Origin: an uncultured Patescibacteria group bacterium
GTDB taxonomy: Bacteria; Patescibacteriota; Minisyncoccia; Phycocordibacterales; UBA918
Direction: 5' to 3'
NCBI GenBank assembly: GCA_934699595.1
Contig: CAKUWT010000002.1
Location: forward strand, 37,065 to 101,064
DNA: 64,000 nt
Position numbers and translations under genes: made by a program. This document shows positions 1 through 64,000 of the stretch, in pieces; position 1 is the first letter of the stretch; the number at the start of each line of letters is the position of its first letter. A model generated the notes under the pieces. That model did no database searches. It was given only the letters and a program-made list of their open reading frames with translations, and was not told the origin of the DNA.

Positions 1-1340
1 AGTTACTCGACTGTCAGTTACTGCTGCCGGTCCAGTAGCCGATGACAACCACGATATTGAAATAACTTTGGTGACCACGTAGCCAAGTGCTAATAAAACA
101 ATCACACTAGCCACTGCCATTGTTAAGGTGTTGGTGCTATAAAGTTGACGGCTCACAGGTTGTGACTTAGGTTCGTCAAGACTGCGAACCGGTACGCGCA
201 ACTCTCGTTCGGCGCGGACACTTTCAGCTCGTTGCTCAAGCAGGGTCGGTTGTGCAGCCACTGTGGTAGGTGGTTGCGGCACCACTACCTGGGGCAAGTC
301 GTCTTCTCTTGGTAGGGTTTCTTTCTGTAGAGTTTGAGGTCTTACGGGAATTACTGGGGCGGGTTCTTCGGTTGGAGTAGTCTGTGCTGGTAGGGTTTGT
401 GCCGCGGCGGGAACCAGTGCTTCAGTTTTAGGACTTCGATAAAGGGTCGGGGCAATCACCTTTGCCTGTGCCGGTGTGTTGCTTTTGAGAGCGGTTCGCG
501 TCATCACAGATGCAGTCCTTAGCTTTTCATCGGCCGGCACAGAAACACTCCGACGGTTCTCGAGACTCACGTTACTGATAGTTTGTATGGTGCTTGGTTC
601 AGTAGTGACAAAGTGGCTCCAGGCATTAGTTTCTTGCTTAGGAGAAGGCTCTTTGGTTTTAGTTTTTTTGGCCGTTGCGATTTTCTGGTTACGCTCTTGA
701 ATATTTCGGATTAGGTTTTGGTGTTCAGCGGTAGTAGCCTTGGCCGTTAAGGAAGTGGCTTGTTGCACTACTCCTTTTCGTAACTCGGATTGTTGTACAG
801 TGTATTTTGGTTGCTCTTGTAATTCCCGTTGACGTTTTTTGGCAGCCAGCCAAGACTTAAAACTGTCAACGAGAGCGCTGCCTAAATGAAAGCGGTTTCT
901 TTTAGTATCAGTAATGATATTGGCGGAGAAATCATCCGTTTCGTCTTCTTGCAGAGAAATAATTTTAGTTTTATCTGAATGTAAAACGGACTCAACTTTT
1001 TGACTAGTCTCCCGCTTATCTACGGTTCGCAGTTCGTCAGAAAGTTTTTGGGAAAGGTTGCTTTTTTGAAGTGAGTGAAAGGGAGGGTTAACAGTCACGT
1101 TGCTAGATCCGAGGTTATTATTATCTGAAGCGAGAGTTGCTTCTGGAGCGGGCGTGACCTCCGTCGCAGAATCGTCTTTAATCACTGTCTCGTCAAGGGT
1201 TCTTGTTCGAGATGAGGATTCTTGACTGGTCACCTCCAACTGTTCCTTATGGTCGGGATGGGACTGGTTAGTTTTTTCAGTAGCTAAATCAGAAGCAAAA
1301 GTCCTGATGGTAGGCAAGTCTTTTGGGCTGCTATTGTTCA
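1..1340 (-). CDS. Partial hypothetical protein; its N-terminus is in the window and its C-terminus runs off the window start. It is Q/T/P/S-rich, low-complexity, and has a hydrophobic segment near the window edge.
   Basis: Hand translation of the minus strand starts at an ATG at 1338-1340 and runs without a stop to position 1, missed by the track because no stop lies in the window. About 446 aa were translated, ending in a TM-like LTMAVASVIVLLALGYVV stretch. No family recognised. Confidence 0.4.
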
Positions 1341-1394
1341 TTAGTTACTAGTATGACACAAAATAATCAGTTTGGCATAGGGCGTTGTGAGAAT

Positions 1395-1430
1395 AAAGGT
1401 CAGCGCCCCCAAATGGGGGCGCTGACCTTT
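1395..1430 (-). terminator. Rho-independent terminator hairpin downstream of pnp
   Basis: 16-bp perfect inverted repeat AAAGGTCAGCGCCCCC-AAAT-GGGGGCGCTGACCTTT between the pnp stop and the next minus-strand start. Confidence 0.6.
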
Positions 1431-1456
1431 AATCCTAATTAAATAATCCCACTACC

Positions 1457-3556
1457 CTACTTAATGAAGTCTGGATCAGCTTGTTTTAACGACAGGCCGA
1501 TTTTTTCGCCCTCAATCTTAATCACCACAGCGGGCACCACCTGTCCTGCGGCTAATACCTCAGACGCGCTGTCGAGTCGTCGGTTGGTAATTTCAGAAAT
1601 ATGAATCAAGCCTTCATGGTAATCGTCGAGACGGACGAAAGCGCCAAAATCGGTTAACTTAGTGACTGTCACCGACAGTTTATCTCCCACTAAATATTCT
1701 TTGGTCATGGCGGCAATCAGATCTCGGGCCTTTGCGGCACTGTCCCCTAGACCAGTAATAAACACCTGACCGTCTTCTTCGATAGTGATTTCTGTAGCGC
1801 CACTCTCACCCTTAATTTTGTTAATAGTTTTACCACCACCACCGATGACTAGGCCGATTTGCTCTGGTTTGATGCTGAGAGTGAGAATCTGCGGGGCACG
1901 TGCAGAGATTTTTTCTCTCGGAGTGGCAATGGCAGCAGTTAAGGTTTTGATTATTTGCTCGCGAGCAGTTTTAGCGTCAGCCAAAGCACCGGCTAAAATT
2001 TCCAACTTAATACCGTCCACTTTGACGTCCATCTGAATGGCGGTAATGCCGTCGATTGTTCCTGCTACTTTAAAATCCATATCACCATACTCGTCTTCGG
2101 GTCCCTGGATATCAGTTAGTAGTACATATTCCTCACCTTTAATCATTACTCCTGAGGCGATACCCGCTACGTGTTTCTTTAGGGGTACACCACCATCAAA
2201 CAAGGCTAGTGAGCTGGCACACACTGACCCCATGGAACTAGAGCCGTTACTAGACAGGGTTTCAGAAACCAGACGAATAGTGTACGGAAAAGTGGCGGCA
2301 TCAGGGATGAGTGGTCGCAAGGCTTTTTCTGCCAAAGCACCATGACCAATCATGCGTCGGTTAGTGCCACCGAATCGTCCAGTTTCTCCAACTGAAAATG
2401 GTGGAAAGTTATAGTGGTGCATAAAAGTTTTTTTGCCATCCTGAGTTTCCATAGTGTCAATTAGTTGCGCTGTCTCTGGGCCGCCGAGAGTGAGAGCAGT
2501 GAGGACGTGAGTTTCACCACGATAGAAAAGGCCACTTCCATGAAGGACCGGGGATACTCCCCCAGCCGTTGCTGTCAGGCTCCGCACTTCAGTAAAGGCA
2601 CGACCGTCAGCGCGCTTTTTGTCTATCACAACACCACGATGGAGAGTTTCGTCAAGTTTCTGATCGAAGAAATCTCGGCAGTGGCCAAGGTTTGCTTCTG
2701 GCTCGATGGCTTGTACTCTTTCCAGAAACTCATCAGTCAGCACATTGAGATGAGATTTGCCAGTTCGGTTTGAGAAGATCGTCTGGTACAAAGTTTCCGC
2801 AAATTCATCTTCATAAAGTTGATGTACAGATTCAGAAATTTCTGGAGTTGCAAAAATAATTTTCTTTTTGCCTAGATTAGAAGTGATTTCTTTTTGCCAC
2901 TGCTCAAGCTCGCTGTTGATTACGGTGGCCGCCTCAAGCAGGGCGAGAGTATCAGCTTCTTGAATCTCGTTAGCGTTCGCTTCAATCATATTGATAGTGT
3001 TACTTTGGCCACAAGCGGTGATTTCAAAATCGGTTTCCGCTTGCCTGGTCTCAGTTCGGGTTGGATTAAGGAAGAGTTCTCCGTGGGTATTTCGTAAGAA
3101 CCGTACAACACCAATTGGGCCGGCCCAGGGAATATCCGAAACCGCTAAGACTAACGAAGCCCCTAAAACACCGAGGATGTCCGGAGCTTCTTCCCCTCGA
3201 GCTAGGACTGTTACCGCAACCTGAATCTCTCGTCTCAGACTTTGATTGAAAAGTGGCCGAATCGTGCGATCAATTAGTCTAGCTGCAAGGATGGCCTCAT
3301 CACTGGGGCGACCTTCGCGACGCTGGTAACGACTGCCCAGAATTGCACCAGCGGCGTAGTAGCGTTCCTCGAACTCTACTGTCAGCGGAAAATAATTTAA
3401 ACCAAGATTATCTTTTTTACTCATCACCGCTGTTACAAGGATGACAGTTTCGCCATAAGTGAGAACGACCGAGCCGTTCGCTTGACCAGCCCAGCTGTTG
3501 AAATCTGCTACTAATTTTTTACCGGCCCACTCGGTAGTGTAGATTTTACTTGACAT
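1457..3556 (-). CDS. pnp: Polynucleotide phosphorylase (PNPase)
   Basis: 699-aa ORF with two RNase PH-like domains and KH and S1 domains at the C-terminus. The characteristic rpsO-pnp neighbourhood is present. Confidence 0.95.
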   Translation of the reverse strand: MSSKIYTTEWAGKKLVADFNSWAGQANGSVVLTYGETVILVTAVMSKKDNLGLNYFPLTVEFEERYYAAGAILGSRYQRREGRPSDEAILAARLIDRTIRPLFNQSLRREIQVAVTVLARGEEAPDILGVLGASLVLAVSDIPWAGPIGVVRFLRNTHGELFLNPTRTETRQAETDFEITACGQSNTINMIEANANEIQEADTLALLEAATVINSELEQWQKEITSNLGKKKIIFATPEISESVHQLYEDEFAETLYQTIFSNRTGKSHLNVLTDEFLERVQAIEPEANLGHCRDFFDQKLDETLHRGVVIDKKRADGRAFTEVRSLTATAGGVSPVLHGSGLFYRGETHVLTALTLGGPETAQLIDTMETQDGKKTFMHHYNFPPFSVGETGRFGGTNRRMIGHGALAEKALRPLIPDAATFPYTIRLVSETLSSNGSSSMGSVCASSLALFDGGVPLKKHVAGIASGVMIKGEEYVLLTDIQGPEDEYGDMDFKVAGTIDGITAIQMDVKVDGIKLEILAGALADAKTAREQIIKTLTAAIATPREKISARAPQILTLSIKPEQIGLVIGGGGKTINKIKGESGATEITIEEDGQVFITGLGDSAAKARDLIAAMTKEYLVGDKLSVTVTKLTDFGAFVRLDDYHEGLIHISEITNRRLDSASEVLAAGQVVPAVVIKIEGEKIGLSLKQADPDFIK

Positions 3557-3753
3557 TTTTAAGAAGTGTTTTATTTAATTTTATTAATATAGAGATAAGC
3601 ACACTTTAGATTTCAATAATTTGAAACCTACTTGTGCTCACCTCATCTATGAGGATAACAAAACCACCGCCCGGCACAAGTACCAGGCGGTGGTTTTACT
3701 TTTGTTTAGGTTGAAAAAATTATTTGGTATGACTTATAAAAAATATTTTACTT

Positions 3754-4386
3754 CTATAAGTCATCGGTGTCTGTACCTACTACTTGAGAAAATATTCCTG
3801 AGGTTTTTTTGGCCCCCGACTTTTTAGAGATGGTTTTTCTGAGACTCTGCTTTTTGGTTGCTGAGTAGGACTTACGTCGTTTGTAATTGATCAGGAAATC
3901 CTCAGGGTTTTCATCCAGATTGATAAAGTCATCAACGGCTTCAATTAGCCTGGCCGAAGTGGAGCGACCAAAAGTGATGGCTTCCACTTGACAGCCTTGA
4001 CCCTTGACGTACTCCACCAAGGGGACAAAATCCCCGTCGCCACTAGCGATGACGATGGCGTCAACTTTCTGAGCGAGTTTAATAGCGTCGACTGCGAGCC
4101 CAACATCCCAGTCAGCCTTTTTTGCTCCCCCGAAGAATACTTGTAGATCTTTAGTTTTAATCTCAATGCCACTTTTTTCCAAGGCTTCAAAAAAAGATTC
4201 CTCTTCCCCACTCTCAGTATTCACCACGTAGGCCAAGGCACGCACCAGCCGGCGGTCTCCAAGGGCCACGTCAACCAGATGTTTAAAGTTTACTCGAGCG
4301 TGATAAAGATTTTTTGCACTGTGATAAAGATTTTGGGTATCGATAAGGACAGCGACGCGTTGTTCCTTATGTTTGATTACACTCAT
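3754..4386 (-). CDS. NYN/LabA-like (PIN-like) domain protein with a basic C-terminal tail
   Basis: 210 aa with an N-terminal VAVLIDTQNLYHSA motif typical of NYN/LabA domains. It lies between rpsO and pnp. Confidence 0.65.
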   Translation of the reverse strand: MSVIKHKEQRVAVLIDTQNLYHSAKNLYHARVNFKHLVDVALGDRRLVRALAYVVNTESGEEESFFEALEKSGIEIKTKDLQVFFGGAKKADWDVGLAVDAIKLAQKVDAIVIASGDGDFVPLVEYVKGQGCQVEAITFGRSTSARLIEAVDDFINLDENPEDFLINYKRRKSYSATKKQSLRKTISKKSGAKKTSGIFSQVVGTDTDDL

Positions 4387-4479
4387 GATATTTTGTATTA
4401 AAAAGTTCAGATAATTAATTGATAAAAGTTTATAAAAATAAAATGTAAAAAGTGTTCTCGACAGAGAACACTTTTTAGC

Positions 4480-4746
4480 TTAACGTCTAAGACCGAGTTT
4501 TTCAAGCAGGGTCTGGTAGGTTTTTTCGTCAGTTCGCTCTAAGTATTTTAGGTGGCGTCGGCGGTTAGCTACCATCTGTAGCAAGCCTCGACGAGAGTGG
4601 AAGTCCTTTTTGTGGCTGCGGAGGTGGGTTGATAGTTCCTCAATTTGACGAGTCAACAGAGCTACTTGAGCTTCTGGTGATCCGGTGTCCCTCTCGTGAC
4701 GCTGAGTCTTTTTTAAAGTATTTTCTTTAACGCGTTTACTTAACAT
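4480..4746 (-). CDS. rpsO: 30S ribosomal protein S15
   Basis: 88 aa with an S15-typical sequence ([27 protein letters not shown]). Confidence 0.9.
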
Positions 4747-5298
4747 AAATATAATTTTTTGTTACACCGTTTGGATAGATACGTGCTTGGCAAAAGTAAT
4801 TAGGCCGCCCACTCCGTGGAGTAACTCCAGTAACCTGCGAAGGTCGCTGATTACTATAGCACAATCAGGTTAATATTTCAAGCTTCAGCCATAAATCCTA
4901 GTCTGTGAAACTGACGAAAATAAGCTTGTAGAACTTAGGTTTCTCAAGGAAGTGTTTTAGGTAATTGAGTATCCTCCTCACGACGTGATAACCCATCACT
5001 GGAGAGATGCCAAAGTTTCCCTGCTCACGGGTAGTTAAACAGAAAATGTAAAAAGTGGGTCGACAAGAAATTTCCTTCAGCGTGATTCACGTTGAACAAC
5101 AACTGACTGAGAAAAGAGTGACGGAAACGAGGGGACCATTTCTTTTTCAGAAGAGAGGCACGGTCAAGTGGAAGAGGTGGTGTCTAGAAACTATAAAAAA
5201 TGTGGGTCCCCTAGTGTATGGGGCAGGGAGTAGGTTTTGCTGGTCACCGATAAACTGGCCGATCGCTGAGAAATGTTGAGAGAGAAACTAACAGAGTA

Positions 5299-6240
5299 AT
5301 GTTAAAATGGATTGACATGGACTGGCAAACTTCATTGAAAGATTTTCAACAATATTTAGAAATTGAACGTGGTCGTAGTCAGGCGACGACTGAAAATTAT
5401 TTACGCTACTTGCGTAAGTATTTCCAGTTTGCCAAAATCAGTTCCCCGAGTGAGATTACTGAAGTTAGTGTTCGGGAGTGGCGGCTGCACTTAAACCGCT
5501 TACCAGGAACTAAAGTGGGTGGTCGTCAGGAACCGATGAAAAGACGAACTCAAAATTATTACTTGATAGCACTAAGAGCCTATTTAAAATTTTTACGAAT
5601 GCGCAATGTAGAGAGTTTGGCGCCAGAAAAAATCGAACTAGCCAAAGTGGCCTCGAGACAAATTGACATCATTACCGCTGCTGAGTTAGAGAGATTGTTG
5701 TTAGCTCCAGATCCGGCCACCCCGCAAGGCTTGCGTGATCGTGCTGTGCTACAGCTCCTCTTCTCGACGGGGCTTCGGGTATCTGAGTTGTGCTCTCTTA
5801 ACATTGACGATATTGATATGGAACGTGACGAGTTCTCGATTCGAGGTAAGGGAGAAAGGGTGCGGGTGGTGTTTTTGTCGGAGACTGCTAAGCGTATGAT
5901 TCGTGATTGGTTAGCGACGAGGGAAGATATTGAGGAGGCTCTTTTTATACAACTAGGAAAACGTAGCGCGGCCGATGGTAGTCGCCGGCTGCAGCCACGG
6001 GCAGTGCAGCGACTTTTGAAAAAGGCGGCAGTACTGGCTGGTATTACCCGTAAGGTGACACCACACACTATCCGTCACAGTTTCGCTACCGATTTGTTAA
6101 GAAACGGGGCCGACCTGCGAGCAGTTCAAAGCATGCTTGGACATGCTGACATCAGTACTACTCAGGTCTATACGCACGTGACTGATGCCCATTTACGAGA
6201 AGTTCATAAAAAATTTCATCACCGCAAAAATCAGGATTAG
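5299..6240 (+). CDS. Tyrosine site-specific recombinase, XerC/XerD family
   Basis: 313 aa with an N-terminal SAM-like domain and a C-terminal catalytic domain (RHSFAT..LLRNGADLRAVQSMLGHADISTTQVYTHV). Confidence 0.85.
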   Translation: MLKWIDMDWQTSLKDFQQYLEIERGRSQATTENYLRYLRKYFQFAKISSPSEITEVSVREWRLHLNRLPGTKVGGRQEPMKRRTQNYYLIALRAYLKFLRMRNVESLAPEKIELAKVASRQIDIITAAELERLLLAPDPATPQGLRDRAVLQLLFSTGLRVSELCSLNIDDIDMERDEFSIRGKGERVRVVFLSETAKRMIRDWLATREDIEEALFIQLGKRSAADGSRRLQPRAVQRLLKKAAVLAGITRKVTPHTIRHSFATDLLRNGADLRAVQSMLGHADISTTQVYTHVTDAHLREVHKKFHHRKNQD

Positions 6241-6303
6241 CAGAATAGAAATGCCCTCGCTAGTTAGCAAGGGCATTTTTAACAAATAGGGACTAGAGTT
6301 AAG

Positions 6304-6633
6304 TTAAAGTTTTTTTTCGAACTCAACCAAGAGAGCCAGCTTCCGTCTCAGTTCTCGTTTTGGATCTTGAGACCGTAGTAACCAAGCATGATTTTGCCAA
6401 GCGTGGCGGTAGCATTCACGGTTATGGAAAAAGAAGGGATGACCCCAGATAAACATCCGGAGGTGTTTCGGAGATTCTTCGCAGATAGCTCCGCGACAGC
6501 CGCAGATGCAAAGACCGTCCCTGTTGGTAAAGTTGAAAACGTGGTCGAGTACCGCAGCTCGATCTTCTCGATGGATAATCTTCCAGTACTGTTGATCTCC
6601 AGTCTGGTCAACCATCATGTTGCTGTAGTCCAT
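6304..6633 (-). CDS. Small Cys/His-rich protein; possible YHS/TRASH-like metal-binding fold; paralog 1
   Basis: 109 aa. It shares R.AVLDHVFNF..R...CICGC...H..M.IWG...FFH...C.R.A...DP..ELRR.LA with 6820..7131. An AGGAGG SD sits 8 nt upstream of the ATG. Confidence 0.45.
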   Translation of the reverse strand: MDYSNMMVDQTGDQQYWKIIHREDRAAVLDHVFNFTNRDGLCICGCRGAICEESPKHLRMFIWGHPFFFHNRECYRHAWQNHAWLLRSQDPKRELRRKLALLVEFEKKL

Positions 6634-6768
6634 TTTCCCCTACCTCCTGATTCTGATTCAGATCTGAAGAGAAGCTTACTGAATGTAGTAATTGGTGTCA
6701 ACTCATTGCCAAGTATCCCGCCCCGACTGTTTTGCTGGTCAGGGTTGTTTACGCTTTGGATTTAAAAA

Positions 6769-6793
6769 ACGGGTCCAGAATTTCTGGACCCGT
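6769..6793 (-). terminator. Hairpin terminator between the two paralogs
   Basis: ACGGGTCCAG-AATTT-CTGGACCCGT stem-loop flanked by an A/T run. Confidence 0.5.
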
Positions 6794-6819
6794 AATGGTG
6801 TCACTGTGGTCGGTACACA

Positions 6820-7131
6820 TTACATGATGACGTGTACCGCTAGGCGGCGCCTAAGCTCGTGCCGGGGATCTTTTCCTCGCTTCACAGTTTCGAGAACTTT
6901 TCTCGCGCGCCGGTGGCAGCGGAGCGAGTGAAAGAAATAGGCTCGTCCCCAGATACTCATTTTAGAGTGGTCTCCCAGACCACGATGGCGAATAGGTTGT
7001 CCGCAGCCGCAGATACAGACATCGCGCCTGTCTGCAAAATTGAAAACATGGTCAAGCACGGCCGTGCGGTTTTTTTCACGTATTATCACATCGCACTTGT
7101 TGCTGGTGTCGAACAGGTTGACAATATTCAT
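6820..7131 (-). CDS. Small Cys/His-rich protein; paralog 2 of 6304..6633
   Basis: 103 aa with the same conserved CICGC/FFH..C motif. A GAGGAGAGG SD lies upstream of the ATG. Confidence 0.45.
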   Translation of the reverse strand: MNIVNLFDTSNKCDVIIREKNRTAVLDHVFNFADRRDVCICGCGQPIRHRGLGDHSKMSIWGRAYFFHSLRCHRRARKVLETVKRGKDPRHELRRRLAVHVIM

Positions 7132-7260
7132 TCGTCCTCTCCTCTTGCTGAAACTTTCTTCTAGGTAAAATCATACTCAGCCGGAGCGCCAGTGTCAATT
7201 TTTGGTACTCATATATAGATGAGTACCAAAGTACATATTATCTTCTAACTAACAAAACAC

Positions 7261-7284
7261 GCCCCCGAGACTGGACTCGGGGGC
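7261..7284 (-). terminator. Rho-independent terminator
   Basis: GCCCCCGAG-ACTGGA-CTCGGGGGC stem, followed on the minus strand by a T-rich tract. Confidence 0.6.
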
Positions 7285-7303
7285 GCTATGGGTGGTGACA
7301 GCT

Positions 7304-7690
7304 TCAGTAAGCAAGATAGCCGATTCGCATACCGTTGCTCCAAGCCTCCACAATTTGAAAAGTGATTCCCCGGCGGCTGGTCCAGTGTCCAATAGGACGT
7401 TGGTAAATGGGGGTTGGCATCACCACGAAACCGCAGCCGGGACCACTGGGGCTGAGTGCCTGTCTCCGAACATGGACCTTGTTGAGAAATGAGTGTAAGT
7501 TTCTCTTTGAGGTACAGACAGACAGAGCATTCCTCAGAATGATACCTTGGGCTAGGTGAAGATCGGCCGCAGCTGCCTGGTTGGTAAATACCGCCGTGGT
7601 GACCTCGGCGGCGGCCCCGATTGAAGGGTTGCCAAGCAGTAAAGTCGCCGAAGTCAGTAATGTACTGATGACCTTTTTGAAAAAAGACAT
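7304..7690 (-). CDS. Hypothetical secreted protein with an N-terminal signal peptide
   Basis: 128 aa beginning MSFFKKVISTLLTSATLLLGNPSIGAAAE. An AAGGGAGG SD lies 7 nt upstream of the ATG. Preferred over the overlapping 189-aa R/S/P/G-rich ORF. Confidence 0.5.
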   Translation of the reverse strand: MSFFKKVISTLLTSATLLLGNPSIGAAAEVTTAVFTNQAAAADLHLAQGIILRNALSVCTSKRNLHSFLNKVHVRRQALSPSGPGCGFVVMPTPIYQRPIGHWTSRRGITFQIVEAWSNGMRIGYLAY

Positions 7691-7853
7691 GACGTGCCTC
7701 CCTTGTGTCTGATGTCTTCCGACTTTGATTAGACCATATTTTAATTAGAAAAACAATAAGTGCTGTTATTATGGTTAGGGAGTAAAAAGAACGGGAACGC
7801 GGATGCTTTTGCATCCGCGCCCTCGTTCCTTATTAGGGTCCATAGAGTAGCCT

Positions 7854-10268
7854 CTATAAATCATCGACCTCAAGCACAATCTCACCCCCCTTCTCTACTT
7901 GCCCGGCAATAATTTTGTTAGTCGCTGTATCCTCAATTTTTTCTGCAATCAAACGCTGTAAGGCACGTGCCCCAAAACGGTCGTCGTAACTGGCTGCAAT
8001 CAGAGTTTTAATAAACTCAGTACTCACGCGTAGTTTGTAGCCACGATCAGCCATCGACTTTTTAAGTTTATCAACCATTAGGTAAGCGATCTGAAAATAT
8101 TCGTCAGCATTCAAGGGTTCAAAAACCACCACATCGTCAAAGCGATTGATAAGCTCTCGTCGGAAGATACGGTTCTTGATCAGGTTGTCGACAACCGCAC
8201 TTTCAAGTGTGGGTGCGTCCATGCGGGCGGAGGTTGTATGAGCAATTAAATCCGCGGCCGCATTACTGGTTGCGATGATAATGGTGGTACGCAAATTGAC
8301 CCGCTCTCCGCGACCATCGGTGAAAAATCCCTCGTCAAGCATTTGTAGAAATAGATCATGGACGGACTGAGTAGCTTTTTCGAATTCATCAAACAGTAAA
8401 ACAGCATAAGGTTGCTGGCGAATTTTATCGGCCAAAGCTCCCGTCGCCCCTTTTTCACCAATCAGCTTTGCTAAACCGTCTGCCTGACTGTACTCCGACA
8501 TATCAAAACGAATCATGGCATTTTGATCTTTGAACAACACTCGCGATAGTGATTTGGCCGTTTCGGTTTTCCCTACCCCAGTTGGTCCCAGGAATAAGAA
8601 AGAGCCAATCGGTCGTTCAGTTTGACTCATTTGTAGACGAGCTCGGCGCAAGGCACGCGCGATACTGTTAATAGCGGCATCCTGCCCAATCACCTGGCAG
8701 TGCAGCTCGTCTTCCAGACCGAGCAATTGATCGCGTTCAGTATCGTCAATCGGTCCCATCGGTATGCCAGTTTTTTCACTAATATATGTATAGACAAAAT
8801 CTTCCTGCACCAAGTTAGTTTTTTGGCTCCTGACCACGCCGCTGATTTCAGCAAGAAAATCCAAAGCTCGGTCACTGAGGGTTTCCTGTTGTAGGCTGCG
8901 CTTACTTCCGGCCAGAATAGCCTCAAGAGCTGGGTAGGTAAAATAAACTCCCTGATAAGAAAGGTTCCTTGCGGCAGCTTCTAAAAGAGCAAGAACTTTT
9001 TCATCGCTGAGTTCCTCCACCAGGATTTGCTCAAAGCGCCGCACTACTCCACCGAGTGGGGAAATATGTCGATGGAAATTAGCGGGGGTGTCGGTGGCAA
9101 TAATATGTAAACCAGTCATGGCCAAATAATCATCAATCACAATTGGCAAACTCACTTGGTAACGAGCTGTCAAAGCCATCATGTCACTGAAGTTTTCAAT
9201 GATTATGGTGAGATTACCAGCTTCAGCCACCTGATCGAGAATGTCGTGAAAAGCAGCCTCGAGGTCAATCTGGTTTGGATAAGTTAGCACCAGCTTCTCT
9301 ATATCCAGAGGGATTAAGTGTTGTCCCGACAGAGCGTTGAGTGCACGTCCGGAACGAAGTCGCTGTTCAACCGCTAGCAAAATATCCATTTTACCTACCC
9401 CTTCATTACCTATGAGGAGGACATTACTGGCACGGCTATTAGCTAGGGCAACTTCAATTTTTTCAATCTCTGGCAAAAATTGCTTTTCAGCGGAAACTAA
9501 ATTAGCAAATGTGGCGTTAGCACGGAGAGGCTTAGAAAATTCTTCTAAGGCATAGGAATAACCGTAAACCAGTTCTCTTCCTAGGCCGCCGTGTCGTGAT
9601 AAATTATCTCGACTCCACCACCGTTCTCGCCGTAGCGATTCCTGGTGACCGCTGACCAACCAGCGAGCAGTTTTTAGAAAAGTAGCGGGAGTGACGCCTT
9701 CAGATTGAATAAAGTCACTAAAGCCAGTATCTTGCTTAAGGATAGTTTCAGCCAGGCTCCTTAGGGTGAAAGTTTTGGTGGGTAAAGGGATTTCAGTAGT
9801 TTGTAGACGGCGTCGTTCTGGCTGGTTTACCCAACTGTCAACCTTATCCAGATCAAGACCAGCTTGCCAAGCGATGCGTCTGCCCCAGAGAGATTCTAAA
9901 AATTGTCGAGTGAGGTCTCCTTGGTCGGGAATAAGAGTGTCGGCCACTGCAAAAGTAATCCCAGCCTGTGCTTTGTTGTGACTGGCAATAACTGAGTCTA
10001 GACCCCGAAAGTAGAAGCTGTTGCTGTAGGTGTAAACTAAGATTTGCTCTAACCATAAAGCGAAGAGGATCAGATTCAGTCCTAACCAGCGGGGATGATA
10101 CCAATCTGGATATATGGTTAGAGAAAGAATGAGGAAGATCAGTGAGAGGCAAAGTAGGTATAGCAAGGTTAGCCGCAGGCGACGTAGAAATGACCGTGTC
10201 GCTAAACGGTTTAGGATTACGAACGTGCGAAATTGGTTTAGAGTAGAGGTTAAATTTTTCTGATACAT
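7854..10268 (-). CDS. Clp/Hsp100-family AAA+ ATPase (ClpB/ClpC-like) with an N-terminal transmembrane region
   Basis: 804 aa with two AAA+ modules. NBD2 has a canonical Walker A (GPTGVGKT) and Walker B (LLFDEFE). NBD1 has GNEGVGKM and IIIENF. The N-terminal roughly 90 aa are strongly hydrophobic. Confidence 0.85.
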   Translation of the reverse strand: MYQKNLTSTLNQFRTFVILNRLATRSFLRRLRLTLLYLLCLSLIFLILSLTIYPDWYHPRWLGLNLILFALWLEQILVYTYSNSFYFRGLDSVIASHNKAQAGITFAVADTLIPDQGDLTRQFLESLWGRRIAWQAGLDLDKVDSWVNQPERRRLQTTEIPLPTKTFTLRSLAETILKQDTGFSDFIQSEGVTPATFLKTARWLVSGHQESLRRERWWSRDNLSRHGGLGRELVYGYSYALEEFSKPLRANATFANLVSAEKQFLPEIEKIEVALANSRASNVLLIGNEGVGKMDILLAVEQRLRSGRALNALSGQHLIPLDIEKLVLTYPNQIDLEAAFHDILDQVAEAGNLTIIIENFSDMMALTARYQVSLPIVIDDYLAMTGLHIIATDTPANFHRHISPLGGVVRRFEQILVEELSDEKVLALLEAAARNLSYQGVYFTYPALEAILAGSKRSLQQETLSDRALDFLAEISGVVRSQKTNLVQEDFVYTYISEKTGIPMGPIDDTERDQLLGLEDELHCQVIGQDAAINSIARALRRARLQMSQTERPIGSFLFLGPTGVGKTETAKSLSRVLFKDQNAMIRFDMSEYSQADGLAKLIGEKGATGALADKIRQQPYAVLLFDEFEKATQSVHDLFLQMLDEGFFTDGRGERVNLRTTIIIATSNAAADLIAHTTSARMDAPTLESAVVDNLIKNRIFRRELINRFDDVVVFEPLNADEYFQIAYLMVDKLKKSMADRGYKLRVSTEFIKTLIAASYDDRFGARALQRLIAEKIEDTATNKIIAGQVEKGGEIVLEVDDL

Positions 10269-10281
10269 ATATATGTATAAA

Positions 10282-10677
10282 TTAAAACATTAGCCAAAGT
10301 CCGTAAACTAAACAAAAGACAATCAGGGCTGGGGCAGCTAACCAGACAATATAAAAGCAGACACTCAAGATGGTGTAGAGCGTGAGCCCGACTAGTCCAG
10401 TAGTTAACACTGTGAGGCGAATAATCAGACCGAGTAATCTGCTGAGGGTATTAATTATTAGGCGTGTAAGGAATTCCTCTAAATTAAAACCGCGCGCTCT
10501 TGGCTCTGTCATCCGCTTGAAGGGGGCAAGTAAGGAGGCAGGCAGTTCTTTGATGGAAAAAAACTGTACGATAAACCACCAAAAATTACGAAAAACACGT
10601 AAATAAGAAGTGAGAGCTTCACTATAATGCCAACGCAAATAATCGTTAAGAAAGCCAAAAAATAACATAAGTGTCAT
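10282..10677 (-). CDS. Hypothetical integral membrane protein immediately upstream of the Clp-like ATPase
   Basis: 131 aa with several hydrophobic helices, separated by a 14-nt gap from the same-strand downstream gene. Confidence 0.45.
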   Translation of the reverse strand: MTLMLFFGFLNDYLRWHYSEALTSYLRVFRNFWWFIVQFFSIKELPASLLAPFKRMTEPRARGFNLEEFLTRLIINTLSRLLGLIIRLTVLTTGLVGLTLYTILSVCFYIVWLAAPALIVFCLVYGLWLMF

Positions 10678-10770
10678 TAATCCTATTGGTATTATAACCT
10701 AAACTAAATCTGGAGACCGGACTTGTCTGCAGGTAGTGATAAAAGTCTTTTGAGTAGTAGAGGCAAAACA

Positions 10771-10798
10771 AAAACTCCTGGCGTTTACCAGGAGTTTT
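10771..10798 (-). terminator. Rho-independent terminator of cspA
   Basis: AAAACTCCTGG-CGTTTA-CCAGGAGTTTT with flanking T-run. Confidence 0.6.
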
Positions 10799-10821
10799 TG
10801 TTAAGAAGTTACTTGTGCTAC

Positions 10822-11022
10822 CTAAGCACGAGCGACATTGGTGGCGGCAGGACCTTTTGGGCCTTCCTCAATGTCGAAAGAGACAGCATCCCCCTCGTTA
10901 AGGTCGTCGTAAGCAACGTCAACCACTGATTGGGCATGGAAGAAAACATCCTTGCTACCATCGTCAGGAGTGATAAAGCCGTAGCCGTTATCTTTTTTCA
11001 TGCGGGCAATTTTACCAGTCAT
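10822..11022 (-). CDS. cspA: Cold-shock protein (CspA family)
   Basis: 66 aa with KDNGYGFITPDDGSKDVFFH, characteristic of the cold-shock domain. Confidence 0.9.
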   Translation of the reverse strand: MTGKIARMKKDNGYGFITPDDGSKDVFFHAQSVVDVAYDDLNEGDAVSFDIEEGPKGPAATNVARA

Positions 11023-11205
11023 AATTAATTATTTATTTTTATCTATTAAAACAAAACTTCATCTCCTTAGGTGGTTCTTACATCCTTCCGAGTGAGCGTG
11101 GTTTCGCTGCTGCTATTAAAGCATATTTATAAGCAAAAACAAGTACTCGTGCTTACAAATACTGACTTTTGATGAAAGTTACAAAATAGCTTATATTAAG
11201 AAGTA

Positions 11206-11997
11206 ATGAAAATTTATTCTTGGAATGTGAACGGCATTCGCTCAGTGTACAGTAAAGGGCTGCTACAAAGCTTTATTAAGGAACACAATCCCGATATTCT
11301 TTGCTTACAAGAAACCAAAGCACAGCCAGAGCAGGTAGATTTTGTACTACCTGATTATAAGGAGTATTGGTGTTCAGCCACAAGGAAGGGCTACTCCGGT
11401 ACCGCTATTTATACCAAGGTTGCTCCGCGGCAGGTGTTATGCGGTTTTTCTAATGCGGTACAAAAGAAGCATCAGGTTGTTGATATTTACGGAGACGCTG
11501 CCACTGAAGGTCGGGTAACCACATTAGAGTTTGAGGATTACTACGTGGTCTCGGTCTATGTACCAAATGCTAAAGATGACCTGAGCCGTATCCCTCTCCG
11601 TGTACAGTGGGATGCTGCCCTGTTAGATTATTTGTTGGAATTGGAAAAAACCAAGCCCGTCCTTTGTGGTGGTGATTTTAACGTCGCTCATCAGGAGATT
11701 GACCTGGCTAGGCCAAAGCCGAATAGAGGCAAGAAGGGCTTCACTGATGAGGAGAGACAGGGTTTTACTAACTTCATTGAGAATGGTTTTTTTGATGCTT
11801 GGCGTACTTTGCATCCAGAGCAGACTGACGTCTACACCTGGTGGTCCCATTACGCCCAATCAAGAGCCCGGAATGTCGGTTGGCGGATAGACTATTGGTT
11901 AGTTTCCAACAAATTAAAGAAACAATTACTGCAAGCTGAAGTTCACGCCACTGTTATGGGTAGTGACCACTGCCCGGTTTCAATCACTCTTAAATGA
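11206..11997 (+). CDS. xth: Exodeoxyribonuclease III (AP endonuclease)
   Basis: 263 aa beginning MKIYSWNVNGIRS with the ExoIII/EEP-fold motifs. Confidence 0.9.
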   Translation: MKIYSWNVNGIRSVYSKGLLQSFIKEHNPDILCLQETKAQPEQVDFVLPDYKEYWCSATRKGYSGTAIYTKVAPRQVLCGFSNAVQKKHQVVDIYGDAATEGRVTTLEFEDYYVVSVYVPNAKDDLSRIPLRVQWDAALLDYLLELEKTKPVLCGGDFNVAHQEIDLARPKPNRGKKGFTDEERQGFTNFIENGFFDAWRTLHPEQTDVYTWWSHYAQSRARNVGWRIDYWLVSNKLKKQLLQAEVHATVMGSDHCPVSITLK

Positions 11998-12765
11998 ATA
12001 TAATTAAAGAGTTGAGAATTAGCCTTTGTTTACAAAGCAAAATTAAGTAACGGGTAAAGTGAACAGGTCTTGTCCTTTATAAAAGACAGAGTTTGCTCAC
12101 TTATCCCCACTTATACACATACTGTCCTTTACACTAACCTATAAAAGACATAATATACATGTAGGCCCAAAGAGGGCGCGCAGGAACTTTTCCTCGAGTT
12201 CTCCACAGAATCTTTCTGTTGAGAGTTCGGGGCTAAGCTCCCCGTAAAGAGTCCTTTATAAAAATAATAAGAGTTTTATCTCCAAAAATAACTCTAAAGT
12301 TCATAAGTAAAGAACAAACCCACCTTAATATAAGAAATCTGCTTACTAGTTCTCTAAAGACTAATAAGTGCAGTGATGTACGAGGTAGTGCTTGATAGAA
12401 TACGTAAGTAATCTTGATTTCTTCTCAAAGAGAGCAAAAAAAGGTTAACCACATTGTAATAGTGGATACCAATAGAGGAAAAACCTCCAATAATAAAGCT
12501 CTAAATCAAAAGGCCTGCGGGAGTTGCTAGTTAATGACAGTTTGACTACCAACTTCCCCAGGCCTTTTTCTATGGTTGAACATGGATCGTTTTAAATCTA
12601 ATCTGCAGATAAAATATCGCTGGTAACACCTTAGGGTGCTATCGATATTACGGACAGTTAGTTACGAGTAATTAGCTGAAACTGGATGAGGTCTAATATT
12701 TCTCTTATTTGGAGCAAAAAAGACATGATGAAAGGCCGGGACTATAAAACGGCTGTTTATTAAAG

Positions 12766-14235
12766 CTAAGTCACCTTGTGATTTCGAGCAATCGCTTGCA
12801 GGGCTTTAGCTTCCTCGTCAGCTAACAGCTTTTTGCCAGCAGCGGCAAGCTCTTCCAGCTCATCATCAGGGAGTAAGACTAACTCTTGCACCCGTTTCTC
12901 CAGATAATCGGCGGTATTCTTCTGTGGATCACTCAAGACTTCTTCCAAAAGGCTGTTTAATAATAAACCAAGCTTTTTACCAGGTTTTTCGTTGGTAACA
13001 CTCATGATTTTGCTGCCATCAATTTTCAATAAAGCGACAGAAATAGGGTCTCGGCGGGCTTCATCCACCATCGCTTGGTATTTTCGTAAGCGAAATGGCA
13101 GCGCTTTCGGTCTACCGGTGCCGATACGGTCACAAATACGCAGTTTTAACAAGTCGTCGATGTTCTCCTCCCCTACCCGCACAATCGTACGACGCACTGC
13201 CGCCAAGGTAATTTCATCTGGATCTGAGAAAAACATATGCCAGCGCACCAAAGTCACTACTTTGTCACTAATTTCTTTAGGAATACGCAATGAAGCCAAG
13301 ATTTCCTTAGTCATCTTCGCCCCCACTACTTCGTGACCGAAGAAGGTGTAGTGTTTGTTTTTACCTCCCGTACGTCTGGTGGCCGGTTTACCAATGTCGT
13401 GGAATAGAGCGGCTAATTTGAGGGTGTAACTGTAGTTCTTGTCACTGGCGGCCTGCAGTGAGCGTAACAAGTGCTCATAAACATCGTATTTATGCACCCC
13501 GCCCTGCTCACAGCCGATAGTGGGCAGTAATTCTGGTACCACGTACTGCAGAAGACCAAATTTTTCCAATAGAATAATGCCATACATTGGTTTATCAGAA
13601 GCGATAATCTTAGAAAACTCACTACCGATCCGTTCTCGGGAGATTTGCTTAAGCTTAGCTGCTTGGTCGCAAATGCCGGCAATGGTGTCTGGCTCTATTA
13701 GGAAATCTAGTTGAGCTGCCAACCGTACCGCGCGGAGCATGCGGAGCGCGTCTTCAGCGAAACGTTCCCCAGGGTCACGAACAGCTCGTAAACGTCCCTC
13801 TCGTAGATCTCGCAGACCATTAAAGGGGTCAATAATCTGTAAATCAGTTACTCGAATAGCGATAGCGTTAACGGTAAAGTCACGCCTAGCCAAGTCTTCC
13901 TCTAAAGAGACCCCAAAAACAACAGAATCCGGCCGTCTGGCGTCACTGTAAGTGCCTTCTGCTCGATAGGGAGTTATTTCAATCACTTGGAGAGTGGGGT
14001 CTGGGTCCTCAGTTTTTACACCAACAGTACCGTAGTCGTTATTGCAAAAACTATCTGGAAAAATTGTCTGAATTTGCTCAGGAGTGGCGTTGGTGGTTAA
14101 ATCCCAGTCGTTTGGTTGGCGTTTGGTCAATAAATCGCGCACACAACCACCAATTAGGTAGGCGGTAAAACCAGCTTTTTCTAAATCATCGGCTAGGCTA
14201 TGAATGATCGCCGGGATATTTGTTTGAGAAACCAT
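12766..14235 (-). CDS. cca: CCA-adding tRNA nucleotidyltransferase, polymerase-beta head plus HD domain
   Basis: 489 aa with GGCVRDLLL..DWDL at the N-terminus and an HD motif (LFHDIGKP). Confidence 0.85.
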   Translation of the reverse strand: MVSQTNIPAIIHSLADDLEKAGFTAYLIGGCVRDLLTKRQPNDWDLTTNATPEQIQTIFPDSFCNNDYGTVGVKTEDPDPTLQVIEITPYRAEGTYSDARRPDSVVFGVSLEEDLARRDFTVNAIAIRVTDLQIIDPFNGLRDLREGRLRAVRDPGERFAEDALRMLRAVRLAAQLDFLIEPDTIAGICDQAAKLKQISRERIGSEFSKIIASDKPMYGIILLEKFGLLQYVVPELLPTIGCEQGGVHKYDVYEHLLRSLQAASDKNYSYTLKLAALFHDIGKPATRRTGGKNKHYTFFGHEVVGAKMTKEILASLRIPKEISDKVVTLVRWHMFFSDPDEITLAAVRRTIVRVGEENIDDLLKLRICDRIGTGRPKALPFRLRKYQAMVDEARRDPISVALLKIDGSKIMSVTNEKPGKKLGLLLNSLLEEVLSDPQKNTADYLEKRVQELVLLPDDELEELAAAGKKLLADEEAKALQAIARNHKVT

Positions 14236-14316
14236 AATCGACGATATTATAACAAATATTATTGCTTTTTCCCTATTTTAGACGTATGATGGCTGACGAA
14301 AGCGAATACGCTAACT

Positions 14317-14388
14317 GCACCCATGGTGAAATGGATATCACAACTGACTTCGGATCAGTCGTTCTGGGTTCGAGTCCTGGTGGGTGCA
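14317..14388 (+). tRNA. tRNA-Arg(TCG)
   Basis: Folded by hand. The acceptor is GCACCCA/TGGGTGC, the D stem GTGA/TCAC, and the anticodon stem ACTGA/TCAGT with loop CTTCGGA. The T arm is CTGGG-TTCGAGT-CCTGG. No CCA is encoded. Confidence 0.75.
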
Positions 14389-14440
14389 CAATCGTTACTT
14401 AATTTTATTACGTAACAAAACTTCCTAGAGATAATAAAAC

Positions 14441-14635
14441 ATTATTTGGGCAGAAACAGTGTAAAGACACTGTTTCTGAGACTAGTACCACCAGGGCATT
14501 TCTATTTTTATAGTCGGACTATCGTCCTTCTTAAAAATAAGTCAAGCCCGATTGAGATATTTCTAAGGCGACAGCCGAAAGAAATATCCAATTGGGGTAC
14601 TGAACCTGTAAGGTTCGAGTCCTGGTTGGGGTAAA
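14441..14635 (+). repeat. tRNA-associated modular repeat element, copy A, ending in a degenerate copy of the tRNA-Arg 3' half
   Basis: tttgggCAGAAACAGTG-taaaga-CACTGTTTCTG hairpin at 14451-14478. A GATATTT...AAATATC stem-loop at 14556-14588. The end is GGTTCGAGTCCTGGTTGGGG, compared with the tRNA's GGTTCGAGTCCTGGTGGGTGC. Confidence 0.6.
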
Positions 14636-14771
14636 AGCCATTTACCTGGTTCGACTATGGAGGAAGGTCACTTAGTAGATTTGAAATCTCTCAGACGAAC
14701 AAAATATCCACTAGAATGACCGAAGTGGGTGGCTGTGTCCAATTTTTAAAAAATCACTATACTAAAGTATT

Positions 14772-15146
14772 ATGAAACTATACATTATTCCTGGTTTAGG
14801 TGAAAGCCTTGATGATTATCAATGGTTGGTTCTGTCGGGTGAACAACGTGGTTACGAGGTCGAGTTTCTTCCTTGGCAATTACCGGGGAACCTTTTGACC
14901 GAAATTATCAACCGTCCTCTGGTGCCTGGCTCAACAGTTTTTGGCTTCTCCGTCGGGGCTTTGATAGCCTATAAGCTAACAACACCGATGTAAAAAGGTA
15001 TCTATGCATCAATGTCGGAGATCCTTGAGGGCGATATTGAGCCAGTTTTAGATGAGGCGGTAAAGATCTTTGAATTTAAAACAGTTCAAGACTTTCGCTA
15101 CTTAACATATGGTGTACCAAAAGCGACTGAGTGGGTGCAGTTTTAA
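14772..15146 (+). pseudogene. Decayed alpha/beta serine hydrolase paralog of 18726..19334, interrupted by an in-frame TAA
   Basis: The 73-aa ORF has a GFSVGA nucleophile elbow and ends at the TAA at 14991. The same frame continues with ...FEFKTVQDFRYLTY, resembling the C-terminus of the intact hydrolase (KLVTFQDRNHFLL). The total is still too short for the fold. Confidence 0.4.
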
Positions 15147-15400
15147 GGTGAATTAGAACCTAGTTCCCGAGTGCATCAATTAGGGTCAGTACAGATAGTT
15201 CCCCAAACTGGTCACGAGCTAACTCCCGCTTATCAGGAATTGATACTTAGCGAGCTCTAGCTCTAAAGCTGGTATCAGAACCTCTTCTTATTAACAACCT
15301 GCTACTCTTCCCCTCACCCAGAGCTGCCTAATACCCCTCCCCAAAAAATGAACACTGGTGACTATCTTTGTAATAAAGATATTGTTATACTAAGTTACGA

Positions 15401-16090
15401 ATGACCGTAAAAAAACCCTATAAACAAAAGCTATATCAGGAAGCGCTTACTTTGAGGCAGCGTGGCTTTACCTATACTCAGATTGCAGAAATCTGTGGTA
15501 TTTCACGTGGAACCGTCAGTAATTGGCTAAAAGACCACTCTTTTTCCCAGCGAGTAGCTTTAGATAATCAAAAAAGAGCTGTCAGGCAGAATAAGGAGCG
15601 TCTAAAACTAGTTAACAAAACTAGAGCTAATGAACGCCAACGACAGCTGGCTGAAATGGTTCGTCACGCCACTGTGGAGTTTAAGAATTATCAGTCCTCT
15701 CCCCTGTTTATGAGCGCTTTAGCGCTTTATGCCGGTCACGCTGATCATAAAGCAACTAATCAGGTGCGCTTTAGTAGCAATCAAGTCGAGCTTCATTTAA
15801 TCTTTAAACGGTTCCTGCTCAAATACGCTGGCGTTACCAACGAACGTTTACGTCTCGCTCTGCAAATACCAGAAACAGCTAACCAAGAACGGTGCCGAAA
15901 ATATTGGGCGCAGAAACTAGGACTAAAAGCTAATCAGTTCTACAAAATCCAGCTTATCCCTAGGGGTCACACCAGTAGACCGTTGCATTTTGGGACCGGA
16001 AACACTATAATCAATGATACTTTACTTCAAGCTAAGTTGCAGACCTGGGCAAAGCTCACTTTGCAGCAGCTGAGTAAAAAGAGTTCTTGA
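15401..16090 (+). CDS. Hypothetical protein with an N-terminal helix-turn-helix domain
   Basis: 229 aa. LRQRGFTYTQIAEICGISRGTVSNWLK resembles resolvase/terminase-small-subunit-type HTH. The C-terminal half is unassigned, with only a weak LAGLIDADG-like stretch (LYAGHADH). Confidence 0.45.
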   Translation: MTVKKPYKQKLYQEALTLRQRGFTYTQIAEICGISRGTVSNWLKDHSFSQRVALDNQKRAVRQNKERLKLVNKTRANERQRQLAEMVRHATVEFKNYQSSPLFMSALALYAGHADHKATNQVRFSSNQVELHLIFKRFLLKYAGVTNERLRLALQIPETANQERCRKYWAQKLGLKANQFYKIQLIPRGHTSRPLHFGTGNTIINDTLLQAKLQTWAKLTLQQLSKKSS

Positions 16091-16106
16091 TTAAGTTCAA
16101 TACATT

Positions 16107-16180
16107 GCGGCCATGGTTAAGTGGTATAACATGTCGTTGCCAACGATAAGTCGAGAGTTCGATTCTCTCTGGCCGCACCA
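16107..16180 (+). tRNA. tRNA-Gly(GCC) with genomically encoded CCA
   Basis: Hand fold. The acceptor is GCGGCCA/TGGCCGC, the D stem GTTA/TAAC, the anticodon loop TTGCCAA, and the T arm GAGAG-TTCGATT-CTCTC. The discriminator A is followed by CCA. Confidence 0.85.
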
Positions 16181-16231
16181 AAAGTGACCTAATCTTATTA
16201 CGTTAGGTATTCTCTATATTAAACAAACTTT

Positions 16232-16368
16232 ATTTGGGCAGAAACAGTCCGGGGGACTGTTTCTGAGAATCGAAGGGTTAGTCAGATATTTTAAGGTCTG
16301 ATAGGTGAACTAAAATATCGATAACCAGCACTGAACCCGTAGAGTCCGATTCCCTCTAGTCGCACCAA
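16232..16368 (+). repeat. tRNA-associated modular repeat element, copy B, ending in a degenerate copy of the tRNA-Gly(GCC) 3' half
   Basis: tttgggCAGAAACAGTC-cggggg-GACTGTTTCTG hairpin at 16239-16265. The 9-bp stem GATATTTTA...TAAAATATC covaries with copy A. The end is GAGTCCGATTCCCTCTAGTCGCACCA, compared with the tRNA's GAGTTCGATTCTCTCTGGCCGCACCA. Confidence 0.6.
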
Positions 16369-16768
16369 AGGGTAGTGTAATCCTGTTATAGTACACACTG
16401 TCTATTTATTGAAACTGGATGAATCTGTTGATCAAGGTCAGCCCCCACGTCGCTTACAGAGTATTAGTCATTAAATAGACAGGGTCCTCATAAACTCAGT
16501 ATTTGGACCCAGATCAGACCTATAGGCCTATAAGGGAAAAAGATAATAGACAAAAGTCGCCTCTGGGGACAAACCTGTGTATTTGTGGATAAGAGACAAT
16601 CGTCTTTTATGGATTATCTTATTTAGAGCCATATATTAAAAGACATAGTCAAAATATGGTCTTATTTAATGTTTCACGTGAAACAAGTTACACGAGAAAC
16701 AGTCTTTAGCTAGAACGATAACCAAGTATCATTTTAATTAGACCAGGCTGTGTGTTAAACTAGCCTCA

Positions 16769-17170
16769 GTGTCAAGGCTAAAAAATAAGCAAATTGGCAA
16801 TCTAGGAGAATCTGTTGTTGCAAATCACTTAGTGAGACATGGGTTCACTATTTTAGAACGAAATTACCTTAAAAAGTGGGGTGAAATTGACATTATTGCA
16901 GTCAAAAGCGATAAAGTGCATTTTATCGAAGTAAAAACTGTTTCATATGAAACAAAATCTCTATTAAAGTATGCTGTTACACATGAAACTTGGCGACCTG
17001 AAGAAATGGTGCATAAGCATAAACAAGAACGGTTTAAGCGAGTAATCGACACTTGGTTAAGCGCCACTAGTTATCAAGGAGATTGGCAAATTGATGTTAT
17101 CACCTTAAGAATTGTGCCACGTGAAACATACGCTGTTATAAAAGTCTTTGATAATTTAATCTTTGAGTGA
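16769..17170 (+). CDS. YraN/UPF0102-family putative endonuclease
   Basis: 133 aa with G..GE..A..HL...G..ILERNY....GEIDIIA....V.FIEVKT, the UPF0102 signature. Confidence 0.7.
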   Translation: MSRLKNKQIGNLGESVVANHLVRHGFTILERNYLKKWGEIDIIAVKSDKVHFIEVKTVSYETKSLLKYAVTHETWRPEEMVHKHKQERFKRVIDTWLSATSYQGDWQIDVITLRIVPRETYAVIKVFDNLIFE

Positions 17171-18117
17171 ACGCAGACATGTTACACGTGTAACTAAAAT
17201 GTCCGAATATTGAGATTTAGGACCAAAATTACGTTTTTATAAAAAACAAACATAAAATAAATGAGGACAGTCCTGCTGATAGTAGATAATTTTGTAATCT
17301 AGTTAAGAGCCAGTCATCTTTTGGGAGTAGAGGCGAGGGTTACACGTGTAACTGAATTCGCAGAAACGTAGGCTAGATTGAGCCGTCTTTGATCAGCACG
17401 CTAGAATAATGGACGTATTTATACCTGCTGGCACTACCTTCTTTAGGTAATTCTCAAAAAAAGAGAAGAAAAGGTTACCGACTGATTGGTCCAGGGCTGC
17501 CGGACTTACTGACTTGGTTAAAAAACTTCGAAATTCTTCTTGATAAACACTGCCTTGGTGCATTGGTTGAGATTACCGCTTAATTATAAGGTGATTTATG
17601 TAGAATTTACCGTTTTAGAAGTAAAAATGTTTCCCATGAAACGGCTTTTAAAAAAATAATACTTATAAATCGATCTTTGGGCAAAGACCTTAAGTCTTTG
17701 TTGGTACAACTTACTCGTTGGAATCAACTTTGGGTCATATTTTTCTAAAAAAGAGGATATAATACTTATTATACGCTGGAGTGCATCAGAAGTTTGGACT
17801 TAAATGCTATTCAGGTGTTACACGTGTAACTGGTTAGATTACAAAAATTCCAGAAACTAGTAGAATCGATATGAAATTTGGCAGAAACCGGTAAAAAACT
17901 GGCAATAACTTCTAATTATCTGTCATGGGGTTAGTTTCACGTGAAATATTTGTCTTGTGAGCTTCAGTTTAAATCTATGAGGGTTTTTGACTGGCGCAAA
18001 AGGTTAAGCAAATGGTGGAGGATTAACTGTTGTTGTATACATAGCGATATGTAATCGAACTGTGCGGTTTCAGCATGGATTGTCGATTTTTTACTTGCTA
18101 TTAAGTGGGTACTAGCC
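17171..18117. repeat. Roughly 950-bp noncoding stretch with no ORF of 60 aa or more, containing repeated 14-bp CACGTG-core palindromes and hairpin repeats
   Basis: GTTACACGTGTAAC occurs at 17181-17194, 17339-17352 and 17817-17830. GTTTCACGTGAAA(t) occurs at 17934-17946, and GTTTCACGTGAAAC lies upstream at 16671-16684. A tttgggCAAAGAC-cttaag-GTCTTTG hairpin sits near 17672-17700. Confidence 0.55.
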
Positions 18118-18390
18118 TGACTATAAAAATAGAAATGTCCTGGCGGTACTGTTCACAGAAACAGTCTCCCAGACTGTTTCTGCCCAGACAGAGTTGCTTC
18201 GCCTCTTAGCGTTAAATTGCTCACTAATATTCAGTAACCTAGATGTCGGGGAGCCGGGAATCGAACTCTACGAGTTCAGTATCCCAATTGGATATTTCCT
18301 TCGGCTGGCGCCTTAGAAATATCTCAATCGGGCTTCGATTCCTCAAGAATAGTCCCCCAGACTATTCTTGCCCAAACAACGTTAGGTTTT
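18118..18390 (-). repeat. tRNA-associated modular repeat element, copy C (minus orientation, split architecture), containing a copy of the tRNA-Pro 3' half
   Basis: On the minus strand, a tttgggCAAGAATAGTC-tgggg-GACTATTCTTG hairpin at 18345-18371 is followed by aatcgaagcccgattgagatatttctaagg and a tRNA-like end GTTCGATTCCCGGCTCCCCGACA at about 18245-18268. That end is identical to the tRNA-Pro 3' end. A second hairpin unit, CAGAAACAGTC-tgggag-GACTGTTTCTG with its agtaccgccaggacatttctatttttatag tail, lies at 18118-18185. Confidence 0.6.
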
Positions 18391-18436
18391 GTATCTGTAG
18401 TTATATGTTACTCACTAATATCCAGTAAGTCACTTG

Positions 18437-18507
18437 TCGGGGAGCCGGGAATCGAACCCGGGCCGCACGGTCCCAAACCGCGTACACTACCATTATGCTA
18501 CACCCCG
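18437..18507 (-). tRNA. tRNA-Pro(TGG)
   Basis: Hand fold of the minus strand. The acceptor is CGGGGTG/CTCCCCG with one T-T mismatch at 6:67. The anticodon loop is TTTGGGA and the T arm CCGGG-TTCGATT-CCCGG. No CCA is encoded. Confidence 0.7.
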
Positions 18508-18725
18508 AAATTGGCGTCGCTGTGCCAAAAATATATCACCTTTACGGTGAAAAAGCCAATCGGGACTGGAGAATAAGTAGAGTCAAAATTTAAGTTCAGT
18601 GCAGTTGCATAAGGTCTCTAGCAGATAAGTCAATAAATAGTGGTTCCAGCAGTCAATATTTAGTGAGTTGAATTAAGAAGTTTGTTATTAATCCCCAAAA
18701 TAGCTAAACTAACCAGACATAACAA

Positions 18726-19334
18726 ATGAAACAGGTATTTTTTATTCATGGCGGTAGCGCTTATTCCCGTTATGATGATTTCTTAGAAGCCTTAAAAACT
18801 AAGGAGTTGCGCTCAGTTACTGGAGAGTCCAGTGAGCGCTGGTCGGACAATTTGCGGCGAGATCTGGGTGGGCAGACGGAACTTTTTCAGCCCCGAATGC
18901 CTAATGCTGATAATGCGCAATATCAAGAGTGGCAAATTTGGTTTGAACGACATTTTTCTTATTTACTAGACGGAGTGATCTTGGTCGGCTGGTCTTTGGG
19001 AGGGATGTTCCTTGCTAAGTATTTGTTAGAGAATGATTTGCCGTTCCGTCCGAGCGCGTTGCTGCTCTTGGCGGCTCCTGCCGGAAGTTGTGCAAGCGAA
19101 GTTGGGGAAGATTGTGGCACTTTTCAATTTGATCCAGGCAGAATCGAGGAGTTGGCAACTAAAATGTCCAATATTCAGATTTGGCACTCGGAAGACGATT
19201 TTGTGGTACCTTACGCAGATGCTTTAGTCTATCAGGCGGCACTACCGCAGGCTAAACTGGTGACTTTCCAGGACCGAAACCACTTCTTGCTACCGCAGTT
19301 TCCAGAATTTATTGAAGCTATCCATAGTCTTTAA
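18726..19334 (+). CDS. Alpha/beta-fold serine hydrolase (YdeN/RBBP9-like)
   Basis: 202 aa with a GWSLGG nucleophile elbow and later Asp/His candidates (SEDDFVV, RNHF). Confidence 0.65.
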   Translation: MKQVFFIHGGSAYSRYDDFLEALKTKELRSVTGESSERWSDNLRRDLGGQTELFQPRMPNADNAQYQEWQIWFERHFSYLLDGVILVGWSLGGMFLAKYLLENDLPFRPSALLLLAAPAGSCASEVGEDCGTFQFDPGRIEELATKMSNIQIWHSEDDFVVPYADALVYQAALPQAKLVTFQDRNHFLLPQFPEFIEAIHSL

Positions 19335-19412
19335 GGTGTGCTCGGGTAACTTTTCCCGAAAAACAGCGTAAGAGTTCGGATTAACTAGCGTCTACGTATA
19401 TAATGGTTCCAT

Positions 19413-20018
19413 ATGAGAGAACAGCTGTCAGAACCCGGAAACCAGGAGAAAGACTTTCTAGAGGCCTTTCATCAGTACAACGATGCTCTTTTTAGGCACG
19501 CTTGGATGCGTATCAGTGATCGAGAGAAGGCGATTGACTTAGTGCATGACACCTTCACTAAGGTTTGGGGGTATATTCGTAACGGTAAGGAAGTAGAGCA
19601 GTACCGCCCTTTTCTTTATAAGGTCTTGAATAACCTTATTATTGATGAGTACCGGCGTAAGCGCGAAACCTCCTTAGATGCCCTCTTTGAGAAAGAGGGG
19701 GTAGATGAGGGAACTTTTCCTGAGTTATCAGAAAGTACTGCTGAAACCCTCGCGGCCACTATGGATGGGCAACAGGCCTTTGATTTGGTGGGAGAACTAC
19801 CAGATACTTACAAAGAAATTCTCATTTTACGGTTTGTTGATGGTTTGGGGCCAAAAGAGATCGGTGAGCTGGTGGAGGTGAGTGAAAACGTGGTCTCGGT
19901 GCGTTTGCATCGTGGTCTGAAGATGCTCCGAGAGAAGATTGAGTCTGAGAGTTTGGCGGCTGATGAGCGACGAGAGATCAAGAAAACCCGAGAAAAAAAT
20001 AAACATGCGAAGATTTAG
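19413..20018 (+). CDS. RNA polymerase sigma-70 factor, ECF subfamily
   Basis: 201 aa with a region-2 motif (FRHAWMRISDREKAIDLVHDTFTKVW) and region 4 (LILRFVDGLGPKEIGELVEVSENVVSVRLHRGLKMLR). Confidence 0.85.
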   Translation: MREQLSEPGNQEKDFLEAFHQYNDALFRHAWMRISDREKAIDLVHDTFTKVWGYIRNGKEVEQYRPFLYKVLNNLIIDEYRRKRETSLDALFEKEGVDEGTFPELSESTAETLAATMDGQQAFDLVGELPDTYKEILILRFVDGLGPKEIGELVEVSENVVSVRLHRGLKMLREKIESESLAADERREIKKTREKNKHAKI

Positions 20019-21342
20019 CGAACAATTTTATAAAAAAGCTCAGAGTGTTAAGTTGAGCATAGCGGAAAAGTCTGAACTAGAGAGACAGCTGCTTACTTAT
20101 ATTGAGTATCACCCGCTGGCGGCTACTAGTGTAGTAGCGGGACAGGCTGGGCAGCGAGTGGCTAGTCCGTGGTATCGCTACCTACTTGATTACCGAGCCG
20201 TTGGCGCTATGGCGGTGATGTTTTTAATGATTGGTATTCCTTTGTGGGCAGAAAGAACTTTGCCTGGTGATGTTTTGTACCCCGTTAAAGTTAAGGTTAA
20301 TGAGGAAGTCTGGAGTTCTCTAGCTAGAACACCTTACGAAAAGGTTGAGTGGGAGGGTGAGCGACTGGAACGACGGTTGTCTGAGGCCCGCAAGTTAGCT
20401 GATAGCGGACGTTTGACTCCTGAGTTGGAGGCAGAAGTGTCGGCTAATGTTTTAGCGCATGCTAAAAGTGCTGATCAAAGTTTGGCAAAGTTGCGGACTG
20501 AGGACGAGGCGAACGCTGATGCGGCTACGATGGCTTGGAATTCCAGTTTAGAAGCACAGGTGGCGATGTTAAGTTTGAGTAATGAGATTGAGGGAGAGTC
20601 TGACACCGGTATAGAGGCAAAGCCTCTGGTGGCCCTGGCGAGAACTTTGGGTGAGAGTCTTCCTGCAACCGATGTCACTTTAAAAGCAACTTATAACGAC
20701 CTGGTTGCGCAGCTAGACAAAGACTTTAAGAAGAATGAAACAGCCTTAGCAAAATTAAGGAAAGATCCGACCGTGGAAGCTGACTTTACCGCAATTGAGA
20801 AAAGTCTGAATGATCTACAGCAAATCGCTTCGACTATTTATGAGCAGTATTCAGAAATTGAGTCTGGACAGCAATCTGTAGATGATAAAGAGGCTCTTCT
20901 TAAAGAAAAACGTGACGCTCTACGTAAAATTCTTCGTGACAGCAAGAAGTTAAATATTTTCTTGACAGAGTTGGAAGTACGTAAAAAGATCACTATCGAC
21001 CAGGTTTTTCTGGATAATCTCGATACTAAAGCAGCGGTTAAAACTTTGCAGGCGGAGATTAGTAAGGATCTAGAAATTTTAAGAAAATGGTTAAGTGAGG
21101 AAAGTCGGTTGACAGCGGTAGAGAAGCAGACTCTGACCAATGATTTGGATCGGGCTGATCAGGCGATTTTTGTTGAAGATGTTAGTCTTGAGGAGTTAAA
21201 AAAGATAAGATCTGCCCTAGAGATAGAATTGAAACGAAAAGAAGAATTATCGCTAGGAGCGACTGGGGGAGAGGCGACTAACCAAGGGGCAGCAACCGGA
21301 ACGAAGTCTTTAGAATCTCCAAGTTGGATGTTGCCGAGATAA
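20005..21342 (+). CDS. Putative membrane-anchored anti-sigma factor-like protein with a large coiled-coil extracytoplasmic domain
   Basis: The ATG at 20005 overlaps the sigma stop codon, implying translational coupling. One TM helix (AVGAMAVMFLMIGIPLWA) is followed by a long K/E/L-rich helical region. The track's earlier start at 19939 is out of frame with the sigma gene. Confidence 0.45.
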   Translation: MRRFSEQFYKKAQSVKLSIAEKSELERQLLTYIEYHPLAATSVVAGQAGQRVASPWYRYLLDYRAVGAMAVMFLMIGIPLWAERTLPGDVLYPVKVKVNEEVWSSLARTPYEKVEWEGERLERRLSEARKLADSGRLTPELEAEVSANVLAHAKSADQSLAKLRTEDEANADAATMAWNSSLEAQVAMLSLSNEIEGESDTGIEAKPLVALARTLGESLPATDVTLKATYNDLVAQLDKDFKKNETALAKLRKDPTVEADFTAIEKSLNDLQQIASTIYEQYSEIESGQQSVDDKEALLKEKRDALRKILRDSKKLNIFLTELEVRKKITIDQVFLDNLDTKAAVKTLQAEISKDLEILRKWLSEESRLTAVEKQTLTNDLDRADQAIFVEDVSLEELKKIRSALEIELKRKEELSLGATGGEATNQGAATGTKSLESPSWMLPR

Positions 21343-21389
21343 TTTACAAAACTTGTAGAAAAAGCCTTTCCGAAACGGAAAGGCTTTTT

Positions 21390-22493
21390 CTACAGGTTTT
21401 GCTCTAGGAGACTGGTTAAGAATGGACTCATGATTTCATTAAAAATGTTTGCGCGGGTGGTGATGTTGCCGCTGATGTTAGTTTTGAGATTCGCGCCGGT
21501 TTCTTCGGTGATTGTGCGATCGATATGGCTTAAGGTAATGGCCCGCAAGCTCCCCACGCCCTCGGTTGCGTCGTTGCCACGAGTAGTAATAACACCGATG
21601 ACAGAATTATGACTGTTGGCTACCGGGCCGCCAGAAGCGCCGTGGTTGCCGAGTTCGCTTCCAGAAAGAGCGATAACATCAGCATAGCCGGAGCTAAAAG
21701 TGTATAGATTGGTAATGTTAGCGCTAGCAATACTAGGAATGAATAACCCCGTGCGCCCGTCGGTGAAAAGGCTGGTGGCCGGATAACCGGCTGCCCGGAC
21801 AGTGCTACCTTTGATAGAAGTTGGAAGCAGGTCAGTAGTAATAGCTAGAGCTGGGAAAGTATCGGGCAGAGGAGTTACTTCGTCAATATTGGCGGAAATA
21901 TAAAGAAGAGCGTAATCGCGCTCGCCAGTGCCGAGAGGAAGGGTGTCGTTGATCGCTGCAGCATGCTCTTGAATCCAGGCGGGTGAGATATACAGCAAAT
22001 CAGCTATATAATGTGCCACTGCCGGTGATCCGGTGCGCACCACGCAGGACGCCGAGTCTAGATAATCAGTATTTTTCAGCAGTAGAAACTGTGCTACATG
22101 AGCGTTGGTGAGAATAACTCCTTGGTTGCTGATGAAAAAGCCTGTTCCGGTAGTGGTGCGGAGGCTGTCTTTGGTAGTAATGGTGCAAAAAATATTTACT
22201 AAAGCCTCTAAGGGGTTGTTGGTGTAGGTGGGTTGGGTGCCAGTACTGCCGACAAGGTTAGCTTGTTGATAGCGAAGACTGTTTAGGAGGATATCAGGAA
22301 TGGGCAGGGTTTTGTTGGAGAGCGACTGGTTAATGAGAAGGCTGTCGCGATGAGGTGGAAATAAAGCGGTAAGACTGTTGGTGTCATTGAAATACTGCCA
22401 CCCCCAAAGGCTGCCCAAGAGTGCGGTCAGTACCAGTAAAACCTTTAAACTAGTTGACATAGTTGTGCTAATTGTAGCATGGGTGGAGGCCAT
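21390..22493 (-). CDS. Secreted or membrane-anchored trypsin-like (S1/chymotrypsin-fold) serine protease
   Basis: 367 aa with an N-terminal hydrophobic signal/anchor. His is in TNAHV and Ser in GNHGASGGPV, a GDSGGP-like motif. Confidence 0.6.
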   Translation of the reverse strand: MASTHATISTTMSTSLKVLLVLTALLGSLWGWQYFNDTNSLTALFPPHRDSLLINQSLSNKTLPIPDILLNSLRYQQANLVGSTGTQPTYTNNPLEALVNIFCTITTKDSLRTTTGTGFFISNQGVILTNAHVAQFLLLKNTDYLDSASCVVRTGSPAVAHYIADLLYISPAWIQEHAAAINDTLPLGTGERDYALLYISANIDEVTPLPDTFPALAITTDLLPTSIKGSTVRAAGYPATSLFTDGRTGLFIPSIASANITNLYTFSSGYADVIALSGSELGNHGASGGPVANSHNSVIGVITTRGNDATEGVGSLRAITLSHIDRTITEETGANLKTNISGNITTRANIFNEIMSPFLTSLLEQNL

Positions 22494-22569
22494 TGGTGCT
22501 GGCGATAGTGAGGCGGCTGTGCTAGAATGCAGGGAACTTTTTATAAAGTTGTGCGAAAAAATAGGATTT

Positions 22570-22640
22570 GCGGGTGTAGTTTAGTGGTAAAACGACTGCC
22601 TTCCAAGCAGTAGTCGGGAGTTCGATTCTTCTCACCCGCA
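22570..22640 (+). tRNA. tRNA-Gly(TCC)
   Basis: Hand fold. The acceptor is GCGGGTG/CACCCGC, the D stem GTTT/AAAC, and the anticodon stem ACTGC/GCAGT with loop CTTCCAA. The T arm is GGGAG-TTCGATT-CTTCT. Confidence 0.8.
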
Positions 22641-22770
22641 CGAGTACAAAAATGAGCGTCCCGTCAGGGCGCCATTTTTGTTCGTGCGGGTGAAGGGAGT
22701 CAACTGCTTGGCTTCCGGGAAGAATCGAAAGGCGGAGCCATGTCGCCTTGCGACAAGTGAGCCGGGGTCG

Positions 22771-22952
22771 AGAACACTTAGTAGATTTGGAGGCGTCAGC
22801 CGAACAAATATACTTAGTGATTCGTGACCGATTCGTATCGCCCTCACTCGCACTAGATGATTTACTAGATATTAAGTAAGTCATAAAACTTTAAATAATT
22901 AACCAAGCACTGTCTGGGGTACTGAGCCCATAAGCTTCGATTCTTCTCAAAC
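22771..22952 (+). repeat. tRNA-associated repeat element, copy D, ending in a degenerate copy of the tRNA-Gly(TCC) 3' half
   Basis: cacttagtagatttgg...cagccgaacaaatatac is also present at 14679-14725. Then ctGGGGTACTGAgcccataaGCTTCGATTCTTCTCAaac ends it, compared with the tRNA's GAGTTCGATTCTTCTCACCCGC. A 5'-like fragment tgcgggtgaaggg lies at about 22684. Confidence 0.5.
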
Positions 22953-22979
22953 AAACCTTCTTACATTAAGATAACCACT

Positions 22980-24077
22980 ATGAATATCATTACTAATCTA
23001 CAGAAACTCGTTGCTTTTCCTACCGAGACGGGGCGGAAGACGGAGACTTTGTCACTGTTTTCCTTTGTGCGGTCGGAGCTGGCAGATTTGCCACTACATT
23101 TTACTGAGCGCGAGTATCAGAATTTTCCTGCCTTACTCATCACTACTCGCGATACTAAGACGCCGAAGATCTGGCTCTACTGTCATGTTGACGTGGTGCC
23201 GGCAACGACCGAGCAATATCAAGCGATTGAACAGAATGGTCGGCTTTATGGCCGGGGAGTCTTTGATATGAAATTTGCTCTGGCATCTTACCTCAGCCTC
23301 TTTCGTGAGTTAGGCGAGAGTCTGACTGATTTTGATTTGGGAATCATGCTGGTCAGTGATGAGGAGGTGGGCGGCTTTAACGGAGCTAATCGGTTACAGC
23401 AAGAAGGTTTTTTGTCGAAGGTAATTATTATCCCGGACGGTGGCGATGATTTGCGCGTAGAAACCAAAGCTAAAGGCATATGGCATTTAACCATTCGAGC
23501 GGAGGGTAGGGGTGCGCATGGTTCGCGTCCGTGGGAGGGGGAGAACGCGATTGAGCAGCTGAGTGATTATTTGACCGCTTTACGTCAAGCAGTGTGTCAT
23601 CAAGATAAAACTGAAAAGTGGTGTCGTACTCTCAGTACAGGCATGATCACGGGTGGACAAGCGGTCAACCAGGTACCAGATTATGCTGAGGCAAAGATTG
23701 ATATCCGACTTATTTCTAATGAGGAGAAAACGGAAATTGAGCACATCTTTACCAGTTTGCAGGCAGAGTATCCGCGGGTGACGGTGGAGACTGATATGTT
23801 GGGGAGTTGTGTAAATACCGACATTAATAATCACTATTACCAATCATTCGTGGAAATTACAGAAAGTATTACTGGAGTGGAGCACGTGCCTGTTTGTAGC
23901 TATGGCGCTAGCGATGCCCGGTTTTTTGTATCTGATATGCCCGCGATTATCACTAGACCGACTGGTGGCGGTATGCATGGAGCGGAGGAGTGGCTCGATT
24001 TGGCTAGCTTTGCCAAATTCCATCAGATCATCATGGCGTTTGTACAGCAGAACGGACAGATTGATGTTGGTGATTAG
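22980..24077 (+). CDS. M20-family metallopeptidase (ArgE/DapE-like deacylase)
   Basis: 365 aa with LYCHVDVVPA, GRGVFDMK and SDEEVGG motifs. Confidence 0.8.
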   Translation: MNIITNLQKLVAFPTETGRKTETLSLFSFVRSELADLPLHFTEREYQNFPALLITTRDTKTPKIWLYCHVDVVPATTEQYQAIEQNGRLYGRGVFDMKFALASYLSLFRELGESLTDFDLGIMLVSDEEVGGFNGANRLQQEGFLSKVIIIPDGGDDLRVETKAKGIWHLTIRAEGRGAHGSRPWEGENAIEQLSDYLTALRQAVCHQDKTEKWCRTLSTGMITGGQAVNQVPDYAEAKIDIRLISNEEKTEIEHIFTSLQAEYPRVTVETDMLGSCVNTDINNHYYQSFVEITESITGVEHVPVCSYGASDARFFVSDMPAIITRPTGGGMHGAEEWLDLASFAKFHQIIMAFVQQNGQIDVGD

Positions 24078-24095
24078 TTGGATGGGGAATAGAAA

Positions 24096-24130
24096 GCGAG
24101 GGCCGGCAAAGCCGGCCCTCGCTTTTTTAC
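24096..24130. terminator. Bidirectional rho-independent terminator between convergent genes
   Basis: GCGAGGGCCGGC-AAA-GCCGGCCCTCGC followed by TTTTTT. Confidence 0.65.
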
Positions 24131-24156
24131 CAGTCAGCTTGATACTGACTAGGGTT

Positions 24157-24429
24157 TTATTTCAATGAATCTTTGAGAGTTTTTGAGGCGCGGAATTTTG
24201 GCACTCGCATAGCGGCCACCTTAACGGTCTCACCAGTACGTGGATTACGAGCTTCTCTGGCAGCTCGCATTTTGGCTTCGAAGATACCAAAACCTGCTAC
24301 CGATACCTGGTCACCAGCTTTCATAGCTCCCTCAATACTAGAGAAGACAGTATCGACAGCACGCTCAGCATCAGCCTTGGTGCCACCAAGAACCTCATGT
24401 ACTTTATTGATGATATCAACTTTGTTCAT
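24157..24429 (-). CDS. hup: DNA-binding protein HU
   Basis: 90 aa; MNKVDIINKV...GFGIFEAKMRAAREARNPRTGETV is HU-typical. Confidence 0.9.
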   Translation of the reverse strand: MNKVDIINKVHEVLGGTKADAERAVDTVFSSIEGAMKAGDQVSVAGFGIFEAKMRAAREARNPRTGETVKVAAMRVPKFRASKTLKDSLK

Positions 24430-24643
24430 ATGTCAGTATTTAATTTAAGTGTGGTTAAACTTCCGCGTTAGAATTTTTCCGACGCCGCCGCTTACTGCGG
24501 ACTTGCCAGTATTATATAGCAACATATATGACGTGCAAGCTATTTACACTTTAAGTATCTGTGTTTTGCTGTTTAGGAGCGACAGTAGCCGCTGGTTGGA
24601 GATGGTGGTAAGATAAAAAATATTTTAATTTTTATCATAAATT

Positions 24644-25261
24644 ATGTCAGAAACTGTAGGAATAAAAGTGGGGGTGATGGGAGCGACCGGAAGCTTCTCC
24701 GAGCAGGCGGGAGAGCGCTATCTACGCGACAACGATTTGCAGGGAGAAATTTTACCGCTCGTTAGTGCTGAAGCGGTTTTGAGTGCTCTCACAAAGGGAG
24801 AAATTGATCGGGCGGTTTTTCCCATTGAGAATAGCAATGGTGGCATTGTGCTGGAGGCAGTGCACGCCATGTCTAAATATAACTTTGAGATTGAAGCTAT
24901 GTTTGAGCTGGACGTGCATCATATGTTGTTAGTAAGGCCCGGAGTGACTGCCGCTACTATTGATACTATTTGCTCACACGACCAAGCACTGCGACAATGC
25001 CGGATGTACTTGAAACGGGCGTGGGGTGAGGCTGAGGTTAAACCGTACAGCGATACTGCCGCCGCTGCTGCAGCGTTAGCGATAGGTGAGCTACCGGTCA
25101 CTACGGCTGTCATCGCTCCCAAACGGGCGGCGACGCAGTACGGCTTAGAAATTCTCGAAGCATCCATTCAGGATTTGAAATACAACTACACTACTTTTAT
25201 CGTGGCTAAGCAGCGAACGGTGACAGGTGAACGCGAGTTATCAACAGCTGGAGTAAAATGA
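24644..25261 (+). CDS. Prephenate dehydratase catalytic (PDT) domain protein without an ACT domain
   Basis: 205 aa with GATGSFSEQA...FPIENSNGG matching the PDT domain. No regulatory ACT domain follows. Confidence 0.7.
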   Translation: MSETVGIKVGVMGATGSFSEQAGERYLRDNDLQGEILPLVSAEAVLSALTKGEIDRAVFPIENSNGGIVLEAVHAMSKYNFEIEAMFELDVHHMLLVRPGVTAATIDTICSHDQALRQCRMYLKRAWGEAEVKPYSDTAAAAAALAIGELPVTTAVIAPKRAATQYGLEILEASIQDLKYNYTTFIVAKQRTVTGERELSTAGVK

Positions 25262-25385
25262 GATTCTCGATAATCAAAGTTGGTTATAATTAAAGCACCC
25301 GCGAGGGCTCATGAGATTAAGGTACACAGCTGTTACCTGAATCAAACTGATAACAAACCTTATCAATAAAAATTTAAGAATCAAT

Positions 25386-25832
25386 ATGATGAAATTAATG
25401 AAAGAACGTGGTTTCACCCTCATCGAACTCTTGGTGGTGATTGCCATTATTGGTATTCTCGCCGCTGTAGTCTTAGCTTCACTTAACGATGCACGTAAGT
25501 CTGGTAATGATGCTGCTCTAAAACAATCGATGGCGTCACTAAGATCACAGGCGGAGATTTTCTATAATGAAAATAGTTTTTCTTACAGCGGTTTCTGTGC
25601 CACCTTGGCTACCGGTCAGCCAAACGCAGCTCTAGCTGCCTCAATTCAGAACAATAGTAACGGGGCAGGTGCTCCTGTGTGTGTGCAAAATACCAGTGGC
25701 ACAGGTTGGGCAACCACAGCTATTATATCTTCAGGTAGAAAGTGGTGTGTAGATAGTACTGGAGTGGCTAGGGATATTGCTGCTGCGGCTACAACCCCTA
25801 CAAATGCGGACCCTACTTGTCCAGCTTCTTAA
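25386..25832 (+). CDS. Type IV major pilin, copy 1
   Basis: 148 aa with the prepilin leader MMKLMKERG followed by FTLIELLVVIAIIGILAAVVL, and C-terminal Cys pairs. Confidence 0.85.
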   Translation: MMKLMKERGFTLIELLVVIAIIGILAAVVLASLNDARKSGNDAALKQSMASLRSQAEIFYNENSFSYSGFCATLATGQPNAALAASIQNNSNGAGAPVCVQNTSGTGWATTAIISSGRKWCVDSTGVARDIAAAATTPTNADPTCPAS

Positions 25833-25854
25833 TTTAGTATAAAAACCAAATAAT

Positions 25855-25884
25855 AAAACAAGACCCGTATCCGGGTCTTGTTTT
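25855..25884 (+). terminator. Rho-independent terminator after pilin 1
   Basis: AAAACAAGACCCG-TAT-CCGGGTCTTGTTTT. Confidence 0.65.
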
Positions 25885-26053
25885 ATTATGATTAACTGTC
25901 CCAGTTATATATACCTAGGAGTTATGCACAGACAAAAATAATTACCATACTGGATATAGAGGTTTCTTGTATACTTAAAAAAGATTAAGGTATACAGCTG
26001 TTACCTGAATCAAACTGATAACAAACCTTATCAATAAAAATTTAAGAATCAAT

Positions 26054-26494
26054 ATGATGAAATTAATGAAAGAACGTGGTTTCACCCTCATCGAACTCTT
26101 GGTGGTGATCGCTATTATCGGTATTCTCGCCGCTGTAGTCTTAGCTTCACTTAATGACGCCCGTAAGTCTGGTAATGATGCCGCTTTGAAACAGTCGATG
26201 GCGTCGGTGCGGTCGCAAGCAGAAATTCATTATAATGAAAATGGCTTTTCTTATGCCACTTTCTGTGACAGTGGTACATTGGCTTCTGCCAATGCAGCCT
26301 TGCGTGATTCTATTAGGAATAATAGCAGCGACAACACTAATCCCGTTTGTACTTCGAGTGCAGATGCCTGGGCGGCCTCAGCTAGGATTTCTGACAATCC
26401 CGGTACTACCGCTCGCTATTGGTGTGTAGATAGTACGGGTGCGGCCAGAGAGGGGACGACTGCTCTAGGATCTAGCGCGACAGTTTGTCCGTAG
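26054..26494 (+). CDS. Type IV major pilin, copy 2
   Basis: 146 aa. The first roughly 60 codons and 71 nt of upstream sequence are near-identical at the nucleotide level to copy 1. The C-terminus is divergent. Confidence 0.85.
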   Translation: MMKLMKERGFTLIELLVVIAIIGILAAVVLASLNDARKSGNDAALKQSMASVRSQAEIHYNENGFSYATFCDSGTLASANAALRDSIRNNSSDNTNPVCTSSADAWAASARISDNPGTTARYWCVDSTGAAREGTTALGSSATVCP

Positions 26495-26510
26495 ACCGCT
26501 AGTCTTGAGG

Positions 26511-26549
26511 AAAACAAAAACCGCCATCTTTGATGGCGGTTTTTGTTTT
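26511..26549 (+). terminator. Rho-independent terminator after pilin 2
   Basis: AAAACAAAAACCGCCATC-TTTG-ATGGCGGTTTTTGTTTT. Confidence 0.65.
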
Positions 26550-26575
26550 CCTAAGTATGTTATTATTTGAGGACA

Positions 26576-27043
26576 ATGAGATTGTGCCAATTACAGCTAG
26601 GTAAACAGCGGGGTTTCACCCTCATCGAACTCTTGGTGGTGATTGCAATTATCGGTATTCTGGCTGCCGTAGTTTTAGCTTCATTAAATAGTGCCCGCAA
26701 ACAAGGGAATGATGCTGCTCTAAAACAATCGATGGCGTCACTAAGATCACAGGCGGAGATTTATTACCTAAGAAGTAATTTTACTTACGACGGTTTCTGC
26801 GACACGTTAACCTCCGGAAAAGTTAATGCGCACTTAGGAGATTCGATTAAGAAAAACAGCAACAACAACACTGCTCCAGTTTGTAATGATGAGGATCAGG
26901 TTTGGGCTGCCTCGGCACAGATATCTCCACAGGGTGTAGTGAGCCGCTATTGGTGTGTAGACAGCACGGGAGTCGCCAAGGAGCAGGCTTCTGCTTTGGC
27001 TGGCATGGCTGGCGCACCCGCGGTCGACACCCAGTGTTTGTAA
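26576..27043 (+). CDS. Type IV major pilin, copy 3 (longer leader peptide)
   Basis: The ATG at 26576 gives MRLCQLQLGKQRG|FTLIELLVVIAIIGILAAVVL. The track's TTG at 26567 is an alternative start. The C-terminal half is divergent. Confidence 0.8.
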   Translation: MRLCQLQLGKQRGFTLIELLVVIAIIGILAAVVLASLNSARKQGNDAALKQSMASLRSQAEIYYLRSNFTYDGFCDTLTSGKVNAHLGDSIKKNSNNNTAPVCNDEDQVWAASAQISPQGVVSRYWCVDSTGVAKEQASALAGMAGAPAVDTQCL

Positions 27044-27045
27044 GC

Positions 27046-27387
27046 CCGGCTTCTTCGGTGCGCTCACAGGCGGAGATTCATTATTTAAAAAATGGTTTCA
27101 CTTACACTAGTTTTTGTAACTCTTTTAACTCCGGCCAAGCAAATTTTCCCTTAGGGCAATCAATTAAGAAAAATAGTTATGCCAATGAAGGAATCGCTTG
27201 TATGGATAGAAATTCTAGCTGGGCTGTTGTTGCTCCGGTGTTACGAGAGGGGGGCGAAGTGAAGGCGTGGTGCGTAGACAGCACTGGCTGGGCGGGGATG
27301 CTGCAGGTTTCAGATAGTTTATATTACTATAATGCCAATATCTTAAAGCCAGACTCATGCCACTCCTTTACTCTTGTTGCCAGTTAG
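27046..27387 (+). pseudogene. 5'-truncated pilin copy lacking start codon, leader and N-terminal helix; a silent-cassette candidate
   Basis: Reading-frame homology begins at ...SVRSQAEIHYLKNGFTY..FC...GQSIKKNS...WCVDSTG, matching the pilin C-terminal domains (compare copy 2 ASVRSQAEIHYNENGFSY and copy 3 GDSIKKNS). It directly abuts the pilin 3 stop and is only read through from an out-of-frame overlap, 26902.. in the track. Confidence 0.6.
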
Positions 27388-27462
27388 GTGGTGTTATCGG
27401 TACCGATTTTGCGGTAATGCTAAGTTGCTTTTTCTTGATAACTAAGTAAACTAACCACTGTT

Positions 27463-28608
27463 ATGACGCATACACACGAACACAATTTAGATTATAAAAA
27501 ACTATTTACCGTTACTCCTAAAGAGGACTCAACTGTGGAAATTGTCGGAGAGTTACCCTACGAAGCTCTGTTAGAAGAGCGACCAGCCGCTATTAAACAG
27601 TTGGGTAAGCAGTTAAAAGTAGACGGTTTTCGCAAGGGGCACCTTCCGGAAGCTGTGATTATTAGTAAAGTCGGTGAGATGGCTATCTTGACCGAAATGG
27701 CGGAGCGTGCTGTGGCGCATCACTACGGACATATAGTAGAAGCGTTTGAGTTGGCTGCCCTCGGACGTCCGCAGATTGCACTTACCAAAATTGCCCCTGA
27801 GAACCCGCTTGGTTTTACCGCTACAACGGCAGTTTTCCCTGATTTTACTCTACCGAACTACAAGGAAATCGCACACGTGGCTAATCTAAAGAAGGTTACC
27901 GCGGTGGTGGAGGAGGCTGATGTTGATAAACAGATTAGTGATATTCTACGACAAAAGGTCGCATACGAACGTTTGCAAAAAAAAGCAGTTGCTAAATCTG
28001 CAAAAGATAAGTCAGAAGAAACAGCTAATAATAATAAGAACGAAGATGTGATTGAATCCCAGGAAGACTTGGATAAGTTACCTCTTCCCGAACTGACTGA
28101 TGAGTTGGTTAAAACGCTGGGACAACCGGGACAGTTTACTGATGTGACTGATTTTAAAGCTAAGATTAAAGAGCATCTGCAAATTGAAAAAGAACGTGAA
28201 GCAACAGCCAAGAACCGCACCAATGTTACCGAGGCAGTGATGGCGGAGACGAAATTGGTGGTGCCTCGAGTACTCCTAGATGCAGAACTTTCGCAAATGT
28301 GGGCAGAGATGCAAGACAATTTGTCACAAGCCAATCTACAGATGGGTGACTATTTAAAACATATTAAAAAAACTGAGACTGAGCTCAAGAAAGAATGGGA
28401 GGGCGACGCTAAAAAACGGGTGGAGTTGCAGTTGATTTTGAGCGCGATCGCGAAAGAAGAACAGCCAGAACTTGATCAGGAAGCTGTCACGGGTGAAGTG
28501 GAGGCAATTCTCAAGCAATACCCGGGAGCTGATGAAGAGCGAGTAAGGTCTTACGTTACTAATATGATGACCAATGAGGCGGTGATGAAAATGCTAACCG
28601 AGGCCTAG
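27463..28608 (+). CDS. tig: Trigger factor-like chaperone lacking the PPIase (FKBP) domain
   Basis: 381 aa with the ribosome-binding signature VDGFRKGHLP (E. coli IDGFRKGKVP) and N- and C-terminal domains alignable to TF. The FKBP region is replaced by a K/E/N-rich linker. Confidence 0.65.
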   Translation: MTHTHEHNLDYKKLFTVTPKEDSTVEIVGELPYEALLEERPAAIKQLGKQLKVDGFRKGHLPEAVIISKVGEMAILTEMAERAVAHHYGHIVEAFELAALGRPQIALTKIAPENPLGFTATTAVFPDFTLPNYKEIAHVANLKKVTAVVEEADVDKQISDILRQKVAYERLQKKAVAKSAKDKSEETANNNKNEDVIESQEDLDKLPLPELTDELVKTLGQPGQFTDVTDFKAKIKEHLQIEKEREATAKNRTNVTEAVMAETKLVVPRVLLDAELSQMWAEMQDNLSQANLQMGDYLKHIKKTETELKKEWEGDAKKRVELQLILSAIAKEEQPELDQEAVTGEVEAILKQYPGADEERVRSYVTNMMTNEAVMKMLTEA

Positions 28609-28656
28609 AGTCGTTCCTGACAGTTCGTATTTTTGTGGTATGCACAGGATTAACCT

Positions 28657-29232
28657 GTGCAGGAGGTAACAAGTAGACCGATAAAGGTTATACTAGTGGG
28701 GATGTTGATATGCTATCGAAGTTTGGCAGCGTTTTTAGTAGGGAGCAGCTTATGGCTGTGGCCCCTAGCTATTTTGGCTGAGGAGACGGTAATGGCAACG
28801 ACAACAGCTGAGGAAACGGTCGCTACCAGCACACCCTCTTTGATGGGAGCTTTGTCCTCGGTGGGGCAAACTCGATTACAGGTTTTATTTAATGCTCAAA
28901 ATCGCCGCCTGAGTTTGGCAGTACAACGTTTAGAAAATATTACCAAGCGTTTAGAGACGCATATTCCAGAAGATTTGGAAGAAGTTGAGAGTTATGAGCA
29001 ATTATCCTCTGAGACTAAAGCGGAACTAGCTATTTGGATGGCTAAAGAAACTTTGACCACGGCTAAGACAGCTCTTGGTCAGGCTGAAGGTCGTAACGCT
29101 ACCGTCCTTTTGAGTCCAGATCCAGAATTTGTTTGGCAGCAACTAAAAACTGAGTATTTGGCAGTTGAGCATGCTTTGAAAGCGACTCAAAATGCTCTTG
29201 AGCTAGCTTTGTATAATTTAATTATTAAATAA
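28657..29232 (+). CDS. Hypothetical protein with an N-terminal hydrophobic segment
   Basis: 191-aa ORF with no recognisable motif; the start codon is uncertain. Confidence 0.3.
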   Translation: MQEVTSRPIKVILVGMLICYRSLAAFLVGSSLWLWPLAILAEETVMATTTAEETVATSTPSLMGALSSVGQTRLQVLFNAQNRRLSLAVQRLENITKRLETHIPEDLEEVESYEQLSSETKAELAIWMAKETLTTAKTALGQAEGRNATVLLSPDPEFVWQQLKTEYLAVEHALKATQNALELALYNLIIK

Positions 29233-29234
29233 CC

Positions 29235-29732
29235 ATGCCTGATCCGACCAAAACACAGCCTGATTTTTCTCGAGAAGAGATGATTATGCCTAAAGACGAT
29301 AGTGGAATACGACTAGTTCCTGCGGCCAAGGTGAGTAAATCAGTTAGCAAGGTTTTTGTGGTGACAGCGCTTGGTCTATTGTTGGTAACAGCGCTAATCA
29401 TCCTGGGCGCACTGTTTCTACCCAAGGTTGATTGGCGGCAATGGCTTGCGGGGTCGTCGGCAGATTTTGTTGTTGAAGAAAAAGTGCCTCCATTTATGGT
29501 CAAAACAGAAGCACCTGAAAAAAATCAGGATTTGGAAGATTTGATGAAATATAGTGAATCAACAGATTTGGAAGCAATCGCTACCGATTTGGCCGCAACT
29601 GATTTTAGAAATATTTTACTGGAGGTGAACCAGATCGAGCGTGAGATCAAGGCTGATCTAGCTACTAGCGCTAGCAGTAGCGACCCTGCTCTCCATGTTG
29701 GTGATGAGGATGAAGCGGAAGAAGAGAGATAG
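29235..29732 (+). CDS. Hypothetical single-pass membrane protein with an acidic C-terminus
   Basis: 165 aa with TM VFVVTALGLLLVTALIILGALFL and a D/E-rich tail. Confidence 0.35.
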   Translation: MPDPTKTQPDFSREEMIMPKDDSGIRLVPAAKVSKSVSKVFVVTALGLLLVTALIILGALFLPKVDWRQWLAGSSADFVVEEKVPPFMVKTEAPEKNQDLEDLMKYSESTDLEAIATDLAATDFRNILLEVNQIEREIKADLATSASSSDPALHVGDEDEAEEER

Positions 29733-29800
29733 GACAAGTTAGTAAATAATAAAACCGTCTAGCATGAGACGGTTTTATTATATTGGTTGTCAATTTGTCT

Positions 29801-30319
29801 CTAATCTTGTTGTTGGTACATCTCTACACTTTTAGTAAAAGCGTCCTTGGCGGCAGTGGCGCCAGACCATTCGCCCACACTTACCTCTTTATGTTGGACT
29901 TTTTTATAGGTTTCAAAGAAATGCGTCATCTCTTTGATAAAGTGCTTGTTGAGGTCAGCTAAGTCTTGCACATCGTCGAAACGAGGATCGTCAATCGGAA
30001 CCGCCACCACTTTATCGTCACGGTCGCCGCCATCAATCATTTCCATGATAGCCACCGGACGCGCTCGCACGAGAATACCTGGAGCGAGTGGGTAAGTGGT
30101 AAGCAGCACCACATCTAGAGCGTCGCCATCATCAAATAGTGTCTGCGGTACAAAGCCATAATCGAAAGGATAGTCTTGAGCGGTATGCATCACTCGGTCA
30201 AGAGCAATAATGCCGGTTTCTTTATCAATCTCGTACTTATTCTTAGAGAACTTTGGAATTTCAATAATCACATTCATTGCCTCAGTAGTACCGGCAGGAA
30301 TATCATGTAGTAGGTTCAT
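29801..30319 (-). CDS. ppa: Inorganic pyrophosphatase (family I)
   Basis: 172 aa with the DGDALDVVLL motif and overall PPase pattern. Confidence 0.9.
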   Translation of the reverse strand: MNLLHDIPAGTTEAMNVIIEIPKFSKNKYEIDKETGIIALDRVMHTAQDYPFDYGFVPQTLFDDGDALDVVLLTTYPLAPGILVRARPVAIMEMIDGGDRDDKVVAVPIDDPRFDDVQDLADLNKHFIKEMTHFFETYKKVQHKEVSVGEWSGATAAKDAFTKSVEMYQQQD

Positions 30320-30349
30320 ATTATTGTTTAATTAAGAAATAGTAAAACC

Positions 30350-31732
30350 TTAGACGGTCTCATCAGTTTTATTTGCTTCGGTGACCTCCGGCTCTCCTTC
30401 AGCTGCTTCTACAGCATCAATAGCTGCTTCCGCCTCCTCAGGAGTGTCGACTGGGTCTTCTTCGTCACGATCAGGATTAAGGCCACGGTCTTCTGTGCGC
30501 TCATCGCCAGGATCATTAGCTGGAACAGAGTCGATGATATCAGTAGTGACTTCTTCGGGAGCTTCTTCTCCCGCTTCCGGAGTACTGGAAACAATGTCAA
30601 TTTTCCAACCAGTCAACTTGGCAGCTAAGCGCACATTTTGTCCGCCACGACCAATGGCTAGTGACTGTTGATCGGTCTGGACCACAGCTTCAGCATGGCC
30701 ACGTTCGTTGCTTTCCTCATTAGGTTCGCTAAGAATATTTACTTGCAAGACTCGCGCAGGTAGTAAAGCGTCCTCGACGAACTCCTCATTGACTGGGGAC
30801 CATTCGATAATATCAATTTTTTCTCCACCCAGCTCACTCATTACGGTGCTAACGCGCACTCCGTGCTGTCCAACCAAAGAGCCGACGGGATCAACATATT
30901 CGTCATGAGAAAAGACAGCAATTTTAGACCGAGCACCGGCTTCACGAGCTACTGCTTTTACTTCCACGGTGCCGTTTTGTAGCTCAGGAGTCTCTTGGGC
31001 GAACAGTTCCACCAAGAAATCAGGATGTGCCCGAGAGAGTTTTAAGAATACGCCGCGAGAGCTTTCCTCCACGGCCAACAGTAGTGCCCGAATACGATCG
31101 CCAGGTTTGTAGCGCTCACCAGGAATCTGTTCTTCGTAAGGCATCATGGCAGTGACGCGACCAAGGTCGACGTACAAGAAGCCCCGTTCAAAACGTTGCA
31201 CCTGTCCGACCACAATTTGTCCAGCTTTTTGGCCAAAGTCTGCCATGGCCGCGTCTTTTTCAGCTTCCCGGAATTTTTGCATAATCACCTGCTTGGCAGT
31301 CTGGGCAGCAATCCGACCAAAGTCTGACTTACTCTCGAGTGAAAAGGCCAATTCCTCACCCGGCTCCACATCACGCTTAATCATGCGGGCAGTATCAATC
31401 ATGATGTGCTTCTCCTCATCGAAACGAACTTTCTGGTCGGTGTCCTCGCTGATCTCCTCAGTTTCAGTAGTATTTTCTCCAGTTTCATCCTCGTCTTCCT
31501 CACTTACTTCACGAATCATCTCGGGACTAACCGCGATTTTAATTTGTTCAAACACGACGTTACCCGTCGCTAGGTCAAAATGCGCCTTAATCACTTGGCC
31601 GCGCTGCCCGTATTCCTTTTTGTAAGCGGTTGCGAGTGACTGCTCAATCGCTTCAATAATCCGTTCGCGGGAAATACCGCGCTCGGTCTCCATTTCTTCC
31701 AGGACGGAGTTGATGGCTTTTAAATCAAACAT
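30350..31732 (-). CDS. nusA: Transcription termination/antitermination factor NusA
   Basis: N-terminal domain, S1 and two KH domains, and an acidic C-terminal tail. The start at 31732 (MFDLKAINSV...) is preferred over the upstream in-frame ATG at 31810. Confidence 0.9.
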   Translation of the reverse strand: MFDLKAINSVLEEMETERGISRERIIEAIEQSLATAYKKEYGQRGQVIKAHFDLATGNVVFEQIKIAVSPEMIREVSEEDEDETGENTTETEEISEDTDQKVRFDEEKHIMIDTARMIKRDVEPGEELAFSLESKSDFGRIAAQTAKQVIMQKFREAEKDAAMADFGQKAGQIVVGQVQRFERGFLYVDLGRVTAMMPYEEQIPGERYKPGDRIRALLLAVEESSRGVFLKLSRAHPDFLVELFAQETPELQNGTVEVKAVAREAGARSKIAVFSHDEYVDPVGSLVGQHGVRVSTVMSELGGEKIDIIEWSPVNEEFVEDALLPARVLQVNILSEPNEESNERGHAEAVVQTDQQSLAIGRGGQNVRLAAKLTGWKIDIVSSTPEAGEEAPEEVTTDIIDSVPANDPGDERTEDRGLNPDRDEEDPVDTPEEAEAAIDAVEAAEGEPEVTEANKTDETV

Positions 31733-32067
31733 AAATAAATAATGGTGGGGTATACCCCTTAATATGTAATCTTGGTTTAGTTGCTGGGCGAGCCAGGCAT
31801 GAGAAACCAAGATATTTTAATAATTTGGCAGAATTTAAGAGGGCTCTAGCTCTTGTTTGCTCTCTAGTTTAGACCAGAGGCGGCACCGCTAAACTCTACC
31901 GATAACAAGTTGCGCGGGCCCAAGGCCCGCGCAACAGTTACAGATCACTGTACCACAATTTGATTCTTTTTACAAAATTTTTTTGGGCGGCTACCTGTGT
32001 AAAGTGGCGGGCGTAGTTACTCTACTATCGTGTATAATTGAATCAGTTAAATAGGTGACTAGTTTTT

Positions 32068-33822
32068 ATGGACATTAAGGATAAGCAACTAAAAGAATTT
32101 ATTCTCGACTCTGGGTTGATTACTAAGGGGGAACTGGTCGAGGCTGAGAAAGTGGCGGCTGAGGAAGGGCGGACTTTGGCGGAGGCTTTGGTAACTAGTG
32201 GGCAGATTACCGAGGACGATATGCGTCGGGTGAATTCTTATATCACTGGTATCCCCTACATCTCTCTGAAAGATTTACAGAACATTGATTTTGAAGTGCT
32301 ATCTCTTATTCCAGAACCAGTCGCCCGTACTCATAATATCGTCGCATACAAAAGAACCGATCGTGAGCTTGAGGTGGCCATGCTGGACGTGGCTGATTTG
32401 GCAGCGATTGATTTTGTTAAGAAGAAAGTGGGTTTAAAAATCCTTCCTAGGCTGACAGACAGCGAATCAATGCGTCGGGCTTTACAGCGCTATCAGAAAA
32501 CTCTTAAGGATGAGTTTGGCGACTTTATTGCTGAGGATGCCAAAGCTTTAAAAACTATTAAAACAGAAGATGGTAGCGAAGTATCAGAGACTGATTTAAA
32601 AAAGATGGCCGAGGATTTGCCAGTGGTGCGGATCGTAGACACGCTTTTGCGGCACGCGGTTATTCAGAATGCTTCCGATGTGCACATTGAGCCGATGGAA
32701 GAGGAGGTTTTGGTCCGGTACCGGATTGACGGTATTTTGAGTGATGCCATGAAGCTGCCCAAAAGTGCGGCTGATATGATTGTGGCGAGAATCAAAGTGT
32801 TGTCTAATTTGAAGCTTGACCAAAAACGTCTTCCGCAAGACGGGCGGTTTAAGATTGAGATGGATGGGCAGAAAGTCTCTCTCCGTGTTTCAGTGTTACC
32901 AATTTATTTTGGAGAAAAGGTGGTGATGCGCTTGTTGCGGGAGAATCGCTCGGGGTATTCCTTGGAGGGTATCGGTTTTCATGGTCAGTCTTTGGAAAGA
33001 ATTCATCGGGCTATGCGCACCACGACAGGAATTATCCTTATTACCGGACCGACCGGATCTGGTAAGTCCACCACTTTATATACTATTTTGGATTTACTCA
33101 ATACTCCGGAGGTAAATATTTCTACGATTGAAGACCCAATTGAGTACCAGATGCCGCGGATTAACCAGACTCAGGTGAAGCCAGACATTGGTTTTACTTT
33201 TGCCAACGGTTTGCGTACGCTCATGCGACAAGATCCGGACATCATTATGGTGGGTGAGATCCGCGATCAAGAGACAGCTAGCTTGGCGATCAACGCTGCT
33301 CTCACAGGTCACTTAGTTTTAGCCACAGTACACACTAACTCCGCCGCTGGGACAGTAGCCCGCTTGACCGATATGGGCGTGGAGCCGTTTCTCTTGGTCT
33401 CTACTTTGCGAGTGGCGGTGGGACAACGTCTGGTGCGTAAGCTCACTGATGATAAAATTCCTTATATACTTAGCAAAGCCGAACGAGAAGAGTTGGCGCG
33501 ACATGCCAATATGGATTTGGTCTTGGCAGCCTTGAAGGAAGAAGGGGTGGTCAAAGGTAGTGCTACCTGGAATGATGTGGAGTTTTATCACCCCAAGGAA
33601 AACGGACTAACAGCCGATGGTTACCAAGGGCGGATGGGTATTCATGAGGTGTTTGAGGTGTCTGCGGCTATTAAAGAGTTGGTGATTGGACACAGGACAG
33701 GTGATGAGATTGAGGCTGAGGCCAGAAAAACTGGTATGCTCACGATGATGGAGGACGGTATTTTTAAAGCTGCCCGCGGACTTACGACTGTAGAAGAGGT
33801 CTTACGTGTAATTAATGAATAA
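32068..33822 (+). CDS. pilB: Type IV pilus assembly ATPase PilB (GspE family)
   Basis: 584 aa with N-terminal GSPII domains and Walker A GPTGSGKSTTLY. Confidence 0.9.
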   Translation: MDIKDKQLKEFILDSGLITKGELVEAEKVAAEEGRTLAEALVTSGQITEDDMRRVNSYITGIPYISLKDLQNIDFEVLSLIPEPVARTHNIVAYKRTDRELEVAMLDVADLAAIDFVKKKVGLKILPRLTDSESMRRALQRYQKTLKDEFGDFIAEDAKALKTIKTEDGSEVSETDLKKMAEDLPVVRIVDTLLRHAVIQNASDVHIEPMEEEVLVRYRIDGILSDAMKLPKSAADMIVARIKVLSNLKLDQKRLPQDGRFKIEMDGQKVSLRVSVLPIYFGEKVVMRLLRENRSGYSLEGIGFHGQSLERIHRAMRTTTGIILITGPTGSGKSTTLYTILDLLNTPEVNISTIEDPIEYQMPRINQTQVKPDIGFTFANGLRTLMRQDPDIIMVGEIRDQETASLAINAALTGHLVLATVHTNSAAGTVARLTDMGVEPFLLVSTLRVAVGQRLVRKLTDDKIPYILSKAEREELARHANMDLVLAALKEEGVVKGSATWNDVEFYHPKENGLTADGYQGRMGIHEVFEVSAAIKELVIGHRTGDEIEAEARKTGMLTMMEDGIFKAARGLTTVEEVLRVINE

Positions 33823-33830
33823 GTGGTCCT

Positions 33831-35060
33831 ATGAAAAAGTTTACCTACGAAGGCGAAGACGCAAGTGGTAAAAGAATCAAGGAGACTATTACTGCCAAAG
33901 ATCGTTACGCGGTATACGATATTGCTCGTGCCGAGGGACATCGAGTGACGGCTGTTAGCGAGTACAAGAATTTTTCTCTAGAGTCGCTAATTAATGTTGA
34001 GAAAATTAATCAAAAGCTCAGTCGTGTCAAACAGGATGAGTTAGTAATGATGACTCGGAACCTTGGTTCAATGTTGACAGCTGGTTTGACGGTAACCAGG
34101 GCGTTGTCAGTTATCGAAAGGCAAAGTAGTAACCCTAAACTAAAGGGGGTGATTAACCAGGTAGTAGAAGATGTTAACAAAGGAGGTCAGTTTTATGATG
34201 CTCTGAAAAAGTCTCCTAAAATTTTTGATAATTTATATGTAGCCATGGTGCGGGCGGGAGAAGAGAGTGGTAACTTAGCGGAATCGCTCAAAACCCTATC
34301 TTTGCAAATGGAGCGTTCTAGTAATCTAAAGAAAAAAATCAAGGGAGCCATGATTTATCCCTCGATCGTAATTGCGGTGATGGTGGTTATTGGTATTCTG
34401 ATGATGATCTTTGTGATGCCGGCTATCACTGGTATCTTCAAAGATATGGGTAACGAACTACCTGGGACGACCAAAGTTTTAATTGCAACCAGCGACTTTT
34501 TGGTAGCTAATACTATTTTGTCGTTAGTGACATTAGTTGGGGTGATTGTCGGCTTTATCTATTTCTTAGGTACTAAAATCGGCAAGCACTTCACTTCATG
34601 GCTGGTGGTACGGTTGCCAGTTATTGGTACCATGGCCAAAGAGACCAATGCAGCTCGAACGGCTCGAACACTATCGTCCTTATTAAATTCTGGGGTTGAT
34701 GTGTTGCAGTCTTTAGAGATTACTGAGGAAGTGGTACAGAATATTTACTACAAGCGGATTTTGCACGAAGCCGGTGAGAGGGTGGAAAAGGGTACTCCTC
34801 TCTCGACGACCTTTATTGCTCACAACCAACTTTACCCTATTCTGGTGGGAGAAATGATTCTGGTGGGAGAGGAAACTGGACAAATCGCCGGTATGTTGGG
34901 TGAGCTGGCAATTTTTTATGAGAACGAAGTAGAGAGAAAAACTAAAGATCTCTCCACCATTGTGGAACCATTATTAATGGTTGTAATCGGCGCCTCGGTT
35001 GGTTTCTTTGCCTTGGCTCTGATTGCGCCAATTTATTCTATTTCCGATGGCTTGTCTTAG
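33831..35060 (+). CDS. pilC: Type IV pilus inner-membrane platform protein PilC (GspF family)
   Basis: 409 aa with duplicated GspF domains and TM helices. Confidence 0.9.
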   Translation: MKKFTYEGEDASGKRIKETITAKDRYAVYDIARAEGHRVTAVSEYKNFSLESLINVEKINQKLSRVKQDELVMMTRNLGSMLTAGLTVTRALSVIERQSSNPKLKGVINQVVEDVNKGGQFYDALKKSPKIFDNLYVAMVRAGEESGNLAESLKTLSLQMERSSNLKKKIKGAMIYPSIVIAVMVVIGILMMIFVMPAITGIFKDMGNELPGTTKVLIATSDFLVANTILSLVTLVGVIVGFIYFLGTKIGKHFTSWLVVRLPVIGTMAKETNAARTARTLSSLLNSGVDVLQSLEITEEVVQNIYYKRILHEAGERVEKGTPLSTTFIAHNQLYPILVGEMILVGEETGQIAGMLGELAIFYENEVERKTKDLSTIVEPLLMVVIGASVGFFALALIAPIYSISDGLS

Positions 35061-36771
35061 AAACAAACTTACCGGACGCGGCTTCTCATTGGTGGAGACA
35101 CTGGTGGTCTCGGCATTGATACTGGTGGTTTTTAGCGGTTTGATTTTAGGCTTCAAGTATTCTCTCGAGTTAATTCTGACTAGTCGGGCCCGGTTATCGG
35201 CGCTATCTGTAGCTACAGATCGGATGGAGTACATTCGCTCGCTATCGTATGATGACGCTGGCACAGTGGGAGGGATCCCAGCCGGGTCTATCCCACAAAC
35301 TCAAGTTATCAGCCTGAACGGTATTGATTTTACTGAGCGAATACTGATTGAATATCAGGACGACCCGGCTGATGATCTGGCCCCAACCGATTTAATCCCC
35401 ACCGATTATAAAGCGATACAAATCAGTTACGAGTGGACGGTAAATGGTAAGACCTACTCCACCTCACTGAGCAGCAATATCGTTCCCCGGTCTCTTGAGA
35501 CTAGCGCGGGCGGTGGATCCATTAGGGTGCGGGTTTATGATGCGGGAGCCAACCCGATAGCCGGGGCGGAGGTGAGACTAGTCAATAATTACGCCACCAC
35601 AACCGTCGACACTGTCAGAACTACCAACAGCAATGGGGAGGCTTTGTTTTTGGGAGCAGCGGCCGGTTCAGAGTATGAATTATCTGTGACCAAAGCCGGG
35701 TACTCCACAGATGGTACTTATCGGGCTGATGCCAAAGTGGTCACCCCTTACTCCGCTCCCTTTCCGGTGCTGGAAGGAGATGTGGTGGCGCTTAACTACT
35801 TTATAGATAAATTAAGCGATTTACACGTCGCTACTTATAGCAGTATTACTGACGCTAGTGTGGCTGTCGATATGAATGATAGCAGTCAGGTAGTAGCTAG
35901 TGATCAGGTAGTATTAAATGGCGGGCAGTGGCAATTGGCAGAGATTTCTCCCGGAGTTTTTGCAGACAGTGGACAAATTATGTACCAATTGCCGACCCCT
36001 GCACCACTAGCCGCTTGGCAGAACTTGACGCTTAGTAAGAACTTAATTCCCGGGACAAACCTACGTTACCGAATTTACCAAGGATACGCCTCTCCCGTAC
36101 TGGTCCCAGATACTGACTTACCCGGTAATAGTTTAGGATATGTAAGCGACGCCATTGATATTTCTGGACTTAATCCCGTCACTTATAACGAGCTGGTTTT
36201 GGGAGTTGATTTTGAAACTAGTGACTCAACAATCACCCCACAACTGTTGGGTGTAAAAAATAATTACTGGTCTGAGGCCACAGTTTTGCCTAATGTCAGC
36301 TTTGCTCTTGATAGTATGAAAATTATCGGACAAGATGGTGACGGAGCGGATGTCAGTAAGAATAGCTATGCGATGAATACGGCGGGTAATGGCAAGGCAC
36401 TATTAAGTGATATTGAGTGGGACTCGTATAATTTCGTCAATGCTGGTTACGATGTGATCAGTGCCTGTACCGGCGATCCGGTATCGGTAGCGCCTGGCAC
36501 CGAAGATAATCTGACATTAGTCCTCCAGCCCAAAATACCTAATAGTTTAAGAGTGGTGGTAAAAAATAATGAGCAGCAACCAATAGCTGGAGTGGCGGTT
36601 TCTTTGTCAGGTAGTGGGGTGACTAAAAATTTGGAGAGTGATTTTTGTGGACAGGCTTTCTTCCCCGGCCTGACCAAGGACGGTAACTACACGGTGACGG
36701 TTGATTATGAGGGGGTAACCCAGACCGTGGATGTGATTGGGGGACAGACAGCGGCGACGGTAATCTTTTAG
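35047..36771 (+). CDS. Large pseudopilin / minor pilin-like protein with a prepilin-type N-terminus and beta-rich C-terminal domains
   Basis: The ATG at 35047 overlaps the pilC stop. The leader MACLRNKLTGRG|FSLVETLVVSALILVV matches the prepilin cleavage/methylation motif. About 575 aa. Confidence 0.7.
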   Translation: MACLRNKLTGRGFSLVETLVVSALILVVFSGLILGFKYSLELILTSRARLSALSVATDRMEYIRSLSYDDAGTVGGIPAGSIPQTQVISLNGIDFTERILIEYQDDPADDLAPTDLIPTDYKAIQISYEWTVNGKTYSTSLSSNIVPRSLETSAGGGSIRVRVYDAGANPIAGAEVRLVNNYATTTVDTVRTTNSNGEALFLGAAAGSEYELSVTKAGYSTDGTYRADAKVVTPYSAPFPVLEGDVVALNYFIDKLSDLHVATYSSITDASVAVDMNDSSQVVASDQVVLNGGQWQLAEISPGVFADSGQIMYQLPTPAPLAAWQNLTLSKNLIPGTNLRYRIYQGYASPVLVPDTDLPGNSLGYVSDAIDISGLNPVTYNELVLGVDFETSDSTITPQLLGVKNNYWSEATVLPNVSFALDSMKIIGQDGDGADVSKNSYAMNTAGNGKALLSDIEWDSYNFVNAGYDVISACTGDPVSVAPGTEDNLTLVLQPKIPNSLRVVVKNNEQQPIAGVAVSLSGSGVTKNLESDFCGQAFFPGLTKDGNYTVTVDYEGVTQTVDVIGGQTAATVIF

Positions 36772-36785
36772 CAGCTGGTATAACT

Positions 36786-37397
36786 ATGAATAAACTATAC
36801 TTACAAAAGGGTTTTACGTTAGCTGAAGTGGTCGTGGTGGCGACGATCAATACCGTGCTGATGCTGGCGGTGTCGCTAACTGTTATGTATATTTATCAAC
36901 AAAACAGCTACACCTTCTCACAGAGTCAAGAAATCGATCATGCTCGTCGGGGATTGTTAACTTGGGAACAAGACGCCCGGTCCATGAGTACTGGAGCGGA
37001 CGGTTCTTACGCGGTAGAAAAGGCTCAGTCTAGTAGTTTTGAATTTTATACAAATATTGACCACGACAAAGATATTGAATTTGTCCGGTATGTCGTGGAC
37101 GACCATACTTTATACCGGTACATATATAAAGCTACTGGTTTACCGGTGAAGTACGAGCGAGCGACACCCACTTCAATAGAAATCTTATCAGAGTATGTGC
37201 AAAATATAGACTTAGGGGTACCTCTGTTTACTTACTACGGTGGCAACGGGGCAGAGTTGTTGTCTCCTGAGGCGATGATCACTGATATTAGGTATGTGGA
37301 TATGGAGATTGTTATCAATGTTGACCCCCTCCGTTCGCCAGACGGCTACACCCTTAAGGGGAGTGTTACACCCCGGAACCTTAAAGATAACTTATAA
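36786..37397 (+). CDS. Minor pilin / pseudopilin
   Basis: 203 aa with MNKLYLQKG|FTLAEVVVVATI, a prepilin-type N-terminus. Confidence 0.7.
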   Translation: MNKLYLQKGFTLAEVVVVATINTVLMLAVSLTVMYIYQQNSYTFSQSQEIDHARRGLLTWEQDARSMSTGADGSYAVEKAQSSSFEFYTNIDHDKDIEFVRYVVDDHTLYRYIYKATGLPVKYERATPTSIEILSEYVQNIDLGVPLFTYYGGNGAELLSPEAMITDIRYVDMEIVINVDPLRSPDGYTLKGSVTPRNLKDNL

Positions 37398-38834
37398 TTG
37401 CTTAGTATGAACGTCTCACTAAAAAATAATTTGCAAAGTGGTTACTTGCTGGTATTGGTGCTGGTCTTTGGAGCCATCTTCCTGACTATTCTGATGGGCT
37501 TTATTAGTTTTATTTATTCTCAGAGTCGGGTGGTCACTCAACGAGTGCAGTTAGAACAGGCGGGGAATATTGCCGAGGCTGGCCTCAATTATTACCGCTG
37601 GTTTTTGGCGCATTATCCTGATGATGTTACTAATGGCACCGGTGCTCCGGGGCCGTACGTTGAGGTCTATACCGATCCGGCTGGTAACGCTATTGGTGAG
37701 TACTCTTTGGATATTGAAAGTACTGAGTTTTGTGGAGATGTCTCAACCATCACCGTGCACTCAACGGGATATACTTACGAAAACCCGAGCGTGAAGCGTA
37801 CCATTAGTGCTAGTTACCGGCGCCCAACAGTGGCGGACTATTCTTTTATTATCAACCAAAATGTCTGGGCGGGTGATTCTCGGGTGATCACCGGCCCTTA
37901 TCACAGCAATGGCGGTATTCGCATGGACGGGCAGAATAATTCTCAGGTGACTAGTATGCTGGGAACCTGGACTTGTACCGACAGTTTCGGCTGCAGCCCA
38001 GCCACTACCAAGCCGGGAGTTTTTAGTACCGAGAGCCATTCCCGTCCAGAGTTATTTTCTTATCCGGTACCACAAATCAACTTTGGTAATTTTAAATATG
38101 ATTTGTTGAGTATGAAAGAGAAGGCGATCAATAATGGCGGGCTTTTTCTTCCAGCTTCAAATAAAGAGGGTTACGAAATCACTATCAATGGTGACGATAT
38201 TGAAGTCTACCGGGTTGTCAAAACCCACAGCTATTACGGTCTGAGTGTTAATGACTTAAAAAACTATCAGCTGGAGGACAATGTGATTAAGAACAAGAAC
38301 GTGGTGCCGAATAAGGACTTTGATCCCAGCTGTCCAATTATTTTTGTCGAAGACCGAGTCTGGCTGAAAGGTAATTTGAATGACCGAGTGACCCTGATCG
38401 CCAGTAACCAAAGTGATACCAGTAAAAAACCGTCGATTATTCTGCAGGGCAACATCACTTACAACAACCCTGATGCCGGTTTGCTGGCTCTCGCGGAATC
38501 CAATGTGTTGATTGGGGTGAATGTACCTAATAATCTGTACCTGAACGGGATCTTTATTGCTAAGGAGGGGTACTACGGGCGTAACCACTACACCGCTTCA
38601 CACTTAAGCTCTATCGGTATGTCCGCTTACGTTTTCCGTAATTCTGAGAACCTTAACGGAACCGTGGTTTCTAACGGCCAGGTGGGGACGCAGTGGACGA
38701 GTTCGGGAGTGCCAGTTTCAGGTTTCTACAATCGTTACAACACCTTCGACCGTAACTTGGCGGAGAACCCGCCAGCTCTCACCCCCCGGATTTCTGAAGT
38801 CTACCAGTTTCTGGATTGGCGGGACGCGCGGTAG
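37398..38834 (+). CDS. PilX-like minor pilin / pilus-associated protein
   Basis: 478 aa. The N-terminal TM plus QLEQAGNIAEAGLNYYRW resembles the PilX N-terminal domain. Confidence 0.55.
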   Translation: MLSMNVSLKNNLQSGYLLVLVLVFGAIFLTILMGFISFIYSQSRVVTQRVQLEQAGNIAEAGLNYYRWFLAHYPDDVTNGTGAPGPYVEVYTDPAGNAIGEYSLDIESTEFCGDVSTITVHSTGYTYENPSVKRTISASYRRPTVADYSFIINQNVWAGDSRVITGPYHSNGGIRMDGQNNSQVTSMLGTWTCTDSFGCSPATTKPGVFSTESHSRPELFSYPVPQINFGNFKYDLLSMKEKAINNGGLFLPASNKEGYEITINGDDIEVYRVVKTHSYYGLSVNDLKNYQLEDNVIKNKNVVPNKDFDPSCPIIFVEDRVWLKGNLNDRVTLIASNQSDTSKKPSIILQGNITYNNPDAGLLALAESNVLIGVNVPNNLYLNGIFIAKEGYYGRNHYTASHLSSIGMSAYVFRNSENLNGTVVSNGQVGTQWTSSGVPVSGFYNRYNTFDRNLAENPPALTPRISEVYQFLDWRDAR

Positions 38835-38869
38835 TGAGGTTCGGTTTACCTGTGGTAGAATGTGTCCAT

Positions 38870-39649
38870 ATGCAAACTACCGGAAAATGGGTGATTGGTA
38901 ATTGGAAAATGAACCCTGGGGAACTAGCGGAAGCCAAAAAATTATTCCTCGGGGCAAGACAGGCAGCCAAAAAATATCCGTCAGTTCAGGTAGGAGTGGC
39001 AGCACCGTTTGTCTTTCTTAGTGAGTTGCGGAAACTGTCGGTGGCCGGTCTCGTCTCTCTAGGGGCGCAGAATTTATTCCCCGAAGCTCTGGGTGCCCAC
39101 ACCGGCGAAATCTCACCCTTGATGTTGAAAGGTCTAAACGTGACTCAGGTTATCATTGGTCATAGTGAGCGCCGAGCGGCTGGAGAAACTAGTCAGGAAA
39201 TTGTCGCTAAAATCAAGAGTGCTTTGAAGTACAAGCTGACTCCAATTATTTGCTTTGGGGAAACGGAACGCGATGAGCAGGGCAGTTTTTTGGCGGTAGT
39301 GGAAGCGCAGCTAGAAGAGATTGTGGCAGAAATTCCGGCGACGCGACTGAAGGAGGTTATTTTTGCTTATGAGCCTGTCTGGGCGATTGGCAGTGGAGAG
39401 ACCCCCGCCCCGGATGAGGTGGAAGAAATGCGGCTATTTATTCACAAAGTCTTAGCTAAGAAGTATTCTCGACCAGTCGCGAGTAAGGCGACGATTATTT
39501 ATGGCGGTTCGGTTTCTAAAAATAACGCGGCATTGCTGTTGGCGGAAACGGAGATGGCTGGTTTTTTGGTCGGCGGTGCCAGTTTGAAGGTAGGTGATTT
39601 TGAGGGCATTATTGCAGCGGCCGCTAAGAGTGATAAAAAATCAAGATGA
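38870..39649 (+). CDS. tpiA: Triosephosphate isomerase
   Basis: The ATG at 38870 gives MQTTGKWVIGNWKMN...AYEPVWAIGSG. The track's earlier TTG start would overlap the upstream gene. Confidence 0.9.
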   Translation: MQTTGKWVIGNWKMNPGELAEAKKLFLGARQAAKKYPSVQVGVAAPFVFLSELRKLSVAGLVSLGAQNLFPEALGAHTGEISPLMLKGLNVTQVIIGHSERRAAGETSQEIVAKIKSALKYKLTPIICFGETERDEQGSFLAVVEAQLEEIVAEIPATRLKEVIFAYEPVWAIGSGETPAPDEVEEMRLFIHKVLAKKYSRPVASKATIIYGGSVSKNNAALLLAETEMAGFLVGGASLKVGDFEGIIAAAAKSDKKSR

Positions 39650-40770
39650 GATTACTAACCGATATCCCGGCTGCAGAACTGAAAGACCGTTACGTATTTT
39701 TACGTGGCTCGTTGAATGTGCCGGTGCGGGATGGGGTAGTGCTGGATGATTTTCGCTTGCAGCAATTATTGCCCACTATCAAGTATTTACAGGAGCGAGA
39801 GGCACGGATTATTTTAGCGGGACACATTGGTCGAGAAGCAAACGAAACCTTGCAACCAGTACAATTGGCTTTGGCGGAGCTGGGGATAGAAACTATCTGG
39901 GGTGGGCGAGTGGGAGAGGGAAGTTTTGCTACAGCGCGAGCTGATTTATTGTCAGGGCAAGTGCTGTTGTTAGAAAACCTGCGCCAAGATCCGCGGGAAG
40001 TGGTTAATGATTCTGGATTTGTTAGTGAGTTGGCAGCGACAGCCGATTTGTACATTAATGACGCTTTTGCCGATTCGCATCGAGAACACGCTTCTATTTT
40101 TGGTCTGCCACAGCGCCTACCGAGTTATGCGGGTTTAGGATTGGCGAAGGAAGTGACTGAGTTGTCTAAGGCCCTTAATCCAATCCGACCGTCTTTGCTG
40201 ATTTTAGGCGGAGCCAAGTTTGATACCAAGATCCCCCTGTTGGAAAAATTGCTACCAGTTTATGATTGTGTCTTTATTGGCGGCGCTTTACTAAATGACG
40301 TATTGTTGGCGACGGGTTATGAGGTCGGGCGGTCGTTGGTGTCTGAGGTGTCGTTAGTCGGACGTTCGTGGCTGAAAGATTCTAAAATTGTTCCGGTGAT
40401 AGATGTGGTGGTGCGTAGCGGAGAGCAGGAGCGAGTGTGTCTGATTAGTGAAGTGCAGCCAGCAGAAATGATTGTCGATATGGGACCAGAAACAGTCGCC
40501 AGTTTGCGAGGGCCGATTAGCGAGGCGAAAACTATTTTATGGAACGGTCCGCTAGGATTGTATGAATCCGGGGCTAAAGGCAGTACTCACGCAGTGGTGG
40601 AGCTAGCGGCGGCGAGCAAGGCTTTTTCAGTGGTGGGCGGAGGAGACACAATAGCAGCGATTGCCGACTTGGCGGTAGAGGAAAAGCTCGGTTTTGTTTC
40701 TACTGGAGGTGGAGCAATGCTGACTTTCTTGGAGCAGGGCACTTTGCCGGGGATTAGGGTGTTGGGGTAG
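39646..40770 (+). CDS. pgk: Phosphoglycerate kinase
   Basis: 374 aa with the PGK hinge/binding motifs; it overlaps the tpiA stop by 4 nt. Confidence 0.9.
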   Translation: MRLLTDIPAAELKDRYVFLRGSLNVPVRDGVVLDDFRLQQLLPTIKYLQEREARIILAGHIGREANETLQPVQLALAELGIETIWGGRVGEGSFATARADLLSGQVLLLENLRQDPREVVNDSGFVSELAATADLYINDAFADSHREHASIFGLPQRLPSYAGLGLAKEVTELSKALNPIRPSLLILGGAKFDTKIPLLEKLLPVYDCVFIGGALLNDVLLATGYEVGRSLVSEVSLVGRSWLKDSKIVPVIDVVVRSGEQERVCLISEVQPAEMIVDMGPETVASLRGPISEAKTILWNGPLGLYESGAKGSTHAVVELAAASKAFSVVGGGDTIAAIADLAVEEKLGFVSTGGGAMLTFLEQGTLPGIRVLG

Positions 40771-40900
40771 GTGATGAGTGAGGGCCCGGCCAGTGATTTT
40801 CCAAAGGAAAATCACGGGCCAGGTTTTGGTTATTTTATTTTTAGAACTACTCCTGGCGAGGAGTTGCTCCCGCTGAAAACAGAAAAGTTTTATGTGCTGG

Positions 40901-41326
40901 TTAATTAGCCAAAGCAGCACGTAGGCGAGCAGCAGTTTCCGCCTGAGCTTCTGGAGTAACTTCAGTATGGCCAAAGGGCAGCGCTTTTCCATCATCAGCC
41001 AAGCGGGGAATAACGTGCAGATGCGCGTGAGGTATCTCTTGTCCAGCTTCTTCACCACTATTCATCACGATATTAACGCCTGTCGCTAGACCAGTTTCTT
41101 TCAAACTGCGACTAATTTTCCTGGCTAGCAAAATCATTTCTTGTAAGTAGGTTGGTTCACTGTCAAAAATATTGACGAATACTTGTTTAGGAATAATCAG
41201 GGTGTGTCCGGGATTGACTGGCTGAATATCCAGAAAAGCCAGTAGCTGGTCGTCTTCGTAAATGATGTTAGCGGGGATTTCCCGAGCGATAATTTTAGTA
41301 AAGATGGTTTCCGGATGTTTGTCCAT
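40901..41326 (-). CDS. HIT-family (histidine triad) hydrolase
   Basis: 141 aa with the HAHLHVIPR histidine triad. Confidence 0.85.
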   Translation of the reverse strand: MDKHPETIFTKIIAREIPANIIYEDDQLLAFLDIQPVNPGHTLIIPKQVFVNIFDSEPTYLQEMILLARKISRSLKETGLATGVNIVMNSGEEAGQEIPHAHLHVIPRLADDGKALPFGHTEVTPEAQAETAARLRAALAN

Positions 41327-41356
41327 GGTAGTTTAATGTTACCATAGGAAGCACTT

Positions 41357-43084
41357 ATGAGTCACGAGCGTACCAGGTTAAAAATTCCTCAGCTGAGCGA
41401 TGTGCCGGTTTCAGTGCGTGCTGAGTTGGCGGAGTTTTCGCCCACCATGCAGCTCCTTCTCTGGCAAGCTGGTTTTGATGACAAAAAAGCTGTAGCCTCG
41501 TTTATTAATCCTAGCTATGAGGATAGTCTACATGATCCGCTATTGCTGCACGATATTGGTAAGGCCACTAAAGCCATTGTGCGGGCAGTTGATCATAGAC
41601 AGAAAATTGCTATTTTTAGTGACTATGATTGTGATGGTATTCCGGGGGCAGTGGTACTGCATGATTTCTTCACCGCCATCAAGCACGAGAACTTTATTAA
41701 TTACATCCCACACCGCCACTATGAGGGCTTTGGCTTGAGTATAGCGGCGGTAGAGAAATTAGCTAAAGATGGGGTGGAATTGATTATTACGATTGATTGT
41801 GGGGTAACCGACGTGGAGGCAGTGGCGCGTGCCAATGAGCTCGGTGTGGCGGTTATTATTACTGATCATCATGAGCCGGGCGAGACCTTACCAGATGCCC
41901 TGGCCATCGTTAATCCTAAATTAGGCAAATACCCGTTCCCTAATTTATGTGGAGCGGCAGTGGCTTTTAAGCTGGCAAAGGCGGTGATGCAGGTGAGTAG
42001 TTACCAAGTTACGCCCGGACAGGAAAAGTGGTGGCTTGATATGGTGGGGTTAGCTACTATTGCTGATATGGTGCCACTGGTGGACGAAAACCGCACTCTG
42101 GCACTTTATGGTTTGAAGGTGTTGCAAAAGTCTCGTCGCCCCGGCCTGCAGCATTTACTACGGTTAGCCAAGACTAGTCAACGCTTTATCACCGAGGACG
42201 ACATCGGCTTTACCGTTGGTCCACGTATTAACGCCGCTTCACGGATGGATGCTCCCGAGCAAGCCCTGAACTTACTTATTAATCAAGACGAGGTCGAAGC
42301 TGGGGTGCTCGCCCGTGATTTAGAAAAACTAAACAACGAACGAAAAGGATCAGTGGCCGCCCTCACAAGACAGCTGCATCAAAAAGTTTATGGTCTGGTG
42401 GAGGTGCCTCCCGTCTTGGTTTTTGGTGACAATACCTGGCGTCCGTCATTAGTGGGTTTGGTCGCTGGCAAGTTGGCAGAGGAATATCAGCGCCCGGCAT
42501 TTATCTGGGGTCGTGATGGTAATAACGTCATTAAAGGTTCGGCTCGCTCGGGTGGCGGTGTCAGTGTACTGGCACTGATGCAGCAGGTACCGGAGGCTTT
42601 TCTTGGTTTTGGTGGTCATCAGGAAGCGGGTGGATTTTCGGTGGCAGATGAGCAGGTGATTGCCCTTGCTGATAGTTTGGTAGCAGCCCATGGTCGTTTG
42701 GCGGGGGCGGAGGAACGAGTGGAGATAACGTCCCAGACTTGGGATATTAAAGCTGAATTGGAATGGTCTGATCTGTTCACTCAATTACCACAAGAACTAT
42801 TTCAACTAGCGCCGTTTGGAGTTGGTAATGAAAAGCCACTGTTTGTATTTCGTCCAGAGGCACCGTCAGCGGTAGTCAGTTTTGGTAAGCAGCAGGAGCA
42901 TACCCGCCTTACTTTTGTGACGCCCAAAGGCGCGATTGAGGCAATTGCTTTCTTTACTACCCCGGATCAGTTTCGAGTGACTCCGACCGTAGGGGTGGCC
43001 AATACTGTCTTGGGATACCTGGAGGTTAGCTACTGGCGGGGACGACGTGAGGTGCGAGTAAGGCTGGTGGAGATTTTGCCATAA
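41357..43084 (+). CDS. recJ: Single-stranded-DNA-specific exonuclease RecJ
   Basis: 575 aa with DHH motifs (FSDYDCDGIPGAV; ITDHH) and a DHHA1 region. Confidence 0.85.
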   Translation: MSHERTRLKIPQLSDVPVSVRAELAEFSPTMQLLLWQAGFDDKKAVASFINPSYEDSLHDPLLLHDIGKATKAIVRAVDHRQKIAIFSDYDCDGIPGAVVLHDFFTAIKHENFINYIPHRHYEGFGLSIAAVEKLAKDGVELIITIDCGVTDVEAVARANELGVAVIITDHHEPGETLPDALAIVNPKLGKYPFPNLCGAAVAFKLAKAVMQVSSYQVTPGQEKWWLDMVGLATIADMVPLVDENRTLALYGLKVLQKSRRPGLQHLLRLAKTSQRFITEDDIGFTVGPRINAASRMDAPEQALNLLINQDEVEAGVLARDLEKLNNERKGSVAALTRQLHQKVYGLVEVPPVLVFGDNTWRPSLVGLVAGKLAEEYQRPAFIWGRDGNNVIKGSARSGGGVSVLALMQQVPEAFLGFGGHQEAGGFSVADEQVIALADSLVAAHGRLAGAEERVEITSQTWDIKAELEWSDLFTQLPQELFQLAPFGVGNEKPLFVFRPEAPSAVVSFGKQQEHTRLTFVTPKGAIEAIAFFTTPDQFRVTPTVGVANTVLGYLEVSYWRGRREVRVRLVEILP

Positions 43085-43145
43085 CTAGAATCGGCAAATT
43101 GTATTAGGGACAGTTTTTCGCTATGATAGATACATTACGTAATAT

Positions 43146-43565
43146 ATGGAAAAAATTTTCGTCAATACGGATGGTGGCGCTCGAGGTAATCCGGGACCAG
43201 CAGCAGTGGGGGTGTTTGTGACGGATGCTGACGGGAAGATGCTGAAGGAGGTAAAACAGACTATCGGTAATAGCTCTAATAACTTTGCCGAGTATCAGGC
43301 GGTGCTGATCGGGCTTGAGACTCTTAAGCAAATGTATGGTAAGGCCACTAGGGATAAAGAGATTGTTTTGCGCTTAGATAGTGAGTTGGTAAAGAAGCAG
43401 CTGAACGCTGAGTACCAAATAAAGGAACCAGGCCTGGTACCCAATTTCATTGCCATTCATAACTTACGTGTGACGAATTTTCCACATCTTACTCTCCAAC
43501 ATGTACCGCGGGAGCAGAACAAAGAAGCTGATCGCCTGGTTAACGAAGCCTTGGATGGTCAGTAG
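43146..43565 (+). CDS. rnhA: Ribonuclease HI-like protein
   Basis: 139 aa with NTDGGARGNPGPAAVG...NNFAEYQAVLIGLETL matching the RNase H fold motifs. Confidence 0.75.
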   Translation: MEKIFVNTDGGARGNPGPAAVGVFVTDADGKMLKEVKQTIGNSSNNFAEYQAVLIGLETLKQMYGKATRDKEIVLRLDSELVKKQLNAEYQIKEPGLVPNFIAIHNLRVTNFPHLTLQHVPREQNKEADRLVNEALDGQ

Positions 43566-43584
43566 CAGCGCCGGTTAGTTACTT

Positions 43585-45261
43585 ATGGTGGCTACGAAGA
43601 AATTATTTTTCATCACCAGCTGCTTTGCTCTCGGTATTTTAGTCGCTAGTTTTTGGACAGTGTCACCCACGACGCTGTCTTTTTTATTACTGTTAGCTCT
43701 ATTGTTAGGTCTAATCTACGTCCGAGAGAAGCGGGGTGTTCACTCAGCTTGGGTGTTGATCGGGAGTATCGTGTTGGTTAGTTTTGTAGCTGGGGTTTTT
43801 CGCCTGCAGCTAGCAGATTTACATTGGGAACAAACTGGTCACGGCTTGGACAACTTAGTGGGTGAGACAGTTACTCTTGAAGGAGTGATTGCCGAGCCGC
43901 CGGAGTCGCGAGAAGCTACCCAGCGCTTGGTGATAACTACCTCAGAGGTAAGGGTGATAGTGTCGACGGAGCGTTACCAAGATTTAGCTTATGGCGACCA
44001 GGTCACCGTCATTGGAAAATTGAAAAAACCGGAAACTATTATTTCTGAAGACGGGCGGACTTTTGATTACGCTGGTTATTTAAAGGCTAAAAATATTGCT
44101 TACCAAATCTCTTTTGCTCAAGTAGAGGTCACCTCTTCTGGTCATGGCCAACCAGTCTTGGCTCTGATTTATCGACAGAAGTACGCTTTTATGAACGCTC
44201 TAGAATCAGTCTTAAGTGAGCCAGAGGCCGGGTTAGGAGAAGGATTGTTGCTCGGGGTGAAGCAGTCGCTCGGGGTTAAGTTGGAGGAGGATTTTCGCCG
44301 GACGGGGATTATCCATATCGTGGTTTTGTCTGGGTACAACGTGATGATTGTGGTGGCGTTCATGATGTTTATTTTGAGTTTATTTCTGGGTCAGCGGGGG
44401 CGGATTATTGGCGGAGTAATTGGCATTATGGGGTTTGCGCTGTTGGTGGGCTTGTCGGCCACGGTTCTTCGTGCCAGCATTATGGCGGTGCTGGGACTCC
44501 TAGCTTTATTCTGGGGGCGGAGCTATGACGTAATGAGGGCCTTATTTATCGCTGGGATGATTATGTTGCTTTTCAACCCTGATATTTTGGTGCATGATGT
44601 TGGTTTTCAGTTGTCTTTTATGGCTACTTTTGGATTGATTCTGTCTTTGCCTAACTTTGAGAATATCTTAGTGGCTTGGAGAGATCGGGTGGGTATAAAA
44701 GAAATTATCATGTCAACTGTGGCCACACAAATTGCCGTTTTACCACTCTTGCTTTACCAGATGGGACAGCTATCTTTTGTAGCGGTCGCCGTGAACGCTC
44801 TAGTCTTGCCGGTGGTGTCTTTTGCTATGCTGGGAACTTTTGTGACCGGACTGACTGCTGTGGCGTCACCTACTCTGGCCCTCGTCCCCGCTCTGCCCAC
44901 CAACTTCTTTTTAGGCTACATTATTATGATGGCCGAATGGTGGTCGGCACTTCCCTTTGCGACGGCAAACTTGCCGGTGTTTTCGGCGCTATGGTTGATG
45001 GTGGCCTATGGATTACTAACGGCTGTGTTCATTGTTGGACGTCGGATGTTAAAAAACTATCATACTAAAAAGATGGCTAGAGAAAAAAGTAAGATGAGCA
45101 CAATTTCTGTTGACAGTCAGGAGCAGGACTTGAGTCGGTGGCAGGTAGTGACTGAAGCGGAGTGGTTGGTGGGGGAAGCGGCCGAGCCGAGCGAAGACTT
45201 GCCTTCGCCCGGCTCGGCCGCGGCTTCTGTCCCAAAGACGTTGCCGGTCTTCTTTCAGTAG
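43585..45261 (+). CDS. comEC: ComEC/Rec2-like competence membrane protein; channel portion only, no MBL domain
   Basis: 558 aa, polytopic membrane protein with an N-terminal DUF4131-like region and competence domain. No C-terminal metallo-beta-lactamase module is present. Confidence 0.75.
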   Translation: MVATKKLFFITSCFALGILVASFWTVSPTTLSFLLLLALLLGLIYVREKRGVHSAWVLIGSIVLVSFVAGVFRLQLADLHWEQTGHGLDNLVGETVTLEGVIAEPPESREATQRLVITTSEVRVIVSTERYQDLAYGDQVTVIGKLKKPETIISEDGRTFDYAGYLKAKNIAYQISFAQVEVTSSGHGQPVLALIYRQKYAFMNALESVLSEPEAGLGEGLLLGVKQSLGVKLEEDFRRTGIIHIVVLSGYNVMIVVAFMMFILSLFLGQRGRIIGGVIGIMGFALLVGLSATVLRASIMAVLGLLALFWGRSYDVMRALFIAGMIMLLFNPDILVHDVGFQLSFMATFGLILSLPNFENILVAWRDRVGIKEIIMSTVATQIAVLPLLLYQMGQLSFVAVAVNALVLPVVSFAMLGTFVTGLTAVASPTLALVPALPTNFFLGYIIMMAEWWSALPFATANLPVFSALWLMVAYGLLTAVFIVGRRMLKNYHTKKMAREKSKMSTISVDSQEQDLSRWQVVTEAEWLVGEAAEPSEDLPSPGSAAASVPKTLPVFFQ

Positions 45262-45402
45262 TTTTAGAGTTCTCTGGTAGAGTATTTTTCCTAGAACTTG
45301 ATTGGGTACAGGAAAATAATTGGACCGCGGGCTTTGCCCGCGGTCCAATTATTTTAAATACACTCAGCTCTTATTATCGGCCAATTGTCGTGCCGATCAA
45401 CT

Positions 45403-45981
45403 CTAACTTAAACGCTCCGCCACTATTTCCCAGTTGAGGTTCTTAAAGAAGGCTTCTACGTACTGCCCCTTTTCGCTAGAGCGGTAGTCGCGCAGGTAGG
45501 AATGCTCCCACATATCAAGACCAAGTACCATTTGCAAATCGGGGAGTTGTCCCAAGTGCTGCTCGTCTACCCAGGTCTGCACTAGTTGCTCGGTGTGGCG
45601 ATCATAATAAAGCATGGCCCAGCCAATCCCGCGGGTACCGACAATGGTTTTAAAGCTCGTTAGCCAGGTATCAAAGCTACCCCATTGTTTTTCTATCAGG
45701 TCTTTTAGTTTACCCTTTGGTAAAGCTTTGGCCCCGCCTTCAAATTGTTTGAAGTAGTATTCATGGTTCCGCATCCCGCCAAACTCAAAGCCGAGTCGGC
45801 GCTGGAGTTCACTAATCGCTAATGTATTCGCTTCGCGGTCGGTGCTGTAGGCGGTAATTTTTTCCTGAATCGCATTAACATTTTTCACATAGCCTTCATA
45901 AAGCCCGATGTGGTCATTAATAGTTTCGTTACTAATTCCGTCTAGGTCGGGGACAGTAAAGGTCATCGGTTCATATTTCAT
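45403..45981 (-). CDS. Fe/Mn superoxide dismutase-like protein
   Basis: 192 aa. Metal-ligand positions are conserved (H in NDHIG, H in MRNHEYYF, DMWEH). The canonical N-terminal HHxKHH motif is not conserved. Confidence 0.6.
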   Translation of the reverse strand: MKYEPMTFTVPDLDGISNETINDHIGLYEGYVKNVNAIQEKITAYSTDREANTLAISELQRRLGFEFGGMRNHEYYFKQFEGGAKALPKGKLKDLIEKQWGSFDTWLTSFKTIVGTRGIGWAMLYYDRHTEQLVQTWVDEQHLGQLPDLQMVLGLDMWEHSYLRDYRSSEKGQYVEAFFKNLNWEIVAERLS

Positions 45982-46013
45982 AGTTTGTAAAAATTATTTT
46001 CTAGCAAGTTTCG

Positions 46014-46943
46014 GTGACGATTGTCATCAGGTACTGTCGCAGCCGTCGCCTTCTCCTCTATAATAGAACTATGCAGGCGGTTCTGTCCAATGGGCGGGTA
46101 GTGATAGTGGGTTTTTTGTTGCTGCTAAATGTCAGTGCCGGTGGTTTGTGGTTGATTGGTGCTAAGGGAAGTGCTGCTGGTACTGGTTTTTTAGAAGTGT
46201 ACTTTCTAGACATTGGTCAGGGTGATGCCATTTTTATCATTACTCCAGAAGGTGGACAAATTTTGATAGATGGCGGACCCAACAACACTGTTCTTCGCCA
46301 GCTACGTACCGCTATGCCGTGGTGGGATCGAAGTATTGATGTGGTGGTGGGGACGCATTTTGACAAAGATCATGTTGGCGGTCTGGTAGATGTGCTCTCG
46401 CGGTACCGGGTGGGGGAAGCGTTGATCACCATCAACGAAAGCGGCAGCGTCGTTAAAAAAACTTTTAAGAATCGTTTGGTAGACAACGGTATTAAAACCA
46501 CCTACGTACAGGCTGGCGAGCGGTACCAACTAGGGGAGGCAGTAGACTTGCTGGTTTTTTCTCCGACCGCCGCCGCTCGAGTAGCGGATACTAATACCAG
46601 TTCCATTGTGCTGCAACTCCGCTACCAAGACACCAGCTTCTTGCTGACTGGCGATGCCCCCTCAGAAATTGAGGACTACTTAGTACGACGCTTTGGCGAT
46701 CAGCTGCAAAGCCAAGTGCTAAAACTTGGACATCATGGTTCACGCACCTCCAGCTCTGCACTTTTCTTGGCCGCAGTTGCTCCCGAGTACGCGATTGTGT
46801 CTGCCGGACGAAATAATTCCTACGGTCACCCGCATCCAGAAGTCTTGGAACGAGCTGTTGCAGCGGAGATAAAGATACTGAGTACCACTGAACAGGGCAC
46901 TATTCACTTGGTGAGTGACGGACAAACAGTGATGGTTAAGTAG
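46014..46943 (+). CDS. Metallo-beta-lactamase-fold protein, ComEC C-terminal-domain-like, with an N-terminal membrane anchor
   Basis: VYFLDIGQGDAIFIITPEGGQILIDGG and HFDKDHVGG plus LKLGHHGSRTSS match the ComEC-type MBL domain. The likely start is the internal Met at about 46071. Confidence 0.7.
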   Translation: MTIVIRYCRSRRLLLYNRTMQAVLSNGRVVIVGFLLLLNVSAGGLWLIGAKGSAAGTGFLEVYFLDIGQGDAIFIITPEGGQILIDGGPNNTVLRQLRTAMPWWDRSIDVVVGTHFDKDHVGGLVDVLSRYRVGEALITINESGSVVKKTFKNRLVDNGIKTTYVQAGERYQLGEAVDLLVFSPTAAARVADTNTSSIVLQLRYQDTSFLLTGDAPSEIEDYLVRRFGDQLQSQVLKLGHHGSRTSSSALFLAAVAPEYAIVSAGRNNSYGHPHPEVLERAVAAEIKILSTTEQGTIHLVSDGQTVMVK

Positions 46944-46994
46944 TTGTGAGGAGCTGTCTGAATATCTCTTGTCATTAAATAATTTCATGGCAAA

Positions 46995-47036
46995 TAAAAA
47001 ATAACCCGCCGGCTAGGCGCCGGCGGGTTATTTTTT
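46995..47036. terminator. Bidirectional rho-independent terminator
   Basis: AACCCGCCGGC-TAGGC-GCCGGCGGGTT with T-runs on both strands, between the MBL gene (+) and rpmB (-). Confidence 0.65.
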
Positions 47037-47050
47037 GATTGTGAGCTAGC

Positions 47051-47293
47051 TTAGATAAGCTTAGCGTCTTTCAGAGTGGCGTAGGCGCCATTCTTGGTTA
47101 GGGTACGCAAACCTTTGGTGGAAACTTTAACCACTACGGTCTTTTCTAGTTCAGGCACGTAGATACGCTTCTTCTGAATATTTGGAGAGCGCTTAATCTT
47201 ACCGCCCGGATTAAACTGGGTGGCACGAGTACGGTTGCTGTAGCGTCCGCCAACTTGTGGGCCTTTGCCGGTGATTTCACATTTATTCGCCAT
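47051..47293 (-). CDS. rpmB: 50S ribosomal protein L28
   Basis: 80 aa; MANKCEITGKGPQVGGRYSNRTRAT... fits the L28 pattern. Confidence 0.8.
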   Translation of the reverse strand: MANKCEITGKGPQVGGRYSNRTRATQFNPGGKIKRSPNIQKKRIYVPELEKTVVVKVSTKGLRTLTKNGAYATLKDAKLI

Positions 47294-47426
47294 AGTTTTC
47301 TTAATTTAAGTGTCGGTATCTTACCATGGACGGGAATTATTGCAATAGTCTATTTATATGTTAACCTGTTTGTTCGTATCGAGAGATAACTACATCTCTC
47401 GAACGGCATGCAATAGGAGAGTACGC

Positions 47427-47657
47427 ATGAAAAAACTTCTTTTTATGGCGGCTGCCGCCGCTCTCGTGACTACCTCAACCCAAGCAGAGGTGAAAAGTCC
47501 AACATCTGCCCTGTCTCAGATTCAGTCGCAGAACACCTCTCTGTCCTTGGGGGAAATGGGGGAGGTGAGAGGTGAGGCAATTCCCTGGCCTCTATATTAC
47601 GCTGTTTTGCATGCGCCGTCGCTGGCTGCACTTCTCAGTTCGGCCATCCGATTTTAA
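47427..47657 (+). CDS. Small hypothetical secreted protein
   Basis: MKKLLFMAAAAALVTTSTQA signal peptide. AGGAGAG SD lies 5 nt upstream of the ATG at 47427. Confidence 0.35.
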   Translation: MKKLLFMAAAAALVTTSTQAEVKSPTSALSQIQSQNTSLSLGEMGEVRGEAIPWPLYYAVLHAPSLAALLSSAIRF

Positions 47658-47688
47658 ATACTGTGTTTAGTATATTCTTTGTTAGAAT

Positions 47689-48288
47689 ATGTTTATAATA
47701 GATATCTGTAAAAAGTATTTGTCGATCAGTCTGGAGCCGCCCATTGGTGAAGCTGTTCTTGTGTTGGGGGTTATTTGTATTCTAACAGCAATCGGATTCA
47801 TTGACGGTATAACAGCCTTAAGTTGGTTTATTCCAGGATCTTTATTCATTTCTTTCATTTTGGGGATATTTCTCTTGAGTAGATTGTGGCAATATAAAGC
47901 AGCTAGTGCGTATTGGTATTTCTATACAATATTTATAATTCTCAACATCATCATCAGTATTGGTGTTATTGTAAAATTGTTCACCTTGAACTTCTTAACT
48001 TTACTGGGCCTGCTTCTTTTTATAACAAGTATTTTTTCAGCTTTGTTTGCGGTAATGATTTTATTAGGGAAGAGTTATTTTACAAAAAAGTTTTGGCGGA
48101 TATTCTTTTTTTTGGAAATAATCCTTATTCCACTAGTCCTGTTGTATAGTTATAAGGTTAAATTCCTTACCAGTGCTGACACCCTCATAACTACTAAGGG
48201 AATGATTGTTACTAGTATTGTGTATATTGTTTTGGTCTTGCCATATTTTTACAAACTCTATAAGTACAGTTTTGATAAAACTAAATAA
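47689..48288 (+). CDS. Hypothetical polytopic membrane protein encoded in a markedly AT-rich segment
   Basis: 199 aa, I/L/F-rich with several predicted TM helices. The local base composition is visibly lower in GC than the flanks. Confidence 0.5.
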   Translation: MFIIDICKKYLSISLEPPIGEAVLVLGVICILTAIGFIDGITALSWFIPGSLFISFILGIFLLSRLWQYKAASAYWYFYTIFIILNIIISIGVIVKLFTLNFLTLLGLLLFITSIFSALFAVMILLGKSYFTKKFWRIFFFLEIILIPLVLLYSYKVKFLTSADTLITTKGMIVTSIVYIVLVLPYFYKLYKYSFDKTK

Positions 48289-48293
48289 AAACA

Positions 48294-48322
48294 AACCCCA
48301 GCATGTCAAACATGCTGGGGTT
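48294..48322. terminator. Hairpin terminator
   Basis: AACCCCAGCATG-TCAAA-CATGCTGGGGTT immediately after the membrane-protein stop. Confidence 0.5.
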
Positions 48323-48544
48323 CTCCTTAAATATATCACCGTAAAAGAACTTGAGAACGAAGACGCTGCAGAGTTAGTGGAGATTATTAAAAAGTTTTTT
48401 GATGTTAATCGGACACTTTGTGTAATTAGTGGAGATGTAGATTGGGTGGCGCAGGAAAAGATTAAGGACAAATTCCGCGCCGTACAGACGAGAGAATAGC
48501 TCCCTCTTTCTCCTCACCTTTCTCTGTGTTAGCATTAGAGCCAT

Positions 48545-49183
48545 ATGGATGAAACACAAATTGTGGCAATTATTATTGCCTTGGTGATGTCGGTTGTTAT
48601 TCACGAAATGGCGCATGGCTATATGGCTAACTGGCTGGGTGACCCGACCGCGCGTTTAGCCGGCCGTCTCTCTGGCAACCCCTTGGTGCACTTGGATCCG
48701 TTGATGTCGGTAATTATTCCGGGGTTGCTGGTGCTGTCCGGCTCACCGATTCTTTTTGGCGCGGCCAAGCCAGTGCCGTACAACCCCTTTAATTTACGAA
48801 ACCAAAAGTGGGGTGAGGCTTTGGTGGCTGCCGCTGGCCCAGCTTCTAATATTGCCCTCGCTATCATCTTTGCTCTCCTAGTGCGCTTTGCTGATGTGCT
48901 GAGTCTAAATGAAGCTTTTACTAGCCTGGCGGTACAGATTGTGATGCTAAACATCTTCTTAGCTCTGTTTAACTTAGTGCCAATCCCACCTCTTGACGGC
49001 TCCAAAATTCTCCCACGATTACTACCTTATAATTTGCGGATGAGCTACGACCAGCTCCGTCGTCGTATGGAAGGTAACTTCTTCCTTTCTTTTGCTATCA
49101 TTATTATTCTGTTTGTGTATGTCTTTAGTGCCCCGATTGTACAGTTTACGCTGTGGGTGACGAGGCTGATGATTGGTGCGTAA
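48545..49183 (+). CDS. M50-family membrane metalloprotease (site-2 protease-like)
   Basis: 212 aa with HEMAH zinc motif and NLVPIPPLDG second motif, multi-TM. Confidence 0.8.
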   Translation: MDETQIVAIIIALVMSVVIHEMAHGYMANWLGDPTARLAGRLSGNPLVHLDPLMSVIIPGLLVLSGSPILFGAAKPVPYNPFNLRNQKWGEALVAAAGPASNIALAIIFALLVRFADVLSLNEAFTSLAVQIVMLNIFLALFNLVPIPPLDGSKILPRLLPYNLRMSYDQLRRRMEGNFFLSFAIIIILFVYVFSAPIVQFTLWVTRLMIGA

Positions 49184-49272
49184 AGTTACCGTGACTGGTT
49201 TGACTATTGATGTCTTCTAATTTATGCTCCCTATTGGAACAGATTTGTTCCGTGTAACAAGAGGAGGATGAA

Positions 49273-49476
49273 ATGGGTTGGGGTTCTTGGTTCAAGAACA
49301 GTGACGGGACGTCTTCGAGTACAAAGACACGGAGTTCGGGTGGTGTGAAAGAAACGCACCATCTTGTCACCGACAAAGGTGGTTCCAAACGGAACCACAG
49401 TCACGTCATTGTGAGGGAGAGCGGTGGGCGGAAGTCTGCACATTGCGTTCCTCACAAAGACAATCGCAAGAAGTGA
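49273..49476 (+). CDS. Small basic hydrophilic protein (Gly/Ser/Lys-rich, KGG motif)
   Basis: 67 aa. AGGAGG SD lies 5 nt upstream of the ATG. It is followed by a GGCAGC-CA-GCTGCC hairpin plus T-run at 49477-49509. Confidence 0.45.
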   Translation: MGWGSWFKNSDGTSSSTKTRSSGGVKETHHLVTDKGGSKRNHSHVIVRESGGRKSAHCVPHKDNRKK

Positions 49477-49518
49477 GATCAAGACCGGCAGCCAGCTGCC
49501 GATCTTTTTAATAACCTA

Positions 49519-49746
49519 TTAATAAATGAACTCCTCAGGATTAAAATTGTATCCCCGAGATTCCTCATCGTCACCCAAGTATACTGACATATCCAAGACA
49601 AAATCCCTCTCTTTCTTAGAAATATCTTTTAATTCAGACAGCTTGAAGAAAGCATCTGATAATTCTAAATCTGTAGCAAAATCCTTACTTTTAGCCTGGT
49701 TGTATAATTTGGTGATCTGCTTGGCCAAAGAAACCTTGTTTTCCAT
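49519..49746 (-). CDS. Small hypothetical protein
   Basis: 75-aa ORF in an AT-rich segment; no motif recognised. Confidence 0.25.
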   Translation of the reverse strand: MENKVSLAKQITKLYNQAKSKDFATDLELSDAFFKLSELKDISKKERDFVLDMSVYLGDDEESRGYNFNPEEFIY

Positions 49747-49824
49747 ATAAAGCTATATTATAACTTTTACTAAAATAAATAAAGGGCAAATAATCCGACA
49801 TTAACATTAGTATAATATTAAGAT

Positions 49825-50127
49825 ATGGAAAAAGCAGTTTCATTTAGAGTGAAGGAAGGGCAGAGCGAGCCTTGGCGACAGTGGTGTGAGGAGTTGAGTA
49901 CCAGCTTGCGTGCCGCCGCAGTGGAGACTTTGGTGGAGGAAAAAGTTCGGCAGGAACTGACGCTCAGGTTTGAGATAGCTGGCCAAGCATACGTGATTGG
50001 CTTTATGGAAGGTGAGTGCTTGCCTGCTAATCTGGAAAGAGCCATTAATCGGCGACATCTGGCGATGCGCGAGCAGTGCTTGGAGCGGATGGGTGAAGTG
50101 ACGGTGTTGGCGAATATTCGGAGTTAG
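49825..50127 (+). CDS. Hypothetical small protein
   Basis: 100 aa, followed directly by a strong GC hairpin at 50135-50167. Confidence 0.4.
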   Translation: MEKAVSFRVKEGQSEPWRQWCEELSTSLRAAAVETLVEEKVRQELTLRFEIAGQAYVIGFMEGECLPANLERAINRRHLAMREQCLERMGEVTVLANIRS

Positions 50128-50212
50128 GGTAGCGCAGCCGGGCGGAAGCTACGCTTCCGCCCGGCTGTCTTGCTTACTTTATCGAATCGTTTTGAAAGTT
50201 TTTATAAAAATG

Positions 50213-50250
50213 AAAAAGGCCGGTGCTTTGTAAAAACAAAGCACCGGCCT
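50213..50250 (-). terminator. Rho-independent terminator for the minus-strand gene 50276..50647
   Basis: AGGCCGGTGCTTTG-TAAAAA-CAAAGCACCGGCCT with a U-run on the minus strand. Confidence 0.6.
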
Positions 50251-50275
50251 CGCCAAACGGCAGTCCTGTTCAACC

Positions 50276-50647
50276 CTACGGCCGCAGTCCGGATGATTCG
50301 TACGTGACTTTCCATCCCTGGTCGAGCATGGCTGCTCTGAACTCCGCGTAACAGCGATATCCAACAATAAGCCCGCCATGGTTCTGGTTTACCACAAGTT
50401 GCAGCACCATATACAGCGATCCTTGCTGAAGACTCTCGCTGCCCCATAGGCTTTTCAAGCGATGTTCGTAGCTGGAGACCTCGGCAATGATGGTCCCCCG
50501 ATCCAAGCTGTCCACATGACGAGCTATCTCGACCGTAGTGCCGAGTGGTGAAGGGAAGGGTAGGTTAGAAGCCCTCTCGAATATGACGTATTCTTTCTTT
50601 TCCCCTGCGATAGTGACAGCCACCTCGTACTTTAGTAAGTTGTCCAT
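50276..50647 (-). CDS. Hypothetical protein
   Basis: 123-aa ORF with its own terminator; no family recognised. Confidence 0.4.
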   Translation of the reverse strand: MDNLLKYEVAVTIAGEKKEYVIFERASNLPFPSPLGTTVEIARHVDSLDRGTIIAEVSSYEHRLKSLWGSESLQQGSLYMVLQLVVNQNHGGLIVGYRCYAEFRAAMLDQGWKVTYESSGLRP

Positions 50648-50814
50648 CAGCCCGCTCCTTTACTGTGGCGAAACAAGTCTTTCAGCATAATGCCTTATCT
50701 ACCAATAAAGTCAAGAGCAAATCATCTTCTCAATTATGGAGTTGTCACACAGCAAACCCTCGCAAACCTTGCAAAAAAACCTAAATATAGTATTCTGACC
50801 TCGCTAGATATTTT

Positions 50815-51222
50815 ATGGCAACAATCAATCAATTAACCAAAAAGAAACGGGTTGACCCAGCTCGCAAACGCAAGACGGGTGCTTTGTACATGGGCTTTGA
50901 CTCAGTAGAGAACAAGCCTAACTACTACAATTCACCTTTCAAGCGTGGCGTCTGTACGCGTGTGACCACCAAGACTCCACGTAAGCCGAACTCAGCGATT
51001 CGTAAAATCGCTCGTGTCCGTCTTTCTAACGGCTTGGAAATTACCGCCTACATTCCTGGTATTAAGCACACTCTGCAAGAACACTCCGTAGTGTTGGTGC
51101 GAGGAGGACGTGTGAAGGATATTGGTGTGAACTACACCATTGTCCGCGGAAAATACGATGCGACTGGTGTTAGCGAGCGCCGACGAGGACGCTCAAGATA
51201 TGGTGCAAAGAAACCTAAATAA
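50815..51222 (+). CDS. rpsL: 30S ribosomal protein S12
   Basis: 135 aa with [52 protein letters not shown]. Confidence 0.95.
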
Positions 51223-51421
51223 ACTTTAATCATAAAAAGTTTAGGGATCCGTACACCAAAATAGTTTATATTCGCTACAGATAAACGACTGCGATACAGA
51301 GGTAGGACCTTTGGTATCAAGAATATGCGAAGAATGAAAAAGTCAGCTTTTAAAATAATAAGTTTGCCTCTCTCATTCTTAATTACTTACTAAATTAAGA
51401 ACTTAAGTTTACTAAAACTAT

Positions 51422-51895
51422 ATGCGACGACCAGTAAAAAAGAAGCCAGTCGTAAAGCCAGACGTTAAGTATGGCTCTATCGATGTGGAGCGCTTGATCA
51501 ATTACATCATGCTCCATGGTCAGAAGGAAACCGCCCGCAAAATCGTTTATGGTGCTTTCGCTGAAATCGAAAGTCGTAAAGATGGCGGCGGTGATCCGGT
51601 GGAAATGTTTAATACTGCGCTGCGGAACGCCGGTCCGTTGATGGAGGTGCGCTCTCGTCGAGTGGGTGGAGCCAACTACCAAGTGCCGCGAGAAGTGCGG
51701 CCAGAGCGTCGGGTATCTCTCGCTTTGCGTTGGATTATCAACGCGGCCCGCGGACAAAAAGGTGTCCCGATGTACAAAGCCTTGGCAAGTGAAATCCTGC
51801 TGGCTGCTAAAGAAGAGGGAACTGCTGTGAAGCGACGCGATGATATGCACAAGATGGCAGAAGCCAACCGAGCCTTTGCTCACTTTGCTTGGTAG
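51422..51895 (+). CDS. rpsG: 30S ribosomal protein S7
   Basis: 157 aa with an S7-typical sequence. Confidence 0.95.
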   Translation: MRRPVKKKPVVKPDVKYGSIDVERLINYIMLHGQKETARKIVYGAFAEIESRKDGGGDPVEMFNTALRNAGPLMEVRSRRVGGANYQVPREVRPERRVSLALRWIINAARGQKGVPMYKALASEILLAAKEEGTAVKRRDDMHKMAEANRAFAHFAW

Positions 51896-52010
51896 TAATC
51901 CTGTCAACTGCTTTAAAGTCAAAGCCCCGTTCTCATGAACGGGGCTTTGACTTTATCCCTATCATAATTACCAAAAATGGTGTAGGGTAAGCTTTCATTC
52001 AACCTATGAT

Positions 52011-53492
52011 ATGTCACGACCAGAAGGCGTAATTGTTTTTAAAGAAGTGGGTTTTGAGTACGACTCTACCCGACCGATTCTCCGCGAGGCGAGTTTTGTG
52101 GTGCGCCGTGGCGCCAAACTGACGCTAATGGGACAAAACGGGGCTGGAAAGAGTACTATTTTCTCCCTCATTACCGGAAAATTAGCCACTGATGAGGGTA
52201 GTATTAACTTGCCGCCTCGTACCACCATTGCCATTGCGCGCCAGATTATTCCTCGGGAAGAATTGCTGCTGACGGTGCGTGATTTTTTCCTGGAGAGTTT
52301 TAGCGAAAAGGTTTATGATATAGACCCACGGATTGATGCAGTCTTGGAAATCGTCAACCTGACTCCAACTGAGAAGCAACGTAGTACTTTTAAGGATAGG
52401 ATTGTTGGCACTTTTTCTGGCGGACAACAGGCCCGGCTGTTGTTGGCGCAGGCTTTAATTCAGAACCCAGATATTTTATTACTTGATGAACCGACTAATA
52501 ACTTAGATCGGAGCGGTATTGAGCAACTGACTACTTTTTTGAAAGAGTACCGCAAGACGGTGCTGGTTATTTCTCACGACGCTGACTTTTTAAACGCTTT
52601 TACCGAAGGAATTCTTTATTTAAATACCCAAACCAGAACGGTGGAGCAGTACGTGGGTAATTATCACGCCGCTCTGAAACTAATCGCCGCCCAAGTCGAG
52701 CGTGAGCAAAGACAGAATACTTTACTGGAAAAAGAAATTAGAGACAAGAAAGACAAGGTCAACTACTTCGCCAATAAGGGCGGTAAGATGCGCCTATTAG
52801 CCAAACGGATGCGGGAGGATATTGCCGAGGCAGAGGAAGATAAGGTGGAGGTGCGTCGCGAGGACCGCACTATTCGTGACTTCACCATCCCGAAACAGGA
52901 TAACTTACCCACCACGGTGCTAACTTTAGATAATTACCAGGTGATTAAAAACCACGAACCAAAAGTAGTAACTTGCGACCTGGTGCTGAAAAAAGGGGAG
53001 CATCTGCAGATTATTGGCCCCAACGGGATTGGTAAGACCACTTTGTTGGAGCGCTTAGCTAATGATGAGACTAATGAGTACGTGGCCGCTGGCGTTAAAG
53101 TCGGTTATTATCGCCAGGATTTTTCTAACTTAAATTTTGAGAAAACTGTCCTACAAATTCTCGAAGAGGCCTTGAGTAGTCGCAATGAAGAGGCTGTTAG
53201 GTCGCGAGCGTCCGGATTTTTGCTGACCGCGGAAATTATGAAGACCAAAGTTGGCCATTTATCAGAAGGACAGAAGGGTTTGGTGGCGTTTGCTAAGCTG
53301 GTTTTGGAAGCTCCTGGCTTGCTGATTCTGGACGAGCCCACCAACCATATCAATTATCGGCACTTGCCAGTGATTGCCAAAGCTTTGGATCAGTACGAAG
53401 GGGCGCTGATTTTGGTCTCGCACGTGCCGGAGTTTGTGGCCAAAGTACGGATTGATACGGTTCTGGATTTAGGAAAGAAAATCCGTAAGTAA
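52011..53492 (+). CDS. ABC-F family ATPase (tandem ABC domains, no TM domain)
   Basis: 493 aa with two Walker A motifs (GQNGAGKST; GPNGIGKTT), two LSGGQ/LSEGQ signatures and a charged inter-domain linker. Confidence 0.8.
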   Translation: MSRPEGVIVFKEVGFEYDSTRPILREASFVVRRGAKLTLMGQNGAGKSTIFSLITGKLATDEGSINLPPRTTIAIARQIIPREELLLTVRDFFLESFSEKVYDIDPRIDAVLEIVNLTPTEKQRSTFKDRIVGTFSGGQQARLLLAQALIQNPDILLLDEPTNNLDRSGIEQLTTFLKEYRKTVLVISHDADFLNAFTEGILYLNTQTRTVEQYVGNYHAALKLIAAQVEREQRQNTLLEKEIRDKKDKVNYFANKGGKMRLLAKRMREDIAEAEEDKVEVRREDRTIRDFTIPKQDNLPTTVLTLDNYQVIKNHEPKVVTCDLVLKKGEHLQIIGPNGIGKTTLLERLANDETNEYVAAGVKVGYYRQDFSNLNFEKTVLQILEEALSSRNEEAVRSRASGFLLTAEIMKTKVGHLSEGQKGLVAFAKLVLEAPGLLILDEPTNHINYRHLPVIAKALDQYEGALILVSHVPEFVAKVRIDTVLDLGKKIRK

Positions 53493-53551
53493 TGACTATT
53501 TAGTGTTTCTGATAAATTAGGTACTTGCCCGGCAGAATTGGGAGTAGGTTA

Positions 53552-53580
53552 TTGACATCCGTACTTAAATATGCTATATT
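53552..53580 (+). promoter_or_regulatory. Canonical sigma-70-type promoter for the GC-rich minigene
   Basis: TTGACA (53552-57), 17-nt spacer, TATATT (53575-80). A GGGAGG SD at 53607-12 lies 7 nt before the ATG. Confidence 0.55.
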
Positions 53581-53619
53581 AGAAGGAGTAAAGGATTGTT
53601 ATTTCTGGGAGGAATATCG

Positions 53620-53946
53620 ATGTGTAAGATCGAGCGGCGTGAAATTGCGCTGGAGACCAGCACGGTCTTCGTCTCCGACAGGCATGACTGCCCGTACTCG
53701 GAGCGGTATTGTACCGCTCTCCCCGAGTACGGGGAAAGTGATCAGGTCTCTGACCTGATCGCCGCCGCTTTCGACCGCCGGGCCGAGCGGGAACGCTTGG
53801 CCGCTCTGAAGAGGTGCCGCGGTCGCGGCCGCTCCGGGTGGAGGCCGCTGCGCATCCACGATTACCGTAGCGGACAGCCGACCATTTCGGTTGAGGCCGA
53901 GGCTGATGCTGAAGAGTTCGCCAGCTATGCTGACTTCGACGTGTAG
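53620..53946 (+). CDS. Small hypothetical protein encoded by a visibly GC-rich, compositionally foreign segment
   Basis: 108 aa (MCKIERREIALETST...). It has a strong promoter, an SD and a downstream terminator. GC content by eye is well above that of the flanks. Confidence 0.5.
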   Translation: MCKIERREIALETSTVFVSDRHDCPYSERYCTALPEYGESDQVSDLIAAAFDRRAERERLAALKRCRGRGRSGWRPLRIHDYRSGQPTISVEAEADAEEFASYADFDV

Positions 53947-54049
53947 GATCTTTTGCTTGACGAAGCTGGGTGGCTGGCGGAGATGATTCTCCCCCAGAGA
54001 CCCGGCGCCAGTCTTGATCTGAGGTAACACCTCCGATCGTTCAAATTAA

Positions 54050-54077
54050 GGCCGCCAGCTCGCTGGCGGCTTTTTTC
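54050..54077 (+). terminator. Rho-independent terminator of the GC-rich minigene
   Basis: GCCGCCAGC-TCG-CTGGCGGC followed by TTTTTT. Confidence 0.65.
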
Positions 54078-54122
54078 TGTGTCAGGTAGTTTCTAGAGAT
54101 ATTTTTGCTATAATGCACCTAT

Positions 54123-54689
54123 ATGAAAAATATTATTATTGTCGGATTGGGGTTGGTGGTCGTAGTCTTGTTAGTCTGGGCTTTTATGACGGGTAAGCTT
54201 GGATTTGGCACACCGGTAGCGACCGTGCCGGGAGAAGAAACAAGTACCACTACCGACAATCCCGCGACTGAGACTGGTGAAGCTGAAGACAGTGATGCCG
54301 ACGAGCAGTGGGTGGCCAGTTACTTGCCCGCCATTGACGCTTTGGCTGATAAGATTACCGTTAGTTCGGTTACTCCGGGCACGGTAATAACTTCGCCAGT
54401 AACCATCGCAGGAGAGGCTCGAGGTCCTTGGTATTTTGAAGCTAGTTTTCCAGTTTTCCTCAATAATTGGGATGGTCTGACGATCGCCACTGGTGTCGCA
54501 ACCGCCCAAAGTGATTGGATGACTGAAGACTTTGTCCCATTCACACTATCCTTAAGTTTTGTTAATCCGTACCAGGTTGGTGACCCTGATTTTATGAAAA
54601 AGGGCACGCTGATACTTAAGAAAGACAATCCTTCTGGCTTACCCGCCAATGACGCCAGTTTAGAGGTGCCGATTTTCTTCGCCAACTAG
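54123..54689 (+). CDS. Membrane-anchored secreted protein with a Gmad2-like immunoglobulin-like domain
   Basis: 188 aa with an N-terminal anchor, an acidic T/E/D-rich linker and a beta-rich C-terminal domain. Confidence 0.45.
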   Translation: MKNIIIVGLGLVVVVLLVWAFMTGKLGFGTPVATVPGEETSTTTDNPATETGEAEDSDADEQWVASYLPAIDALADKITVSSVTPGTVITSPVTIAGEARGPWYFEASFPVFLNNWDGLTIATGVATAQSDWMTEDFVPFTLSLSFVNPYQVGDPDFMKKGTLILKKDNPSGLPANDASLEVPIFFAN

Positions 54690-54867
54690 TTTGGTGACTG
54701 CCGCGGACGGGTGACGTGCCGTTGCCGTTTCGTCATTAATGCGTTATAGTACCTCCGTCTTGTCATTTTATGACGGTACTCTTTTCTATCAGCCGTGCGC
54801 AATTTTGTGAACAAAGAGACGGAAGGAGGTTTAGCAACAATCAATTAAATTTTAATAACTTTATTTT

Positions 54868-57039
54868 ATGGCCCGAGAGTTTCCTATTGAGCGCACCCGC
54901 AACTTTGGAATTGTAGCGCACGTTGATGCTGGAAAGACCACGACCTCTGAGCGTGTACTTTTCTTTACTGGTATGACCCATAAATTGGGTGAAACCCATG
55001 ATGGCGCATCTGTGACCGACTGGATGGAGCAAGAACGCGAGCGTGGTATCACGATTACGGCGGCGGCAATTTCTTGTAACTGGTCCAAGTCTGACGTGGT
55101 GGATCGTACCGATAAATCACAAATGTATACCTTCAATGTTATCGACACCCCGGGCCACATCGACTTTACCGCTGAGGTGAAGCGGTCAATGCGCGTTTTG
55201 GACGGCGCCGTGACCGTCTTTGACTCGGTGGCAGGAGTGGAGCCGCAATCAGAGACCAACTGGGCTTATGCTGATGAGGCGGGAGTACCACGATTGTGCT
55301 ACATCAATAAGATGGACAAACTCGGCGCTGACTTCAATAAGGCCTACCAAACCATTGTCAGTCGCTTGTCTAGCAAAGCTGTGCGCGCCCAAATACCGTG
55401 GGGCAAGGAGGATAGTCTCAAGGGAGTGATTGATTTACTGACTCGAAAAGCCTACACCTTCGAAGGTAATATGGGCATGGAAATTAAGGAGCATGAGGTG
55501 CCTGAGGAATATCGCGAGGAAATGGAAGAGTTACGTGCCGAATTGATTGAGCGCATTGTGGAGCATGATGACGCTGCTATGGAAGCTTTTTTGGAAGGCG
55601 AAGAGCCGAGCTTGGAAGATCTGAAGAAGATCATGCGTAAAGCGGTGTTGGCTAATGAAATCTTCCCGGTTTATACTGGTTCCTCATTGAAAAATATCGG
55701 CGTACAGCTAATCCTTGATGCTGTGGTGGACTACCTGCCGTCACCAGTTGATTTGCCGCCAGTGCACGGTATCAATCCTAAAGATGATAGTGAAATTGAG
55801 CGTAAGCCAAGCGACGCTGAGCCATTTGCCGCCCTGTCTTTCAAATTGCAAACTGACCCGTTTGTGGGGCAGCTTACCTTTTTCCGAGTTTATTCGGGTG
55901 TGATTAAAGCTGGTAGTTATATTTATAACGCCAATACTGGTAAAAAGGAGCGACTCGGACGGATCGTACGTCTTCAGGCTGACAAGCGTACTGAAATTGA
56001 GGAAGTTTACGCTGGTGAAATTGCTGCTGGAGTTGGGTTGAAAGATATTAAGACGTCACATACTCTTTGTGACGAGAATAACCCGATTATTCTAGAGCAG
56101 ATCACTTTCCCAGAACCGGTGATCGCCCTTCGAGTGGAGCCGAAAACTAAGAACGACCAGGAGAAAATGGGTGTCGCTCTTAAAAAGTTGGCTGATGAAG
56201 ACCCGACTTTTAAAGTATCTACTGACCCAGAAACGATGGAAACAATTATTGCGGGTATGGGCGAGCTACACCTTGAGGTGTTGGTGGACCGGATGAAGCG
56301 TGAGTTTAACGTGGAGGCTAATGTGGGTACGCCACAAGTAGCTTATCGTGAGACCATTCAACGGGAAGCGGAAGCCGATTATAAGTACGTTAAGCAGTCT
56401 GGCGGTCGGGGGCAATATGGACATGTCAAGATTCGTATTAAACCAATGGAGCCGCTGGCTGAGGGTGAAACTGTGGCCAAGAACGTTACTCGTGAAGATC
56501 ACTTTGAGTTCATCAACAGTATCAAGGGAGGGGTGGTGCCACAGGAGTACATTCCAGCTGTGGTAAAAGGTGCGCGCGAAGCGATGGCCCGTGGACAGGT
56601 GGCAGGATACAAAATGGAGGATGTCTCAGTTGAGCTTTACGACGGTAGCTACCATGATGTTGACTCCTCAGAAATTGCCTTTAAGTTAGCCAGTATTTAT
56701 GCTTTCCGGGACGCGGCTAAGAAAGCTAACGCCGTCTTGCTAGAGCCAGTGATGAAGGTAGAAATCCGCACCCCAGAAGAATACCTTGGTGATATTAACG
56801 GTAATATTTCTAGTAAGCGAGGTCACGTGGAGAGTATGGGAGAGATTGGCGACAAGCGCGTCATTACTGCCAAAGTACCACTATCAGAAATGTTTGGTTA
56901 TACCAATACCTTGCGCTCAATGACTCAAGGGCGAGCTACTAACATGATGGAGTTTGATCACTACGCCGTGGTGCCACCAAATATTGCTGATGAGATTAAG
57001 AAAGTGCGTGGGGTCAAGGACGTGGTCGACGAAGATTAG
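54868..57039 (+). CDS. fusA: Elongation factor G
   Basis: 723 aa with G-domain motifs AHVDAGKTT and DTPGH, and full five-domain length. Confidence 0.95.
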   Translation: MAREFPIERTRNFGIVAHVDAGKTTTSERVLFFTGMTHKLGETHDGASVTDWMEQERERGITITAAAISCNWSKSDVVDRTDKSQMYTFNVIDTPGHIDFTAEVKRSMRVLDGAVTVFDSVAGVEPQSETNWAYADEAGVPRLCYINKMDKLGADFNKAYQTIVSRLSSKAVRAQIPWGKEDSLKGVIDLLTRKAYTFEGNMGMEIKEHEVPEEYREEMEELRAELIERIVEHDDAAMEAFLEGEEPSLEDLKKIMRKAVLANEIFPVYTGSSLKNIGVQLILDAVVDYLPSPVDLPPVHGINPKDDSEIERKPSDAEPFAALSFKLQTDPFVGQLTFFRVYSGVIKAGSYIYNANTGKKERLGRIVRLQADKRTEIEEVYAGEIAAGVGLKDIKTSHTLCDENNPIILEQITFPEPVIALRVEPKTKNDQEKMGVALKKLADEDPTFKVSTDPETMETIIAGMGELHLEVLVDRMKREFNVEANVGTPQVAYRETIQREAEADYKYVKQSGGRGQYGHVKIRIKPMEPLAEGETVAKNVTREDHFEFINSIKGGVVPQEYIPAVVKGAREAMARGQVAGYKMEDVSVELYDGSYHDVDSSEIAFKLASIYAFRDAAKKANAVLLEPVMKVEIRTPEEYLGDINGNISSKRGHVESMGEIGDKRVITAKVPLSEMFGYTNTLRSMTQGRATNMMEFDHYAVVPPNIADEIKKVRGVKDVVDED

Positions 57040-57090
57040 GCGCGCCAATTCTAAAGAAAGCACCTAATCGTCGCTTAATAAAAAATAATT

Positions 57091-57130
57091 AAAATCCCTC
57101 TCACCCGAGAGGGATTTTAATTATTTTTTA
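57091..57130 (+). terminator. Rho-independent terminator after fusA
   Basis: AAAATCCCTCTC-ACCC-GAGAGGGATTTT followed by a T-run. Confidence 0.65.
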
Positions 57131-57225
57131 TCAACAACTTTACGTTGCCTATGTCAACAGAGGAGGGAAGTGTGACATAATAAACTGAACTTAATAGTTA
57201 GTTAAATTAAAATATTATTATTGGT

Positions 57226-57846
57226 ATGACCGTCTCATCTTTCTTCAAAAGCACCGCCCTCCTCGGAATGGTTGCCTTTGGCCTATTAGCCTACAACTTT
57301 ATCCAAGCTTCTTGGACAGCGCCTACAGCGACTCCTCCTGGGGGCAACACTGATAGACCGATTAACGTTGGTAGTATTTATCAAGCTAAGTCTGGTGACC
57401 TTGGTGCTATCCGCATGCGGGCAGGACAGTATTGTAATGCGGCGGGGACGAAGTGTTTTACAGCTGATCAGGTGGAGGGGCTAGTTAAAGCTGGCGGTAC
57501 GGTGACTCCTCCAGGTGGTACACCGACTGACATTTTGCGAAGGGAGAGTGGGCGAGCAACTATTGCTACCGAGTCATACGGTTTTGGGTCACGCAATTCT
57601 GGTACTAGAGCTAAGCCTGTTTCCGTCAGTTTTGGTAAATCATTTACTAGCGTTCCGATGGTGCAAGTCACAACTGCAGATGGTCGCAACCTTGTTGATG
57701 CTCCAGTAGCTGTTTCCCGAACTGGCTTTATAGTGACAATTCCGCAAGACTGCAGCACTTCCACTCACGGCTCGGGTGAGGCCGAGACTACCCGATGTAA
57801 TCCTCGCTACACCGGATCGCTAAACTGGAATGTTATTGGCAATTAA
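57226..57846 (+). CDS. Secreted or anchored protein with an H-type-lectin-like C-terminal domain; paralog 1
   Basis: 206 aa. The first roughly 78 codons are nucleotide-identical to 62505... The C-terminus (VSFGKSFTSVPMVQVTTADG...VSRTGFIVT) resembles the H-type lectin beta-sandwich. Confidence 0.5.
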   Translation: MTVSSFFKSTALLGMVAFGLLAYNFIQASWTAPTATPPGGNTDRPINVGSIYQAKSGDLGAIRMRAGQYCNAAGTKCFTADQVEGLVKAGGTVTPPGGTPTDILRRESGRATIATESYGFGSRNSGTRAKPVSVSFGKSFTSVPMVQVTTADGRNLVDAPVAVSRTGFIVTIPQDCSTSTHGSGEAETTRCNPRYTGSLNWNVIGN

Positions 57847-57854
57847 TAAAAAAT

Positions 57855-59081
57855 ATGCAAGATTCACCTTTAAATCATCTGAGAAACACCTCGCTTATTG
57901 TCGCCACCTTTTTACTAGGTGCTTTTCTCGCTACGTTATTTTTGTTACCGGTGGCAGTTACTGCAGCAGAGTCACCTTTTGATAGTAATGTGCCTCTGAC
58001 TGGATACGCATGGAGTAGTAACATCGGTTGGATTTCTTTTAACTGCCAAACAGGCGGTAACTCGGGAGGTAATATTTGTGCTACTAGTAATTATAAAGTG
58101 GAGATTAAAACTGACGGTACGCTCTCAGGCTACGCTTGGAGTAGTAACATTGGTTGGATTAAGTTTGGCGGGCTGAGCGCCATTCCTAGTGGTCCTGGTA
58201 ATGCGGCTAATAATGCCCAACTAGTTAGTGTTGGCAGTGATAAGTATGAGTTACAGGGTTGGGTTCGAGTCTGTTCCTCAAACTCAGCCGCTGGGTCTTG
58301 TAATTTTGGAGTGACTCGTAACGAAGGCTGGGATGGTTGGATTTCTCTAAAGGGGACCAGTCCTAACTACACCACTGAGTTTACCAGCGCTGGCGTAGTT
58401 AAAACTCCGGTCGGTTACGCTTGGGGCAGTAGTGTAGTGGGTTGGATTGGTATGACTCATCTCGATATTGAGGCTCCTGAGGCTATTAAAATTACTAGTT
58501 TCAAAAAAGGCGCTGGTGAAACATTGGCGACAGATGGTTCAGAGACTTATGACAATGTTACGTTAGTTGCCACGGTTACTGGAGTTGATACGGGTAAGAG
58601 CGTGCCGTATACCGTTACTGTTAATGGGGTGACAAAAACTGGTACTTATAAAGCCGATAGTCCAACAACTGGTACCTTTACCCCAGCGCTGAAGTTTGAC
58701 GGCGTACCCGCTAATGTGCCCGTGACGGCTATCTTGAGAGTGGGTACTGCAAAGAATTATGACGAAAAAACCATCACCCTCAATCTTGTGGCGGCTGCTG
58801 CTACCGTGAGTCTGAAAGCTCAGCCAGATCTCGTCCGCCCTGGCTCGACCTCAAACCTAAGGTGGACAGTTTCTAGTCCGCAGGATGTTTCTTGTCAGAT
58901 TACTGGTGGGGGAATGGATAAGACTGTTAACATAGCCGGTGGAACCCCGGACACTGGTAGCGTTGACACCAATGTGATAAATAACCTTACCCGGTTCACG
59001 ATCACGTGTTCTGGAGCAGGAGTAATCACAACTAGCGAGTCGACAACAGTAAGTGTGGTACCTTACGTAATGGAGAGATAA
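57855..59081 (+). CDS. Secreted repeat-containing surface protein
   Basis: 408 aa with an N-terminal signal/anchor and three copies of a GYAWSSNIGWI(S/K)F-type motif. The C-terminal half is T/V/G-rich and beta-like. Confidence 0.5.
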   Translation: MQDSPLNHLRNTSLIVATFLLGAFLATLFLLPVAVTAAESPFDSNVPLTGYAWSSNIGWISFNCQTGGNSGGNICATSNYKVEIKTDGTLSGYAWSSNIGWIKFGGLSAIPSGPGNAANNAQLVSVGSDKYELQGWVRVCSSNSAAGSCNFGVTRNEGWDGWISLKGTSPNYTTEFTSAGVVKTPVGYAWGSSVVGWIGMTHLDIEAPEAIKITSFKKGAGETLATDGSETYDNVTLVATVTGVDTGKSVPYTVTVNGVTKTGTYKADSPTTGTFTPALKFDGVPANVPVTAILRVGTAKNYDEKTITLNLVAAAATVSLKAQPDLVRPGSTSNLRWTVSSPQDVSCQITGGGMDKTVNIAGGTPDTGSVDTNVINNLTRFTITCSGAGVITTSESTTVSVVPYVMER

Positions 59082-59110
59082 TTAATCAAAAAATATTATA
59101 AATTGTAGAT

Positions 59111-59443
59111 ATGGAACTAATTAGAGAGAAAAAAGTATTTTGGTTATCGGCGGCGATCCTCATCTTCATGCTGATGCTAATTGGCATCTATATAGTTATC
59201 GGTATCGAATCTGCTAAAAGACATTCTCAGCCTGACTTAGTAGATGATCAGTCTGGGGGCATGTTAGATGATAGCGCTGAGCGTCAAGCTATTTGGGAGG
59301 ATCTGAACCAGGAGGCGCCTGAGATGGCCCCGGAAGAAGTAGAGGAAATTATTTCTGATCTAGATAATCCTACTAGCGTTGACATGGAGGAGGCAGAGAG
59401 GCAGCAAATTGCGGAGGAATTATCGATTGGCTTGGGGGAATAA
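59111..59443 (+). CDS. Small membrane-anchored acidic protein
   Basis: 110 aa with one TM helix and a D/E-rich tail. A terminator at 59462-59500 follows. Confidence 0.4.
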   Translation: MELIREKKVFWLSAAILIFMLMLIGIYIVIGIESAKRHSQPDLVDDQSGGMLDDSAERQAIWEDLNQEAPEMAPEEVEEIISDLDNPTSVDMEEAERQQIAEELSIGLGE

Positions 59444-59810
59444 TCTTGGGTATTGTAGACAAAAAAATAAGCCGCGGGCAAAGCCCGCGGCTTATTTTTC
59501 ATCAGGCACCATCCCTAAAGCCGCTCTCACCCAGTAGAAAATCACTTGAGAAAGGAGGGTAATTTAGTCAATAGTAAGAGACGAGAGGGCTAGTAGGGTG
59601 GTCGTTGGTTGCGCCAGCATTATTCTCGTGCTACACTCCCTCTCAGCGTTTAAGACCTATGTTCGCTAATTGCTCCCTTGCGGAGCAAGAGAACCACTGG
59701 GCACAATTAACCGTGCCTAATGCTATGCCGACGAAAGTCTGTTAGCTGAGGACGGTTTTTGTTTTTAGGTTTCCGGTCTAGCGCTTTTATTAGCATAAGT
59801 GAAAATAACA

Positions 59811-60431
59811 ATGAAATTTATTGTTGGCACTAAGGAGCGCATGACGCAGATTTTTGACGCTGACGGCGTTTGTCATCCTGCCACCGTGCTCCGAGTGGAA
59901 TCGGCAGCCATCACTCGTATTAAAACCAAAGATTCCGATGGTTACGATGCGGTGCAGGTGGCGACTGGTGTAAAAAAAGACCACCGTGTACGTCGCGCCG
60001 ACAAAGGTCAGCACGAGACTGCTGAGACAGTGCGTGAGTGGCGACCAAAAAGTATTTATGGTGAGGATATTACCGGCTTGACGGTCGGGCAAACCTTGAA
60101 TGCTGAGACTTTTGCTGCTGGCGATAAGATTGCTGTGTCGGCTGTCTCTAAAGGTAAAGGTTTTCAGGGAGTGGTTAAGCGTCACAACTTTGCTGGTGGC
60201 CCACGAACGCACGGTCAGAAGCACTCTGAACGTCGCTCTGGTTCAATCGGTTCCACTGGTAATATGCGCGTGCTGAAGGGTACTCGCATGGCCGGTAGGA
60301 TGGGTGGCGACCGGATTACGGTCAAGAATCTCACTGTACTGCAGGTAGATGCTGCTAACAACTTATTACTGGTGAAGGGCGCTGTCCCTGGTCGAAAAGG
60401 AACTTTAGTAGAAGTGCGTGGCGCTAATTAA
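59811..60431 (+). CDS. rplC: 50S ribosomal protein L3
   Basis: MKFIVGTKERMTQIFD... is L3-typical. The start is taken at the ATG at 59811, not the upstream GTG at 59799. Confidence 0.9.
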   Translation: MKFIVGTKERMTQIFDADGVCHPATVLRVESAAITRIKTKDSDGYDAVQVATGVKKDHRVRRADKGQHETAETVREWRPKSIYGEDITGLTVGQTLNAETFAAGDKIAVSAVSKGKGFQGVVKRHNFAGGPRTHGQKHSERRSGSIGSTGNMRVLKGTRMAGRMGGDRITVKNLTVLQVDAANNLLLVKGAVPGRKGTLVEVRGAN

Positions 60432-60435
60432 ATAA

Positions 60436-61119
60436 ATGATTATGAAAATTAATGTTTATTCTAGTACAGGAACTACTAAAGGGGAGTTTAATCTTCCGGA
60501 GCAGGTTTTTGCTCTACCTTGGAATGGAGATTTGGTGCACGATGTGGTGACATCCATGCAAGCCAATGCTCGGGCTGGGACTGCTCACACTAAGGACCGT
60601 GGTGAGGTGCGTGGTGGTGGTAAAAAACCATGGCGTCAGAAAGGAACTGGTCGTGCCCGTCATGGTTCTCGTCGCAGCCCGATCTGGGTTGGTGGTGGAG
60701 TTACTCATGGACCACGTAACGAGCGTGATTACAAAGTCAAGATAAATAAGAAAGTGAAAGCGAAGGCTTTGGGGATTATTCTCAGCCGCAAATTAGCTGA
60801 TACCGAAATTATTGCTTTGGATAGTTTAGCACTATCGGAAATGAAAACTGCTAAAGCGGTAGAGGTGGTAACAGCGGTGGCCAAGGCTTCAGAGGCAAGC
60901 GCCTTAGCTACTAAGAAGCAGAATGCTGCCTTGGTAATCTTGCCAGAGCGTGATGAGGTTGCGGAAAAAAGCTTCCGCAACTTAGGACAATTCTCGGTAA
61001 TGCAAGCCAAGGACATTAGTCCAGTTGATTTACTAACCTATAAATACGCTGTGTTAGTCAACCCGGAAGCGACGGTAGAAATTCTTTCTGCGCGTGTGCT
61101 GCCGATGGTGACTAACTAG
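60436..61119 (+). CDS. rplD: 50S ribosomal protein L4
   Basis: 227 aa with L4-typical features (GGGKKPWRQKGTGRARHGS). Confidence 0.9.
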   Translation: MIMKINVYSSTGTTKGEFNLPEQVFALPWNGDLVHDVVTSMQANARAGTAHTKDRGEVRGGGKKPWRQKGTGRARHGSRRSPIWVGGGVTHGPRNERDYKVKINKKVKAKALGIILSRKLADTEIIALDSLALSEMKTAKAVEVVTAVAKASEASALATKKQNAALVILPERDEVAEKSFRNLGQFSVMQAKDISPVDLLTYKYAVLVNPEATVEILSARVLPMVTN

Positions 61120-61132
61120 CGAAGAAATTGTT

Positions 61133-61483
61133 ATGGCCCTCTTTAGTCGAAAAAAATCAGAATCTACAGCGGCAACCGTGACCACTAGTCAGGCAACTGA
61201 TCGTAATCTAGAGGCGGTGATTATCCGTCCATTGATTACTGAGAAGGCACTCGGACAGAGCGATCGTCGAGTCTATGCTTTTCTAGTTCGTCGGGATGCT
61301 AATAAATTTGCTGTATCCGCTGCAGTAGCTGCGGTCTATAAAGTGACGCCGGTAAGGGTGAATATCGTTAACAAAGCACCAAAGCAAGTCAAATCACGCA
61401 CCCGCGGTCGAATGGTGTCAGAACGTGGTTACAAGAAAGCTTACGTCTACTTAAAAGCAGGCGATAGCATTAACCTAATCTAA
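61133..61483 (+). CDS. rplW: 50S ribosomal protein L23
   Basis: 116 aa; the position and sequence (IIRPLITEKA...) fit L23. Confidence 0.85.
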   Translation: MALFSRKKSESTAATVTTSQATDRNLEAVIIRPLITEKALGQSDRRVYAFLVRRDANKFAVSAAVAAVYKVTPVRVNIVNKAPKQVKSRTRGRMVSERGYKKAYVYLKAGDSINLI

Positions 61484-61488
61484 AGCAG

Positions 61489-62349
61489 ATGAAAAAATAT
61501 AACCCTACATCTCCTGGTCGTCGTGATGGTTCAGTAATCGAGTATCGCAAGAAACTCACCTCTACCACCAATCGCCCGCTAAAAAGTTTGACGCGCGGTC
61601 GTAAAAGTACTGGTGGACGCAATAGCTACGGACGTACTACAGTAGTGAGTCGTGGTGGCGGTCACAAGCGTACTTATCGCCAGATTGACTTTAAGTATGA
61701 TAAGAAAGATATTGCTGCTCGAGTGGAAAGTATCGAATACGACCCATTTCGCACTGGTTTTATTGCCCTGGTACTATATCGAGACGGTGAACGACGCTAC
61801 ATTCTCGCCCCACAGAAACTGACTCAGGGTGATGAAATCTTGGTTTCCGAAAAGGCTAAGATCGCTGTCGGTAACCGTTTGCCGCTCAAAGAGATTCCGG
61901 TCGGAACTTACGTGTACGGGATTGAAATTAATCCTGGTGCTGGTGCTCGACTGGCGCGAAGTGCGGGAAACTTTGCTGAAGTGGTTGCTCACGACGCTGG
62001 TTACACTACCGTCAAGCTGCCGTCTTCAGAAATCCGTAAAATTCACGGTACGGCCTGGGCTTCTGTCGGTGAGGTGTCTAACGAAGAAAATCGCTTAGTC
62101 ACTCTCGGCAAGGCTGGGCGTGCCCGACACGTTGGAATTCGACCGAAGACTCGGGGAAGTGCCATGAACGCCGTCGATCACCCACACGGTGGTGGTGAAG
62201 GTCGTTCGCCTCGTGGTCATCGCCGCGCTCGCACCAAACAAGGTCGTCCGGTTGGTAAAGGTCAGAAGACCCGCTCACCGAAGAAGCACTCTAATAAGTT
62301 TATTGTGCAGCGTCGGAAGCCAGGTCGCTTGATGACGAGCAAGAAGTAG
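61489..62349 (+). CDS. rplB: 50S ribosomal protein L2
   Basis: 286 aa with GRNSYGRTT...VDHPHGGGEGR. Confidence 0.95.
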   Translation: MKKYNPTSPGRRDGSVIEYRKKLTSTTNRPLKSLTRGRKSTGGRNSYGRTTVVSRGGGHKRTYRQIDFKYDKKDIAARVESIEYDPFRTGFIALVLYRDGERRYILAPQKLTQGDEILVSEKAKIAVGNRLPLKEIPVGTYVYGIEINPGAGARLARSAGNFAEVVAHDAGYTTVKLPSSEIRKIHGTAWASVGEVSNEENRLVTLGKAGRARHVGIRPKTRGSAMNAVDHPHGGGEGRSPRGHRRARTKQGRPVGKGQKTRSPKKHSNKFIVQRRKPGRLMTSKK

Positions 62350-62370
62350 TGCACCCTGTTCAGGTAAGTA

Positions 62371-62407
62371 AAAATAAAACACCTCCCCTCAGGAGGTGTT
62401 TTATTTT
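62371..62407 (+). terminator. Rho-independent terminator after rplB
   Basis: ACACCTCC-CCTCA-GGAGGTGT flanked by A/T runs. Confidence 0.6.
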
Positions 62408-62504
62408 ACCTCGCTATCAACAACTCCTCACTTTAGCTTGTAAAACATTAGTATCAGTGTGACATAATGTACTCATATCCGTAATTAGTTTACCTAGTCA
62501 AATA

Positions 62505-63347
62505 TTGCGTATGACCGTCTCATCTTTCTTCAAAAGCACCGCCCTCCTCGGAATGGTTGCCTTTGGCCTATTAGCCTACAACTTTATCCAAGCTTCTTGG
62601 ACAGCGCCTACAGCGACTCCTCCTGGGGGCAACACTGATAGACCGATTAACGTTGGTAGTATTTATCAAGCTAAGTCTGGTGACCTTGGTGCTATCCGCA
62701 TGCGGGCAGGACAGTATTGTAATGCGGCGGGGACGAAGTGTGTGACTGCCGACGGATTAATTGGTGGTGGCTCAGGGCAGGCAATGGCGATTGGCCGAGT
62801 GGCGATGACTGTTAATGCGGCGGGGAACCTAACTGTTGGTACGGTAACTTTTGATAAACCTTTTGATAAGGTGCCAAAAGTAGTGGCGTCAGTGCAAGAC
62901 GCTTATTACAATGGACCTTGTCGGGGTGACGAAATTATTTTCCGAGTTAATGTCCGTAGTGTATCCAGAACCGGATTTGTAGTAGAGGCCCCGTATGCTA
63001 CTGGTGGTTGTGGAACACGGAGAGTGGTCGGAGCGAGTTGGATAGCTTTGGCAGATGGTGGCGCCAACACCCTTGTGCGCACTTTTAGTGAAAATCAGAT
63101 GAAAAATGCTGTTAAAAAAGAGAATCCATCGGTAGCAACTGCTGACGCCGTACATGACACTCCGGGAAACCGCGCGGCTCTTTGTGAGTCACTATTTCCT
63201 GGCAGTAGCCCTACCAGAGCCACGACAGGATCATTCACTTCCCCTAGTAACAACACAGTTTACACTTTATCGGGCTTTACAGTTTGGACACGGGCGGGTG
63301 CTAGTGGACGTAATGTGACTTTGACTAGTTTGGAGTGTACCAGGTAG
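62505..63347 (+). CDS. Secreted or anchored H-type-lectin-like protein; paralog 2 with a C-terminal extension
   Basis: 280 aa. The 5' about 235 nt and the 13-nt upstream motif agtgtgacataat are identical to paralog 1. A lectin-like core (VTFDKPFDKVPKVVASV...VSRTGFVVE...SWIALADGG) is followed by an extra roughly 90 aa. Confidence 0.5.
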   Translation: MRMTVSSFFKSTALLGMVAFGLLAYNFIQASWTAPTATPPGGNTDRPINVGSIYQAKSGDLGAIRMRAGQYCNAAGTKCVTADGLIGGGSGQAMAIGRVAMTVNAAGNLTVGTVTFDKPFDKVPKVVASVQDAYYNGPCRGDEIIFRVNVRSVSRTGFVVEAPYATGGCGTRRVVGASWIALADGGANTLVRTFSENQMKNAVKKENPSVATADAVHDTPGNRAALCESLFPGSSPTRATTGSFTSPSNNTVYTLSGFTVWTRAGASGRNVTLTSLECTR

Positions 63348-63645
63348 TTATAAGTCACTTTAGTAACTAAAATTACAAAACGGCCACATTTTCTGTGGCT
63401 GGTTTTGGTTAAAGTGGTAAGTCTATACTTGCAAAAAAATCCTTATTTGTTAACATAGACCACACCGTACAGCAGAGTCTACTTAGTAACTTTGCGTGTC
63501 GGAGCAGAAAATATTTGGCTCTTTCACACTTACCTTAAGTGTACAGTGGTAACGCGCCGTTCTCGCGCCGTTACCAATGTATATTTAGGCTGGCTTATTA
63601 AAGACAGCAGTGCGGTTTATTAATTATCTATAAATTAAATTTATT

Positions 63646-64000
63646 ATGGCTGAAAATTATGATCGTTCCAAGCCGCACGTAAACGTTGGTACTATTGGTC
63701 ACGTTGACCATGGTAAGACTACTACCACGGCTGCTATCCTTACTGTCCTTAAAGCTCATGAAGCTGAGGGTTATGGAGCCAACGTGAAAGATGTGGCGGC
63801 TATCGACAAAGCGCCAGAGGAGAAGGCTCGCGGAATTACTATTTCCTTGTCTCACTCTGAGTACGAAACTCCTAAGCGTCATTACGCACATATCGATGCT
63901 CCTGGTCACGCTGACTATATTAAAAATATGATCACCGGTGCCGCCCAGATGGACGGGGCTATTTTGGTAGTATCAGCTACCGACGGTGCTATGCCGCAGA
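63646..64000 (+). CDS. tuf: Elongation factor Tu; N-terminal part, running off the window end
   Basis: [31 protein letters not shown]...[26 protein letters not shown]. It is not in the ORF track because no stop lies within the window. Confidence 0.9.

Follow-up and report, generated by a model that had tools for sequence, protein, structure and literature searches.

Results

Structured inserts follow the tRNA genes in the window

We analysed a 64,000-nucleotide stretch of DNA (the window) from an uncultured Patescibacteria group bacterium. It contains four tRNA genes, each called by ARAGORN and by Rfam, and downstream of every one of them is a non-coding insert of roughly 150-250 nt. The features are listed here in the order of their coordinates.

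14317-14389, + strand: tRNA-Arg(TCG)
14369-14389, + strand: tail1, the final 21 nt of tRNA-Arg(TCG), TTCGAGTCCTGGTGGGTGCAC
14394-14416, + strand: copy A, hairpin 0 (GTTAC...GTAAC), adjoining tRNA-Arg
14451-14478, + strand: copy A, hairpin 1, CAGAAACAGTG-taaaga-CACTGTTTCTG, with a TTTGGG prefix
14480-14546, + strand: 65-nt insertion, GTACCACCAGGGCATTTCTATTTTTATAGTC..., in copies A and C2 only
14547-14596, + strand: copy A, helix Pa, CCCGATTG/CAATTGGG, around hairpin 2, GATATTTCT...AGAAATATC
14602-14616, + strand: copy A, hairpin 3, GAACCT-GTA-AGGTTC
14614-14634, + strand: copy A, tail2, direct repeat of tRNA-Arg positions 54-73
16107-16180, + strand: tRNA-Gly(GCC)
16181-16365, + strand: copy B, at tRNA-Gly(GCC); hairpin 0, hairpin 1, inverted T-loop copy AGAATCGAA, degenerate Pa, hairpin 2 and hairpin 3, and tail2 at 16345-16365
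16239-16265 (copy B) and 18156-18182 (copy C2): hairpin 1 variant, CAGAAACAGTC/GACTGTTTCTG
18046-18244, minus strand: copy C2, second tandem unit at tRNA-Pro; copy of hairpin 0, hairpin 1, 65-nt insertion as in copy A, degenerate end GCTGAAACCGCACAGTTCGATTAC
18245-18435, minus strand: copy C1, at tRNA-Pro(TGG); hairpin 0, hairpin 1, inverted T-loop copy GGAATCGAA, core, tail2
About 18344-18370 (copy C1): hairpin 1 variant, CAAGAATAGTC/GACTATTCTTG
18436-18507, minus strand: tRNA-Pro(TGG)
22570-22641, + strand: tRNA-Gly(TCC)
22642-22855, + strand: type 2 module, between tRNA-Gly(TCC) and copy D; terminator (22656-22672), inverted tail split by an insertion, a core of its own, degenerate tail copy (22833-22855)
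22856-22955, + strand: copy D, truncated type-1 unit at tRNA-Gly(TCC); hairpin 0, CTGTCTGGG fused directly to GTACTGAGCCCATAAGC, tail copy

Three copies of the element are full (A at tRNA-Arg, B at tRNA-Gly(GCC) and C1 at tRNA-Pro), one is a partial tandem copy (C2, at tRNA-Pro), and one is truncated (D, at tRNA-Gly(TCC)). The window copies have a common layout: hairpin 1, a long hairpin made of an outer helix (Pa) and hairpin 2 (hp2), a 6-bp hairpin 3 (hp3) and, at the end, tRNA positions 54-73 in direct repeat. A variable hairpin 0 lies directly 3' of each tRNA. In copy A, hairpin 0 sits where canonical relatives (see below) have a terminator hairpin, and it is without a T run. Hairpin 1 of copy A is the equivalent of the hairpin 1 found throughout the family (of the type GAAAC...CTGGGAG...GTTTC), and between the window copies both of its arms are altered jointly. 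The 65-nt insertion in copy A displaces the inverted copy of the T loop ('anti2').

The repeated tRNA ends are preserved to different degrees. The final three bases of hp3 in copy A are also T54-C56 of its tail2. The initial 13 nt of this tail2 are those of tRNA-Arg (15 with the preceding GG), and its acceptor part has diverged. Tail2 of copy C1 (18245-18265) is identical to tRNA-Pro at 21 of 21 positions. Copy D is a stump that has neither hairpin 1 nor hairpin 2 and is preceded by a different type of module; within its tail copy, positions 22936-22949 are identical to tRNA-Gly(TCC).

An initial annotation of this DNA had described two successive hairpins after tRNA-Arg(TCG) and a tRNA-like segment behind them, with copies of the same architecture after the three other tRNAs. 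On re-reading the sequence, we found the hairpins as described, with paired changes in their arms. Each tRNA-like end indeed matches its own neighbouring tRNA, at 17/20 (Arg), 16/20 (Gly-GCC), 20/20 (Pro) and 16/20 (Gly-TCC) positions. The same layout does follow four tRNAs; the count of four copies needs amending in that tRNA-Gly(TCC) has only a stump and tRNA-Pro has two tandem units. What had been missed were hairpin 3, the outer helix Pa and the inverted tRNA tail that canonical relatives contain.

The structured, tRNA-linked repeat is real and far from chance, and it is its anatomy that had to be corrected. The 3' motif ACTGARCYNRTARRNTYCGAKTC occurs four times in the window, against 0.01 occurrences expected, and each occurrence is downstream of a tRNA. 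We also scored the copies with a covariance model (R1) that was built from metagenomic copies plus C1 and from which A and B were excluded. Copy A (14538-14634) scored 67.7 bits (E 2.5e-19) and copy B (16266-16365) scored 53.9 bits (E 7e-15). Copy C1 (18245-18342, minus strand), which is part of the model, scored 87.4 bits. Copy D scored only 13.5 bits because it is truncated to a stump. With Rfam 15 at the gathering threshold, the window gave matches to tRNAs only.

The family in public metagenomes

We found that the window copies belong to a much larger family. When species-representative genomes were scanned with a hairpin 1 pattern, 10 of the 12 matches were chance matches in unrelated phyla. 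The one relevant genome, a Patescibacteria assembly (loci L005 and L013), revealed the conserved 3' motif adjoining tRNA-Ser. A scan of metagenomes with the pattern GNRYACTGARMYNRTARRNTTCGANTC gave at least 120 loci. Among the matches listed, 98 of 132 were downstream of a tRNA on the same strand, representing nearly every isotype, and the distance from the tRNA end to the motif was usually 83-145 nt (about 100 loci). The bases that follow the motif repeat the T loop, the T-stem 3' strand, the acceptor 3' strand and the discriminator of that tRNA. The modal length of this repeat, again among the matches listed, is 21-24 nt; that is, T54 to the discriminator plus 1-3 nt.

Searching with R1 recovered 87 matches at E <=0.001 in 64 loci, including copies that fall outside the search pattern. 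The family size of four that had first been proposed was an understatement, as well over 100 members are present in public metagenomes. The 3' motif had no match in viral contigs. A permissive Rfam scan of the canonical copy L030 gave only spurious matches of the long-hairpin or microRNA-like kind, and searches of the literature for the topic or for the motif sequences turned up no account of such elements. This is a large family of folded and apparently mobile elements in Patescibacteria.

Canonical anatomy of the units

The canonical anatomy was read from five well-preserved copies (L030, L055, L067, L046 and L090). The tRNA, which ends in tail1, is followed by 1-3 nt, a terminator-like hairpin and an inverted copy of the tail that is split by hairpin 1. 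Next come a G, Pa with hp2, GTAC, hp3 (consensus across the family GAAMYY-GTA-RRKTTC) and the direct tail copy (tail2), often with a second terminator behind it. Before hairpin 1 come the inverted flank, discriminator, acceptor 3' strand and a portion of the T stem, and after it comes the remainder of that stem together with the T loop (for example, GGAATCGAA). The inverted copy forms one long palindrome with the terminator and the tail of the tRNA itself. Of 76 units, 52 have a T run downstream of the tRNA and ahead of the inverted tail, and pairing of at least 15 of the ~21 tail bases with the inverted copy is predicted in 52/76. The tRNA is intact, and the repeat of 21-24 nt flanks the unit in the manner of attL and attR. 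There are no ORFs within the units (130-250 nt).

Several ways of reading the tRNA-derived segments did not hold up. The direct copy had been taken for a mimic of the T arm and acceptor. It has no T-stem 5' strand; the segment is a direct repeat of tRNA positions 54-73. For the same reason we rejected a T-arm or minihelix mimic, and also because the inverted tail includes flank beyond the discriminator. As the inverted tail copies this flank, its source is DNA, not the 5' strand of the tRNA. Likewise, we rejected a unit closed by a helix between its inverted tail and tail2: of the 15 cases in which the two tails can be told apart, 14 have an inverted copy that agrees with tail1, which is the end of the tRNA itself. 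Finally, the tail copies are very unlikely to be tandem tRNA pseudogenes, an ancestral origin that the initial annotation had considered. Conserved element sequence abuts T54 in every copy, and no remnant of a tRNA 5' half or anticodon arm precedes any tail copy.

Measured against this anatomy, the copies in the window are partly decayed members of the family. They have lost the inverted acceptor part, and a constant TKTYTGGG stands in its place. The inverted T-loop copy is kept in B and C1, copy A carries the insertion, and copy D is truncated.

The core is under selection for structure

We aligned 72 distinct core sequences and counted base pairs in the named helices. In the alignment, 92.6% of the cells were paired, versus 72.1% in column shuffles, and none of 500 shuffles reached the observed value. 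Double-sided changes were found in 420 cells, versus 142 in the shuffles. Controls in which the pairing partner was slid along the alignment gave 25-53% paired. Of the 17 pairs in Pa and hp2, 16 covary. Pair 88:96, in hp3, is never mismatched: 43 sequences have A-U and 29 have C-G. The search pattern had put no constraint on column 96. The hp3 of L134 is GCTCCT-GTA-AGGAGC; that is, the stem is compensated even though this destroys the TTC of the T loop. These counts strongly support the earlier proposal of selection on structure.

The predicted fold of the canonical unit L030 is very stable (-87.5 kcal/mol, z = -12.9), and some loops are conserved (YGAG...CGAAR in hp2 and GTA in hp3). Hammerhead, K-turn and box C/D motifs were considered as identities for the UGAG...CGAAA loop and rejected; there was no match to a ribozyme, riboswitch or tRNA-like family in Rfam. 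G-T mismatches outnumber A-C mismatches by 41 to 6 in Pa and by 25 to 17 in hp2. Because of this excess, chiefly in Pa, the tRNA-sense strand is mildly favoured as the strand that folds. Since the sequence drifts freely and pairing is retained, the data argue for selection on some single-stranded form of the element, RNA or DNA, and not on palindromic protein sites in duplex DNA.

Units are patchily distributed and accumulate in arrays

We compared the presence of units among tRNAs and among related genomes. Among the other tRNAs on the same contigs, that is, those through which the loci had not been ascertained, 15 of 86 have a tail copy within 450 nt downstream. In contrast, a tail copy was found in 0 of 165 upstream control regions. 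The organism of the window is close to a Candidatus Nomurabacteria genome (locus L134), with which it has a common gene order: CCA-adding enzyme, tRNA-Arg, HTH protein, tRNA-Gly, UPF0102, tRNA-Pro, hydrolase, sigma factor and DUF5667. Loci syntenic with the window differ from it, and from each other, site by site. The window has units at tRNA-Arg, tRNA-Gly(GCC) and tRNA-Pro. In L134, tRNA-Arg has a type-1 unit, tRNA-Gly has two further types of unit and a DUF3800 gene, and tRNA-Pro has nothing. L030 has a unit only at Gly(GCC), and L046 has units only at Arg, two of them. Thus the comparison at the tRNA 3' boundary that had been suggested in the initial annotation does reveal differences between related genomes and between sites. 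Neither an excised form nor an exact empty site was seen in these comparisons; the junction at tRNA-Pro between the window and L134 is not definable because the flanks are too diverged.

Copies at different tRNAs of one genome can be nearly identical. The cores are 94% identical between A and C1 in the window and 100% identical in L046. The orthologous units at tRNA-Arg in the window and L134 are 75% identical.

Units also occur in tandem, at tRNA-Pro of the window and in L018 (four 88-nt units), L046, L106 and L125. In L046 each unit of the array consists of a tail, a terminator, the inverted form of that same tail, hairpin 1 and core. The two cores are 100% identical, and the three tails are different. 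Successive tails correspond to different alleles of the tRNA, and the older ones misfit the 5' half of the present tRNA, which suggests that some events replaced the whole tRNA or went by homologous recombination. Elsewhere, units are mixed with other inserts bounded by tail copies, including a restriction-modification island (L029) and islands that encode large serine recombinases.

Recombinases and other neighbouring proteins

Genes for large serine recombinases (with Resolvase, Recombinase and Zn_ribbon_recom domains) lie convergent against tail2 or the tRNA 3' end at 8 of about 120 loci. They abut tail2 in L090, L116, L045, L050 and L022, and the tRNA 3' end in L053 and L117. These genes belong to larger islands that adjoin units or tRNAs and not to the units themselves. 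No recombinase gene was found within the units or consistently adjoining them, and the search for a cognate integrase gave no serine recombinase within the 64-kb window. Clustering of neighbouring genes, which was not exhaustive, gave no TnpB, IscB, Cas12, Cas1 or Tn7-like gene beside the units; the leading clusters were of other proteins. A single IS110 transposase gene is present in L024.

A 229-aa protein with an HTH domain and a LAGLIDADG-like domain is encoded just upstream of several unit-bearing tRNAs. Only a minority of the tRNAs with a unit have this neighbour, and in most cases the tRNA is Gly(GCC) within a single conserved gene order. The match at the level of the fold is modest, and the catalytic residues are not conserved across the protein's family. 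When the protein was compared with Pfam and with PDB sequences, only the HTH part was matched, and the C-terminal domain was not. Possibly, this protein is one more occupant of tRNA loci, with a selfish or regulatory role.

Discussion

Our results indicate that a conserved, folded, gene-free unit is repeatedly found at the 3' ends of tRNA genes in Patescibacteria. The explanation that fits best, and to which we give roughly an even chance, is that the units are miniature, non-coding, non-autonomous modules that integrate at the tRNA segment from the T loop to the 3' end (positions 54-73), that a site-specific recombinase probably moves them in trans, and that they are maintained as a folded single strand. 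Among the ideas in the initial annotation, a small integrating family with an attL/attR-like duplicate fits best because of the exact repeat from T54 to the discriminator, the tandem units, the patchiness, and the recombinase islands at the same site.

In such a mechanism, a recombinase would act at the T loop, and the best candidate would be a large serine recombinase like those encoded on the islands found at this site. New units could enter at the tRNA or at a tail copy, giving accretion. The conserved hp3, which abuts the putative crossover point, would be the element-side arm of the attachment site, and the hairpin formed by the tail and the inverted tail might be a duplex mimic of the target, comparable to attachment sites that consist of a folded single strand. 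Either a single-stranded intermediate or a transcript would require the fold. The element would also supply a new terminator for the tRNA, which fits the T run found in 52 of 76 units.

Several points count against this mechanism. No recombinase gene is in the units or regularly beside them, neither an excised form nor an exact empty site was seen, and the tails of the L046 array point to whole-tRNA replacement or homologous recombination in at least some events. A recombinase needs only about 50 bp, and so the elaborate fold and the inverted tail are not explained by the simple model. Integration does not account for one type of core having tails of many tRNAs, nor does it account for an inverted copy that mirrors the tRNA's own tail and not tail2. 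The evidence on the strand of folding is modest. On this reading, the units are tRNA-site integrative elements, possibly with a novel mode of action.

It is possible, although we think it unlikely, that the units are instead structured non-coding RNAs, transcribed by read-through from the tRNA or from a start of their own, and functioning as a mimic or decoy of the tail, as a regulator of tRNA maturation or as a processed small RNA. To account for the tail copies, such an RNA must pair with, or imitate, the tRNA 3' half. The strong covariation in three helices with free drift in hp2, the stability of the L030 fold, the preference for G-T wobbles on the tRNA-sense strand in Pa, and the conserved hp2 and hp3 loops all count in favour of an RNA. 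In addition, orthologous units at tRNA-Gly(GCC) hold a tail and an inverted tail identical to each genome's own tRNA allele. However, most units are downstream of a terminator-like hairpin with a T run and have no room for a promoter, and the inverted tail, if co-transcribed, would unfold the tRNA. Units are present at only a minority of the tRNAs in the same genomes, syntenic genomes differ, Rfam has no match, and many copies, including those in the window, have decayed. A family of tRNA-linked structured RNAs, the other explanation offered initially, still finds support in the fold, and is weakened by the terminators (52/76) and by the tRNAs that have no element.

It is also conceivable, but improbable in our judgment, that the units are by-products of break repair or homing. 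A nuclease, for which the HTH-LAGLIDADG-like protein is one candidate, would cut within the tRNA or beside it; a donor that has a unit would then be the repair template for both tRNA and unit, leaving the recipient's old tail downstream; and fold-back priming at the terminator would make the inverted tail. The candidate protein is found at a minority of unit-bearing tRNAs, where its presence may reflect synteny. Its modest fold match, a C-terminal domain without a sequence family and the lack of conserved catalytic residues also argue against a role as the nuclease, and break repair would leave the conserved core and the precise T54 boundary unexplained.

A more speculative idea, which we regard as similarly improbable, is that the mobile form is itself a self-targeting, rod-like single strand of ~150 nt, DNA or RNA. 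The duplex of its tails would mimic, or pair with, the T arm and acceptor of the tRNA gene; the T loop would be the seed for hops between tRNA species; and the tails would be re-templated at each target. This would amount to guided, cassette-like insertion with tRNA genes as the docking site.

Some mobile systems are known to be directed by nucleic acid, through the omega RNA of TnpB and IscB, the bridge RNA of IS110 or the homing guide RNAs of CRISPR-associated transposons. A comparable system in which the inverted tail or tail2 is the guide, or one in which a Cas1/casposase-like ruler duplicates the tail as CRISPR repeats are duplicated, seems to us very improbable here. The units do resemble such systems in having a conserved scaffold followed by a variable 21-nt segment that matches the tRNA, in the combination of one type of core with many different tails, and in arrays that read as tRNA, repeated tail plus unit, and final tail. 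There is also a precedent in the casposase that acts at the 3' end of tRNA-Pro (PMC5137440). However, none of the expected genes (TnpB, IscB, Cas12, Cas1 or Tn7-like) was noticed adjoining units in our non-exhaustive comparison, the supposed guide is sequestered by a perfect complement, either internal or in the tRNA, and the repeat is 21-24 nt, compared to 14-15 bp for casposons.

Least credible is that the units are functionless scars, either decayed ends of larger islands or tRNA pseudogenes of ancestral tandem origin. In favour of scars are the evident decay of the window copies, the larger cargo-bearing islands that abut some units, and the known accumulation of integrated-element remains at tRNA 3' ends (PMC5704250). 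Against them are the uniform size (a spacing of 83-145 nt between tRNA end and motif at most of ~100 loci), the near-identical copies at different tRNAs of one genome and the lack of any trace of a tRNA 5' half before the tail copies, and above all the conserved blocks and strong covariation across metagenomes, which largely refute this.

Few mobile elements are recognised in Patescibacteria, whose genomes are tiny. The structured units of ~150 nt described here, which have no match in Rfam, occupy a classical integration site, at tRNAs of almost every isotype and in well over 100 public loci. If they are mobilised in trans, they would be the smallest known hitch-hikers of tRNA-specific recombinases, and they would mark active integration sites and recombinases that could be used in an uncultured phylum. 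If the fold acts as ssDNA or RNA, the units would represent a new class of structured nucleic acid that contains an inverted copy of the host tRNA 3' end. They also create pseudo-tRNA fragments and long palindromes that can disturb assembly and tRNA annotation in Patescibacteria MAGs.

Comparison with known systems

Like site-specific integrative elements, the units are bracketed by a repeat of the tRNA 3' end, leave the tRNA intact and vary in presence and absence. Unlike autonomous integrative elements, they have no integrase of their own. Analogies to IS200/IS605, IS91, group II introns and retrons were rejected, as the defining ends, proteins or sizes are missing.

MITEs are defined by terminal inverted repeats and a short target-site duplication (2-10 bp). 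The units are similar to MITEs in being small, non-coding, multi-copy, structured and non-autonomous. In contrast to MITEs, they have no element-specific terminal inverted repeats, their repeat of 21-24 nt is derived from the tRNA, they are site-specific, and their inverted repeat pairs with the tRNA. Thus, the term 'MITE-like', which was applied to them initially, is wrong in the strict sense.

In integron attC sites and in attP of the CTX phage, a folded single strand forms the recombination site. The units have in common with these sites that structure is kept as the sequence drifts, that an inverted repeat rebuilds the target duplex, and that arrays are found beside a fixed site. The core consensus of attC is RYYYAAC/GTTRRRY (R''/R' sites). 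Unlike attC, the units have no such consensus in the alignment, their target is a tRNA gene, and their repeat is 21-24 nt.

The casposase targets the 3' end of tRNA-Pro, with the T-loop region involved in recognition, and makes a 15-bp duplication that overlaps the tRNA by 5 bp; casposons carry terminal inverted repeats and genes for Cas1 and PolB (PMC5137440). The target at the tRNA 3' end, the T-loop region, the long direct duplication and the tandem arrangement are common to casposons and the units. Unlike casposons, the units have no coding capacity, no Cas1 or PolB and no terminal inverted repeats, and their repeat is 21-24 nt.

Accretion and CIMEs (cis-mobilizable elements) have been defined previously, and CIMEs are described as decay products of larger elements (PMC5704250). 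Compared to CIMEs, the units are uniform and conserved, evolve by compensatory change and are present at more than 100 loci.

Among documented systems, the nearest is that of the islands at ssrA (tmRNA) in Dehalococcoides. These islands have a 20-bp repeat, insert at the T loop and have a conserved motif just upstream of each repeat; they occur in tandem, and a serine recombinase of roughly 540 aa (DsiB, of the CcrB family) is encoded on the reverse strand next to attL (PMC3146451). Units at ssrA that have no integrase are regarded as cis-mobilizable (McMurdie et al. 2011, PMC3146451). The units described here are alike in the repeat of ~20 bp, the T-loop boundary, the upstream motif (here hp3) and accretion, and in being without an integrase. 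A serine recombinase gene of roughly 540 aa also adjoins the repeat on the reverse strand at 8 of about 120 of our loci, where it belongs to larger islands abutting units or tRNAs and not to the units themselves. The islands of Dehalococcoides are kilobases long, contain genes and have ssrA as their single target, whereas the present units are about 150 bp, are gene-free and are found at tRNAs of almost every isotype. In addition, and unlike the ssrA islands, they contain the target in inverted form and have a core of three hairpins that is under structural selection.

Genes adjoining the units

Among the loci from our genome and metagenome scans outside the window (L-numbers), several carry genes beside the tRNA or the folded insert (unit) behind it.

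L090, 6007-7740, and L022, 12946-14568: large serine recombinase genes, convergent to the tRNAs; also in L116, L045, L050, L053 and L117
L029, 201-1987: cytosine methyltransferase and partner ORF, directly upstream of the unit
L024, 3-962: IS110-family transposase, directly upstream of the unit

At all of the recombinase loci, the 3' end of the gene adjoins or overlaps either the tRNA or the tail copy (the direct repeat of tRNA positions 54-73 that closes the unit). In L090, the antisense of the tail copy and of the abutting 6-bp hairpin (hp3) encodes the final ~15 codons of the recombinase gene. The methyltransferase and partner ORF, likely a restriction-modification pair, are separated from their unit by a degenerate tail copy.

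Tandem units and other module types

L018, 4639-4997 (-): four tandem minimal units
Window 22642-22855; L005 (a Patescibacteria assembly), 727-930; L134 (a syntenic Ca. Nomurabacteria locus), 10765-10960: second module type
L134, 10980-11175: third module type
Window 14669-14715 and 22775-22819; L134, 2758-2815; L112: conserved hairpin CACTTAGTAGATTTG...CAAATATACTTAGTG, then GTGACC

The L018 array has a period of 88 nt, and its units are without the first family hairpin. The unit-to-unit junction, TTCGAATCC-CGCCA-GGATTCGAA, is a short hairpin whose arms are a T-loop copy and the complement of that copy. The second module type is ordered as terminator, inverted tRNA tail, its own core and tail copy; it follows the logic of the first type around an unrelated core. 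The conserved hairpin with GTGACC lies repeatedly 3' of tail copies (window, L134, L112) and looks like a piece of yet another unit.

Further features of the window

14772-15146 (+): pair of short ORFs, flanked by the tRNA-Arg unit and the HTH gene
57224-57467 and 62509-62752: direct repeat of 244 nt, its copies spaced 5.3 kb apart and sharing 98% identity
25314-27290: tandem array of three to four paralogous segments with 64-89% identity

The two short ORFs resemble fragments of an alpha/beta (serine) hydrolase and are probably a pseudogene; an intact hydrolase of similar type is at 18726-19334. The repeat copies coincide with the starts of ORFs 57226-57846 and 62505-63347. The paralogous segments, which span ORFs of ~150 aa, are a local gene-family expansion.

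Follow-up and report, generated by a model that had tools for sequence, protein, structure and literature searches.

The 3' part of a tRNA gene serves integrative elements and genomic islands as attB, with attL and attR present as direct repeats. Recognition by base pairing is a feature of other mobile elements: in IS608, pairing between an internal guide segment and the target or cleavage site extends over ~4 nt, and the primer-binding site of retroviruses and LTR retrotransposons is complementary to the last 18-24 nt of one specific tRNA. For the TRE elements of Dictyostelium and for yeast Ty3, the flank of a tRNA gene is a safe landing site in a gene-dense genome (PMC5006619); tRNA gene fragments are treated, as background, in PMC9897764.

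The segment described here, copy B, lies directly downstream of a tRNA-Gly(GCC) gene in a 64-kb window (the whole stretch of DNA that was analysed) from an uncultured member of the Patescibacteria, and had originally been predicted to be an att-type duplication of the tRNA 3' end. It is tentatively interpreted, at a probability of roughly 45%, as a partly decayed representative of a lineage-wide family of mobile, non-autonomous, non-coding, folded elements situated 3' of tRNA genes. Elements of this family are ~100-250 nt long and are found directly 3' of tRNA genes in Kaiserbacteria-like Patescibacteria.

Anatomy of the element downstream of tRNA-Gly(GCC)

The tRNA-Gly(GCC) gene occupies positions 16107-16180 of the forward strand (sequence; ARAGORN; Rfam tRNA model, 68.9 bits), with the T-loop at 16158-16164, the 3' strand of the T-stem at 16165-16169, the 3' strand of the acceptor at 16170-16176, the discriminator at 16177, and an encoded CCA at 16178-16180. 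Element B follows on the same strand (16181-16367), as delimited by alignments and by a match to covariance model R1, which was built from relatives (16261-16365; 72.4 bits, E ~6e-21). It is a type-2 element in partial decay, without an anti-acceptor segment, and the 187-nt bounded segment (16181-16367) contains no real ORF. The hairpin, linker, 9-bp stem, junction, and tRNA-end copy of the original prediction were all present where it had placed them.

Directly 3' of the tRNA is a trailer hairpin (ACCTAA/TTAGGT, 16187-16208; sequence, repeat comparison, and alignment) that is homologous to those following the Arg, Pro, and Gly(TCC) tRNAs and to those following internal copies; in relatives, the same position is held by a terminator made of an A-run, a hairpin, and a T-run. 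Next comes hp2, the family's hairpin with a YGGGR-type loop, which in B has 11 bp (CAGAAACAGTC, 16239-16249; loop CGGGG; GACTGTTTCTG, 16255-16265). The anti-T segment GAGAATCGAA (16265-16274; sequence, complement search, and RNAalifold) overlaps the 'linker' gaatcgaag (16267-16275) and is complementary at 10/10 positions to the T-loop/T-stem of the tRNA (TTCGATTCTC, 16158-16167) and at 8/10 to B's own tRNA-end copy. This segment is the 5' strand of P1; the invariant junction AA comes next. The P2/P3 arm (16276-16326; RNAalifold, pair counts, and single-sequence fold) is closed by pairing of GGTTA (16276-16280) with TAACC (16322-16326) and contains the 9-bp stem of GATATTTTA (16285-16293) with TAAAATATC (16311-16319). 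Beyond it, the junction motif ACTGAACCCGTAGAG (16330-16344) runs into the conserved junction ACUG plus hairpin P4 (16330-16347; GAACC, loop CGUAG, AGUCC; RNAalifold and pair counts). P4 is formed with the first bases of the tRNA-end copy; three of its five pairs are kept in B and two are broken, and the hairpin is intact in copies C1 (GAACU/AGUUC) and A (GAACC/GGUUC) of the same window. All of these features lie on the forward strand.

The tRNA-3'-end mimic, TCCGATTCCCTCTAGTCGCACCA (16345-16367, forward strand), extends from the T-loop through CCA and supplies the 3' strand of both P4 and P1. Aligned with the tRNA end (TTCGATTCTCTCTGGCCGCACCA, 16158-16180), it is identical at 19 of 23 positions; the copy and its encoded CCA are real, but the mismatches number four, all of them transitions, and not about five as first counted. 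The pairing of the 'linker' region with the tRNA's own T-loop/T-stem, and the use of the copy's first bases in P4, had gone unnoticed. Within the window, ARAGORN and Rfam recognise no tRNA beyond the four canonical ones, and the T-stem of B's copy cannot form. With the anti-acceptor, two of five P4 pairs, and two P1 pairs lost, copy B is probably inactive.

Related copies within the window

All four tRNAs of the window carry related elements, and six copies were counted. Copy A (14390-14636, forward strand; type 2 by alignments and covariance model) follows tRNA-Arg(TCG) (14317-14389), matches the model at 14532-14634 (71.6 bits), and ends in a copy of the Arg 3' end (19/24). The claim that A and B share one architecture holds insofar as the covariance model matches both, but A has an extra insert of ~75 nt, carrying an Arg-type anti-acceptor/T segment (GTACCACCAGGGC), and a damaged complement segment. 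Distal to A lies a remnant of an older type-1 element (14637-14722, forward strand; GGTCACTTAGTAG...GACCGAAGTGGGTGGC), recognised in a by-eye comparison with copy D1 and the type-1 set.

On the minus strand, tRNA-Pro(TGG) (18436-18507) is followed by copy C1 (18244-18435; type 2 by covariance model; match at 18245-18347, 86.2 bits), the best-preserved type-2 copy in the window, which ends in a perfect 20-nt copy, TTCGATTCCCGGCTCCCCGA. In tandem behind it is C2 (18040-18243, minus strand; repeat search and alignment). Its anti segment is of the Arg type (GTACCGCCAGGAC), and it has 56 nt in common with A at 86% identity; C2 is therefore non-cognate inside the Pro array. A and C1 have cores with 90% identity but differ in their ends, which are specific to Arg and Pro, respectively. 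Behind tRNA-Gly(TCC) (22570-22641), copy D1 (22642-22850, forward strand) is a full type-1 element with, in order, a terminator, the anti-acceptor GTGCGGGTGA, a hairpin, the anti-T GAAGAATCGAA (11/11), the domain, and a decayed 3'-end copy. It is followed by D2 (22851-22950, forward strand; alignment), a type-2 deletion derivative consisting of the trailer hairpin and then CTGTCTGGG fused to GTACTGAGCCCATAAGCTTCGATTCTTCTC. A further candidate part, GGGTAGAAACAGT at 29411, is a chance match within a coding region.

Conserved fold and covariation

From 5' to 3', a complete member of the family comprises a terminator-like hairpin right after A73-C74, the anti-acceptor, the small hairpin hp2, the anti-T, one of two two-armed domains, and a mimic strand running from the T-loop to the discriminator/CCA; the type-2 domain is P2/P3 plus P4. 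The mimic strand pairs back with both complementary segments and with the foot of the last arm, and the fold is therefore a branched rod, as shown by covariation. For type-2 elements, including B, RNAalifold on 28 sequences gives a three-way junction (P1-P4) with compensatory change in 26 of 27 pairs. Across 81 model matches, 92.2% of the cells are paired, versus 60.7% when shuffled and 37-49% when slid, and all 27 pairs are compensated. The unpaired AA, ACNG, and GUA are invariant. On the tRNA-sense strand, G:U pairs outnumber A:C (69 versus 30), an excess that cannot tell RNA from single-stranded DNA and that may be inflated in model-selected matches. Type-1 elements share the same logic, with the foot of the last arm covarying from GACC:GGTT to GTC:GAC, and UGAGC..GCGAA loop motifs recur in both domain types.

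The tRNA-like end is one strand of a conserved fold. Complete relatives possess an acceptor-like helix, P0, and no T-loop. In B, the T-loop copy is paired rather than looped and, with the anti-acceptor missing, no acceptor-like helix can form; nor can one form in C1. At one tRNA-Gly(TCC) locus (L051), a 13-bp pairing joins the anti-T to the copy, and both match the allele of another locus (L053), not the local T-arm, so the repeat there does not copy the local target. This foreign-allele evidence comprises one clear locus and one single-position case, and the pattern at L051 could also stem from replacement of the tRNA gene itself. Where a copy differs from its tRNA, compensation in the complement was not clearly commoner than non-compensation; whether the anti-T tracks the copy or the tRNA came out differently with the choice of elements and the alignment register.

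Distribution in related Patescibacteria

The comparison set consisted of 80 related Patescibacteria loci of 20 kb with 204 tRNAs, about half of which (101) are followed by a copy of their own 3' end, by an internal complement to it, or by both. Copies matching at least 15/20 of the tRNA's own 3' end occur downstream in 63/204 cases versus upstream in 3/213, and matches of the same quality are found in 9/204 cases when the 3' end of another tRNA species is used. Anti-T segments (at least 10/12) are present downstream of 79/204 tRNAs versus upstream of 1/201, and an anti-acceptor (at least 7/8) accompanies 29 of those 79 (37%). None of 73 unrelated tRNA genes with an identical 28-nt 3' end carries the element. 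Elements of one architecture are found behind tRNAs for Arg, Gly, Pro, and Ala, matched in each case to the tRNA concerned; 55 of 67 covariance-model matches sit at most 600 nt 3' of a same-strand tRNA, in the tRNA's orientation, and up to 5-8 matches occur per 20-kb locus (e.g., L028 and L063).

Six tRNA-end copies are perfect over 24/24 positions and twenty over 20/20. Complete members (e.g., L032, L048, L039, L071, and L028) have 24/24 copies and rebuild the tRNA acceptor helix exactly, and in L028 the complementary segment includes the complement of the discriminator and CCA (TGGTGCGGCCAGAG). Complementarity of the anti-T to the real tRNA is ~92%, a biased estimate. The left end, GAGTACAAAA, always starts right after ..GCAC (A73-C74; five loci), the element boundary being ambiguous because of the tRNA-end repeat. 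Hairpins are found at both element ends (terminator/hp2 and P4), and classical TIRs are absent. A loose detector places a terminator-like hairpin between tRNA and element in 81 of 101 cases, which argues against strong co-transcription of the two. Relatives that carry elements have CCA-adding enzymes that are only 55-68% identical.

Evidence for mobility

Orthologous tRNAs differ in whether the element is present, about half being without it, and at a given tRNA either domain type is found in place of the other. As expected from the original prediction, empty sites exist in relatives: both the copy and the complement are missing from 25 of 59 orthologous tRNA-Gly(GCC) loci. Its named refutation, a relative in which the segment belongs to a functional second tRNA, was not encountered by ARAGORN among 81 loci. 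At least six orthologous comparisons show the old trailer in register behind the distal copy, so that insertion displaced the old flank (Arg, L051 and L071 versus L039, L049/L047; Gly, L062/L063 and L039/L046; Pro, L051/L052). Tandem arrays occur in the window (C1+C2, D1+D2) and in L071, L027, and L039, and cores are nested in type-1 elements, in a pseudo-tRNA T-loop, and in a duplicated msrA-like 5' fragment. Numerous copies have decayed or been truncated, or lie in tandem or within one another. Orphan cores occur away from tRNAs; in 8/8 cases the 5' flank terminates with (G)T, and their junctions show no target duplication.

For 24 of 27 cores, the nearest relative is in another genome, often behind another tRNA species, at 74-93% identity, a similarity that could reflect purifying selection on a functional RNA rather than transfer. 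Greater similarity of cores within a genome was not significant overall (0.63 versus 0.61) and held only for A and C1 of the window. Neither an excised form nor a fresh identical insertion was observed among the analysed loci.

Comparison with described elements

Islands integrated at tRNA attB sites resemble the present family in that a T-loop-to-3' repeat bounds the insert, the tRNA stays intact, and empty sites and tandem accretion are seen. They differ in that the elements described here have no integrase or any other gene, an insert of only 100-250 nt, one architecture for many tRNA species, a repeat that is a base-paired strand, an inverted copy of the tRNA end inside, and at least one repeat from a non-local allele. 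Similarities to IS200/IS605, PATEs, and REP/RAYT are the small size, the lack of genes, strand-specific hairpins, insertion at a specific sequence without short duplication, internal guide pairing (as in IS608), and multicopy, nested occurrence, often at gene 3' ends; as is defining for MITEs and PATEs, the family consists of gene-less, repeated, related copies per genome. Unlike in IS200/IS605-type elements, the pairing covers 10-24 nt and is split by a hairpin, the target is the 3' end of a tRNA, the fold is a three-way junction with invariant unpaired bases, and no Y1/HUH transposase is encoded within the 64-kb window.

Like the t-elements of plant mitochondria, the mascRNA of MALAT1, and the tRNA-like domain of tmRNA, complete members place an acceptor helix on a T-stem-like helix and are tRNA-adjacent in the same transcriptional orientation. 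However, the T-loop is replaced by an extended helix and a domain of 60-120 nt, D and anticodon arms are absent, most type-2 copies (including B) have no acceptor helix, and tRNA and tmRNA models are blind to the element. Primer-binding sites offer a parallel for the internal complement of a tRNA 3' end, which includes CCA in some members (e.g., L028), but the present elements have no reverse transcriptase and no LTRs, a hairpin splits their complement, they carry a sense copy of the tRNA end in cis, and they adjoin the cognate tRNA gene. The safe-site logic of tRNA flanks in a compact genome is shared with TRE and Ty3, which are protein-coding and are targeted through Pol III factors, whereas the element described here is gene-less and bacterial and apparently owes its specificity to base pairing.

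Origin and possible function

Under the favoured interpretation as a mobile, non-autonomous element, the tRNA-like end would be part of the element itself and not a duplicated target. The active form would be a folded single strand, either RNA or single-stranded DNA, whose internal complementary segments may recognise the 3' end of a tRNA gene through base pairing; insertion would then take place immediately behind the tRNA, where a compact genome offers a safe site, with a putative enzyme acting in trans. Since complement and copy are matched to each tRNA, a retargeting or cassette-exchange step would be needed. If B is a decayed copy of such a gene-less folded family, it is therefore more than an integration scar. 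[quoted passage not shown] The guide-pairing logic would be that of IS200/IS605 or bridge RNAs, with the difference that no enzyme is encoded in the element; an HTH-LAGLIDADG-like protein or an Xer-type recombinase would be the candidate trans factor. A related version of this proposal has tRNA-mimic RNAs that would be matured by RNase P/Z and would control tRNA 3' maturation.

A functional tRNA-linked non-coding RNA, produced by read-through of the tRNA and folded as a branched rod, is a possible, if doubtful, alternative in which mobility would be secondary and spread would occur via duplication or gene conversion. In complete members, the acceptor-like helix, in which the anti-acceptor is paired with the acceptor copy, is stacked on a T-stem-like helix and could serve as a tRNA-like handle for RNase P, RNase Z, or the CCA-adding enzyme, or the complements could switch between the real tRNA 3' half and the decoy copy and so control tRNA maturation. 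Constant orientation and downstream placement (the 55 of 67 matches given above), strong covariation with invariant unpaired bases and recurrent loop motifs, the sense-strand G:U excess, exact rebuilding of the acceptor helix in complete members, the high though biased anti-T complementarity, and retention across relatives with divergent CCA-adding enzymes all favour such an RNA. However, distribution is patchy, with about half of the orthologous tRNAs lacking the element and domain types interchanging at the same tRNA; decayed, truncated, tandem, and nested copies are many; the anti-acceptor is present in only 37%; a terminator-like hairpin usually lies 5' of the element; B and C1 cannot form the acceptor-like helix; and the tRNA models of Rfam and ARAGORN recognise no part of the element.

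The att-type duplication of the original prediction, in which an integrase element recombined within the T-loop-to-3' part, provided the tRNA with a new 3' end while the former one persisted as attR, and left attL and attR arms with the interior lost, is unlikely. A direct repeat from the T-loop to the 3' end is the classic sublocation of tyrosine integrases, tandem accretion recalls arrays of cis-mobilizable elements, and empty sites, the old trailer behind the distal copy, and the absence of a second functional tRNA agree with that prediction. A tyrosine recombinase is also encoded in the 64-kb window (5299-6240), where it is the sole recombinase, but it has an Xer-like domain pair and nothing ties it to the element sites. 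Neither a gene-carrying island nor a convincing second repeat at kilobase distance was found in the 20-kb loci, there is no ORF in ~100 elements, whose consistent size and architecture are unlike random deletion remnants, and viral contigs gave no match. Furthermore, the repeat is structurally paired with compensatory changes, and at the L051 Gly(TCC) locus its T-stem differs from that of the local tRNA, where a crossover in the T-loop could not have left a working tRNA. A long target-site duplication, with staggered cuts ~20-50 bp apart (T-loop and tRNA end) by a transposase or Cas1-like enzyme and gap repair duplicating the 3' end, is still less probable. It would account for the perfect 24/24 and 20/20 copies, for copies that automatically fit each tRNA while cores are shared (most clearly A versus C1), and for the duplicated stretch at tRNA-Pro, which reaches 50 nt into the trailer. 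The internal complements, which are equally tRNA-specific, are left unexplained, and the trailer hairpins are homologous between different tRNAs, so that these belong to the element; the foreign allele at L051, orphan cores without target duplication, and the absence of a casposase or Cas1 from the window also speak against it. The notion that no element exists, and that a decayed local tandem duplication of the tRNA is accompanied by chance hairpins, can be dismissed almost entirely, as it is refuted by the covariance-model match and the pairing statistics. A true pseudo-tRNA does adjoin tRNA-Gly(TCC) in one relative (L053, 3098-3198), but the repeat in B is confined to the final 23 nt of the tRNA, the match together with the 80 relatives rules out chance, and the segments resembling tRNA 5' strands also complement the discriminator and CCA (as in L028), so that they are inverted and not direct copies of the tRNA. 

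If the mobile-element interpretation is correct, a structured element that is absent from the databases and papers searched follows about half of the tRNA genes sampled across a large clade of uncultured, ultra-small bacteria. A tRNA specificity residing in base pairing (complement plus mimic) would be a compact and apparently programmable way of finding safe sites, and would provide a natural test case for the retargeting of non-coding mobile elements. If the elements instead act as functional RNAs, they would represent a new class of RNA linked to tRNAs, in organisms whose RNA-processing machinery is reduced. Mimic strands, some with encoded CCA, can be mistaken for prophage or island att sites or for tRNA fragments in CPR annotation, and covariance models such as R1 could be used for masking or mapping the elements.

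Database searches and neighbouring genes

The element appears to be previously undescribed in Rfam and in the literature searched, which yielded no paper describing it. Rfam 15 returned only tRNAs at the gathering score and nothing credible either at E<=1 for positions 14200-23100 or at E<=10 for a type-1 locus; since these results were tRNAs and noise only, hammerhead, hatchet, pistol, twister, HDV, tmRNA, T-box, and Y-RNA, none of which had Rfam support, were dropped. Guides of the C/D and H/ACA type were rejected because the boxes and an unpaired target base are absent, group I/II introns because the element is far too small, a CRISPR-like repeat-spacer array because the 'spacers' are mutually homologous, and a direct copy of the tRNA 5' strands on account of the complementarity to discriminator and CCA already described. 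Conserved type-2 patterns were found at five loci in viral contigs, none with a model match or a tRNA, so these are chance matches.

A metagenome search for close relatives of the exact tRNA-Gly(GCC) gave 0 matches. With the 28-nt 3' end, 79 contigs (marine, gut, and other) were retrieved; the upstream sequences listed are not tRNA-Gly(GCC) and resemble tRNAs with a long variable arm, and the set served as a negative control only. An exact-protein lookup with the neighbouring YraN-like protein returned only an identical 3.6-kb contig. Within the 64-kb window, no transposase, reverse transcriptase, casposase, Cas1, Y1/HUH protein, or dedicated integrase is encoded. A conserved HTH-LAGLIDADG-like protein is encoded 5' of the same tRNA genes.

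Copy B and the other elements of the window

All four tRNA genes of the window, identified by tRNA gene prediction and Rfam, have related elements behind them: element A behind tRNA-Arg(TCG) (14317-14389), B behind tRNA-Gly(GCC) (16107-16180), the tandem elements C1 and C2 behind tRNA-Pro(TGG) (18436-18507, minus strand), and D1 and D2 behind tRNA-Gly(TCC) (22570-22641). Each element closes with a copy of the 3' end of its own tRNA (the mimic), which in C1 is a perfect 20-mer. An internal segment complementary to the tRNA T-loop and T-stem (anti-T) also varies with the tRNA (GGAATCGAA at Pro, GAAGAATCGAA at Gly(TCC)). A and C1 share 90% identity in their cores but have ends specific to Arg and Pro, respectively, and C2, within the Pro array, has an Arg-type complement.

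Every motif that the original prediction placed in 16181-16375 is present in B: an 11-bp hairpin CAGAAACAGTC/GACTGTTTCTG (16239-16265), the gaatcgaag segment (16267-16275), a 9-bp stem GATATTTTA/TAAAATATC (16285-16293 with 16311-16319), the motif ACTGAACCCGTAGAG (16330-16344), and a copy of the tRNA-Gly(GCC) T-loop-to-CCA stretch (16345-16367). This copy is a real insertion-linked repeat, identical to 16158-16180 at 19/23 positions, with four mismatches that are all transitions. It is not a chance match, since, in the upstream control, only 3 of 213 tRNAs have their own 3' end matched at 15/20 positions or more, and a covariance model built from relatives matches B at 16261-16365 with 72 bits. 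The gaatcgaag stretch, previously described as a linker, is the anti-T: GAGAATCGAA (16265-16274) is fully complementary to TTCGATTCTC in tRNA-Gly(GCC). This segment pairs at 10/10 positions with the real tRNA versus 8/10 with B's own mimic, the anti-acceptor (a segment complementary to the acceptor 3' strand) is absent, and helix P4 retains 3/5 pairs; B is a worn, degenerate member, and the interest lies in the family.

Distribution among related Patescibacteria

Eighty syntenic loci from Candidatus Kaiserbacteria, Paceibacteria, and other Patescibacteria MAGs were fetched via the neighbouring CCA-adding enzyme (55-68% protein identity), providing 204 tRNAs with enough downstream flank. A copy of the tRNA's own T-loop-to-discriminator stretch (at least 15/20) lies downstream of 63 of these (upstream, 3/213), and an anti-T of at least 10/12 against the T-loop and T-stem 3' strand lies downstream of 79 (upstream, 1/201), with an anti-acceptor directly 5' of it in 29 of the 79. 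Altogether, 101/204 tRNAs are followed by a copy, an anti-T, or both. Neither copy nor complement accompanies any of 73 tRNA genes on unrelated metagenome contigs whose 28-nt 3' end is identical, so the phenomenon is a property of the lineage and not of the sequence. A third, shorter element type (~75 nt) was observed behind tRNA-Pro(TGG) at loci L043, L049, L063, L039, and L052; it consists of a hairpin GACCAACAAGC..GCTTGTTG and an end that copies the entire T-arm and acceptor strand, and some relatives keep the first half alone.

Fold of the elements

The family has a conserved branched fold with tRNA-specific complement and mimic strands. In complete members, the tRNA is followed by a terminator-like hairpin beginning directly behind A73-C74, the anti-acceptor, a small hairpin (hp2), the anti-T, one of two alternative two-armed domains (type 1 or type 2), and the T-loop-to-3'-end mimic. 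An alignment of 28 type 2 members, including B, A, and C1, resolves a three-way junction: P1 pairs the anti-T with CGAUU and the T-stem portion of the mimic, AA separates P1 from the P2/P3 arm, (G)UACUG separates that arm from P4, and P4 is a 5-bp hairpin with a YGUAR loop, the mimic's first bases (nnUUC) forming its 3' strand. Support for this junction is strong, with compensatory changes at 26/27 pairs in the 28 sequences and at all 27 across 81 covariance-model matches, in which 92.2% of cells are paired (versus 60.7% when shuffled and 37-49% when partners are slid); AA, ACNG, and GUA do not vary. Type 1 is built on the same principle, with an outer helix (P0) formed by the anti-acceptor and the acceptor copy; at the base of its last arm, the mimic's first bases are paired and covary (GACC:GGTT at Gly, GTC:GAC at Pro). 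The excess of G:U (69) over A:C (30) on the tRNA-sense strand indicates that selection acts on the structure formed by that strand, whether RNA or single-stranded DNA.

Insertion and origin of the repeat

The elements are polymorphic as insertions, displace old trailers, form tandem and nested arrangements, and have portable cores. The empty orthologous site proposed as a check on B exists, as 25/59 tRNA-Gly(GCC) loci of relatives are empty, and others are occupied by type 1, type 2, or both. In at least six comparisons with a relative lacking the element in question, what follows the distal copy is an in-register match to that relative's tRNA-adjacent flank, and the new proximal flank differs. 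Behind tRNA-Arg, for example, L039 reads GGGTGCAC|CAAGG and L051 and L071 read GGGTGCAC|TTAAAAT..element..GGGTGCAC|CAAGG, an arrangement indicating insertion with the old trailer pushed away. The left end GAGTACAAAA starts directly behind ..GCAC at five loci and two tRNA species. The covariance model also finds orphan cores (hp2, GCAAGA, P2/P3, UGNACAG, and P4) away from tRNA 3' flanks (L053, 3098-3198, minus; L063, 15843-15930, plus; L043, 9553-9651, minus; L036, 9595-9692, minus). Two orphan cores are nested in type 1 elements at GGGGT|CGAG, an internal sequence resembling a T-loop; another lies within the T-loop of a pseudo-tRNA-Gly, and another within 40 nt duplicated from the 5' part of an msrA-like ORF. 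In 8/8 cases, the flank 5' of the core ends in (G)T. For 24/27 cores, the nearest relative (74-93% identity) comes from a different genome and often follows a different tRNA species.

By themselves, the junction data would fit an integrase crossover, a long target duplication, or a mimic carried as the element's own right end. A classical island is disfavoured by the lack of an ORF inside B, of a distant second repeat in the 20-kb loci, and of the element in viral contigs. At tRNA-Gly(TCC) of L051, the anti-T (TGGTAATCGAAACC) and mimic (GGTTTCGATTACC) pair over 13 bp and both match the L053 allele, while the tRNA itself has a different, internally consistent T-arm (TCGGG-TTCGATT-CCCGG), a pattern that neither T-loop crossover nor duplication of the local target can yield, although replacement of the tRNA gene itself could explain it. 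Together with the mimic's role as a structural strand with compensated pairs, this foreign-allele match favours an element-borne right end with moderate confidence, from one clear case and one single-position case (L051 tRNA-Gly(GCC)). Of the att-type duplication originally proposed for B, the insertion-linked repeat with its CCA and the empty sites stand; the repeat itself belongs to a structured, lineage-wide element and is probably not a scar left by an integrase.

Mobile element or functional RNA

The family is filed as a non-autonomous element targeting tRNA gene flanks. Its folded single strand would be the active form, in which the internal complements would find the tRNA 3' end by base-pairing and set the element directly behind the tRNA, a site presumably tolerated in a compact genome, with the element supplying its own terminator and an enzyme working in trans. 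The strongest competing explanation would make the element first and foremost a functional RNA, serving as a tRNA-like processing handle or as a switch in maturation. In its favour are the invariant unpaired bases, the loop motifs UGAGC..GCGAA common to both domain types, and the fact that complete members recreate the acceptor helix exactly; the element's patchy, decaying, and nested distribution, and the terminator-like hairpin preceding it in 81/101 cases, argue against this. The two readings are not mutually exclusive.

No Rfam 15 family matches the element, and a full-text literature search found no description of it. It shares its repeat with tRNA-targeting integrative elements, which differ in having genes, and its hairpin-and-guide logic with IS200/IS605-type single-strand elements and their gene-less derivatives, but its pairing is much longer and no transposase is linked. 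The likeness to tRNA-like processing handles is partial and limited to complete members. That the family is categorically new, as a self-guided mobile RNA gene or a new class of tRNA-mimic RNA, is considered unlikely.

Other features of the window

The 64-kb window contains housekeeping, competence, and pilus genes and one Xer-type tyrosine recombinase (5299-6240, plus; Phage_integrase and SAM-like N-domain), and no transposase or reverse transcriptase. The recombinase, the only one in the window, lies ~8 kb from the tRNA cluster and is a putative candidate for the enzyme working in trans. Pilin-like genes, a type IV pilus ATPase and platform protein, and ComEC (25386-27043, 32068-35060, 43585-45261) appear to encode a DNA-uptake (competence) apparatus, which could import single-stranded DNA bearing such tRNA-linked elements. 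Between element A and an HTH gene, a 73-aa ORF (14772-14993, plus) with an alpha/beta-hydrolase start, a GFSVG nucleophile elbow, and an early stop resembles a truncated fragment of a gene; 18726-19334 (plus) encodes a full-length serine hydrolase of 202 aa. At least five occurrences of a palindrome (GTTACACGTGTAAC / GTTTCACGTGAAAC) lie in the intergenic DNA flanking a YraN-like gene (16769-17170), within 16660-17950 (e.g., 17181-17196, 17339-17354, and 17817-17832); relatives have the same motif in the equivalent intergenic regions, and it probably serves as an operator or is associated with a promoter.

Follow-up and report, generated by a model that had tools for sequence, protein, structure and literature searches.

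A putative chromosomal parS array in and around the yraN gene of a Patescibacteria lineage

Eleven related palindromes lie in and around the yraN gene in a stretch of Patescibacteria DNA of 64,000 nucleotides (here called the window). They probably are chromosomal parS sites, to which we assign a probability of roughly 80% from their sequence and conservation, and together they would form a cis-acting centromere array of this chromosome. The parS site is a known kind of element, and what is new is its setting in a Patescibacteria lineage: a dense, conserved array, more than 10 kb from parAB and dnaA, partly within the yraN coding sequence and beside a conserved run of putative DnaA boxes. Literature searches found no published description of parS or ParB in Patescibacteria.

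RESULTS

A cluster of palindromes in the window

The window shows ordinary chromosomal DNA from a Patescibacteria bacterium (Kaiserbacteria/Paceibacteria-like) with a small genome. Scanning all 64 kb for GTTWCACGTGWAAC with up to 2 mismatches returned 11 matches, all between 15500 and 17947, compared to 0.59 ± 0.89 (maximum, 4) in 100 dinucleotide-preserving shuffles of the window. Expressed as 16-mers, 11 copies of the GTTNCACGTGNAAC family are packed into 2.4 kb (15499 to 17948), and the other 61.5 kb contain none (Table 1). The bare CACGTG hexamer was neither enriched nor avoided window-wide (15 occurrences compared to 10.5 expected), which means that the signal resides in the full 14- to 16-mer. 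The idea that these are restriction sites was rejected on the same count, CACGTG not being skewed across the window. The palindromes are not pieces of longer duplications, identity dropping beyond the 16-mer, and their spacing is irregular, ranging from 16 to 290 nt inside the main cluster. When the window sites were scored against the 16-mer TGTTNCACGTGNAACA, one had no mismatch, three had 1, six had 2, and one had 3; only 4 of the 11 are therefore within 1 mismatch of it.

Table 1. Candidate parS sites, yraN, and the putative DnaA-box element in the window (mismatches of sites are to TGTTNCACGTGNAACA)
Feature	Sequence	Coordinates	Strand	Description
Outlying parS-like site	TATTTCACGTGGAACC	15499..15514	.	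2 mismatches; in the HTH-protein gene, encodes I-S-R-G-T of the HTH turn
Putative DnaA-box element		16563..16592	-	Perfect TTATCCACA at 16584-16592 and a degenerate neighbour at 16564-16572 (2 mismatches)
Candidate parS site	TGTTTCACGTGAAACA	16670..16685	.	Perfect 16-bp palindrome, 0 mismatches; ends 84 nt upstream of the yraN start
Degenerate parS-like site	AGTTACACGAGAAACA	16686..16701	.	2 mismatches; abuts the perfect site at 16670..16685
yraN, UPF0102/YraN-family PD-(D/E)XK nuclease, 133 aa		16769..17170	+	Pfam PF02021, E=1.6e-18; NCBIfam YraN models; holds three sites
parS-like site in yraN	TGTTTCATATGAAACA	16939..16954	.	TA for the central CG, still a perfect palindrome; encodes V58-S-Y-E-T62
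parS-like site in yraN	TGTTACACATGAAACT	16975..16990	.	2 mismatches; encodes V-T-H-E-T
Candidate parS site in yraN	TGTGCCACGTGAAACA	17113..17128	.	1 mismatch; encodes V-P-R-E-T
Candidate parS site	TGTTACACGTGTAACT	17180..17195	.	1 mismatch (outer base), A/T at the free N positions; 14-bp core begins 10 nt past the yraN stop
Candidate parS site	GGTTACACGTGTAACT	17338..17353	.	Perfect 14-bp core; 2 mismatches, both outer bases
Weak parS-like site	TGTTTCCCATGAAACG	17628..17643	.	3 mismatches; doubtful function
Candidate parS site	TGTTACACGTGTAACT	17816..17831	.	1 mismatch
Candidate parS site	AGTTTCACGTGAAATA	17933..17948	.	2 mismatches

That this cluster is real and far from chance had been claimed in the original prediction, and the 11 family members compared to 0.59 in shuffles bear this out. 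The copies of GTTACACGTGTAAC are found where it had placed them (17181, 17339, and 17817), as are GTTTCACGTGAAAC at 16671 and a close variant with 1 mismatch, GTTTCACGTGAAAT, at 17934. Two other positions needed correction by one nucleotide. The half-site CACGTGAAAC inside the nuclease ORF is present, starting at 17118 rather than 17117, and is part of the 14-mer GTGCCACGTGAAAC at 17114; the variant expected at about 17628 is present as GTTTCCCATGAAAC and starts at 17629. The count of five or six occurrences was too low, in that all of the sites named exist and four more, at 15500, 16687, 16940, and 16976, had been overlooked. Both distances to the nuclease gene hold: the 14-mer at 16671-16684 ends 85 nt before the GTG start of yraN at 16769, and the one at 17181 begins 10 nt after the stop codon that ends at 17170. 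The canonical parS identity of the palindromes had gone unrecognised.

Resemblance to parS

The site at 16670-16685 matches, letter for letter, the published optimal chromosomal parS, the loading site of ParB/Spo0J. The same sequence is the optimal parS of B. subtilis (PMC4333373), the parS of Hyphomonas neptunium, and the listed consensus in many phyla; the consensus for B. subtilis and Burkholderia chromosome I is TGTTNCACGTGAAACA, and close variants are listed for Streptococcus, Streptomyces, Caulobacter, and Myxococcus (PMC7022226, Table 1). The core that occurs at 17181, 17339, and 17817, GTTACACGTGTAAC, departs from parS only at a position that is written N in that B. subtilis consensus.

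The same holds across the lineage. The consensus of 205 sites lying outside the yraN coding sequence is exactly TGTTTCACGTGAAACA, and its outer T and A constitute an independent match because the outer bases were absent from the search pattern. At the free N position, these sites carry T in 56%, C in 27%, A in 14%, and G in 3% of cases, whereas G stands at position 2 in 91% of them and A at position 7 in 96%. It is these two bases that tell parS from the Noc site. The Noc-binding sites (NBS, ATTTCCCGGGAAAT) of Firmicutes, which are bound by the ParB paralogue Noc and are scattered round the chromosome away from the terminus, have A at position 2 and C at position 7. An NBS identity was therefore rejected, positions 2 and 7 carrying the parS bases G and A.

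If the palindromes are parS sites, a ParB should be present in this genome and should bind them. The sites with 2 or 3 mismatches, including the one with the CATATG core, would presumably be bound as well.

Conservation of the array

Eighty related loci were retrieved by using the CCA enzyme of the window (12766-14235, minus strand), which is at most 68% identical to proteins of species-representative genomes; these relatives are mostly labelled Candidatus Kaiserbacteria, Paceibacteria, Parcubacteria, or Patescibacteria. A yraN homologue lies upstream of the CCA-enzyme gene in 55 of them, and in most of these a homologue of the HTH protein is encoded between the two genes; together with the window, the 55 make up 56 loci. 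The array is kept at the same locus in 55 of the 56 (window included), with the yraN homologues at its centre. Allowing at most 1 mismatch to GTTNCACGTGNAAC, 292 sites fall within 3 kb of yraN (0.88/kb) compared to 2 in the 687 kb outside (0.003/kb), and all loci plus the window contain 305 sites compared to 2.8 in shuffles. The density elsewhere, on which the original prediction had been staked, is thus not comparable; the density at this locus is about 300-fold that of the flanks, in agreement with the earlier suggestion of a non-random family of sites, putatively bound by a dimeric protein. Function as DNA uptake sequences was considered and rejected, because the near-absence of the motif from the flanks is unlike the genome-wide distribution of uptake sequences.

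Several features of the arrays recur. First, they are multiple, with at least 3 sites in 46 and at least 5 in 32 of the 56 loci; the medians are 6 sites and a span of 940 bp, and the range is 2 to 13 sites with a span of up to 4.5 kb. Second, many relatives have a site upstream of yraN, at -45 to -98. Third, sites also occur in the HTH-gene homologues, which hold 7 of them. Finally, in a distant clade (L068, L071, L075, and L081), the sites are inside the CCA-enzyme gene and their spacings are conserved. This means that it is the locus that carries the array, irrespective of any single gene or of the regulation of yraN.

These findings bear on two regulatory readings of the palindromes. In one, homodimers of the neighbouring HTH protein (15401-16090), which had been put forward as a possible regulator of the sites, would occupy the palindromes, either to control yraN and the genes around it or to read a centromere in place of ParB. 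We regard this as quite unlikely. The protein has no ParB/KorB-like sequence or fold, and 11 loci carry arrays of 2 to 7 sites with no HTH homologue within 5 kb. In addition, about half of all sites lie within ORFs of at least 100 aa, yraN included, and are not confined to promoters as operators of such a protein would be expected to be. In the other reading, the sites would be operators of a different palindrome-binding regulator of yraN, such as a competence regulator, and their likeness to parS would be coincidental. Such a regulator would fit the placement of sites in and around yraN, from its promoter region and start through the gene to just beyond its end, as well as the presence of ComEC and type IV pilus genes in the window and of a ComM-like ATPase gene just to its left; it would also fit a 2026 preprint according to which several species need YraN for natural transformation (10.1101/2024.02.06.579203). 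This reading is nevertheless very unlikely. A 16/16 match between the lineage consensus and parS is hardly to be expected by coincidence, one small gene would have no need of 5 to 13 operators spread across 0.9 kb (the median) and as much as 4.5 kb, and the distant clade has its sites in the CCA-enzyme gene.

Codon usage at the sites inside yraN

The in-gene sites sit in the yraN reading frame as GTT-NCA-CGT/CAT/TAT-GAA-ACN, encoding V-S/T/P-R/H/Y-E-T, and the 138-nt spacing from the site at 16975..16990 to the next one recurs in many genomes. Codon use at the sites was compared with that for the same amino acid at other positions of these genes, using the 56 yraN homologues, and was found to be almost invariant. 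At the first site (16939..16954), valine was encoded by GTT in 51 of 51 cases (background, 40%), serine by TCA in 49 of 50 (21%), tyrosine by TAT in 39 of 41, and glutamate by GAA in 48 of 50 (57%). At the second (16975..16990), histidine was CAT in 23 of 23 (background, 60%), with GTT in 35 of 37, TCA in 26 of 28, and CGT in 12 of 12. At the third (17113..17128), proline was CCA in 36 of 37 (background, 43%) and arginine was CGT in 33 of 35 (21%), with GAA in 34 of 39. The binomial p values of this bias ranged from 1e-3 to 1e-32, and they treat related genomes as independent. The control columns described next, being saturated, ease the concern over kinship without removing it.

The codon entropy of V58-S59-Y60-E61 was 0 to 0.28 bits, compared to 0.94 to 1.78 bits at the invariant catalytic E54, V55, and K56 and at G38, where all synonymous codons are in use. 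Synonymous positions are saturated between these genomes except at the parS-like motifs. Frozen synonymous bases at the sites, next to varied ones at adjacent invariant residues, indicate that selection acts on the DNA sequence itself. A good example is the first in-gene site, in which every free base is the parS base and the two central deviations (CATATG for CACGTG) are imposed by the tyrosine codon. Distant homologues that have arginine at this tyrosine position show the perfect core GTTTCACGTGAAA.

Genomic context and search for ParB

The window encodes PNPase, a ClpB-like ATPase, the CCA-adding enzyme, an ECF sigma factor, trigger factor, NusA, TIM, PGK, RecJ, EF-G, and ribosomal proteins, in addition to the type IV pilus and ComEC genes, and it contains four tRNA genes. 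Degenerate copies of tRNA 3' ends flank the array region and hint at past insertions. A CAGAAAC repeat is present in 24 copies, six of which are the paired arms of three hairpins beside tRNA genes, with no tie to parS.

Genes for ParA, ParB, SMC, DnaA, or Rep were found neither in the 64-kb window nor in the 8.5-kb extension to its left, which holds the ComM-like ATPase gene, and no methyltransferase or rep gene is nearby in the window. Likewise, no parAB, SMC, dnaA, or dnaN gene was found within 10 kb of the array in the 80 relatives, and the array is more than 10 kb from parAB and dnaA in all 81 genomes examined. Motif expressions (GERRxRA and KGGxGK[ST]T), together with tblastn using approximate Spo0J, Soj, and DnaA queries, gave no match in the 1.2 Mb of DNA examined. 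A contig scan of genomes with the HTH protein as the query gave no match.

DnaA boxes and the replication origin

The perfect TTATCCACA listed in Table 1 is the only one of the window. In the relatives, a run of one to four DnaA boxes in the same orientation lies 100 to 200 nt upstream of yraN, amounting to 98 boxes on the yraN strand compared to 4.2 in shuffles and 8 on the other strand. To judge by their sequence, these putative boxes would constitute an extra-origin cluster. A hairpin or structured RNA was rejected as an explanation of the DnaA-box element, the surrounding stems having lengths equal to the shuffled null, and an Rfam search over 14 to 19 kb returned nothing but tRNAs. The 399-nt upstream region has a folding z score of -2.6, most of which comes from one long hairpin at 16395-16485.

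A conserved and oriented run of boxes upstream of yraN, with the only perfect box of the window among them, raises the possibility that the region is the chromosomal replication origin (oriC) and that the parS sites and DnaA boxes are its components. Gene orientation diverges near 14.3 kb, and the stretch from 16 to 18 kb is the lowest in GC of the window (0.37), although no unwinding element was identified there. Bulk GC skew at the locus was ambiguous, and third-codon-position (GC3) skew was used to part replication effects from coding-strand effects. Measured on the plus strand in the window plus its left extension, GC3 skew to the left of the array was +0.12 for 4 plus-strand genes and +0.17 for 12 minus-strand genes; to the right, it was +0.15 for 34 plus-strand genes and +0.19 for 4 minus-strand genes. 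In the relatives, it was positive on the left in 29 of 37 loci and on the right in 35 of 37. The same sign on both sides and in both gene orientations means that a single replication direction runs across the region and that the array is on one replichore. Clearly, the array is not at oriC, and the GC3 skew places the origin leftward, more than 23 kb from the array. An oriC at this locus is highly improbable given that the GC3 skew changes sign neither in the window nor in the relatives, that dnaA and dnaN are absent within 10 kb in every genome examined, and that the window has only one perfect DnaA box with degenerate neighbours. As a parS array, the locus would be expected in the origin-proximal part of the chromosome.

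Least probable of all is a link to a nuclease or a plasmid, of which nuclease recognition sites and iterons had been raised in the original prediction. The palindromes would be bound or cut by a nuclease, either YraN itself or a restriction-modification system specific for CACGTG, or they would be iterons of a plasmid that had integrated. In favour are the CACGTG core, which is a palindrome of the type II restriction-site kind, the adjoining PD-(D/E)XK nuclease gene, and the tRNA 3'-end copies, which hint at past insertions. Against this, CACGTG is neither avoided nor enriched, methyltransferase and rep genes are missing nearby, and the surroundings consist of chromosomal housekeeping genes. 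The sites are irregularly spaced and palindromic, whereas iterons are direct repeats, and in 56 genomes the array has been conserved by vertical descent at a single chromosomal locus. In addition, YraN is reported as a single-stranded DNA endonuclease that is needed with ComM to resolve transformation D-loops, and not as an enzyme with sequence specificity (10.1101/2024.02.06.579203). Nothing suggests that YraN recognises a specific sequence.

DISCUSSION

By analogy with established ParABS biology, a canonical ParB (Spo0J) would bind each 16-bp site as a dimer through its helix-turn-helix domains, and parS would promote its CTP-dependent closure into a clamp that slides or spreads onto the flanking DNA. 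The closely spaced sites together could then nucleate one large partition complex, which might be segregated by ParA, might load SMC condensin onto the chromosome, or both.

Sites lie in the promoter region of yraN, within the gene, and just past its stop, and in some relatives near its start, so that ParB occupancy may influence the expression of yraN. A parallel comes from S. pneumoniae, in which competence is modulated by ParB spreading from a parS site (PMC4488948). Taken further, the centromere could be written into the coding and control region of yraN so that ParB gates YraN expression or, more radically, the HTH/LAGLIDADG-like protein could have replaced ParB as the reader of parS. This extension is speculative and, in our view, unlikely. 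If it were true, ParB loading or spreading on yraN could couple the state of segregation to DNA uptake and recombination or, in the second case, a canonical ParB may be absent from the lineage and parS may be read by a protein of a new kind, the conserved neighbour.

Because parS is a textbook element, its identification is by itself unsurprising. It would, however, set right an interpretation that comes easily to mind, in which the palindromes are sites for a nuclease or a regulator. In addition, the array would provide a sequence landmark for the site of chromosome partition in Patescibacteria; the chromosome biology of this very large uncultured group has hardly been studied. The yraN array also appears to be a clean natural case of a DNA-binding-site code laid over a protein code. 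Its detachment from parAB and dnaA, its position beside a DnaA-box run, and its placement on a transformation gene offer leads on how very small cells organise and segregate their chromosome.

Comparison with known systems shows both likenesses and differences. Clusters of DnaA boxes outside the origin are known, such as datA in E. coli and the DnaA-box clusters of B. subtilis. The putative run upstream of yraN, though not the palindromes, resembles these in having several same-orientation TTATCCACA-like boxes outside oriC at a conserved position, and it differs in that the window has only one perfect box. The Noc-binding sites share a related 14- to 16-bp palindrome read by a ParB-family HTH; the sites described here have G at position 2 and A at position 7 and are confined to one locus, whereas NBS are scattered.

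Closer to the present case are the dense parS arrays of Myxococcus xanthus (22 sites, all in the ori domain), Streptomyces coelicolor (21 sites), and Caulobacter crescentus (5 sites) (PMC7022226, Table 1). They too have many related parS copies in one region, presumably nucleating one partition complex. Those arrays are in the origin domain (PMC7022226), whereas the locus described here is not oriC and keeps several of its sites in a coding sequence through frozen synonymous codons.

The closest likeness is to the chromosomal parS of B. subtilis and Hyphomonas neptunium, with which the palindromes share the 16-bp consensus, the tolerated degenerate position, the presence of several copies, and the location of some copies inside coding sequences. 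That parS copies can lie within genes has long been known, for instance from spo0J of B. subtilis. Ten parS sites are recorded for B. subtilis (PMC7022226, Table 1). Compared to the chromosomal parS of known ParABS systems, the array in this lineage lies more than 10 kb from parAB and dnaA, is unusually dense, and is centred on one small gene, yraN.

DnaA-box-like sequences and other features around the parS-like array

Upstream of yraN, the YraN-family nuclease gene, a run of one to four DnaA-box-like 9-mers, all in one orientation, is found 100 to 200 nt from the gene and is kept in 54 of the 56 genomes. Read on the yraN strand, the 9-mer is TGTGGATAA, with ...ATAAAGGAC as a frequent ending, and 98 such 9-mers were observed upstream of yraN compared to 4.2 in shuffled sequences. 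Third-codon-position GC skew (GC3 skew) ruled out a replication origin at this site, and the run therefore looks like either a cluster of DnaA boxes lying outside the origin or a promoter regulated by DnaA.

Some other features of the region were apparent. First, the tRNA-Arg, -Gly, and -Pro genes around the array of parS-like palindromes are each followed by one common module of ∼190 nt, which consists, in order, of a hairpin (CAGAAACAGT...ACTGTTTCTG), a ∼60-nt element (AGCCCGATTGAGATATTTCTAAGGCG.CAGCCGAA.GAAATATCCAATTGGG.TACTGAAC), and a sequence that repeats, in degenerate form, the 3′ end of the tRNA upstream. No tRNA was called in the module by ARAGORN, and it had no Rfam match. It looks like a small insertion targeting tRNA 3′ ends or, alternatively, like tandem tRNA units that have decayed. 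These repeats are approximately where a short-read assembly from the same sample (L001, 3.6 kb) breaks. Second, the sequence that separates the tRNA-Gly module from the DnaA boxes contains a long, almost perfect hairpin with a 55-nt loop and 18-nt arms of 89% complementarity; much of the z-score of −2.6 for folding of the yraN upstream region is due to this hairpin. Third, 770 bp between two convergent genes left of the array lack any ORF of at least 120 aa and contain four 9-mers that each differ from a DnaA box at one position, which is unusual in so compact a genome.

Positions of features in the window and in fetched loci
Feature	Locus	Position	Strand	Remark
DnaA-box run	Window	16563-16592		Perfect box 16584-16592 (−); same position in L003-L082
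tRNA-linked module	Window	14390-14634	+	tRNA-Arg
tRNA-linked module	Window	16181-16369	+	tRNA-Gly
tRNA-linked module	Window	18110-18436	−	tRNA-Pro
Long hairpin	Window	16395-16485
ORF-poor stretch	Window	11998-12765		9-mers at 12101, 12111, 12199, 12445 (all +)
parS-like sites in CCA-adding-enzyme gene	L068	10538-11427
	L071	6672-7564
	L075	3437-4363
	L081	10574-11603
Natural-transformation components	Window	25386-27387, 32068-38834, 43585-45261
	L002	14452-15969

Genomic setting of the array

In a more distant clade, four or five parS-like sites lie within the CCA-adding-enzyme gene, at conserved spacings of 321, 326, and about 242 nt, and none lie in yraN. This means that the array moved between adjacent genes during evolution.

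Left of the array, GC3 skew shows a G-rich + strand throughout positions 1 to 14235 and the 8.5 kb further left (L002, the leftward extension), yet 12 of 16 genes, including those for PNPase, a ClpB-like protein, UvrD, KsgA, and a ComM-like protein, are on the − strand. In most bacteria the leading strand is the G-rich one; if that holds here, the lagging strand encodes these genes as a block of >20 kb. Lagging-strand coding blocks of this size are uncommon in bacteria.

Finally, a full set of natural-transformation components (pilins, the ATPase and platform protein of the type IV pilus, ComEC, a ComM-like ATPase, and YraN) is encoded around the array. CPR bacteria have been reported to be naturally competent, and this gene set fits those reports.
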